A stretch of 64,000 nucleotides of DNA from Pecten maximus (lineage: Eukaryota), in the NCBI RefSeq assembly GCF_902652985.1, contig NC_047021.1:42718001-42782000 (forward strand). The letters are read 5' to 3'. Positions 1 through 64,000 of this stretch are shown piece by piece (position 1 is the first letter of the stretch; each line of letters starts with the position of its first letter). The position numbers and the translations under genes are program-made. Under the pieces are notes generated by a model. The model was not told the DNA's origin and did no database searches. It worked only from the letters and a program-made list of their open reading frames with translations.

Positions 1-1296
1 GCAATATGCATAACTAGACACCAAGGGGAACATACATATGAAATTTGAGAAAGATCCCTTCAGTACTTTCTCAGAAATAGCGATAACAAACTTCAATTGT
101 CAAAATCCAAGATGGCTGCCTGTCGGCCATGTTGTTTTCCGATTGGTCTCAAAATGCAATATGCATAACTAGGCACCAAGGGGAATCTACATATGTAATT
201 TGAGAAAGATCCCTTCAGTACTTTCTCAGAAATAGCGATAACAAACTTCAACTATCAAAATCCAAGATGGCTGCCTGTCGGCCATGATGTTTTCCGATTG
301 GTCTCAAAATGCAATATGCAGAACTAGGCACCAAGGGGAACATACATATGAAATTTGAAAAGATCCCTTCAGTACTTTCTCAGAAATAACGATAACAAAC
401 TTCAATTATCAAAATCCAAGATGGCTGCCTGTCGGCCATGTTGTTTTCCGATTGGTCTCAAAATGAAATATGCATAACTAAGCACCAAGGGGAGCCTACA
501 TATGAAATTTGAGAAAGATCCCTTCAGTACTTTCTCAGAAATAGCGATAACAAACTTCAATTATCAAAATCCAAGATGGCTGCCTGTCGGCCATGTTGTT
601 TTCTGATTGGTCTCAAAATGCAATATGCATAACTAGGCACCAAGGGGAATCTACATATGAAATTTGAGAAAGATCCCTTCAGTACTTTCTCAGAAATAGC
701 AATAACAAACTTCAATTATCAAAATCCAAGATGGCTGCCTGTCGGCCATGATGTTTTCCGATTGGTCTCAAAATGCAATATGCAGAACTAGGCACCAAGG
801 GGAACATACATATGAAATTTGAGAAAGATCCCTTCAGTACTTTCTCAGAAATAACGATAACAAACTTCAATTATCAAAATCCAAGATGGCTGCCTGTCGG
901 CCATGTTGTTTTCCGATTGGTCTCAAAATGCAATATGCATAACTAGGCACCAAGAGGAACATACATATGAAATTTGAGAAAGATCCCTTCAGTACTTTCT
1001 CAGAAATAGCGATAACAAACTTCAATTGTCAAAATACAAGATGGCTGCCTGTCGGCCATGTTGTTTTCCGATTGGTCTCAAAATGCAATATGCATAACTA
1101 GACACCAAGGGGAACATACATATGAAATTTGAGAAAAATCCCTTCAGTACTTTCTGAGGATTAGCGATAACAAGAATTGTTTACGGACGGACGGACGGAC
1201 GGAGGGACGGACGGACGGAGGGAGGGACGGACGGACCACGGACCACGGACGCAGGGCGATTTGAATAGCCCACCATCTGATGATGGTGGGCTAAAA
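1..1296. mobile_element. Helentron/HINE-type non-autonomous element carrying a 155-bp satellite array (left end outside the window)
   Basis: About 7.5 tandem 155-bp units (GCAATATG recurs at 1, 156, 311...), then an (ACGG)n microsatellite at ~1183-1235 and a terminal hairpin TAGCCCACCATC-TGAT-GATGGTGGGCTA followed by an A run. This architecture is typical of bivalve HINEs. Confidence 0.75.
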
Positions 1297-1374
1297 ATAA
1301 AAAAATAACATTATTATTTTTCATCTGTGAAATGAATCATTAAAATCGGCTTGATTTCTGTATTTGGTACCTAC

Positions 1375-4300
1375 CTCTGAAGGATAACAGGTGGATTAGG
1401 GGGACGTGGAAAGTTAACATGGAGCGTCTGAGTAGAAGGGTTGTAGCGACAGGTACCCCTCTGTCGCCCTCCTCGGTGAATACGGGCGACCACTCCGTGA
1501 TTATCGGGCTGTCGGGTCAACAGAGGATGGGTGGCCATCACATTACTGGGCGCCGGAGGCACGACTGTTGGCACTGAAATAAACAAAGACCGAGTCAGTG
1601 CCGGTCAGATTTGGAACTAGGCAACGCCTCTCAATACTGTATAATGCTTTTAATTCGCACAATGTCAATGTCACAACATCAAATGCTGGTTTCTGATGAA
1701 TCACATTTCATTATCTTTTGAAATATCCAAAACAACAACAATATATGAAGATATTCTGTGTATGATACGGCAAATGTCAGACAACACAACACCAACAGTA
1801 CCGTAGATAAAAGTCGGAAGTTTCTGAGGTAACCGAGAGGCTGTGCTGTCCAACATATCACAATACAGTAGCTAATTGTCCAGGGGTCACAGCGCGAAGT
1901 GAAAGCACGGTACAGTAAAGAAAGTTTACCTGCCAGCTCATTCCCATTATCATTGTCGTGTATGGAGATGGGGCATTGTAAGCCGTTATAGCCGTGCAGC
2001 TGATGGCTGTTGTCCAAGGGATTGAAAATCACATGCTGGTTTCCTACAAGTCAAGAGTAGATAGTATAACACATCACAGCACTCGGGCTGGCACACCTGC
2101 TACTCATAATTCATGTGCGGCTTTCTATAAAGATGGCTTCAACTGAATCCTACCAACTAGGTCAAGAGTCCTATGACTAGGTCAGCAAGGACTCCCATCT
2201 AGGCTCAAAATTAGGTTCCTGTTGGTCAGGAACCTAAAAACTAGATCACGAATGAGGAAAGAATCCTTCCCATCACATTCCTCTGAGTAATAGTAGACAA
2301 CAAATACTTCGTATCTAATCATAAAGACATTTCTGAATTCAACAATCAATCCAACACGGACACTTCATCAGATGCATCAGAAACCTGCCTTACTCTCTCT
2401 TTGACAACCCTCAATTTGTTTTAAGCGACAATCCTGCCTGGCTTGTCTTACTCAGACATTGAAATCAGTTGATCTGTTCTAAGCCACAATGCTGTCGGGC
2501 AATCAGATGAGTAAGATATATGTTTATCAACTGGATGAAACCAATGTTGGCAAATTAATCCGTAACCATGTATATGCCATTTAATTTGTCAACCTGTTTC
2601 CTCCAATCCAGTTATAAGTCCACCTAGGCAATCATCCAGCACGAAGCCTGCTGTGAACAAACCTTTTAAGTTTCCTAATAAGAATCCTTATACTTGAAAT
2701 CTATTGTGAAGTTACTATAATTCTTCTTTAATGAAGAACTTAAAATAAACCATCTGTGGCTAATCTGATGATTTCCACGACTACAAATAATTTCCTAGTC
2801 ACAAGTTTTCAGTGAACATATACTAAACAAACTTTACAAACTTAAAAAGTTATTCAGAACTATGAAAATTCAAAAGGGGATGTGTGAAAGAATCGTTTTT
2901 TCTAATAAAAATAGTTTTGAAATCCACACATATCACGCACCAATCGAAAAGCATTAGGACGGTTGACCATACACCTCTTGGACATTTAGATTCCTGGTAT
3001 GTCTCGATGACAAATACGTAGATTGTGATATCACTGTATGACATTGCGACATTTCTCTTCAGTTTTGTCAGACAAACGAAAAAACGCCAACAAGCTTTTA
3101 CCATGAATGCTGAGTTGGTCACTCACTACACAGTTCATCACTAATACTTACCTAGGGGAAACATCATATCTTCCATATTAAAGACGTTGTTTTCGTCGTG
3201 GAACTGGTGGCCTGAGGGGGTGTCAATCTCTAGATCGTTATAATCATCCTCATCTTCTGCTTCCATATCGGACCCCTGAAAATGTACAGTATACAAAATC
3301 TCCTTTAACATATCACTCAGAAGTATTTACTCAAATTAGGTATTACAAGACTAAACTAATGTATTGTTCATGAAAACAGAATTCAGCACTCACATGAAAT
3401 AGACTAATGTGCATTTCTTTCCTTTACAAATATAAACAAAAACGCTCCCTTGTGAAAATTATCTTCTGTATTTAAACTTCCGTGGGGAAATTTCTAATCA
3501 AGCCTCAGGCCTATCATTAAATATCATCGATTTTCATGTTTGTGATGTCGACTGATATTTTCATCATTGGCTTTTTGAACATTCACATTCTATGTCTTCC
3601 CAGTCTTTACTATACACACCTCTTCATCTTCTTCATCATCGTCATCATCATCGTCCTGGTCATCATCATTATCTCCATCGTCATTGTCATCTTCGTCTGC
3701 ATCCGATCCACTCTCAGCAGAGTCGTCATCGTGTACATCAACTGAAAGCCAAAAGTATTTTTATGACCAAGGGTGGAGGTAACAGAATTGCTGACATATA
3801 ACAATGTTGTGGATTTTAAGAGAGAAACAAGACACTCACATCTCTCCTATTACAATATATTACTACATCATCTTAAAATTGAGATTATTATTTTGTAAAG
3901 AAGAAAAGTTCAATTATTCCTAGTGATAATTTGAGTGGTGTTGCCTTTATAAAAATCCTCCGAATTTTTCCTTTTTCTATCTTTAAGAATCTAAAATTTA
4001 GAAGGCAGGTTTTCAGCACACTTACAAACCCTGATTAACAGACCTTATATACAACTTGGAAAATAACGTAACAATGTAACTTTGTCAATTTCGGCACTTG
4101 CCGGAAATAAAGAAGTAATATCCATGGTTTTGTAATGTTAAAAGTCCTATCAACTTCTAAGCCGACTACATACAGTTAGGTATTCAGCCAACAATGAGTA
4201 TTGAAATATCCCTGGAAATTAAGTATTTTTCATTGTTTCCCAGAAATTTGTAATAAGTGTAGTTAACTATAAAGTCAGCTAGGAAGCTAACCATGAGTAT

Positions 4301-7300
4301 TGTCGTCGCCTTCCTCATCCTCTATGGAGATTTCCTGGCTGACAATGTGAGAGTCGTGATGATCCATCTCCTCTACATCTATCAGCTCATCGTCCCCATC
4401 ATCTCCATGTTCATCCTGTTCTGACGCTTGGCTAATGTCCTCTGAATAAATAATCATTTCATTAATACCAACAGTAATAATTTTACCAAGACGTAATACT
4501 TGCACGACTAAATCTTTCTTTCTTTCTTTTTTTTTTTTGTTATCTTGTCATTTGAATCTTGGAACCATATTTAAAATCAAACATTTCCTAGTTTCCAAAT
4601 CTAAGCAACTATTCAAACATAAGACACGAATTGCCTATAATATGCCGGCATCGTTTTTAAATCATACAAAAATTTGCATCATTTTATTTTCACTCTAAGA
4701 AGCTTCCACCTATCTGTAAGTCCTGTTTTCTCCAACTATTCATAAGTCACTAAATTTCTTTTCTTTTTATGACAGCTGTAACTTTACCTGTTTCCATCAC
4801 AATATCAGCCAGAACTTCTCTCTCATTGTCCAGGTTTGCGTCTCTGTTTAGTAGTTCATCTATAACATCTTGTAGCTGGGAGCCAGGCTAAAGACAAATC
4901 ATACAAATATTTTTACTAACAATCCAGAAAGTGTCAAGCCTCAAACTTTTCATTCAAAAGAAGTTTCAAATTACTTCCCATGAGTCATGTGTTCTGTATT
5001 AAACCAAACATATTTCATACGTCTTAATATCCTATATGGTACAGGTCTACATTATACATACATCAGGATTATCCAGATCATGTTCCGGTTCCTCAGCTTC
5101 TAGAGGTTCAGCTTCCTCCAGGTCGCCATGCTGCTCTGCCTGGTCTGTGATATCCTCAATTGTCACATCTCTAGCCTGGCTCAGACTCCCTGTACCGCCC
5201 TCTGCGGCTGTAAAGTAAATGAGGGTATTCGTTTGTAACACATGATATCTTCTTAAGGTAAATACAACAGCAAATTCCTTCCCTCCAACAATCAACTTTA
5301 TCTCCATAACACTCTAGGTATTCCTTGAAACCCCGAATATGTTCCTGTAACACCACAGTCATTCCCTAAAACCCCTATCTATCCCTGTAACACAGACATT
5401 CCCTAAATCCCCTATCCCCATAACACCCCAGTTATTCCCTAAAACCCCTATCTATCCCTGTAACACAGACATTCCCTAAATCCCCTATCCCCATAACACC
5501 CCAGCCATTCCCTAAAACCCCTATCTATCCCTGTAACACAGACATTCCCTAAATCCCCTATCCCCATAACACCCCAGTTATTCCCTAAAACCCCTATCTA
5601 TCCCTGCAAGACCCCAGATGTTCCCTAAACCCCAGAACACCAGTTATTCCTTAAAATCTATCTATCCCTGTAACGCCCCAGTCATTTCCTAAAACCCTTA
5701 TCTATTCCTTAACACCCCAGATGTTCCCTAAACCCCTATCCCTGTAACGCCCAAGTTATTCCTTAAAATCTATCTATCCCATAACCCCCAGACATTCCCT
5801 AAAACCCCCTATCTATCCCTGTAAGACCCCAGACATTCCCTAAACCCCCTATCCCCGCAACACACCAGTTATTCCTTAAAATCGCCTATCTATCCCATAA
5901 CCCCCAGACATTCCCTAAAACCCCTATCTTTCCCAGTAAGACCCCAGACATTCCCTAAAACACCCTATCTGTCCCTGTAACACTATTATCTTACCTGTGG
6001 TAGTGTTCTCAGTGGCCGATTCCTGTCCAGTAGTATGTTCACCCAGGTCCAGCTTACCCTTCGTCTTAGCTGCAACACCTTGTATGGGCTGGTTGACACT
6101 GCGGGAGAGAGTTTCAAGGGGCTTGAGGGCCGAGTTAATAGTGTTAGCCATGTAAGGGCTGGATAGGTCGAGACTATGTGGTATCCTTGCCAGATCAGTC
6201 ACCACGCCCTTCTTCAGCAGGCTCTTCACAATGTTATTCATCAAAGTTTGCTGGCCCTTGAACACCTCGTTGGGCACTTGACCAGGACTTGGACATGACT
6301 CGATGATGATGCTGATGAGGTTTGTCAAGGATTGTATGCGCACATGTTTCTCCGAGCTCTCTGGATGACATAGGGATCGTTGCAGGGCATTTTTTATCTC
6401 TGTTACAAGTGCCATCTGTGCATCTGGCCGGTTATTACAGGATGCGATACTCGCCACAAACACTCGCGACAGTGCTGGGCAGTCTCGGTCTCCATATACC
6501 TGACACTGAGGCAACAGGTGGTCTAATACAAAGGCCAGCACACTGCACTCCTGTAAAACAAAGAGTTTAGGATTCGCTAGTTATACCACCAAGTAACATC
6601 ACTATAACTAAATCACAACGGATCAATTGCATTACATGGTCATGAGAACAAGTTACTGGTATTCAAGTCTTTGTATATTGACACAAGTTGCACGGATCCT
6701 AAAATATGGGTTAACCAAGCATTACACTAAACAAGTTCTCAGTTCTTCAAGTTTAACAGAAGGTTCGGCATAATTGGCCCGCAAGACTGGAACAGTATGA
6801 AGCTCAATGTCTTATATACCGAGTATTACAATATACTGATATTTGAATGTATTTATTTTGCCAAAAGTTGAAACACTACCGAAATTTAACTGATACTTAA
6901 ATTTTATCTAACTGTCCAATGACCAGACAACACATATTTAACCTGAGTTCAGTCAATCTGACAACAACTTACCTCAGGCACAAGTTCTGACTGACCACCA
7001 GCATACACGTGTTGTGTAATAAGCTGTGTACAACTGCCGTAGGACTTGACCATTTCTGACAGTAACCGGAGGATAAGTGATTTTGGCATCAGAAGACTCT
7101 GTTTGCGACTATCCTCCGCTGACTTAGCGTCCTTTTCTTTGGTCTGGTCTCTATTTCCTCCCTGATCTGCGGTTAAATCTGTCTGACTCTGGAAACCAAA
7201 ACAAAACACTTCGATAAATTCGAAATATTTTTTCATCTACTGAAAATCACTTATATTTCAGGTGTGATTTATTTTTGCATTAATATGCCAGGAGTCAAAC

Positions 7301-10300
7301 GTGAATTCAAATCTGTCTTATTTGTACTAAAATGACACCTGAATGGATGATGGCCAAACTATTGTTTACCAAAACAGTATTGCAGAGTTCCGAAGTCATT
7401 TCTAGATCATGTTAGTTACTGAAATTGTGTATTTGCGAATATGTGTGAAATGATAAATTTGCAAAAGAAAGTATTCATGAAATGCAAGTGATTTACAGTA
7501 TTTGCATGTATGCTTTAATGATTTCCAATCCAGGTTTAAAGGGCAACAATGATATCTGGCCAATTCTTTTTATCCCAGAAATACATGGTCAGGCCTAATA
7601 TTATAACCTCCACGACAATCACAATACTGTAAATGTGGGAACTTATGCTTTTGATCATATAGTTTTTCGAAATTGCAATATCAATCTCCTGCAAAATAAG
7701 CACGTATACAGTACACAAAGGTGAAATTTCACAATATTTTATACTGCTTTTTTGTGTGTGTATCTATAATGAAATTTTATCACTTTGAATCCTCCAATTA
7801 TTTTGCCAAATGTAGTTTCTCGTAAAAACATACAGTGGATTCCTCTTCTGGCTGAAGTTCAGCTGAGCTGTTTTGGCGGACCATGTTGGCTTGTCTCTCC
7901 TGGAGCTCTCGGGACATTTCTGCGATGGCCTCGGAGAGTGGCTGAGCGGCCTTCACTTCCATGCCTACACTGGTGGCTGTAGGTGCTGGAGTAACACAGA
8001 GTAAATGTTAGACCTTACCCATGTCATTAATCTTATCTCTACAGCTCCCATTACTTAAATTCAAAACAACCTGACTTCATTGGCTATCAGCTCCATTGAA
8101 GCCTGCTCTTTAATAAACAACCCACTTCACAACTTAGAAAATGAAATACAATTTTGAACTTCACAACTTAAATGAAATACAATTTTGCTTAGAAATGCAG
8201 AATAATTTTGTAGCATGCATAAATTAATACTTTTTAATAGTTTGGACATGTCGTATGATTTCTACTTTATCTAACAATAAGTGAGCTGAACAAAGAAAAA
8301 TTTCTATAATCACATAAATTGGAAACTTAACGAGACCTCACCTGGTTCCTTGTAGTTACATTTGACAATAAGGCAGTTGAGAAGGTCGTAAAGCACCTCC
8401 TTTATAGGAGATTCCACAGTATGGGCGATCACTTGCTTCGTTGATATACTCTTCAGGATTTGCGGTGCATTTGGACCATAAAATCGACTCTCATCTTCAT
8501 CTGTACAAATAAATTTATTATCTTTGTTTAATTTGCATTGTCTTTAAAAAATATAGATCATGCTTCTATATCTTTTTCAGATTTCTCTGTTACAAGTTGG
8601 CTGACAAGAGAATTTTTCCTTTCCCAGTACATATCTTATTCTGATTCAGCATTTACAGAAAGGATAAAAGTAATTAAGGTTTCTATATACTGTAAGGATT
8701 TTTTGAGGACCAAATCTGATTTTTACTAGACACATCAGGCTGATGGCCTGTAGTCTAGACAGATGACAGTGAAGTCAAAACAATGTGACATAATAATAAG
8801 TCAATGACATAAAATATGAATACAGTTTTTTTTAAAATATATGACCTTTCGAAAGAACAAGCAAAAGAATCAATCACTTTGTGATAAAGATATGTCTGAT
8901 TTTAGGATTATTGATAAAGCCATGTTCCGAACAAAAGGAAATGACATTACTCTCTTGAGATTTCTCTTAAGACAAAAAGATTACCCCGTTTGGAAGGCCG
9001 TGGGAGTGCTATCCTGAGTGTGTTACGAGCCACTTCAGTAAACATGCCGGGGTTACGACAGGCAGCTGGCCCCAGAACACGTAATACATAGTGTAGTTCT
9101 TTAGAGCCCATACTGCCCTGTTGTACGCCACTCAGACTTGAGCCAGACCCTGATGTAGCCTTCTTGATTGCCTGTCAAACCAAGGAGTTCAGTAAATCCA
9201 TGTATCAAAATATTTTACCCCTGAATGTTAAATATTTATCATGGAAAAACAAGCAGATGCCCAATATTTCTTTTGATGCATAATTTCAGTTATAAATCTT
9301 GATTTAGTGGTCTCTATTTCTGCAATTTTTAAAGAAGTCTTCATGGGTAATTCAACTAAATGTAACACCAGATTGTAAATACAGATAGATGAATATTTGA
9401 AAGTTTATTTCACAGATTATTTCCCTAATTTTGAGAATCCCCCATTTTGATTTAAATTGTTCCTCATTTAAGCCTTTCGCCCCTACTAACCATATTGGAC
9501 TTCAAATAATGAATGAATGGCAGAGTCCACTAAAGTTTCTTAGGGTTGAAAGGGTTAAGAGAAGGGATTCCTCTAGATTTTTTACCTTTTCCATACAGTA
9601 CTTTAGAGAGGCAGGTTCCTCTAGGATATGTCTAAAGATGAGTGTGGCTAGTGACACAAAGCCCTGGAAAGCTGATGCTTGCGTGAGATTCAGTAACACT
9701 TTCGGCCCTCCAAGTTCCGCAAACAAAACAGCGTATTTATGCTCTCGTGTTAGTCGTAAGATGAGGCGCAGGGCTGCGTGAAGACTCTCGGCTTCCACCG
9801 GAATGTTTAGAAGGGCTACCACAGACCTGTAATAGGATAAAACCACAGTGAAACCTGTCTAATCTGACAGTTTGTAGAAACCTGTCTAAACTGACGCTGT
9901 GTAGAAAACCTGTCATATCTAACAATTTGTAGAAAACCTGTCTAAACTGACGGTGTAGAAAACCTGTCTTATCTGACAGTTTGTAGAAAACCTGTCTAAA
10001 CTGACGATGTGTAGAAAACCTGTCTTATCTGACAGTTTGTAGAAACATATCTAAACTGACGATGTGTAGAAAACCTGTCTTATCTGACAGTTTGTAGGAA
10101 CAAACTGTCTAACCTGACAGTTTGTAGAAAACCTGCCTAAACTGCCGGTGTGTAGTAAAACATGTCTAATCCGACGGTTTGTAGGAAATAGCAAACTACT
10201 ACCAATGGAAAGGCAAAGAGAAATTTTGAAATCTCTTTGATAAACTCACCTGATAACGCTGGTCACTTGATCAGAATTTAAGCCATTTACAATCTTTGTC

Positions 10301-13300
10301 TCCCTTGTTATCTTTCTCTCCACAGGTTCTGTTTCCATCTTACTCTCTACAAAACAAGAATAAATTCAATTTGGTAACAGAGTTGTTATACAAGGAAAAT
10401 ATCTACTCCATGGGAAACTCAAAAGAGATTTGTCAAGCTATTTTTCAATGTGAAATACAAAACAGCATTGACATAGCCCTAAGAATTTTAGTTTTTCTTT
10501 TGTCCTGGAAAATTACTGTGTACATTGAATGCATGGAAGGTGCACATCAGTTGTTATCTAAATCATTATTCATAGCATGATACAAAGTAAAACATTTACT
10601 ATCAGCGAATTATTCCTGAAATATGGACACTGTTCGATCAGAAATATTAGGATACTTATAATGCAGAGGTTGGGAAGAGCAATTAGCACTGCGTTAAGAA
10701 CACATATTGGCCATTTGCTATTCAAATATATATAAAGACTTCAAATTTTCTATCTATAATCCAGAACTCCAAGGTCTAACCCTGTCCTTCCCGATCCCGG
10801 ATATGGTAGACAATATTAGTTCATACATACCAGACACAGGGCTGGGCTGAGACACCTCTCCTTCCTTGTTGGAAACCTTTTTGTCCCCCTGTTCTGCCTG
10901 TTGTTTCTCCTCCACTGTAGGCAGCGTCAGCATAATGGGGCGCCTGTTACCGGTCTCTTCATTAACCTGAAGCACAACATTTTGTCACATGTACTACAAC
11001 AGTCACCTGTTCATATGATTCTCAACTCTTTCAGCTTGTATTTATAACGAAGAGTATGAGAGAAGAAAAGTCTCCAAAATTAATTTTTCCTTTTTATGGC
11101 CCATTGACAGTTGAAATAAAATTTGGTTTATTTTGTTTAACATCCTATTAACAGCCAGGGTCATTTAAGGACATGCCTGGTTTTGGAGGTGGGGGAAAGC
11201 TGGAGTACCCGGAGAAAAACCACCGACCTACAGTCAGTACCAGGCAACTGCCCCACGTGGGTTTTGAACTCGCAACCCAGAGGTGGAGGGCTAGTGATAA
11301 AGTGTTGGGACAACTTAACCGCTCCGCCACCACGGCCCCCTTGAAATTACACATCCTCCATTTTCCTAAAAAAAAAGTAGAGCACTACCACAATAAAACT
11401 TGATTGATTTTAGCCGAGTCCCATTAATGGGATTAAAACTTGGTAAAGAAGCTGAATGATCTTACCTGCATCATTGTGTTAAAATGAACTGTGTACCTCC
11501 TCCTGCCAGCTTGAAACCTACAAACCAGAGCATCAATATAACATCTGTCAATATAGCAAAATTATAGAGGAGAAACAAATGTGTTCCCAAACATGTACAG
11601 GGCGTAATACTCCCCCATAATGATGGACATGTGACCGGTCAGTGTTCATTACCACAAATGGACCAAACTTTTGTGTTCCTGACATGTATAGAACATCGAC
11701 TTACAAATTAGTATGCCAATTTCAGTAAAATAGATACATCCCACAGGAGGAATTAGAAATTTGTTCTAGGCATGGTAGGTGTAGGAGAAAACGTTTATTA
11801 TTATATGGTCCTGTTTTGATGAATCACTTCTTTCAGTGAACCTTGAGTGCAGTGTTTGCTGGGATACCCTACAGTAAACCTTTAATACCGACACACCTGT
11901 TGGTGTTACGAGACGTAACCAGTTAATACCGACACACCTGTTGGTGTTACCAGACGTAAACAGTTAATACCGACACACCTGTTGGTGTTACCAGACGTAA
12001 ACAGTTAATACTGACACACCTGTTGGTGTTACAAGACGTAACCAGTTAATACCGACACACCTGTTGGTGTTACAAGACGTAACCAGTTAATACCGACACA
12101 CCTGTTGGTGTTACAAGACGTAACCAGTTAATACCGACACACCTGTTGGTGTTACAAGACGTAACCAGTTAATACCGACACACCTGTTGGTGTTACAAGA
12201 CGTACCTGATGCTGGACTCTCCGGCCTGGTAAGCATCGTCAATTGTCTTATTGTTACCCAGGCTGTATTTACACCAGCGCCCTGTGCTATCATCAAACCA
12301 CTTCCATGTGTGACTGGCCGCCTGTCAAAATTAAATAACTCAATTTGCTATCAAAATTTAAAATGACAGTTATCTATGGCGTTTTAGATGATTTGGGGGA
12401 AAACAAAAATTTGTCACAGATTTAATTGGTATCACAAGTTCTACTTCCTTTCCTCAGTCACTACCAATATATCATCAAGGATAATATGACATATGCTTGT
12501 CTATGATATACTCATCACTGGAAAGTTTCTGCGACTCTGATCATATTCAAGATGTAAAATAGAATTAGGATCTATTTTGAATTGTTGTGTTTTAAAACAA
12601 AAACGTGTATAAAGTATTACATTTGTGTTTCCCCTTTGTATTAAGTTTTTTAATAGAGCCTGCTAAGACAGTTGGAACACACACACACACCAATTGAAAG
12701 AGAAACTTACCAGTAATTTCTCGGCATCCACCTTGCGTCTCGATATCACAGATACTTTTTCATACAGGTCCAACAATAGCAGTAGAGGAGCTAACCATCT
12801 GAAACACAAAGTTCAATAACTGAAAGTGCTATAAACTACAATTTCAATAGTCATATCGCCAACTCGCATTCTATACAATTTCATTTTCAGAAACATTCAA
12901 AAGCATTCTAAACCTTCAACTGAATGTCTATCGACTAATCTTCCATTGGCCACTACCAATATATCATCAAAGCTATTATGACATATGCTTGTCTATGATA
13001 TATTTATTACTGGAAAGATTTTGATATTTAATCTGGAAATTTTTTTATAGTTAGTACAATATTTGAGAAATTTTATACATTATCAAAATCCTAAATCTCT
13101 AGAATTCTGCCACTTTTCAACACTTTATTATTATTATTATTATTTTCATCTTTCCTCAGTCACTACCAATATATCATCAAGGATATTATGACATATGCTT
13201 GTCTATGATGTATTCATCACTGGAAAGTTTTTGATATTTAATCTAGCAGATTTTTTGAAAGTTGAATGCAAATACTTGAGAAATTGCCACTTTTCAATGC

Positions 13301-16300
13301 TTTACTATTTTTTTCTTACCTCAGTCACTACCAATATATCAATAATCTAATTATCTCTAGAATTCTGCTACTCTTTTTACACCTTATTTTTTTCGAATAT
13401 ATAATGAGAAGATTTTTAAAAGTTAGTACATACATTTGAGAAATTATATATCTTACTAAAATCCTAAATCTTTAAATTCTGCCACTTTTTAAAGGTTTAT
13501 TCATTTTTTCTTTATCTTTCCTCAGTCACTACCAATATATCATCAAGGATATTATGACATATGCTTGTCTATGATATATTCATCACTGGAAAGTTTTGGA
13601 TACATAATTGGGGAGATTTTTAATAGCTAGAACACAAATTTGAGAAAATACATACTTATCTCTAGAATTCTACTACTTTTTTTACACTTCATTTTTTTCG
13701 GATATTTAATTAGAAGATTTTCAATAGTCAGTACATACATTTGAGAAATTATTTACCTTATTATAATCCTACATATCAAGAATTCTGCCTCTTTTTAACA
13801 CTTAATTTCTTTTTCGCTCTTTCCTCAGTCACTACCAATATATCATCAAGGATATTATGACATATGCTTGTCTATGATATATTCATCACTGGAAAGGGCT
13901 TTGAACTGGATATTATGTCAATTCTGTTACTGAATTCATAATCCATGTCACTTTTCCCTTGTGTGTCATTTGTACAATCTATTGAGATATATGTGTGGTT
14001 AGCGCTGCTGGTAGATTTTTTAGTCTAAAAGGTTTGCCATTACCCTGCATGTCACACATATTGATTAGGGGATTTATACAGCTCCCATTCATTTTAGGCC
14101 CCTGTTCTGACTTTTCTTCTGGTTCTCCTCACTGTTTGCCCCGGACATCACTACAACTAATCTGTATGAAGCATATTCTTTTACTAAATTCATACATAAA
14201 GGCGCTATTAAACGGTCCATCTTTTGTACAATTTTTTGTTGGACTAGCTCATCACGGTTTTGATTTTGAAGTCTGAGAGTACTGTTACAGTACTTTCGTA
14301 TGACATATTTTTCTGTTGGGCTCAGGGCGACTTATTTTGGAAAGATGATAAAAGTTCAGCAATCAATATAACTTTTCCTCAGTCACTACCAATATATCAT
14401 CAAGGATATTATGACATATGCTTGTCTATGATATAATCATCACTGGAAAGATTTTGGATACATAATTGGGGAGATTTTTAATAGCTAGTACACAAATTTG
14501 AGAAAATACACACTTATCTCTAGAATTCTACTACTTTTTTTACACTTCATTTTTTTCGGTTATTTAATGAGAAGATTTTCAATAGTCAGTACATACATTC
14601 CAGAAATTATATACCTTATTATATAATAACCCTACATATCAAGAATTCTGCCTCTTTTTTACACTTAATTTCTTTTTCGCTCTTTCCTCAGTCACTACCA
14701 ATATATCATCAAGGATATTATGACATATGCTTGTCTATGATATATTCATCACTGGAAAGTTTTTGATATTTAATCTAGCAGATTTTTTGAAAGTTTGATG
14801 CAAATATTTGAGAAATTGCCACTTTTCAATGCTTTACCATTTTTCTTCTTACCTCAGTCACTACCAATATATCAATAATCTAATTATCTCTAGAATTCTG
14901 CTACTCTTTTTACACCTTACTTTTTTCAAATATTTAATTAGAAGATTTTTAAAAGTTAGTACATACATTTGAGAAATTATATAACTTATTATCCCTACAT
15001 ATCAAGAATTCTGCCTCTTTTTTACACTTAATTTCTTTTTCGCTCTTTCCTCAGTCACTACCAATATATCATCAAGGATATTATGACATATGCTTGTCTA
15101 TGATATATTCATCATTGGAAAGGGCTTTGAACTGGATATTATGTAAATTCTGTTACTGAATTCATAATCTAAGTCACTTTTCCCTTGTGTGTCATTTGTA
15201 CAATCAATTGAGATAGCTGGGTGGTTAGCGCTGCTGGTAGATTTTTTAGTCTAAACGATTTGCCATTACCCTACATGTCACACATATTTATTCGGGGGTT
15301 TATACATCTCCCATTCATTTTAGGCCCCCGTTCTGACTTTTCTTCTGGATCTCCTCAATGTTTGCCACAGGCATCACTACAACTAATCTGTATGAAGCAT
15401 ATTCTTTTACTAAATTCATACGTAAAGGCACTTTTAAACGGTCCATCTTTTGTACAATTCTTTGTTGGACTAGCTCATCACGGTTTCGATTTTGAAGTCT
15501 GAGAGTACTGTTACAGTACTTTCGTATGACATATTTTTCTGTTGGGCTCAGGGAGACTTATTTTGGAAAGATGATAAAAGTTCAGCAATCAATATACTAG
15601 TAACCTTTCCTCAGTCACTACCAATATATCATCAAGGATATTATGACATATGCTTGTCTATGATATAATCATCACTGGAAAGGTTTTGCTAAACTCCAAG
15701 TTTCTCTACAGGTACAGCAAATCTGACAGTAACAAGACACAATCAGATGTAACTGCGAACATAGCCTTTACGAGAAACGTTTTATGTAAGCTTGAAAAGG
15801 CTACAAATGGGTCCCATGTCCAGTGACTGAGCGGAATCAAATTCATCGAATTTAAAAGATAACATATAGTTCACATCTCATGGGGGGAAATAACATTCAT
15901 AAAGTACATGTCTGCCAAAAATTTTAAATACTAATGAGACAGGATAAGATTATGCATACTAATTCCAATGGGAAGGGCACTTCGAGTTAAATTTAGTAGA
16001 CAATTCTTTGAATGTTTAGAGTAGAAAGACATTGAGTGGCTTGTACAAGACAGTCTGTGTTAGGTGAAGAGTAACTTACTTTGGGGAAACATAATCCCGA
16101 TTGGCAGTGAGGAACTCCTGTCCACTACTGAGCACTTGTACCAGGAGGTCTGTAAGGTAGGCTTTCTCCACGGCCTCAGCACAAGGCATCCTCGCCTCCT
16201 ACAACAAGTTAGTACAACATAAACAACATATCTAAAGCAGACTTTCTCTATGGTCTCAGCATAAGGCATCCACACCTACATCTACCAGTAAGTTAACAGC

Positions 16301-19300
16301 ATAACTAAGTAGTTCATGGCTAATTTATGCCTGTAATTATATCACAGACTTCACATTCTTCCTATTCTGTGAAAATAGAACACAATACTTATCCAGAGGT
16401 TTTTTTTGAAACCTCTTACCTCAAACAGCAGACTGAACAGATGAAGTCGTGTGGCAAATTTGCAAGAGTCAGGATGGAACGCCTTCTTGTTGTTAGGACC
16501 GGACTCCTCAGATGAAGCGACATGGCCCACTGACAATAACTTCTGGCCTAGAGACTGAACCTGAAATACAAATGTAACACCTGTCAGTGTACTAATTACA
16601 AACGTAACACCTGTCAGTGTACTAATTACAAATGTAACACCTGTCAGTGTACTAAATACAAATGTAACACCTGTCAGTGTACTAATTACAAATGTAACAC
16701 CTGTCAGTGTACTAATTACAAATGTAACACCTGTCAGTGTACTAAATACAAATGTAACACCTGTCAGTGTACTAAATACAAATGTAACACCTGTCAGTGT
16801 ACTAAATACAAATGTAACACCTGTCAGTGTACTAATTACAAATGTAACACCTGTCAGTGTACTAATTACAAATGTAACACCTGTCAGTGTACTAAATACA
16901 AATGTAACACCTGTCAGTGTACTAATTACAAATGTAACATCTGTCAGCGTACTAAATACAAATGTAACACCTGTCAGTGTACTAATTACAAATGTAACAC
17001 CTGTCAGTGTACTAATTACAAATGTAACACCTTTCAGTGTACTAATTACAAATGTAACACCTGTCAGTGTACTAATTACAAATGTAACACCTGTCAGTGT
17101 ACTAAATACAAATGTAACACCTGTCAGTGTACTGAATACAAATGTAACACCTGTCAGTGTACTAATTACAAATGTAACACCTGTCAGTGTACTGAATACA
17201 AATGTAACACCTGTCAGTGTACTAATTACAAATGTAACACCTGTCAGTGTACTAATTACAAATGTAACACCTGTCAGTGTACTAATTACAAATGTAACAC
17301 CTGCCAGTGTACTAAATACAAATGTAACACCTGTCAGTGTACTAAATACAAATGTAACACCTGCCAGTGTACTAATTACAAATGTAACACCTGCCAGTGT
17401 ACTAATTACAAATGTAACACCTGCCAGTGTACTAATTACAAATGTAACACCTGTCAGTGTACTGAATACAAATGTAACACCTGTCAGTGTACTAATTACA
17501 AATGTAACACCTTTCAGTGTACTAAATACAAATGTAACACCTGTCGGCGTACTAATTACAAATGTAACACCTGTCAGTGTACTAATTACAAATATAACAC
17601 CTGTCGGCGTACTAATTACAAATGTAACACCTGTCAGTATACTAATTACAAATGTAACACCTGTCAGTGTACTAAATACAAATGTAACACCTGTCAGTGT
17701 ACTAAATACAAATGTAACACCTGTCAGTGTACTAAATACAAATGTAACACCTGTCAGTGCACTAATTACAAATGTAACACCTGTCAGTGTACTAAATACA
17801 AATGTAACACCTGTCAGTGTACTAATTACAAATGTAACACCTGTCAGCGTACTTATTACAAATGTAACACCTGTCAGTGTACTAATTACAAATGTAACAC
17901 CTGTCAGTGTACTAATTACAAATGTAACACCTGTCAGTGTACTAATTACAAATGTAACACCTGTCAGTGTATTATACAGCCATTGATATAATAAATATCC
18001 TTATCCAAGAATAATTTAAACAGTTTACTCTATACAGTATTCATCTGGCCTTACCTCCTGTACAAGTGAGGACAGAACTCGTTTCTGCCATTCCAGTCCG
18101 TTTCTTTGAGTGACGACTATCAACAGGTCACAAACACGATACACTGTTTCCGGGAGAGTGTCCAGCAGGGTCAAACAACCTAAAACACACAAGATTTTCC
18201 TTAAAACTCAGCAGGGTCAAACAACCTAAAACACACAAGCTTTTCCTTAAAACTGATCTTCATAGTTTATTCTGGGTACACATACCTTGATAGACCAATT
18301 TTCAATCTAGATCAATCCTAAACAAATCTGATTATTACCTAACAATGTTCCATGTTCCATCAGGGAACTCACTTATCCTTGTGGCTACTTCACAACACTA
18401 TTTTGGGCTTTCCTCAGTTACTATCAATATATCATCAAGAATATTATGACATATGCTTGTCTATGATATAATCATCACAGGAAAGTCATCTTTGTTTTAC
18501 CTTGATAATTAAAATTCTATTAAGAACAGCTTTTTGACAAAATGTCCAATTTACCAAAAACCTTGAGAAGATTTTTCTCACATTCAAGTATAACTTCATG
18601 AAAGTGCCGATGTTTAAGCTTTTTTCTCACATTCAAGTATAATTTCATGAAAGTGCAGATGGTTTAAGCTATCATTTTGAACGATTTTAAAGGAATGGGA
18701 AAATGCACAGCTTACAAACTTTTCAATGCTATTTACGATTCTTATCTGATTAAATCTACCCTAGTGCAAAACACCAAACTTGCATGTAATCATATCAATA
18801 ATTCCCTAGCTTTCAGTGTTAAAATATCGAAATGTTGCTGATTTTGACCAGATTTTATTTAAGTTCTTCTTTCCTCAGTTACTATCAATATATCATCAAG
18901 GATATTATGACATATGCTTGTCTATGATATATTCATCACTGGAAAGTTATTAATGTTTAATCTGGATGACTATTAAATAACAGCATACATTTTTGAGCAA
19001 ATACAAAACATAACAATAATTTAGAACTTCCCAACACTAGGACTATACAGTCAAACCTGTCTATAGCGACCGCCCAAGGGGAGGCAGAAAAACGGTCACT
19101 ATAGACAGGTTGCCTTTATAGACAGTTCAAAATTATTGCACCAACCAATTTACTTAAAACTGCCATAAATAAATTGTCATTGAACAGGGCATTCAGAAGA
19201 CCAGTCAGAAGTTAAATAAATGCATAAACTTTATACATCTGAAGGGTTTAATATTTAATGATTTGTGGACCCAAACACAAAATATAACTCAAAATGGTCT

Positions 19301-21592
19301 TATGGATAATTTTTTTTTGAATATTTTGTTCTGAAATAATGCTATATGTATCTATCAAATTATCTCCCTTTCTTTCATAAATAAAGAAAAAGAATACACA
19401 ATAATTAATTAATTATATTTGTGTTACTACTAATTATTTTGTGTTATAGTCTTACTTCTTAAAACCAAATTTTTTTTTTCTGACCCAAATTGAAATCCGG
19501 ATATTTGTGTCAGTTAACGACTTTTTATTAGTATTGACTAATTAAAGATGGCGGCAGTACAAACGCTAGTACCGACAGCTACGATTAAGAAAGGCATTAT
19601 TGGCTTTCATGTGAGTAAATCTTGTTGACAGATATGACCAGTGTTTGTTATTGAAGTGATGTATCCTAGTTGTAATCACAAAATTAATTGACCGTGTCAA
19701 ATGAAGCCACCTGTTCACAGTTGTAATGTAATACCGACACGCATGGTGACCCGACTCCTCTCTTACCGAGCCCCAGGCCAGGGCAGCTACAGTAATTATA
19801 GGCTAAAAGGTGGTAGGGGTCTTTTGTTTATATACTCAGGCCAGGGTTGTGGTGGTCCTTTGTTTGTATAATCAAGCCAGGGTCGATGTGTCTGAATTTT
19901 CCGGGGATTTTATGAGGGATGACTGCCGAGAGCAGAAGATGGCTGACAGAAATCGGTCGCTATAGAAAACAAATTAGCGACCGCCGTTCCAAAATCACCG
20001 GTCGTTAGCCACATTAGACAGGTAGTCGCTATACAGAGGGTCGTTATATAGTAAAATCTCACGGGGAATCTTAAAACCGGTCGTTATAGACAGGCAGTCG
20101 TTATATACAGGGGGTCGTTAGAGCAGGTTTGACTGTATCTTTTTTTTTTTTAATGTTCATTTTAATTTAAAATGGCAATGATTTTCATACAGTTGTTGGA
20201 AATGTTGACAAAACCTTTTCTGCTTACTCAATTATCATAACCATGCCTCTTTTTTTTTAGATTTAATAAATCAGAAGGTTCTTAAACTTCACATCCAACT
20301 TAAAATTTTGAATCCTCAGCAGACACGAGATTATTAAAGTTCACGCTTCTCCTTAAGAACAAAGTTTGTAAGGGACAGCTACATCGTAATGGCTTTCAAA
20401 GCACAAAACTCACATGTATTCATATCAATAATTCCCTAGGCTACAGTGTTAAAATGTCAAAATGTTGCAGATTTTGAAAAGATTTAATGCAAAAGTTCTT
20501 TCCTCAGTCACTACCAATATATCATCAAGGATATTATGACATATGCTTGTCTATGATATATTCATCACTGGAAAGTTAGTATAGATGTTTAATATGAATG
20601 ACTATTAAATAACAGCATACATTTTTGAACAAATACAAAATGTAATAATAATTTAGAACTTCTCAACACTAGGCCTATATCTTTTTTTTTAAATATTTTA
20701 ATATGTTCATTTTAATTTAAAACGGCAATGATTCTCATACAGTAGAAGGAAAGATTCTCATACAGTAGAAGGAAATGCTGACAAAACCTTTTCCGCTTAT
20801 TCAACCATCATAACCATGCTTTTTTTGTACATTTAATTAATCAGTAGGTTCTGAAACTTCACACCCAACCTAGCATTTTGAATCTTCAGCAGACACAATA
20901 TAATTAAAAGTTCACAATTCTTCTTAACAACAAACTTTGTAGGAGACTGTTACATTATAATGGCCTTTGAAGCCAGGAAACTCTCACCCTTCCTCAGTCA
21001 CTACCAATATATCATCAAGGATATTATGACATATGCTTGTCTATGATATATTCATCACTGGAAGGGTTTCGTCAGTTAAATTTTGTAACAGTCACTTATC
21101 AAACAGGCAATTCAGTAGAGCCGATAATTTCTTTGGTGTAAACTTTCACGATGTGTCACAAATTGCGAATTTATTTCATGCAAACAATTAAAATATTATT
21201 GAGAAAAGATCTAATTTCATAACAGAATAATAACAGTTTAATCTTTCAATCTTCTCTAATGAAACTTGAACAACAATATATACCAATACATAACCATGTC
21301 TTCAGCATTAAAACACCAAAGGAGATACAGACCTGGCATGACCGTGTCCGTGAACTGGTCAATCGTAGTTCGATCAAGTGGTTCCTCTTTCTCCTGCTTT
21401 TCATCAACTTCTGGCTCCTCTGGCCTCGGAGGATCTTGTTTGGGTGATGAACAAGTTGGTCCACCCTACAGCAAAGATATTAGGCATTAAATACATCTAT
21501 TGCTTTACAACATACAATGTATATAATGTGCTTTCACAGCTATTTCAAATTGTTTGTGATTTCACCAAAAGATCTCTTCCCACACCCCCTGC

Positions 21593-21626
<34 letters not shown>

Positions 21627-21831
21627 TTTCAAATTTTTTACACCGTAAATTTTCTTGATAGTTTCTGGTTCTATAAACATCTCTTCAAGGATAAAATTTT
21701 CTGGGTTAAAACAGGGTAGGGTTTAGAGTACCAACCTCATCAGTAGACATGAGGACATTGTCTCCCAGCGACATAGCTATAGCTCTCATCATCTGGTCTT
21801 CCTCAGACATCTCCAGTACCATGCCGAGGGG
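1375..21831 (-). CDS. HUWE1: E3 ubiquitin ligase HUWE1, central block (UIM, WWE, armadillo-like region, acidic disordered region); continues off the left edge towards the HECT domain
   Basis: 23 GT-AG exons with consistent phases: 21736-21831 ([17 protein letters not shown]), 21333-21465, 18055-18179, 16420-16560, 16080-16198, 12711-12798, 12206-12321 and 11466-11517 (WWE: [15 protein letters not shown]...[12 protein letters not shown]), 10831-10966, 10250-10346, 9586-9826 ([15 protein letters not shown]), 8985-9171, 8342-8500, 7834-7985, 6973-7188, 5995-6550 ([14 protein letters not shown]...[10 protein letters not shown]), 5062-5207, 4788-4887, 4292-4441, 3620-3741, 3152-3275, 1930-2043, 1375-1573 (ATHPLL). 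Motifs recognised from human HUWE1. Confidence 0.95.
5362..5982. repeat. Intronic minisatellite of ~28-32-bp CCCTA-rich units
   Basis: Repeated ATTCCCTAAAACCCCTATCTATCCCTGTAACAC variants. Confidence 0.9.
9846..10185. repeat. Intronic minisatellite of ~23-bp units (AGAAAACCTGTCTAAACTGAC)
   Basis: Direct tandem repeats beginning at CAGTGAAACCTGTCTAA. Confidence 0.9.
11124..11340 (-). mobile_element. tRNA-derived SINE (V-domain-like), full length
   Basis: Minus strand: GGGGCCGTGGTGGCGGAGCGGTTAAG (A box), GAGTTCAAAAC (B box), central GGTTTTTCTCCGGGTACTCCAGCTTTCC, A-rich tail. Paralogs at 26540, 33849/43347 and 57236. Confidence 0.85.
11881..12204. repeat. 41-bp minisatellite (~8 copies) abutting a 5' splice site
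   Basis: Unit TTAATACCGACACACCTGTTGGTGTTACAAGACGTAACCAG. Confidence 0.95.
12448..12525 (-). ncRNA. C/D box snoRNA, SNORD27/snR74-like (18S Am27/28 guide), copy 1
   Basis: Minus strand: CTTTCC stem, C box GTGATGA, guide AGACAAGCATATG (antisense to 18S CAUAUGCUUGUCU), C' TGATGA, D box CTGA, GGAAAG stem. Confidence 0.85.
12940..13017 (-). pseudogene. Degenerate SNORD27-like snoRNA copy
   Basis: Guide is intact, but the C box reads GTAATAA and the D box is lost. Confidence 0.75.
13150..13227 (-). ncRNA. C/D box snoRNA SNORD27-like, copy 2
   Basis: Same 78-nt unit with intact C and D boxes, 18S guide and terminal stem. Confidence 0.8.
13516..13593 (-). ncRNA. C/D box snoRNA SNORD27-like, copy 3
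   Basis: Intact boxes, guide and stem. Confidence 0.8.
13819..13896 (-). ncRNA. C/D box snoRNA SNORD27-like, copy 4
   Basis: Intact boxes, guide and stem. Confidence 0.8.
14373..14450 (-). ncRNA. C/D box snoRNA SNORD27-like, copy 5
   Basis: Intact boxes, guide and stem. Confidence 0.8.
14682..14759 (-). ncRNA. C/D box snoRNA SNORD27-like, copy 6
   Basis: Intact boxes, guide and stem. Confidence 0.8.
15045..15122 (-). ncRNA. C/D box snoRNA SNORD27-like, copy 7
   Basis: C box variant ATGATGA (still RUGAUGA); guide, D box and stem intact. Confidence 0.8.
15605..15682 (-). ncRNA. C/D box snoRNA SNORD27-like, copy 8
   Basis: Intact boxes, guide and stem. Confidence 0.8.
16561..17970. repeat. 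30-bp minisatellite, ~47 copies, starting at a HUWE1 3' splice site
   Basis: Unit ACTAAWTACAAATGTAACACCTGTCAGTGT, highly homogeneous. Confidence 0.97.
18408..18485 (-). ncRNA. C/D box snoRNA SNORD27-like, copy 9
   Basis: Boxes, 18S guide and stem intact; substitutions mainly upstream of box D. Confidence 0.8.
18869..18946 (-). ncRNA. C/D box snoRNA SNORD27-like, copy 10
   Basis: Intact boxes, guide and stem. Confidence 0.8.
19048..20135. mobile_element. Non-autonomous Tc1/mariner(pogo)-type DNA transposon with TA TSD
   Basis: TIRs CAGTCAAACCTG...CAGGTTTGACTG flanked by TA. The paralogous empty site (AGGCCTATATCTTTT) is visible at ~20671-20685. Confidence 0.9.
20498..20575 (-). ncRNA. C/D box snoRNA SNORD27-like, copy 11
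   Basis: Intact boxes, guide and stem. Confidence 0.8.
20987..21066 (-). ncRNA. C/D box snoRNA SNORD27-like, copy 12
   Basis: Intact boxes and guide; the terminal stem shows a compensatory change (CCCTTCC/GGAAGGG). Confidence 0.85.
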
Positions 21832-22208
21832 CTGCAATACAATGATAGATTAACATCAGAAATATTGATCACAGGAAACATCAGCTCAAGGGAAATATGA
21901 ATTAATTACAGGAAACATCAGATCAAGGGAAATATGAATTAATTACAGGAAACCCGAGCAGGATCCTTTTACTTAATGGTAACAGAATAACATACTCTAC
22001 AGTAATAATTTCAAATAATCATTTGTTCTGTCAAAATGGTTTTGGATAATTTCTCCTCTTGTCGAAAACGTTTATTTGTGATGTTCTTAATTGTACGAAA
22101 GTGCTAGAAATGACCATGGATAGAGCTCTAAGAATAAAAATTTGGCCACTGAAGTGTTACATTAATTTTTGACTGACCATTTCTAGTAATACAGGTTGTT
22201 ATATTTGT

Positions 22209-22284
22209 CCTTCCTCAGTTATTATCAATATATCATCAATAATATTATGACATATGCTTGTCTTTGATGTTCATCACTGGAAAG
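22209..22284 (-). ncRNA. C/D box snoRNA SNORD27-like, copy 13 (most diverged)
   Basis: C box, D box and the AGACAAGCATATG guide are retained despite substitutions and a small deletion. Confidence 0.75.
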
Positions 22285-22639
22285 AGTAGATACTATGCCA
22301 TCATATGTAAATGGTATCTTTCTTACACATAAGGACCAAAATAATGCAGCGGTTATTTACAGAGATGGATCAAGTCCACGGTAGAAGACTGTCTTAACAG
22401 CTATGATTCTCTATGTCAGGGGGATTTAACAATATTTTTTTAAGATTATAGCAAGAAATCTGTATGCACCATCTATTTTACGTAAATTCATAGATACTTG
22501 TAATTGAACATATTATATATTATTTTTATAAATCTGAAGGTTAAAAATCTTATTAAAAAGACTTCCATAAAAATCCGGAATAAAGAGATTTTTTTGAGGC
22601 CGACAAACACTCAGATGGTGTAAGAGATACAAGTATTTT

Positions 22640-23425
22640 TTTTTTTTGTTCTGAAATATTACTAAATGTATTTATCAAATTATCTCCCTTCTTTTTAAAT
22701 AACAACAAAGAAATACACAATAATTAATGAATTATGTTATTGTTACTGCTAATTATTTTTGTGACATAAACTAATTTCTTCAAACCAAAAGTTTTGTTTT
22801 TTCTGACTCAAATTGAAATCTGGATATTTGTGGCAGGTTACAACTCTTTATTAGTATTGACTAATCAAAGATGACGTCAGTACAAACCTGTTACCAGCTA
22901 GATTCAAGGCTTACTGCTTTTAGTAGTAATCTTGTTGACAGATATGACCAGTTTGTTCTGGAAATTGTAATCCAGAATCACATACTGTAGTCAAATGAAG
23001 CCATCTATGCACAGTTGTAATGTTACACACCAACACGCATGGTGAGCCAACTCCTCCGGGCCCCAGGCCAGAGCAGCGACAGTAATTTTAGGCTAACAGG
23101 TGGTAGAGGTCTTTGTTTATATAATTAGGCCAGGGTTGTGGGGGTCTTTTGTTTATACAAATCAGGCCAGGGTCGATGTGTCTGAATTTTCTGGAGATTT
23201 TATGAAGGATTAGTGCCGAGAGCAGAAGATAGCTTACAGAAATCGGTCGCTATGGAAAACAAATGAGCGACCGCCGTACCAAAATCACCAGTCGTTAGTC
23301 ACATTAGACAGGTGGTCGCTATACAGAGGGTCGTTATATAGTAAAATCTCACGGTGAATCTTAAAATCAGTCGTTATAGACAGGCGGTTGTTATATACAG
23401 GTGGTCGTTAGAGCAGGTTTGACTG
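22640..23425. mobile_element. Second, left-truncated copy of the Tc1/pogo-type element at 19048
   Basis: Colinear similarity to ~19310-20135, ending in GAGCAGGTTTGACTG-TA. Left boundary approximate. Confidence 0.85.
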
Positions 23426-24274
23426 TAAATCATGTTTATAGATATTGTCTCTGGCATTTATTCCATGAAGTCTATAGAATTTTCTAAACAAATTAAGATT
23501 AAATCATACTTGTCCAACAATGTCCAAATTTTTACCAAAGGTGGCTGAAAAATGAACGTTGAAAATCTAGTTATAGTAACAATGACTTCAGATTTGACCC
23601 AAGGTGATTGAAACGTGAATTTGAGCAAGAGGTAAATGTATAAAGTTTCAGAACAATTGGATCATCATTGACGTAAGTAGAGTGAGGACGTTGTCTAATT
23701 ACGTACATTTGATCCTATCTTTATCCCATCACTGACTCAACTCAAGAGGACAATACAGTAAACACTATTTGCACAGATACAATTAAATGCAGTTTCTTGA
23801 TTTTTATTGTTTGGACCAAATTTTCACTTCGTATTATTAGAGTTTTTTTAGTTTTCCAAATTTGAGTTTTCTGATTTTTTTTTACTAGGATAAAGAGAGA
23901 ATTCGGCCGGGACTGACGGAGTACTTCAAGTTAAGCGAGGTATTTGAGATTTCCGAGTTCGAGCTAACAAAGTTCTACTGTATATATTATTTTATCACAG
24001 GGGGATTCACCCTGCATACCTTTCATTATCCATACTAAACACTTATCACCAACCCACTACCTTTGAACTGGTGTTAGCTCTACTTTGATTTTTAATCTTT
24101 ATTTTATATATAATACATATTAATCGGTTCATTAATCTTTGACATGAAGTCTAAAGAAGATCTTTTATGTTGCTCAAAGAAGATCTGAGATTCAGACATA
24201 TTCACTAACGCTCACAATATCACAAGACCTCTAAATGGGTTAATCATGACGGACAATAACAAGCTTGTACAAAC

Positions 24275-27129
24275 CTTCTTGCCTTTGTCCTCCTTATTGT
24301 CCACATAAAACTCAAAATGCAGTGTTGTGGCACTTGTAGGAAAGTTCTGAAATCAACAAACATATCCCATAATAGACTTTCAACTTTATCTGATAATAAA
24401 AATACATTTCTAATGAAAAATGTCCACTACGATGACCATTATTAGATAAAGCACCAGCAGGGCGAGAAAAATTTCAGATCTGATGGCTCATGGCCAGTTG
24501 GTTTGATTGGTGGAGAAAAAAATATTGGTCATTACTTGCAGGAAAGACAACTAGAATTTTCTTGCAGTTTTTTGCTTTTTCTTTTGAGAAATTGACGATG
24601 CTACTAATTTGGTTTAAATTTACTACTAATTTTCTCCTTTTGGCAAGTAGTTTTGAAACCAATCTTGCCCAAAGGGGCCAGTGATGCTGAAATTATATTC
24701 TTCCCCTGACAAGTGCATCAAAACAACATTCCATAATGCTGTGTAGTCCCCATAAACCTTTAAATCCTACAACCTTTATAAAGCGAGATTTCTTACTGGC
24801 AAAATACTTATCCAAAAGGGATGCATTGTACTTACGGAGATTGGGTCATTACTGCAGCACTCAGAAAGACCAAAACCATTGTCTTTACCGCCCCAACTCT
24901 GTCAGAAAACAAAAGTCATAATGTAAACGATATGATTTAAAATACAGCACAGTGCCAGAGCAACTTGACACTGGAGTTTCACACCAGTAAGGAATAGATG
25001 AACACAGCTAGTTCCTATTCTCAGTATTTTCTTCCAGTCAGAATGACATTATTTTGGATATGAAATATTCTTGCTTACCTCCGCTAAGTGTGTCAGTCTG
25101 ACAATCAGGCCTTGTTTCTTGTCACTGCTCAGGCGAGTTATGTGGTTAGATCTTTTGCTGCAGAAAAAAAAAAAAAATTCAAATGAACATGCAGGCCTAT
25201 TTTGTTGTTGTTGATGTTTTAGCAGATCTTCTTGAATTCTGACAGAGATTTGTGAATATTGCTCATCAATTTTTTTTCTTAATTCTGAGAGATGTGTGAA
25301 TGTTGCCTATCAAATCATCTTTGGAAATGTTGCTTATCAAATCTTCTTTGGAAATGTTGCTTATCAAATTTTCTTTGGAAATGTTTTTCTTAATTCTGAG
25401 AGATGTGGGAATGTTGCTCATCAAATCTTCTTACCTAAAAACATATAGAAGGTTGAGCACCGCCAGAACCACAGTCATATCAGATGAGGACAATAGACAT
25501 GTCAGATGTTCCATGGAGTTGTAAAGATGGCGAGAGAAACTGTGCTCGATCAGCAATGATGTGAAGTGTAGAATCACCAATAATAGGTCCTTCAACTGTA
25601 TCAAAGAAAACATTCAGGTCAGCAGCAAGCAACAAATGTACATCCTAATTAACTTTTCATTGTCTTTCTTAAGTGTAGAATAAAAAGGAAATTGTGAACA
25701 ACACAGAATCTCAAGTACCCAATATATACCTTCATATGCAGATCTCTTTTAATAATAACATTTAACATTAGTAACGAAATTTAGTAAATTTCCAAACCTG
25801 TTCCTCGCCGGATCTGTCACAGGACAACATCCATTTTTTCTCGCCTTCTTTTTTGCATGCCCTTTCCAGGACCTCGTCAAACTTATCCAAAACATCTGAC
25901 CAGTGGTATAACTCGCACTACATAAATGTAAAATGACAAACGTTATCTCCAAGGCTTCTGATCCAATGACTACAGATATGTAAAATAAATACATATACAA
26001 ACACTGCCTCCTTCAACCCCGAGCCCTTGCTAAAATATTACTGAATAAATGTAACCCAAGTCTCCCATTAATCAACAAAGATTGCATCCTTTTATCAGTA
26101 TGCTACTATCACTACAAAACACAAATGTATCAACATAAATCATGTGGATCAATCCTACTGAAAATCGATTGGTTTACACTAACCAATTTTTTCCGGTCAT
26201 CAATGCCGAAATTTTAACTGATTCTCATCACTAACAATATTTGAATCTGTTACCATCTACAATTTTCAATTGTCTAATATAATCCTTGAAATACTAATAC
26301 AACCCTACCTTTCCATAAGACCAGGCCTTTACTGCTCTCAGTTCCTCCAGAAGAGTCTCCTCTGTAGCGATCTTTAGCTTTTCAATGAGGGCCCGACAAT
26401 CTGCAGGCTTCAAAACACAAAGGGATTTTTCAAATTACTTTCCATGACAATTCATATTATTTTAGTAGTAGAAAAATACCACTGCATTCTAACTTCATCT
26501 CCAGGTTACTTTCAGACTTCCTTTTTAACTCTTTTTGGATTGGTTTAAGTTTATAACGTCCAATTAACAGCCAGGGTCATTTAAGGACGTGCCAGGTTTT
26601 GGAGGTGAAGGAAAGTTGGAGGACACGGAGATAAACCACCAGCCTACGGTCAATACCAGGCAACTGCCTCACATGAGTTTTGACCTCGCGACCCAGAGGT
26701 GGAGGGCTAGTGACAGGGATTTTCTTACAATTTTTCAACTGGGTCCAAAGTCCATTGAATTAGGAATTTCTATGTGACAAAATGTGACATTGGGAAAAAC
26801 AAAAATAGTGAAATTCATACAAATTTCAGTTTTTCTTTTATAACTATGGTCTTTATATTATTTTCGATTTCATTTTGTTATCTGTTCTTATTTTTTTAAA
26901 TTGCCTTAATATATGTTTTTTATATAAAACATACTGTATCATTCAAAAGCGACTTCAAAATTAGGAGTTTTTATTTTTCAGGGGCAAATTGGGAATTTTC
27001 ACAAGATTTTTTTAGGGGAATGGGTTTCAATATTCTAATTCTTGCATTTTGCCTGTAAAACAAAAATAATCAAACAGTACTTACCACCTCTGTAGTAGAC
27101 TTTTTCAATTTATTTCTGTCGATCTTCAT
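24275..27129 (-). CDS. HUWE1: E3 ubiquitin ligase HUWE1, N-terminal 213 aa (7 coding exons)
   Basis: ATG at 27129 ([10 protein letters not shown]). Exons 27085-27129, 26309-26407, 25798-25917 ([14 protein letters not shown]), 25435-25595 ([18 protein letters not shown]), 25079-25157, 24836-24898 ([11 protein letters not shown]), 24275-24346 (ATTLHFEFY). These match the conserved HUWE1 N-terminus. Confidence 0.95.
26540..26715 (-). mobile_element. tRNA-derived SINE, 5'-truncated copy
   Basis: Similar to 11124-11340 but lacks the A-box head. Confidence 0.8.
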
Positions 27130-28085
27130 TTTTGTGTTTCAAGTTGAAATTTTACTGAAAGAGTAACCAAACTTTATCAGGCATTTTCATCATCTTTTAA
27201 TGCATTTTCTCTCTCTTCAAATTGCAGGGATTGATCTAGACCAATCTTTTCATCACTATAAGCTACTAAACACCAATGGCTGTTTCCCTTTACTATAAAT
27301 AGTTTTATCATACATATATGTATATTGCCCATCAGGAGATCAGAGCATCTCAAATACTGGAGATACCTTTTCCCTGAGAAACGAAAAGAGAGTTCACTTT
27401 ATTGCTGGTTTTGTGATGATTTTGTATTGAAGTATATATTTTCTTGTTCAAAATTTGTTGACAAAAAGTTGCTTTTCCTCAAATTTGAACGGGCTATATT
27501 AAACCATGTATACATTCAAAAAGTAATTTCTACCAATCAATGACCTTTCTAAATTTTTATTAATTAATTCTTAATGAATTAGTGAAAGCAGACTGATAAT
27601 GTTGAGATCAGCTACTTTCCTACCTCTTTCCAGACTTCCTGGCAGTGGCACTCATAAAGCCGCTTTCTTTTCAAAATTCCCTGTTTTAAAAATGGGCAAT
27701 ATTCCCAGATGCTAGATTAACCCCAGCCAAAATACCATGTACAGGTATATTCCAACTATCTGACCTACACTGATAAAGTATTGATCAGAAAGAGCATTTA
27801 AATGAAAAGTGGAACTGATTGGAGTAGAAGAACTATTCACTATTTAGTAATAAAAAGTTTCCAATATCAGTGAAAAGTGCAAGGTAATATATGCAATATG
27901 AAACAATATCTTAGAATATGCAACTATTTCAAAAGACATATTTGTGGTTGTTTACCTGTTATTTGTAACAGGCTGGTATCCACTTATTGTACATTATATC
28001 ATATTGCATTGTACTAGTCAGCTGATCATCATATTCATAACATTGTATTCATAGAATATATATTGTCATATATAAATATAGGTTT

Positions 28086-28858
28086 CAGTGATTTTTCAGC
28101 CTATATAAATATGATCGGGTACCGATCCCATTCCCAATGAGATTTCATTAAAAAAAATCCCAATTGTCCCGCCGAAATTCCCAAATAATTACCGATTTCA
28201 ATTCCGGATATTTTGACCCGGTCGCTGTTTTTGCCATTAGTATACAAGTAATGTGCAAACGCTTGGGTGATCACGAATCGCCATAAAATGGCGGCCTCAC
28301 ATAATGGCAAGTACTACGCAAAGAAAATACGATTATCCGACAGCAAGGGTTCCAAAACCCTGACTGAACTATTTAAACCCAAAAACACCAACACAGACGG
28401 CATTATCAGAACCCATAGTACATGCCAGTCCACTTCCGATTGTCGGGACAAAGCCTGCTACGTCGGTATCTCCGCCACCTTCAGTCGCCGAGCCGGACAC
28501 CGACTGTCAAGTCAAGATAGGTCTACTTAAAGGAAAACCAAAATCAGATCGACGCCTTTTGATGAGAATTAATTTTGAGGGACCAGAACACTTGTCCGCA
28601 GAGGACCTCGGATCTCTGATCCTCTTGTTCAAAAACAAAAAAGACAGACAAATACCCTTGTGAACACTGTCACAACAAAATAGAAAAAAATAAAACCAAA
28701 GTGATCTCCATTTAATTGTTTGTTTATTGTTTTAATGTATATAATAATTTATTTGTAATTCAAATTTACAATTTTCCCCAAAAATATCATTTTCCGCGTT
28801 AGATTTTCCCAATTTCCAGGAAAGTTCTTTTTTCCCAAAATAGGCTGAAAAATCACTG
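28086..28858 (+). mobile_element. Non-autonomous DNA transposon with 19-bp TIRs and a 5-bp TSD (hAT5-like)
   Basis: CAGTGATTTTTCAGCCTAT...ATAGGCTGAAAAATCACTG flanked by GGTTT on both sides; short internal ORF remnant at 28288-28530. Confidence 0.8.
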
Positions 28859-30599
28859 GGTTTCTTTAGATAAATAACTCTTTCATGTCCCAAATTTTTT
28901 AAAGTAGGTAAAAAGTAGTAAGAACCTCTATAAATGTCTATCTGTTAATCTAATCATGGGCATCACCATCTTGGATAGCGTGTGCTAAGACGTCACTGTG
29001 CATAGGTAGTAATATTCCAAACGCTATGCCGTAATAGGGCACTTGACTCCCAGATTTGGACGAAGCAGCTGTTTTTAAGTATCACCATCAAAATAAGGAT
29101 TATTTGTATATGAGAAAATTATTGTGATAAATTATTAAACACTTTTATACTAATATTTGACACAAGTTGTGATTATTTATTTTTATATTGAATAATATCT
29201 TAAAAATATCTATTCTTGAAACTTAGAGATTTTGTGTAGTTTGACAATGAAATATGCATTAAGGTTAATTCGCTACCAGCCTGTTTTCTTTATTAAATTA
29301 TTATGTATACTTGAATACAACTTCTGAAACTAAATTTGCTGCCGTTGGTGGTTATTTCACACTGTACATAACTTTACTTTATTATGAAATTTATCCGGAA
29401 CATTACCATTCCTGCATGGGCTAATGCAAAAGTTAAGTTTTATTTCCTATGACGGAAAAGTTTCATATGTTTCAAAATCTTGGAATGTATTAAAAACCTG
29501 TGTAAAAGTTCCTATTTAACAAGATTGTAGTAAATTGCCTTAGATCTTATTCTCAATACACAAATGAACAGTTTCTAGTGATACACAAGAGAGCAGGTTG
29601 GGAGCCAATTGTGCCCACATACCACCCTTACCAGTAGATGAAGTTGAAGATCAAGATATGATTTCAACAGCAATTAATCTCAGACTTAACATCAGTGAGT
29701 TATTGATGGGTCACAACAACCCAATGCCGACTACTTACGATTCATATCAGAAAATAAAATGTTTAGATATGAATGGATTTATTAGATTCTTTTCACCCTT
29801 ATGGAGTCCAAAGTAGATGGGAAATTAAATTGGACTGTCAGCTAGATGTTTCAGCAAAACAATTTTCATATATAATTAACAAGGAAGGGATATTTAAACC
29901 TCCTTTAGTCCTGGTTTCTAGAATGTTCTGCAGTCTATGATCGTGCATCTCAAATGTGAAACGGATTTGGTCGACTTGAGAAATATATATAGGCTACCTT
30001 TTAAAATCAATAATTTGACCATCCCTGTAATGCGTTCTAAATAAACGTCGAGTTCAACAAATGCTACGTAAGGGTCTATTTATATCTTTGTCATGCGTTT
30101 CTTATCCCCGCTTAAAATCGTTACAGATATCACATTTTATATTATCTTGCTTTACTTATAACTATGATTCATATTTATAACATATTAATCTTGTTTTTTG
30201 TTTTGATTTTGGAATAATCGGTTGGACCATGGACATGCACGTGGTGGTCGATTGATGCGGTTACTTATCGATAATGTATGCAGGTTTTGAAAGTGGTTTA
30301 TTGCATTTCGTGGCATGTTTTGAAGTAAAACACCGATACGCATTATTTGCGTTACATTTAAACACTGAAACTGACACAATATATTGTTCCAGACATAATC
30401 ACAACGAATATAAACGGTCAGGTCAGCAAAATTGTAACCTGCCCAACGATAAAATGGCGGAAAAAACGTCGCATTCACAATACACAATTTCAAAAGCATT
30501 TACCACTGTATCAGCTGAAAATATTTAAACTTGCCGTCTTCTCCAACTCCATTTCTAGCGATACATTTTATTCTAACAAGTTCTTGCAAACATTTTTTT

Positions 30600-30730
30600 C
30601 ATATTTGCAAATCATTCTTTAACCTGCAGACGGCTGCCATGTTGAAGATGCTCGCATGCCCGGATGATAGCCTCGAACCGATGAGCGCATGGCTAAAATA
30701 ACGCAAATGGTTCACGGCGCCAAAAGAGTA
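30600..30730 (-). promoter_or_regulatory. Putative HUWE1 promoter and non-coding first exon
   Basis: Local CpG-rich patch. On the minus strand there is a YY1-like AACATGGC motif followed by a CAG|GTTAAA donor (~30623) and GCGCATG/GCATGCG (NRF1-like) motifs. The ATG exon has its own upstream acceptor at 27155-27156, so a 5' UTR exon is required. Confidence 0.45.
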
Positions 30731-31689
30731 AGGTTGAATTATTTAGGATCACACATTTTAAATTTCGGTATCTAATGCTTTGCATGTTAAAAACCCAATT
30801 TTACAGAGTTTACAGTAGAGCATCTACTTGCAGACTTACTGAAATAATATACTGTTACACCCGTTATGTAGGCCTATAACGATCCATTTCAATAGAACTT
30901 GGAAATGCATGTGACTGATATATACTTCCTACAAGATCCCGACTATTATGTTGGAATCCATTCATAAAGTTTTATCTATTACTATGCGAGTCAGTATTGA
31001 GAAAATTCCTGGACGACAACTTTATCTTGTTGTAATCAAATAAGATGATAGCAGCTGTTAAATACAAAATATATTTTGGATCCGCAACTATCCAGCAAAA
31101 TTAATAAATTTAATAATTCTAATTAATTGGTTACAAATTTCAAAATTGACACTGTCTGATTATCATTCTAATAGAAATTAAGTCGATAAATCGACACTGA
31201 AATATGATACACACACATATATATATTAGGCCTATGTACATACTGAGCTTAATAATCAGACGATTGAAAGTTACGGTATGAAGAACAGACGTCGAATGAT
31301 AAGATTTCTCGACTTTAATAAACATATTTAGGAAAATGGTTTACAAGCATGGGCTCATGTATTTAGCCTACATGGCAGCTATACATGCCATCACTGTCAG
31401 GAATGAAATCATTCTATTATATTGAATGGCTATCATTTTGAACAAACTTCCGGGGAAAATTCGCAAAGACAACAGTGTCTGTTGCATGAAACAAATATTT
31501 TGGAAACGGGGAATCATGTCGACTGAGCTGAAAACATTCCCAGTACAGTACGTAGCCTTCCTTGTCCGCGCGAAAATAGATCAACAAAACAATTCCACTA
31601 TAGAAACTCTAAGGGTATCTCGTCGACCATAACAGTCAGACCGTGCGTGATAAATAAACTCGTAGGGTTGTAGACCACGATGCGCGCAT

Positions 31690-33848
31690 GTCAATCACAT
31701 ACAAACGGCAATTACAGGAAATGTCATTAACGGCATCATACATACAATTTAAGTTGATGTGCAGCTTGTGCAAACTCACAGTGCCAACTTGTTACATTTA
31801 CCCAGAGGAAGATACAATTTATAAAAACGCGAAGGTCTCGAATGGAAAAGTTAACTCACCCGTTTGTTCGGATCACGCTTGTGCTGAAACCAACATACGT
31901 TTGACGATGGCAATTATCACGGAATCATTAGCGCTGAGTTACGATTAAGGCTACATAAACAAGATTCCATGAATCTTACGGGCTTTTGTGAAAGCTGTTG
32001 ACGGAGATGACGCTTTGATAGAGGTGTTGATTGTCCCAGAAATCGCCGTACCGATACAAACATACATGTAAAGCCGTGATTTCGCAAACATTACGTATTT
32101 GTCGGGTCTGACTGAACTTGCACATCCTTTCTCATTTGACGATTCGGTTGGAGTTTATCTACCCGTCGGTGCGGTTTACTACTGGGAAAAGTTCCGGATA
32201 AGACTGTCGGAGGAAATGGCCCTACTGCTACCCAGTCAAAGGTTGGTCACATTTTGTCGGGGCCAGTTATATGGACAAACGAACAAAACGTCGAACATTT
32301 CAATGAAGAATACCATGGTATCACACAAAAGAGGAATGTGAGATATAGAAAAAATGGAAAGTGGAAGCGGTAGGAGGACATAAAGAGCGGGAAAGATCAT
32401 GGCGAAGTTTTTAGAGTTTTCAATCGAACAAAGGGAAAACATATATTACACAAAGCTTCCACGGCATGAGAAGCACATACCTTTACCAACCAACAGAAAT
32501 ACTGTCTTAAGTCGTATAGAAAATGTTGTAACACGCTATGCAAAGGAACAGTCCATACTGCAAATATATGGTGATATCATTAATGAACAGGAGCGACGTG
32601 GATCCATAGTGAGGGTGGATGAAACGATGGAAACAAAAAAAAAACATAATTCATTAGCCTACATTCCTCACCAACCACATAGAATAGAATTCGTCTACTA
32701 TTCCGCGATCATAATCGTGTTTGACTGCAGTTGTCGTTGTCGGACGAATTCGGCAACACCAAGTTTGAAATTGAAATGGCTGTTTGATGAGTGTGTCGCC
32801 ACAACTTCACGATTTAACCGTCATTCTTCTGTGTTTCCGGGGAAATAAATATGGCTACGTCAGCAGATATAGAGAAGGACGAAGGGAATCGCGAATTGAC
32901 GAGATTCTTTTGGTGAAAAGATGGCTCAGATCCAGGATATAGTTTCAACACTTACATGTTCAAATCAGTCTGATATTATTTCTTGTCAACAAACAGAGCT
33001 TGTCGTAGCTAAGGACAGATGTGCACACTTTTAAAAATTAACCATTGCTAAACTAGAACTAGAACAGTTGTATGACCAAAACTCAATTCAGTTCAATAGT
33101 TGTCATCAACATTGCAATTAGTCAAATAGTGCTGAGCAAAGCAAAGCATTGTCTTCTTTCGTAGGGCACAGAGCTGATGACATCAAAAGATTGGTGCCGA
33201 ATGCTCAGTGGAGATATCGTCCGACAGATTATAACCTAACAGACTTTCTTTCGAGAGGAATGTCAGTGAAGAATTTTTAATCAAACCACTTACGGTTTAA
33301 AGGACAGGCCTGGACGACACAGGACACGGAATAGCAACAGTGGATAGACCAACCAGAGATCAAAATACAAGTTATTGTCTCAACGTCATTCAAATCAAAG
33401 ATAATCAGGAGTTCCCAATGTTATGGATATGTCATACAAGAAATTACTCGGAGCCACAACATTTGTATTTCGGTTCATCAAGCAATCCACCCCCACTTGA
33501 CATGGTCCAATAGAAGTGAACACAAACACGCATTTGAAAAAAAACTATCATGATGAAATTACGTAAATAAAGAATGGGAAACAAAATCAAATATAGACGA
33601 ACAAGATATCATTCTTTGTGACGGAAGAATACATAAAGCTGCTGTGTGAAGCCACAAAATGTACTACACTTCGAAGGATGAGCTGAGAAGATTATGATTG
33701 ACGCGCACGTGAATCAATCATCCACTCAGGAATCGGTAGCACAGTTACACTACTGCGTCAAATATTTTAGATATCATTGAACCGATAGAGACTAAAATAT
33801 ATACTTGTTTGATTTCAAACCCCAGAATACCATCATTACCCAAGGATA
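31690..33848 (+). pseudogene. Decayed BEL/Pao LTR retrotransposon pol (RT, RNase H, start of integrase), left part
   Basis: ORF 32399-32848 (IINEQERRG...YIPHQP...IVFDCS...PSL), then ADIEK at ~32863 and WRYRPTDYNLTDFLSRG at ~33209, resembling Pao WxHxPTxDNPADxxSRG. Many stops and frameshifts; boundaries approximate. Confidence 0.7.
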
Positions 33849-33896
33849 ATTTGTTTGTTTTTGTTTAACGTCCTATTAACAGACAGGGTCATTTAA
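33849..33896 (-). mobile_element. tRNA-derived SINE, 3' tail (split by the transposon insertion)
   Basis: TTTGTTTAACGTCCTATTAACAGACAGGGTCATTTAA matches the SINE tail at 11132-11168; the SINE continues at 43347. Confidence 0.85.
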
Positions 33897-35619
33897 GGGG
33901 GTTGGAGCTAGTGAGGCTAAAAAATTCCTGACATTCAATTTTTCTGAAATTTTGGTTATTTGCTCAGGAGATAATTATGTATCACTTCCTAAATGAAGAA
34001 AAACTTTGTGTGGTTGAAATTTTTTTTAGACCCCCCTTTAGACCCCCTATAATTATACACCTCTGGTCCTCTTTGTGGACAAAACCCAAATGCACCTAAT
34101 GCATTTAAAATGGCAACAAGTTCAATGTTTTTACTTTTGAATATAAAATAAATGCTTCTGTATCTTGATTAACCTCTAGTGAATGTATATATCACATTTT
34201 ATTATGTATTGGATGCTTATTATAAAAATAATAGCATGTGAAGCCGCAAATTTCGTTATCATGATTCTATTTTATATGGTCATTTTTATGATTAGTTTCT
34301 TATTTCAAAATTTTTTGTAAAATAATTGTGTCATTTAATTTTCTCAAAAAACTAACAGGATATGTCATCAATATTACTGCATAGCCATGATTTTTTACGG
34401 AAACTTTCTATGGTCAGTTTTTGAAATATGTGACATTTTCTTACCCCACCCCCCTAAATACTTCACTCCAATTTTGGTACATCTCTCTATTCTATGACGT
34501 CATATACTGGAAACATCAGTACACAGGGATTATTTTGGTTTATCAAATTGATGGGCCATTAAATTTAGCTGATTTTCAATTAAACTAATAACATGTGTGG
34601 GTCATTACATAAGAAAATTTAAAGATTTTTCCTAATCATGTGGGCTATTCAGTAAATTTGATGGCCAATGGCCCCATATGGCCCCCTCCAAAATGAACCC
34701 CGAGTACCTAATTTAAAGTTTCAGTATATATTACTAAATGCACACATTACCAAAATATAGGGTATTGGGTGTTATGAAAAAAGCCAACAACATCATTTAA
34801 ATATAATTCAGTTATTTAATGAATAAACTTAAAATAGCATCAATAATTGAGATTACTGGTTTAGATCATTCACAAATGTAAGTTATATTGTCTTCACGAA
34901 ATTGTAATTTTATTGACATGTACATCAGCATATGATTTCATTCGATATGAAGCCAAATTTTGTTTAGAAGCAACAGAAGTTGCAACATCTCTAGTCACAT
35001 TCTACAATTGTTATTCTTTATACAATGAGAGTTCAAAGTCAAATAATAAAACCAAATTAAAAAAAACTCCCTTCACCATTTTTCTCCCATTATGATTGAA
35101 ATACTTGTGTCATTATTAATTATTGTATAGATAATGACATTCGTATTCTAATCAGACTGAAATTTCTCCGGCTTAGGACGGACACAACCATTATATAAAC
35201 TTTCAGTTCAAGTTTGGCTATAACTAATATGCAGCATGTAGCTGTCTTGCAATTGGTTGGGCTGGTTTAAAGTTTTTTTTAATATTTTTTCATTATTTTT
35301 TTTTTATAAAATTGAAAACAAGTATGAACACAAATGTAGTGATAACAAAAGATAAATTATCGCATACAGATCATGTAAAATAAACGTTATGAGAAACACT
35401 GAATACAGCAACTGTTAATAATGGACACACAAAATTAAAATTGAGAGCAATAGCTATGAGCACAGGATCTGTCTCCTGAAACTAAACCTCTCAATAAATA
35501 AATCATCAGCAGTTTCATCATGATCTATCTCATGAATCTAAAGATAACTTACATCTTGCTTATCCAATTTTAAACAAATACAAATATTTACACAACCAAG
35601 TGATTTTTCATCTGATACA

Positions 35620-38600
35620 TCACTCTTCTTTCTGAATACATTTGACAATGTTGGAAATGAAACATTTCTGTATTTTATTTTCACATAAAATTACTTTCAC
35701 TCCAGAGATAGCATTCCTGCTGTATGCCAGTTTCAAGTGATTGAAATGGATACCATTTTTGGACAATTTCTCAGCTGATAATTTGTTCATGGCTTTCTTG
35801 CTTACCAAGGTGTCATAAGACTTTTTACAAGATAAAAAGTTCATACTGAACACATCGTCAACTGACCACTTTGCACTCATTTTTAAGTTAAACAAGTCTT
35901 GGAGGGCTTTCACATCAAAAACTGCATTGTGTGCCTCATACGACATCCCAAGGAACTTCCTTACCAACGATTCTTGGCTGTGAGATCCAACCTCCTTCTT
36001 GGGAAACAAGCGTCTTGCTAACCTAAGAGTGTCCATATATCCTTTTACAACATTGGCAAATGACGAGCATAACTGGAACTCTCTCAATCTGTTTGTAAGG
36101 ATAGGTATATCAAACGATGCTGCATTATGACCAACAAGAATAGGATTGGGGAGAGTTTTCAAAAAATCTAAGAAATCCAACAAAGCTGAATGGATGGAGG
36201 TCACATTTTCAATCTCCTTTCCCCTGAGGTACATCTTACTTAATGACCTTGAATAGGTCAGTCCTGTAACTTCTGATGCTTTGATTGCTATGTCACACCT
36301 TGGCAGGACATATCTATGAAAAATATTGTCACCATTAACAACAGCAGCAATTTGAGTAATGTCACTTTGACGTGAAGCAGAAGTTGTTTCCAAATCAAAG
36401 AAAACCAAAGATTTGGATTCATCCAAGGACAATACTGATGGTATAGTTTGTACATCTGGATCACTACTGTTGTTAATGGTTAGATCAATATCAGTTTCAT
36501 AGGTAGTACCTTCCTTTACATATGATGACTGTTCTTTCAACCTTTTTTTCCGTTTCAACTCAACCCTTCTTAATTTGTATTCTCTGGTCTTTTCCTTTTC
36601 TTTACGGGCTGACCGAGCATTGTCCAATTTTGTTGTCAGTTTGACGGTGAACTCGCCAGGGGAAAGAAGGGCCGATTCATTTACCTGTGACAAAATATTA
36701 TTATTTATTACATATGCATATACAAGGAGACAATTCAGCGAATTACAAAACATATGTGACAAGTAGTGTAAGAGATAGAACCGGCTGACAAGTTAAAGTG
36801 TGGAAGGACAAGGTGATCCCATGCTGCAAGTATGAAGTTCCAGTGACAAGTAGTGTAGAAAATGGAACGAAGACAAATTTGTTCTTTGATGTAGATAAAG
36901 CTCAAAATGTAGGTCAGAGTAACCTAATTTTATACATAACAATACCTCACCAAAGTGATCCATGTCCCAAATATATGTTATGTGGCTAAAACCAATTAAG
37001 CATCGATATATTACCTGTTATACTTAGAAATTGCCAGGTTATAGACAATAATTCCACGGGGAATAGAAATATTATGTTAAATCAATGAATTTGTTGTAAG
37101 CATGTTCGTTATAACGTATTTTATTGTATATGAGTAAACTTTATAGCACTGGATAGAGCTAGAAGAAGTTGTTAAAAAGGAAAAACTAGACAGATGAAGG
37201 ACGCTGCATCAACACCATAAGCTCACAGACACTTTGTGTCAGGTGAGCTAATAATGTGTATGCATAATTAACAGGAAACAAATTCCAATTGTGAAGATGT
37301 ACATTAAAATTAGCATTGGTATGAGACCATGAGAAGTCTGACATAGGGAATTGAATTATACAGGAAATTGTATTACAACATTTTAAGATCTATATTAAAA
37401 CTTTCGAATGTATGTTGACATGACTTTACTGCAATTGAAAAATAAACTTTACCTTAGGTAAATAATTATGACCTTCATTCTTTTGAAGAACAGATGCAGA
37501 TACCCTATTCATTAATGAATCTGAGCTGCCATAGAATCTGAAAACACAAAATATAAAGCCAGTTGTACACATGAACACAGAACATCAGAAAACTTTGCAA
37601 GATTTCATAGCTTTATAGCTAAGTAGGTCAAGGTCATTTATTTGAGGAAACTTTATAGCACTCCTTCTCAGGCACCCTGGGCCTAATGAAACACGATTCT
37701 TAAAACTTTTACCCATGATAATTCATGTTAACCTTTGACCCTGTCCAGGGCATAAAGCTGACCTTTGAACTAAACACAATATATAAGAAAGGTCAAGGTA
37801 ATTTATATGAGGAAACTTTGTAGCACTCCTTTGCAGGTACCTAAGTACTGGCCAAATATCAGGTTACTGGGTATTACAGTTTTCTAGTGGCCAAATAGCA
37901 GGACCCTGATTATTACAGTTTCTAGAGGAAGTCATTTGAAGGGCAAAAGTGGACAGACTAGCTGATGGACGATGGATGCCGCGTTACGGCATAAGCTCAC
38001 TGGTCATTCGGACCAGGTTAATGATATTAAAGAAATTAGTTTCTTACAACTACTGCAACTCTTACTTGGCTTTCGGTGTTTTTGTGGAAACAAGGCTGTT
38101 AAAACTTTCATTTGCTTGTGTGGAGCCCAAATTCAGGAGGTTTCCAGACCGGCATGAATATTTGGCAACTAGTTCCTCCAGGCGTGTCCTCAGTGTGGGA
38201 TCTTGTAAGGCAGTGCCATTGGGAAGACTTTTGTACCTACATATTCAAATTATATTATTTATATAAATCAATGAATTTTTCTTTTGCATAATTTATAAGT
38301 ATATGCATTGTGTTCAAGTAATATTTAATGGACAAGTTTGTTAAATTCATATGAAACAAGCCTTTGTTGTTTTCAGAATGATTTACATTCAATGATACAA
38401 TATAACTGATGTAGACTTGCAATGTCTGAGGATCAATTATATCCTAATCACTTAGCTTACCCGTTTTCCCATGTAATATATGCCCATGTCATAAATAATA
38501 AATAATTATTGTATTACATATATTATCTAAAATAGTACTATTGTGAGGTCATTAATAAATGACGTCACCCGTCTTGCAGAGAAAAACATTGAGGTTTTTG

Positions 38601-39918
38601 TTTATTTTCTCATAAATATGAGTTGCGTGATAAATAGAATCTTACACTTGTGTCAATGTAATATGGAGTTGATTATATTTAAACTCGCCTAAAGGCTCAT
38701 GATATATCAAATTATAGAACTTGTTCAATCAATTTCATAATACATTATAATGCCACTCATTTAAGATCCTTTATTTATACAACTTACAGTTATTAACAAA
38801 CAGGTTAAATTGAAATATGATACAGAGGATCTAGGACGAGTGTTCATGTAATATTGAATTTAACCTTTACACAATAGTTACAAATGAAGACAGTCACTGG
38901 ACCGATAATATAAGTATTTTACCTGAATTTTTGGGGATCATCCTTATATGTGCACCATTTGACAGTAGAACAACCAGTGTGTTCACCAAAGATATGTGGA
39001 ACGATCCTCTTTAGTGAAAGTTCCAGTTCTGCTTCTGTGTTGCTTCCCGTCATTGCATACATGAAGCATCTCATGATGTATGGTATGACTTCAGCATGTT
39101 TGAGTTCCTTGTGTCTTAAAGGAAAAGTAGCTACATGTATACAGAGCATTATCATTTGTTTACTAATAAAAACAATAAACATTGGGGGACACCCTTTTGT
39201 TTGTGATAAATCTTACATTATCTTTACTTTTTGTCTTCTAATAGCCTCTATGTTACATAACTAAAACAAAATGCTTCGTGGATATGGACAGCACATGATG
39301 TAATTTTTCCATGAATGCATAAATATTTATTAATTACCCCTCCTCCCATTTTATTGAGTGGCATACTATAATTATCATAGTTAAAACTTACTTCTTGGAT
39401 AGCTCATATAGGGACTTTGATATCCCTTTTTTGACATGATTTTGGTCATCTTTTTTCTCTAATTTTGGGAAGTCCAAAAGCATTTTTGCAGTTGTTGTGG
39501 AGTCGTTATCTGCATGAAACACATCAAGCTGGAATCCTTGATCGGAGAGTCTGTATAAAGCAACAATAGTCATACAATTGGATAATTGTACTCAGCAACG
39601 TAATTTATATATGCTCCATATATGATGTAACAGGAGAAGGAATTGTAAAGCAATGGGACCAGGAGGACAGAAATTGAACTCAGAAACTCCAAACTCCGTA
39701 GTACATAGACGGATGCTCTATACCCAGTTGAGCTACCTGGTCACCGGCCCTGTCCCGCTACATATAAGATACATTATTGTCATTAATAACTGTTCAGTAT
39801 TATTAAGAACATTGTTAATGTTTTACATAGGTAAAATATATATAATATATGACTATGATATTACTATTACATATATAATATATGTAGGATAGAAATATCC
39901 TGTTATGTACCATGCCCC

Positions 39919-39949
<31 letters not shown>

Positions 39950-42900
39950 ACACACACACACCTCCCATTTCCGCTCCATGCAATGTAGCCTTGGGGGCTA
40001 AATTAACACTAAAACTTTCTCAAAGTATGGGGTGGACTTTATATTGTAGATAAATACGGTATTCAAAATATTCACCTGTGAGCCATGCTCACAGCCATAT
40101 CTGGCTCCATGGCTTTGCTGCTCCCCTCCCAGTTGCGTGGGCATACATGACTTGGAACTGTTTCTTTTTTGTCTTTGTGAATGTCACAAATTCTGCAGGA
40201 TTTGCTTCTGACGTCGTAGGCAATAACTTTACCTGTGGTCTTCCCGATCATAGCTGCATGTCCTAAAATCAAAACCATATATATCAGAACTCTGAAGTCT
40301 AAAACAGTTATGAAAAAGCCAGACATTTGGCTATTAAATTTAAGATCAGGTTTGTTAAATCTAAAGCAGAATCATGAAGTTATATATACCCCATGTTAAC
40401 CTTGTCCTTAATTTTTTTAACATATTTGACTCAGGTCGGTACACAGCACGACTGTAGATTTAAACAAGATTAATCGAGCCTTGAAAAAGCCCAAGGGCCT
40501 TAACGGTCATCTGAATACATATTACATGGAGTACATCATACTATAAAACACCCAATATGGCTGTAATGTGAAGGTTTTCTTTTCGGCCTGAAGAATAACA
40601 ACACTTTATGGAGAACAAGTTTAAAATGTGTTTTTCAAAATGGCGACTGTGGTGGCCATCTTGGATTTCAGACCGACCCAAAAAATAACAGCACTTGGTC
40701 AGGACCATCTCAGGATCATTTGAGGCTTTGAAGTTTCAGCTCAATCCCACTGGTGGAACTTGAGAAGTTTAACATATGAAAAGTTTATGTGTGGCCCATG
40801 ACGATGGACGAAGCAATGACTATAGGTCATCCTCTTGGTCATTGATAAGATTTTTAACAAATTTTACCCAAGTGACCTTGAAAATGGGTCAAGGTCATTC
40901 ATTTGAACAGACTTACTAGGTTTAATTTCAGCATTATATTAATGCCATGTGACCCTAAGCATACGGCTCATGGTTATTTAAAAGAATTTTTTTTTCATCC
41001 AGGGCAGATTGACCCCAGATAAAATTGCTTGCCTTTTTATATGCATACTTGTCTAAAATGATTGTATTATACATTACCTGTGTTACTGTTATAGTTGAAA
41101 CCAGTTCCTCTTTTCTGCCACCCACCATCAAAACTGGCTTGTAACTATAAAAAAAAATAATATTGCATACATGTTAATACTGTTAATTATATAGTAAAAT
41201 AATTCATTATTATTACCTGGCATATATTCACCAGTATATGGTATTTTCACTATATAACCTTACCAAAACTAGTTGCTGATTAACACCTCACAAAGTTCGG
41301 CCAAGGAATGGCAATTGTTGACATTATCATCATATGACGTATGTTGAATACCACAGACCGTCTCTTGAAAATGGCTGTTCTAATCAGTAAACAGGTACAC
41401 GTGATATCATACATGCACTTATTTGAAGTAAATGCTGAATTTTGTTAAAAAAAAATTCTACAAGACTGAAACATTCAAAATGGTTAATATTATGTATTGA
41501 ACTATAACAACTGAAAGTATAGTTCAATGCTTTACATAATGAAATGGAATTTTAATAATATAATTTTTTAAATTACTGTTTATGTTAATTGCTGAAAATT
41601 TGGTTACAAATGTACATTTTGAACTTACCATTTGTGACATATATGACAAAATATGTAATGCAAAAGGAGATAAAGAAAACATGTCCAATAAAATTACCTT
41701 TTCTGAACTCAATTCTTTTTCTTCAGTTTGAGCATCTCTGCATGATGTTGATGCAGCTTCCACCAAAGTCTTTCCAATCAGTGACTCTTTTCTTTTAAGA
41801 GTGGATGTAGCAATGGGGGGTATGTTGCACTCCACAAGAAAATTGTTAACCTGTGATGGGCCAATTCCAGCATGAACCATACCTAAAATCAATTAATCAT
41901 TTATATTTTTTTTTCAATTTTAAACATTATATCTTTAAAATGAAATTCAACAATTTAATAAAAAAAAATCATACATATAAAAGTTAATACTGTATGTAAG
42001 AAGCATTTCTATTGGCTTAAAAATTCATGTTATCATAAATAATATCATAATGTAAAAATTGAAATTGCCTGCATGTTTTCTTCTCGAGCTTCATGCTGCT
42101 TGCTATAGGCCTACCATCTAAATGTGTTATACCTTCCTCGTACCTCCTCCAAAACGGCGTACGTAGGACTTCACAAAATATTTTAAATAACTTGTCTGCA
42201 TTGGACATCGAATTCCGAGAATCATTTTCAACAATATTATTGTAACCTCGTCTATGCCTATCTGTTCTTGCATGTCATGCTCATTAAATCATTTTCCTGT
42301 TTTCAATGTGCGCATGGCTGGCCTATACATTTTCAAAATGTATAGAGTATGCGTGGTTCACGCTTTATTCTGAGTGATGCCCATGGCTATACATGTATGA
42401 TAAAATGATTCATGAAGGACTGAGGTTAGTCTTGTAAGTTGTATAATTAGTCAATCTGTGGCTAACCTCTACACAGATTGAGAAACTGTACCTGCATGTG
42501 CATGCATTTATGACTTAACAATGATTCACAATGTCCCTTCATCAATAATAACATCAGCTATAAACTCAGTGAGCTGCTATACATGTATACACAACTTAAA
42601 GTTATAAACTGTTATTCAGTGTTAGGCAGTTATAACCTTATTCAACAATAAATTTGTGTAATTTTTGTTGTTATTGACTAGACTACATATATCTAATAAA
42701 ATACATACCTATAGCAGCCTTGGAATTTACATCAAACGCCCCTGATGATCCCCGTTTTCCAGTGTCCACTTGGCATACAGCATCACACACCGCGTTGGTG
42801 CACTGAATATGGAGCGTGCTTCCAAGTCCAAGTCTGCGCTCCCACAGTGTGTTGGAGAGATGGAGGGGCGAATTGCATACATCGCAAAACATGTTTTGAG

Positions 42901-43180
42901 CCAGCAGCTCTAACTCAACAACCCGCCTACCAATCTTCCACGTTGGGTCAATATTATCATTAGGCCCAATTTCGTACTCCGCACCTATGTCGAGATTGTC
43001 TGCAACAATATTAATTGGGGCCTCATTCACTAAAACGTAGGAGTGATCCTCTGTTAAATCAAGTCGGGAAGTGTCAACTTTAAAATGCGCCCCCCTTTTA
43101 GATCTTCGGGAAGTCTTACCCGCATGGCCAACAGCAAACAGACCTCTATCACTCCGGGAAGGACCCCGGGAAGAATCCAT
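35620..43180 (-). CDS. Mutator-like DDE transposase fused to a C-terminal DEDDh 3'-5' exonuclease (9 exons, 860 aa)
   Basis: Exons 42709-43180, 41698-41882, 41078-41144, 40076-40262, 39392-39550, 38923-39114, 38066-38236, 37453-37537, 35620-36684 (2583 nt, all GT-AG, phases consistent). Motifs: CxxC...CxxxxC, SFDGGWQKRG, CRIC...HxC...GSSKAME, HADNDS, DDQNH, STQANESFN; exonuclease FFDLETT / GHNAASFD / AHNAVFDV. Confidence 0.88.
39655..39750 (-). repeat. Degenerate tRNA-like SINE head inside a transposase intron
   Basis: Minus strand GGTAGCTCAACTGGGTATAGAGCA (A-box-like) and GAGTTCAAT (B-box-like); no clean cloverleaf. Confidence 0.45.
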
Positions 43181-43346
43181 GTTGTCGTCTGCGTCTGACA
43201 GCTGTGTGTTATTGTCTGCGTTATAAATACGCTTGACATCGAAGCGTATTTAAGCGTTTAGATGACCCCAGAAAAGAAATAATTTAGAGGTGTTCCGAAT
43301 GTAAAGAGTTATCGTTCCTGATACTCGGATACTAGCTACAACGTCC

Positions 43347-43521
43347 TTAAGGACGTGCCAGGTTTTGGAGGTGGAGGAAAGCCGGAGTACCCGGAGAAAA
43401 ACCACCGGCCTACGGTCAGTACCTGGCAACTGCCCCACGTAGGTTTCGAACTCGCAACCCAGAGGTGGAGGGCTAGTGATAAAGTGTCGGGACACCTTAA
43501 CCACTCGGCCACCGCGGCCCC
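43347..43521 (-). mobile_element. tRNA-derived SINE, head and body (other half of the split copy)
   Basis: Minus strand GGGGCCGCGGTGGCCGAGTGGTTAAG (A box) and GAGTTCGAAAC (B box). The whole SINE is bracketed by ACCCAAGGATA at 33838-33848 and 43527-43537. Confidence 0.88.
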
Positions 43522-43526
43522 AACCC

Positions 43527-44000
43527 ACCCAAGGATAGATTGATAAAATCAAATCAATTTACTTGTTACCGGTGTAGATTTATTTGTGTTTGGGACAATG
43601 AGATTGTAGGATAGGTATACTTGTGCTTATTAACTTTTGCGAATATGAGGGCAGTTCATCCTGAATTAAGTGATGATTTGTCAGAGGAAAATTTCATTCT
43701 TGCATCTCGCCGCTTATCGAACAGGAGGCATCTACCATGATATCGGACAATGGTGCTACCTTTATTGCTGCTTCTAGAGAAAAACAACGCCTATCAAATT
43801 AATTACTTTGCAAGAACTCGGTCACTTAAAAACCGACTCAAAAGCTGATTGATTGATTGATTGATTGATTGATGGGGCTTAACGTCCTTGTTCCGGTTAT
43901 AACCGAGCCTAGGATACGGCTGGTGAGAGCGGTTAGTCGACAGGTCTAAAACCTGTCTAAAGAAAACACTTTGACGAGCATTTCTGAGTAAAACAACACT
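43527..44000 (+). pseudogene. Decayed BEL/Pao integrase, right part
   Basis: Resumes at PKDR; TGVD at ~43568 and ISDNGATFIAASRE at ~43742 (integrase core). Confidence 0.65.
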
Positions 44001-44214
44001 TTAATCGATTTCTATTTCATCTCTTAGAGACTGGTTAATTAATAAAAAAAACTGTAGTGCTACCTTAGAGACTGGTTAAATCATTTTACTGTGTGTAAAT
44101 TTACACATTCATTGATATGCAACTTTATACTAATTAATTCATAACAATTATCAATTAACGAAATTGCATGTACGCCAAATAGAGTATATCGTTACGTCAT
44201 ATTATTCATGACGC

Positions 44215-44925
44215 CGTGCTTGAATACAGTTGAAGGAAATGAAAAAGCCGTATCTTATTCCTCTACATTGGGTTTCATGACTTGTCCGCGATATATCCTC
44301 TAGATGAGTTAGGACAATGTACTGGAGGACTCCTTGTCCTTTCATCCTATTCTTTCCTTTATTTCCTTTCTGCTGATTACCTACCCTCTCATGGGCCCAA
44401 CCAGAATATCTAAGTCTTCATAGCGATACGGATGTGATTCTGCTTTCGTATTTTGTTGTTCTTTGGCAATTAAATCGCACTAATACAGCGAAGTTCGTAC
44501 GATTTCCAACTTCTGATGTAAAGGGTGGCGAGACTGGAAGCTGAGAGATATTGTTCTATGTGTGTCTTTTTAACGGGAGACCAATACTTTGACAGCGGCA
44601 TCCTCTTTCTACCACATAGCAAGAAGGACAATTCCTCTTGAGATCCCGTTTGACATATTCTTATATGTAATCAACATATCGTTTCCACAAGCTGCATTAC
44701 ACAGGGGCAGCGGCTATGACTTCATTCTCTAAATGAAACACACTGGGTTTATCGAAGTGCTTCTGATAGATAGTATGGTTTGGTGGTGTTGTGGTGTTTT
44801 CTCAACTAGAGGTCCTAGAATATCAGTCAGAATGCCGGAGATATTGCAACAAAAGCAACACGTAAAGTCCAAAATAGGCCACAGTGGATTCCTCTGTTTA
44901 TGGATATTGGTTGTGAAGTACATTC
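44215..44925 (-). pseudogene. Penelope-like retroelement reverse transcriptase relic
   Basis: YFTTNIHKQRNPLWPILDF...DILGPLVEKT resembles PLE RT (LPKIHKxxxPLRPIV..LxPLV); downstream SFQSRHPLHQKL at ~44508-44545. Confidence 0.65.
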
Positions 44926-46288
44926 TATGAATATTCTCTACAGCAGGGCATAGGTGTCAGTAATGTGATTCTGTGATCTGACTTTTTTTTCAACTTAGAC
45001 AGGATGACTGAGACACGTTTTTTTTTTTTTTTTTTTAAATATGTTGGGCAAGTAAATTTGTCATGTTTTGTAATATTGGAGCATGACCACGACTTTGCCC
45101 TAATAATCGTCGGGGTCCATGACGACTGTCGCATTTCCCTTGTTTGCTGGTAAACAGTAGTAAATTTGTCGGCACTCAACGTTTTAAGTGAAGGAGGTTC
45201 TTGTACATGTATATTATAACTGGTTTGTAATTTACATTATTTCAAAATCCCGTGACATGGATCTCAGTTCATCTGCCTCAGTACTGTTCTATTCAGATCA
45301 TCAGTGACATCACGTGGTCTATACCATAAGTTTTGTGATATCTGGTATTTATTTGTATGCCTTGTAAGATTACATATGTAGGATGTTTGTTAGATATCTA
45401 GGGACTGACACAGCGACAAACATAGAAAATGGCGGCGTCAACGGACTCAACACGTGCTTTTTATTACCCATGATTCAATTCGATCTTACCTGCGTCATAC
45501 TAATAACTGACTCAGCTATGGACATTCTAGGAACGACAAATAGTAACAAGATCTACACTTACTGATTTAAAGCCATACATATGCAAATACATTACAATGT
45601 TTACTTTTACTGTCTTATTGCACGTGAGGTACACACAACTGCCTTCACTTTACCAAGATTAATGCTGCTTTTAAGAATTCTTGCATAACCATTGTTCTAT
45701 TTGATAAATTATATCTTCTATCTAGGTATTGGTAGGGCGCATGTTGTACCTCTCCTCTCTACTCTTGTATATACATGTAATTCTTATACTTTAAATTATA
45801 TACATTTATGTGAGGATCCAGTGTTATCTGGATTATACTGTTTATATTACTTCTTTGACCCATATATATACATCATATATAGTATTCCCTCGTTATACCG
45901 CCACCTTTTGTCCACGGCTATTTCAGTGGTATAACGAGGGTGGCGGTAGTATCGAAAATACAACAAAAAGGTAATATTCTATATCCTTAATTTATTTGGG
46001 TAGAATACATAGAAAAATCACAAATCGAGCCGCAGTTCGTCTTTTTACAGACGTTTTTTCCCTCGGAGCTTCCATCGTGAATGGCGATGCCAAACATTGA
46101 CACACATATATATACATCACAAACACAATATGAGTAGAAATCGCCTATTGTTTTAATACAACATCCTGTACCTATTTATGAATATAGTGTGGAATTTCAT
46201 TTCTGTGGATTTGATTAGCGGTAGGCGAGAGTCACGGTATTATCGGGTGGCGATATAGGTCGATTTAGCAATTATAGGCCTTTCCGCG

Positions 46289-47860
46289 TTAATCTTCCCA
46301 TTTTTCAGCCAGCTGGTGACAATTTCCCAAAACGGCCATGTAATACCCTGTCCCATGTCCGATCCAGAAGGTGCCGTCCTCGTGGAGGCTGATGCAACAT
46401 GGTACGTGAACATAAGATTCATAAATAGTCTTCATACAGCGACCAGTACTCCCGTCAATCAGTCGCACTGACTTGGTGACAGTTTCTGTTATAAGAACAT
46501 CGCCAGAGCTATCAAAACAAACATCGTGCGGGTAAGACTTTGGCTGATTGGCAGTTCCTTTTGATTCAGTTGTACCAAAGTCTTTAACGATGAACTTCCG
46601 GTTCAGGTACTTATCCATCACGATGACGTGTGGCTGTATGTCTGATTCCTCCATACCAATGTACTCATCATACGATAGACCCTCGCTGTCAACAGCAGCT
46701 ACATCCCCGGTCTGCTTACAGGACGCCAGGTGATGAGGCCACACTGCCATCTGTCGACATGGGCTTCCTGCTCCATCTGACACCGCCCGGCCGTCTGTAG
46801 TGTATATTTGAATTTCTCCCTCCATCCCTACTATCGCCATGTCGTCACTAGTGATACACAAAGAAGCTGGTGTGTGGTGAACAGTAAAGCGAGTAACTAT
46901 GGCACCACCCGTTGTGATTTCCCGGATACTTTGGTCCTCACAGACACACAGCCACCCTCTGCCTGTAGTCGGGGATACAGAGATCGCTTGGACATCTAAC
47001 TCACACTTTATCTTCTCCTTCACATTACCGTTTAAATCCAATCGATACACGTATTCGTCTCCCCAGTGCGAAAACCATGCCGTGTCACTTGTAGGACATG
47101 TGCGGCATACACCGAAAAGAAACGACGTCTTAAAATCGGACAGAAGCACAGGAAACGGAATAGGTTTGTACGACTGGACTTCTCCGTCGACAAGTACCTT
47201 ACCAAGCATGCGTTCCAGTAGTTCGCTGGAGACGGTCCCTGGTTTGAACTCCGCTGTCTGCAAACGCCCAGGAGAGGTTGGATCAATTGAAGTATTTTCC
47301 ATTTCCCGTCCTAATGTAGTGACGTCAACAGTTGTATCGGTTGTCAGTTCCTGCTCGTGTCTGTCCAGTCTTGGCTTTAGGTCCTCTCTAAGATGTTTGG
47401 TTAAGTCTGCAGTTTCGTTTTTATCAGAAATATCTCTATTGATTTTCTCTGACTCGGTACACATTTTCACTAGCAAGGCAATGGCACTATCTATGTCATA
47501 CTTCATCTGTTTTCCCTGACGTTTAATATCACTGATGACTTTCTGATATCGTCCACCGTTTGTCTCATCTACACGAACATCTTTTAATTCCTCGATTTTT
47601 GAAGTATCTGTTTTGGAAAGCTCGTGAACATACTGCTGTATTTCCCGTTTCTGGTCCGCCACGTGATCAGTCAGTTTACCTAGTGTGTGACCGTTATGAC
47701 TGTCTGTTACACAGTCCACACAAATTAACTGGTTCACGCACGATTTACACACGTAAACAAAGCCCATCCCTGGATGTCGGGTACATCCAGGTACTGGGGA
47801 CTGAATCCGGACCGCCATATATGTCGCTAAGCGCCTACTATACTTCCGGGAATACGGCAC
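46289..47860 (-). CDS. Intronless TRIM-like protein: B-box, coiled coil and NHL-like beta-propeller (no RING)
   Basis: CTRH...CKSC...ICVDCVTDSHNGH B-box, helical region, and propeller repeats (PASLCIT, PHHLAS, PHDVCFDSSGDVLI, PCCISLHEDGTFWIG). The start may be the second Met (MAVRIQ). Confidence 0.85.
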   Translation of the reverse strand: MPYSRKYSRRLATYMAVRIQSPVPGCTRHPGMGFVYVCKSCVNQLICVDCVTDSHNGHTLGKLTDHVADQKREIQQYVHELSKTDTSKIEELKDVRVDETNGGRYQKVISDIKRQGKQMKYDIDSAIALLVKMCTESEKINRDISDKNETADLTKHLREDLKPRLDRHEQELTTDTTVDVTTLGREMENTSIDPTSPGRLQTAEFKPGTVSSELLERMLGKVLVDGEVQSYKPIPFPVLLSDFKTSFLFGVCRTCPTSDTAWFSHWGDEYVYRLDLNGNVKEKIKCELDVQAISVSPTTGRGWLCVCEDQSIREITTGGAIVTRFTVHHTPASLCITSDDMAIVGMEGEIQIYTTDGRAVSDGAGSPCRQMAVWPHHLASCKQTGDVAAVDSEGLSYDEYIGMEESDIQPHVIVMDKYLNRKFIVKDFGTTESKGTANQPKSYPHDVCFDSSGDVLITETVTKSVRLIDGSTGRCMKTIYESYVHVPCCISLHEDGTFWIGHGTGYYMAVLGNCHQLAEKWED

Positions 47861-48788
47861 ATATTATGTTCTATTTTTAGCTACATATTATATGCGGGTA
47901 TTCTAACCGAAACTACTTTCAAGTTATCTCCCTAAGCCTAATAGTTCGAAATTTTGGTAATAGGTGGCGCCGACGTCGGTGCCCATTGACTCCGTGACTT
48001 CTCATCGTCACGAAATTTTGGATATCATTGTCAGACAGTCATTGTTTACATTAACGATATCTTTTGAAATGTGAATGGAATTAGTTCCAATTTTACATTT
48101 TTTGAAAAGATACATACACCACGTTACTGTTTAAGCCTGTCAAACCGCTTATTTCTCACACGAGACTGTAAAATAAAACGAGTTTAAATATATGTCATAG
48201 GCCTATTTGCGAGTGACCCGATGTGACATATAGCGAATGTTTACCAGTGCAAATTATGGAAGTGAAATGTCAGCCAATGGACTATTTCAAGAGTGGTCTG
48301 TTGGTAAAATTCTCCGTGTTAGGTGTCGATGAAGTCAAAAGACTTGTGTAAAATCACGGACAATTCTAGAATAGAAGATATTTTTCTGAAGAAGTCGTCC
48401 TAGTAATAGGTGCTTAGCACATTTATACATTATAAGTCTACGAATATATGGTATTTGGTATTACCAGAGACGTAAGTATACGATATACAAGTCTATGGTA
48501 TTACTGAAGACATTAATGGTATATCCTTTCCGGTAAAATACAGATCCAGAATTTCCAGGGGTTTGTTACAAATGATATCATTTACAAGATGGATCATATG
48601 ATATTTATCTGCATCATAGTGAATCCCTGTGGGTCCATCTCAGAAAGTTAATGAAATATTGGCGGGAAGCCAGGTTCGAGAACTCCCTCAAGAGGTCGCT
48701 GGTCGGCCGAATTTTGCGACGGCGTCTGTCACACCTTTCTCATCGTTCGAGTAATTAATTAATTTGTCAGGCATATGTCACGGGCATC

Positions 48789-48963
48789 TACGGAAGCCAG
48801 TTAGGGTCATTACGACATAGCTAAGTCGTTATTACGAGATACTAAGTCGTTATTACGACATAGCTAAGTCGTTATTACGAGATACTATGTCGTTATTACG
48901 AGATACTATGTCGTTATTACGACATAATATATTTTTTCGCTGTGACCCTAACTGGCTTCCGTA
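48789..48963. mobile_element. MITE with TAYGG..CCRTA ends, 6-bp TSD and an internal 21-bp array (IS3EU-like)
   Basis: TIR TACGGAAGCCAGTTAGGGTCA; GGCATC duplicated at 48783-48788 and 48964-48969. Confidence 0.85.
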
Positions 48964-62990: not shown

Positions 62991-63814
62991 AGTTCCTATT
63001 CCCATTGTAACACAATTCATTGCATGTGAGATCTCATATAAAAGACGTGAAATGATAAAATTACATGCATTTTCTTCTTAGAATTTTACAGTGAGATCAA
63101 AATTTCAATATTTCGCGAAAGGAAGAATATCACGACATGTCTCCCAAAATGGACGCTATTTCATTTTTTTTTGTTTTGTTTTGATTTGTTTTTGTTTTGT
63201 TTGTTTGCTTGTTATTTTTTTATTGGGGTTTTTGCGTAACTTTAGTCGCCATTTCTTCCTTCAGAAGTAGACAAATGGACGGAATATTAAGCCGCTTTCT
63301 TTTCTGAACGACGGTCCACATCGACCACATATTGCGGGACCAGATCTTCTACCTTTATGCCCACCAAGCCAAGTGAATTATCAGTTACTTAATATGTAAA
63401 AATCTTATTAAATAGAGTTGGAATTGTCCATGTGTCCAGACTAGTCCAATATTTAACAGATAAGAAGAAGGTAAGCATGTGATAAAAAGTGGTGAAACTC
63501 TGCTCGTTGTTGAATGTTATTGGAGATGGTGTTGGATGTGAATTAAGATAAACAAAATAGTGCAGCTCAAATGCGTATGCTTGTTTATTGTTTTATTCTG
63601 AGTTTTATTAAAATATCTTTAATTGATACCAACTATCTATTTTTTTTCTTGACCAAACAATCGGCTTTTATACGGGCTATTTCAAACTAAGACCTGTATT
63701 CCTAATTCCATTCACCTGAACTGACGAAGGAAAACAATATGAATTTGTTTTAACTTTGATTTTGGAAAAATAAAAGGGAAACATACCTGTTGCTGTGAAA
63801 ACAAAAACTTGTCT

Positions 63815-64000
63815 AACCTGTCTATTACGACCACGTGCTGTATAACGACATTATAACTTCCACCTGTCTATAACGACCACGTGCTGTATAACGCCCTAAT
63901 AACTTCCACCTGTCTATAACGACCACGTACTCTATAGAGACCTAATATCTTTTACCTGTCTATAACGACCACGTGATGTATAACGACATGATTCCATCTG
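63815..64000. repeat. ~46-bp tandem repeat (ACCTGTCTATAACGACCACGTG...), runs off the right edge
   Basis: Four direct copies. Confidence 0.85.

What the first reader, a model, noticed from the sequence alone, without database searches (positions are those of the whole stretch)
12448..22284. Amplified intronic cluster of 13 SNORD27/snR74-type C/D snoRNAs in HUWE1, up to 7 per intron
Seen: a 78-nt unit recurs 13 times intact, plus 1 box-mutated copy and 2 fragments (~13319, ~14852), all sense to HUWE1. They lie in four introns with 1, 7, 4 and 1 copies. Each has C, C' and D boxes, a terminal stem and AGACAAGCAUAUG, complementary to the conserved 18S 5' sequence CAUAUGCUUGUCU. The +5 rule from a non-canonical D' box (CAUA) selects yeast A28 / human A27. 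Established: animal intronic snoRNAs are usually one per intron, and human SNORD27 is hosted by SNHG1/UHG, not HUWE1. Inference: either several snoRNAs are released from one intron (needing endonucleolytic processing, as in plants and yeast) or this is a birth-and-death array with one active copy per intron.
Basis: partly seen in the sequence, partly recalled or inferred. Interest (0 to 1): 0.75.

Follow-up and report, generated by a model that had tools for sequence, protein, structure and literature searches.

The report
Multi-copy SNORD27-type snoRNAs in HUWE1
Four introns of a scallop's HUWE1 gene carry thirteen well-preserved copies (seven in one intron) of the ancient small RNA that guides a methyl mark near the start of 18S ribosomal RNA; this packing is unusual for an animal, but it is a known kind and recurs in this genome.

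Summary
On the minus strand, sense to a HUWE1 gene, there are 13 intact 78-nt box C/D units, 1 copy with ruined C and D boxes, and 2 half copies.

- **Target:** the 13-nt guide pairs perfectly with nt 25-37 of this genome's own 18S. The fifth-nucleotide rule from the D' position (CAUA) selects A28, the snR74/SNORD27 site.
- **Family score:** Rfam SNORD27 scores are 35-44 bits, below the gathering score of 52.
- **Intron counts:** spliced contigs from public runs show that a 389-nt intron holds 1 copy and one 3,281-nt intron holds 7 intact copies. Protein continuity with human HUWE1 puts 4 more in one 3,152-nt intron.
- **Genome-wide:** no further SNORD27-type gene turned up in the 918-Mb genome.
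- **Constraint:** no variable column falls in the guide, D' or C', while the flanks have decayed to background.
- **Not shown:** expression as a small RNA, and how several copies leave one intron.

The layout matches the intronic snoRNA gene clusters described in rice and Drosophila. The scan found similar arrays before on other DNA of this genome, and I confirmed one (three SNORD18 copies in one RPL4 intron). Verdict: real, probably functional, a new member of a known kind.

The parts
12448..12525 (-). Intact snoRNA copy; the only copy in intron 12322-12710
   Evidence: 35.1 bits RF00086; 114 bits R1. Intron from the spliced joint.
12939..13017 (-). Decayed copy: C box GUAAUAA and D box CCAA, but guide, D' and C' intact. 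It is the copy nearest the 3' splice site (140 nt).
13150..13227 (-). Intact copy, seven-copy intron
13321..13354 (-). 3'-half fragment (model positions 45-78)
   Evidence: 22.9 bits, E 0.037.
13516..13593 (-). Intact copy, seven-copy intron. Core identical to the copies at 13819, 14682 and 20498.
13819..13896 (-). Intact copy, seven-copy intron
14373..14450 (-). Intact copy, seven-copy intron; the outermost stem pair is C-A
14682..14759 (-). Intact copy, seven-copy intron
14854..14887 (-). 3'-half fragment (model positions 45-78)
   Evidence: 22.9 bits, E 0.037.
15045..15122 (-). Intact copy, seven-copy intron; C box AUGAUGA
15605..15682 (-). Intact copy; the 5'-most copy in the seven-copy intron
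18408..18485 (-). Intact copy, four-copy intron
18869..18946 (-). Intact copy, four-copy intron
20498..20575 (-). Intact copy, four-copy intron
20988..21065 (-). Intact copy, four-copy intron; its stem carries a compensatory U-A to C-G change
22209..22284 (-). Most divergent intact copy (76 nt) with the best Rfam score; lies in the intron upstream of the UIM exon
   Evidence: (43.7 bits).
12322..12710 (-). Intron of 389 nt holding 1 copy
   Evidence: Joint in X1, X2 and X12; GT..AG read.
12799..16079 (-). Single intron of 3,281 nt holding 7 intact copies, 1 decayed copy and 2 fragments
   Evidence: Joint 12798 to 16080 in X1, X2 and X12, with CT..AC on the plus strand.
18180..21331 (-). Intron of 3,152 nt holding 4 copies, inferred from homology and splice sites
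   Evidence: the exon ends in ...MPG and the next exon begins CLTLLD..., contiguous with human HUWE1 around residue 1445.
21832..24274 (-). Intron holding the copy at 22209. The 3' end is set by the acceptor; the 5' end is only inferred.
   Evidence: Scan note s1-792459 names the same span.
12206..12321 (-). HUWE1 exon, first part of the WWE domain
   Evidence: spliced contigs; Pfam WWE, E 9.4e-6.
12711..12798 (-). HUWE1 exon between the one-copy and seven-copy introns
16080..16198 (-). HUWE1 exon upstream of the seven-copy intron
18054..18179 (-). HUWE1 exon matching human residues 1445-1488
   Evidence: E 3e-8.
21332..21465 (-). HUWE1 exon (acidic linker)
   Evidence: splice sites. No PDB match of its own.
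21736..21831 (-). HUWE1 UIM exon matching human residues 1367-1390

Best explanation
This is the genome's SNORD27/snR74-type box C/D snoRNA gene family: 13 competent copies and 3 remnants, amplified by local tandem duplication inside four neighbouring introns of HUWE1, all in the host's sense.

Inferred mechanism:
1. The copies are transcribed as part of the HUWE1 pre-mRNA.
2. Each C/D kink-turn, closed by the 6-bp terminal stem, is bound by the core snoRNP proteins.
3. The introns are spliced out and the RNA is trimmed to the protected 78-nt units. For the seven-copy and four-copy introns this also needs cuts in the spacers, or yields longer snoRNP-capped intermediates.
4. The 13-nt guide upstream of the D' position pairs with 18S nt 25-37, and fibrillarin 2'-O-methylates A28.

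What is shown: the sequence anatomy, the guide-target match with the genome's own 18S, the intron structure, sense orientation, no further copy found elsewhere in the genome, and sequence constraint across copies. What is inferred: expression, snoRNP assembly, the processing route, the methylation itself, and the idea that many copies make up for a host gene that is not a high-output ribosomal gene.
For: - Family match: 13 SNORD27 hits at E 3.6e-5 to 4.6e-3, full model length, all on the minus strand.
- Anatomy: C, C' and D boxes and the stem are present in 13 of 14 full-length copies.
- Stem: 77 of 78 stem cells pair, with one compensatory change and one wobble.
- Target: the guide pairs 13/13 with own 18S nt 25-37, and the fifth nucleotide upstream of the D' position faces A28. 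The same site is listed for snR74 and SNORD27.
- One intron, seven copies: joint 12798 to 16080 seen in 3 of 4 runs.
- Genome-wide: the only convincing matches in the 918-Mb genome are these copies. R1 finds 14 of 14 here, the RF00086 top 13 are here, and the exact C-box-plus-guide pattern hits 13 of 14 here with 0 reversed-pattern control hits. The 14th pattern hit has no D box and no Rfam match.
- Constraint: 0 of 22 variable columns fall in the 24 guide + D' + C' columns across all 14 copies (P = 5.5e-5).
- Core versus flanks: mean core identity is 0.954 over 78 pairs, against flanks of 0.48 and 0.51 and a background of 0.40. In 48 of 78 pairs both flanks are below 0.60 while cores average 0.945.
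- Recent duplicates: 55/1027 flank mismatches versus 6/468 core mismatches.
- Not an assembly artefact: independent runs cover each of the seven spacers at 97-100% identity, and a tested spacer is unique to this locus.
Against: - No small-RNA evidence. Only Logan contigs were available, and the bin holding the single-copy intron's snoRNA (12419-12609) has zero depth in all 4 runs.
- All Rfam scores are below the gathering score.
- The D' position reads CAUA, not CUGA.
- From the coordinates, no copy lies close to a 3' splice site (127, 351, 228 and 377 nt for the nearest intact copies), although position relative to the branch point is said to matter for C/D processing (passage in PMC13736004).
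- The literature says two snoRNAs in one intron can yield sno-lncRNAs rather than free snoRNAs (passages in PMC11028025).
- No strong hairpins that could mark endonuclease sites were found in the spacers.
- Four copies have identical cores, which gene conversion or recent duplication could explain as well as selection.
- The constraint tests treat columns and pairs as independent, which they are not.
Confidence: 0.72

Rival explanations
1. Birth-and-death array. Only one or a few copies (for instance one per intron) yield mature snoRNA. The rest are silent passengers kept similar by recent duplication and gene conversion.
For: - One copy has lost its C and D boxes, and two are half copies.
- Four cores are identical.
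- Blocks of about 1.5 kb are recent tandem duplicates, with flanks 89-97% identical.
- The copy at 20498 has flanks like the copy at 18869 but a core identical to copies in another intron, which hints at conversion.
- Inner copies may be trapped between snoRNPs (PMC11028025 passages).
Against: - 48 of 78 pairs have background-level flanks yet cores about 94.5% identical.
- No change in guide, D' or C' in any of the 14 copies.
- There is a compensatory stem change.
- The decayed copy shows how fast boxes mutate once constraint is lost.
Confidence: 0.18
2. The multi-copy introns mainly give stable long intron-derived RNAs capped or studded by snoRNPs (sno-lncRNA-like), with a role beyond rRNA methylation. 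This does not exclude the main reading.
For: - In X1, X2 and X3, which all hold spliced HUWE1 contigs, near-identical contigs cover spacers of the seven-copy intron. Depths are 2-9 versus 2-3.7 for exons in X1, 5-20 versus 22.7 in X2, and 6-18 versus 8.4 in X3.
- The unique parts of introns 11518-12205 and 12322-12710 have zero depth in all four runs.
- The spacer tested is unique to this locus.
Against: - Contig depth is a poor measure, and the tool itself warns that a hole proves nothing.
- Coverage also lies outside the outermost intact copies (15753-16053 and 12975-13151), which a strict sno-lncRNA would lack.
- The one certain RNA library (X12) has only one intron contig.
- X1-X3 are labelled RNA only by guess.
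Confidence: 0.25
3. Retroposed or transposon-borne snoRNA copies (snoRT-like) that happened to land in HUWE1.
For: For distant pairs, homology ends at the stem boundaries.
Against: - All 16 pieces are on one strand within 10 kb.
- None was found elsewhere in the genome.
- There are no A-rich tails in the 3' flanks.
- Neighbouring copies share long tandem blocks.
Confidence: 0.03
4. Assembly artefact: a collapsed or inflated repeat.
For: The region is repetitive. One contig in X2 joins 14817 back to 13086, so arrangement or copy number may differ between individuals.
Against: Contigs from three other data sets cover each of the seven distinct spacers with few differences. The intron's ends are confirmed by spliced contigs.
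Confidence: 0.03

Closest known systems
Human SNORD27 (U27), Rfam RF00086
   Same: Box C/D snoRNA. It has the same guide core upstream of D', the same target (18S A27 in human numbering) and the same order of boxes. It gives a full-length alignment to the Rfam model (Table 3 of PMC6466398).
   Different: Scores are below Rfam's gathering score. The D' position reads CAUA instead of CUGA. The host is HUWE1 rather than the non-coding SNHG1. There are 13 copies rather than one, and up to 7 per intron.
Yeast snR74 (guide for 18S Am28)
   Same: Same modified nucleotide; this genome's 18S 5' end has the yeast numbering (table in PMC5699541).
   Different: Not intronic. From my recollection only, snR74 sits in the polycistronic snR72-78 unit cut by Rnt1; no call checked this. 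No match to a yeast-type family appeared.
Intronic snoRNA gene clusters of rice and Drosophila
   Same: Several snoRNA genes inside one intron of a host gene, in the sense orientation (passage in PMC2780460 citing Liang 2002 and Huang 2005).
   Different: Here all members are paralogues of one family, in a lophotrochozoan, in HUWE1. I could not read the primary Drosophila paper (PMC1370813 is not held), so numbers per intron there were not compared.
sno-lncRNAs and the SNORD115/116 tandem arrays of mammals
   Same: Tandemly amplified C/D snoRNA paralogues. Introns with two snoRNAs give snoRNP-capped long RNAs (passages in PMC11028025).
   Different: Those arrays mostly keep one snoRNA per intron of a non-coding host and are orphan guides. 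These copies have a canonical rRNA target and sit in a coding gene. A capped long RNA is not shown here.
Other snoRNA arrays in this same genome
   Same: Three SNORD18-type copies lie in one RPL4 intron, with four in the gene. Five SNORD14-type copies lie within 10 kb. Unchecked scan notes report eIF4G with 8 in one intron, KANSL2 with 8, PABPN1 with 5 and CK2alpha with 5 H/ACA copies.
   Different: This cluster has the most intact copies among those listed, and no copy of its family was found outside it.

Membership tests
Box C/D snoRNA | C box RUGAUGA near the 5' end and D box CUGA near the 3' end | tested here: met
   13 of 14 full-length copies have both. The copy at 12939 has GUAAUAA and CCAA.
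Box C/D snoRNA | Short terminal stem bringing C and D together | tested here: met
   6-bp stem with 77 of 78 cells paired, one compensatory change and one wobble. Covariation is too sparse to be significant: 74 of 500 shuffles reach it.
Box C/D snoRNA | Internal C' and D' boxes | tested here: inconclusive
   C' UGAUGAU is invariant. The D' position reads CAUA in all copies, which matches CUGA at 2 of 4 letters.
Box C/D snoRNA | Accumulates as a 60-120 nt RNA bound by fibrillarin, NOP56, NOP58 and SNU13 | not testable with these tools
   Only assembled contigs were on offer. They cannot show a small RNA or its ends.
SNORD27 (Rfam RF00086) | Score at or above the curated gathering score (52 bits) | tested here: not met
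   35.1-43.7 bits for the 13 copies; no hit in the gathering scan.
SNORD27 / snR74 functional class | Guide upstream of D' complementary to the 18S 5' region, placing A27/A28 at the fifth position | tested here: met
   13 of 13 bp with own 18S nt 25-37, with A28 at position 5. The guide is invariant in 14 of 14 copies.
SNORD27 / snR74 functional class | 18S A27/A28 is 2'-O-methylated in this organism | not testable with these tools
   Needs RiboMeth-seq or primer extension.
Intronic snoRNA gene cluster (rice/Drosophila type) | Two or more snoRNA genes within one spliced intron, sense to the host | tested here: met
   Joint 12798 to 16080 in X1, X2 and X12 encloses 7 intact copies. A second intron with 4 copies is inferred by homology.
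Intronic snoRNA gene cluster (rice/Drosophila type) | Individual mature snoRNAs released from the shared intron | not testable with these tools
   No small-RNA data could be laid.
sno-lncRNA | Stable RNA bounded by two snoRNAs of one intron | tested here: inconclusive
   Intron spacers are present in runs that hold spliced HUWE1 contigs while neighbouring introns are empty. However, coverage also lies outside the outermost intact copies, and contig depth is unreliable.
snoRNA retrocopies (snoRT) | Dispersed copies with A-rich tails and target-site duplications | tested here: not met
   All copies are local and co-oriented, none was found elsewhere, and there are no A-rich tails.
HUWE1 (host gene) | Sequence match to HUWE1 with its WWE, UIM and DUF908 parts | tested here: met
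   E 2e-50 to human HUWE1 residues 2109-2287 and E 3e-8 to residues 1445-1488. Also UIM, WWE and DUF908. About 1,100 residues between the N-terminal exons and the UIM exon were not found.

The most novel reading that the evidence does not exclude
The 3.3-kb seven-copy intron is not simply degraded after splicing. It persists as an abundant snoRNP-studded intron RNA, either a sno-lncRNA-like species or a polycistronic precursor cut by an unknown animal endonuclease. Together with the other arrays in this genome, this would make scallops a natural system in which polycistronic, intron-borne snoRNA processing is the rule rather than the exception in an animal.
Probability: 0.3. Interest if true: 0.6.

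Novelty: new member of a known kind. Interest (0 to 1): 0.4.

Why it matters
How animals release several snoRNAs from one intron is still open. Reviews describe exonuclease trimming that stops at the outermost snoRNPs and yields sno-lncRNAs, and the endonucleases for co-hosted snoRNAs outside budding yeast are called unknown (passages in PMC11028025 and PMC12508059).

This locus offers seven nearly identical but partly distinguishable copies in one verified intron of a conserved coding gene. One small-RNA data set could therefore say how many copies are used.

It also shows that the guide for a universally conserved 18S methylation has moved from a dedicated non-coding host (SNHG1 in human) to HUWE1. 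There it has been amplified, possibly to raise output from a host that is not a ribosomal-protein-type gene; that last point is inference.

Because similar arrays recur in this genome, the value lies in the genome-wide pattern more than in this single locus.

Tried and rejected
- **Rfam gathering scan of the window:** nothing. The copies appear only at the E-value threshold.
- **Other snoRNA families in the window:** none. The hits near 61.1 kb fall on AT-rich, palindrome-like sequence and match many unrelated families on both strands.
- **Second guide upstream of the D box:** no convincing target in one full rDNA unit. The best match is 10 nt with two G-U pairs at the 18S 3' end/ITS1 border. 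Three copies vary there, so I treat it as an orphan guide.
- **Other SNORD27-type loci in the genome:** the C4 and C12 hits lack boxes. The C17 pattern hit lacks a D box and has no Rfam match.
- **Hairpins in the spacers as possible RNase III sites:** only weak AT-rich pairs.
- **tRNA origin of the deep repeat at 11.1 kb:** none found.
- **Relatives in metagenome contigs by pattern:** 0 hits.
- **Papers and supplements:** the primary Drosophila paper (PMC1370813) is not held. I opened no supplementary files. The supplementary tables of PMC11014333 and PMC11028025 may list which fly snoRNAs share an intron and the fly guide for this site.
- **Spliced model:** I built and searched no joined model. 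Exons were searched one by one.
- **First constraint test:** 0 of 15 variable columns fall in 33 box and guide columns. This test is biased, because 'intact' was defined by the boxes. One search repeats it on all 14 copies using only guide, D' and C'.

Full report
**What is there.**
A direct-repeat search finds a unit of about 100 nt 14 times between 12.4 and 22.3 kb. The alignment shows a near-invariant core of about 78 nt with unrelated flanks.

Rfam at its curated thresholds reports nothing in the window. At the E-value threshold, 13 units match SNORD27 (RF00086) over the whole model, all on the minus strand, at 35.1-43.7 bits (E 3.6e-5 to 4.6e-3; gathering score 52). A 14th unit scores 22.6 bits.

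A covariance model built from the 13 recovers 14 full-length units in the window (90-120 bits). It also recovers two 34-nt remnants at 13321-13354 and 14854-14887 that cover only model positions 45-78.

**Anatomy.**
Each intact unit reads, in order:
- a 6-nt stem strand;
- the C box (G/A)UGAUGA;
- a 9-nt spacer;
- the 13-nt guide;
- one unpaired U;
- CAUA, where the Rfam consensus has the D' box CUGA;
- a 7-nt loop;
- the C' box UGAUGAU;
- a 13-nt second guide region;
- the D box CUGA;
- the other stem strand.

In the stem, 77 of 78 cells pair. One copy (20988) carries a compensatory U-A to C-G change and one (22209) a U-G wobble. With so little variation the covariation is not significant: 74 of 500 shuffles reach it. 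The copy at 12939 has GUAAUAA for the C box and CCAA for the D box.

**Target.**
The genome's own 18S begins like the yeast 18S.
- The guide pairs 13 of 13 with nt 25-37.
- The nucleotide facing the fifth guide position upstream of CAUA is A28.
- A review table lists yeast 18S Am28 as guided by snR74 (PMC5699541, passage).
- Another table lists SNORD27 with 18S-A27 and host SNHG1 (PMC6466398, Table 3 passage).
- The second guide region has no convincing target in a full rDNA unit and varies in three copies.

**Host gene and introns.**
The minus strand encodes HUWE1.
- A 205-aa ORF matches human HUWE1 residues 2109-2287 at E 2e-50.
- Other exons give WWE, UIM, DUF908 and human residues 1445-1488.

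I laid Logan contigs of four public runs on 10700-16400. Spliced contigs define exons 10831-10966, 11466-11517, 12206-12321, 12711-12798 and 16080-16198, all with GT..AG introns on the minus strand.
- Intron 12322-12710 holds one copy.
- The single intron 12799-16079 holds seven intact copies, the decayed copy and both fragments. Its joint is seen in X1, X2 and X12, that is 3 of 4 runs.
- The four-copy intron has no RNA evidence. One exon ends in ...MPG followed by GT at 21331, and the next begins after an AG at 18180 with [15 protein letters not shown]. Together these are uninterrupted against human HUWE1, so 18180-21331 is one intron.
- The last copy lies 377 nt upstream of the acceptor of the UIM exon.

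**No further copy found in the genome.**
- In the 918-Mb assembly, the model finds only these 14 units. Only 150 of about 1.1 million first-look candidates were scored.
- The Rfam model's best 13 hits are these units, and the remaining six score at most 33 bits. The two best of those six were read and lack the boxes.
- An exact pattern (UGAUGA, 4-16 nt, 12 nt of the guide) hits 14 places, 13 of them here, with 0 hits for the reversed control. The 14th, on another contig, has no D box and no Rfam match.

**Constraint.**
- Among the 13 intact copies (78 pairs), core identity averages 0.954. The 150-nt flanks average 0.48 and 0.51, against 0.40 +/- 0.17 for random window segments.
- In 48 of 78 pairs both flanks are below 0.60 while cores still average 0.945.
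- Across all 14 full-length copies, 22 of 78 columns vary and none lies in the 24 columns of guide, D' and C' (P = 5.5e-5 under random placement).
- In six recently duplicated pairs with alignable flanks (seven flank comparisons), flanks differ at 55 of 1027 sites and cores at 6 of 468 (Fisher P = 1e-4; the pairs are not independent).
- The one copy that lost its boxes shows what unconstrained decay looks like.

Against a pure-selection reading, four cores are identical. The copy at 20498 has flanks like 18869 but the core of copies in another intron, so gene conversion probably contributes.

**Origin.**
Neighbouring copies share blocks of 0.3-1.7 kb at 85-97% identity, and all pieces are co-oriented. 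There are no A-rich tails and no copies elsewhere. This points to tandem duplication by unequal exchange, not retroposition. One contig in X2 joins 14817 back to 13086, which may reflect a different arrangement in another individual.

**RNA evidence and its limits.**
All runs offered were Logan contigs, and only X12 is recorded as RNA. X1-X3 are labelled RNA by guess, but each holds spliced HUWE1 contigs. Contigs cannot show a 78-nt RNA. The bin with the single-copy intron's snoRNA is empty in all four runs.

- Contigs break at the snoRNA repeats, yet they cover each of the seven spacers of the big intron at 97-100% identity. This supports the assembled array.
- Their depths are of the order of, or above, the exon contigs in X1, X2 and X3, while the unique parts of the two neighbouring introns have no coverage.
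- The spacer I tested occurs only at this locus.

This hints that RNA from the multi-copy intron persists. Against that hint:
- the tool warns that holes prove nothing and that depth is unreliable;
- coverage also lies outside the outermost intact copies;
- X12 has a single intron contig.

**Mechanism.**
The copies share no upstream sequence that could be a promoter, and all are sense to the host. Expression from the HUWE1 pre-mRNA is therefore the likely route.

Reviews state the following:
- Animals predominantly follow one snoRNA per intron.
- Trimming stops at snoRNPs, so two snoRNAs in one intron can give sno-lncRNAs (PMC11028025 passages).
- The endonucleases for co-hosted snoRNAs outside budding yeast are unknown (PMC12508059 passages).

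No copy sits near a 3' splice site, and I found no strong spacer hairpins. Release of inner copies therefore needs an unknown cut, or the intron yields longer species. This step is inferred, not shown.

**Comparison and novelty.**
[quoted passage not shown] I could not read the primary fly paper.

In this genome the layout recurs.
- SNORD18-type hits form four copies in an RPL4 gene. Three lie between two exons that are contiguous in the protein.
- SNORD14-type hits form five copies within 10 kb.
- Unchecked scan notes report arrays in eIF4G, KANSL2, PABPN1 and CK2alpha.

So the scan has found this kind of thing before on other DNA of this genome. I searched for papers linking SNORD27, snR74 or Me18S-A28 with HUWE1. 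Only two papers held two or more of the four terms, and neither mentions HUWE1. A search on snoRNAs in molluscs listed no paper on snoRNA gene organisation among the 15 shown.

I class the locus as a new member of a known kind: a SNORD27/snR74-type guide family in a new host, in the intronic-cluster layout.

**Unchecked.**
- Conservation in other bivalves (look-up of encoding contigs closed; metagenome pattern scan empty).
- Small-RNA expression.
- Methylation of A28.

Noticed in passing
window 21832-25613: HUWE1 exons for the N-terminal region (DUF908 positions 3-52 at 25431-25613; an exon ending at 24275) lie only 2.4-3.6 kb upstream of the UIM exon, which matches human residue 1367. About 1,100 residues are therefore unaccounted for. 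In the whole genome, DUF908 matches only this one exon and DUF913 matches nothing. This is the subject of scan note s1-792459.
   Followed up: partly
window 11122-11340 (a related stretch near 43250-43552): A dispersed repeat of about 220 nt, SINE-like. The own-genome search gave 6,886 first-look candidates, and the 40 scored are 91-95% identical. It shows contig depths of 1e4 to 6e5 in all four runs. No tRNA and no Rfam match.
   Followed up: partly
window 16414-18000: A 30-bp minisatellite of about 50 units, 95-98% alike, fills most of the intron 16199-18053. It stays open in one minus-strand frame for 549 codons, which is a repeat effect and not a gene. It blocked the first read-laying request.
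   Followed up: no
window 11792-12242: A 41-bp tandem repeat (8 or more units) in the intron just downstream of the WWE exon. Its weakest unit runs into the exon's 3' end.
   Followed up: no
window 18207-18240: A duplication of about 33 nt of the acceptor site plus the first bases of exon 18054-18179 lies just upstream of the real acceptor. It is a possible decoy 3' splice site.
   Followed up: no
window 13086 / 14817: One contig of run X2 joins 14817 back to 13086 with 11 extra letters. This may be a tandem-duplication joint, meaning copy-number or arrangement polymorphism of the array in another individual.
   Followed up: no
window 19324-20137 and 22644-23427: An element of about 800 nt is present in both the four-copy intron and the next intron upstream, at 78-93% identity. 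It is probably a transposon fragment or part of an old segmental duplication.
   Followed up: no
L023 (G000:C9:13921500-13926500): An RPL4 gene with four SNORD18-type hits. Three of them (locus positions 2392, 2886, 3407) lie in one intron, between the exon ending ...AFRNIPG and the exon starting ITLLNVS....
   Followed up: partly
G000:C2:40739008-40748742: Five SNORD14 (U14)-type hits on one strand within 10 kb, at 62-63 bits, just under the gathering score of 64. The host gene was not examined.
   Followed up: no
window 35620-36762 and 46289-47860: Long minus-strand ORFs upstream of HUWE1: one of 380 aa and one of 523 aa. Scan note s1-792041 covers the first as part of a transposon. I did not examine either.
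   Followed up: no
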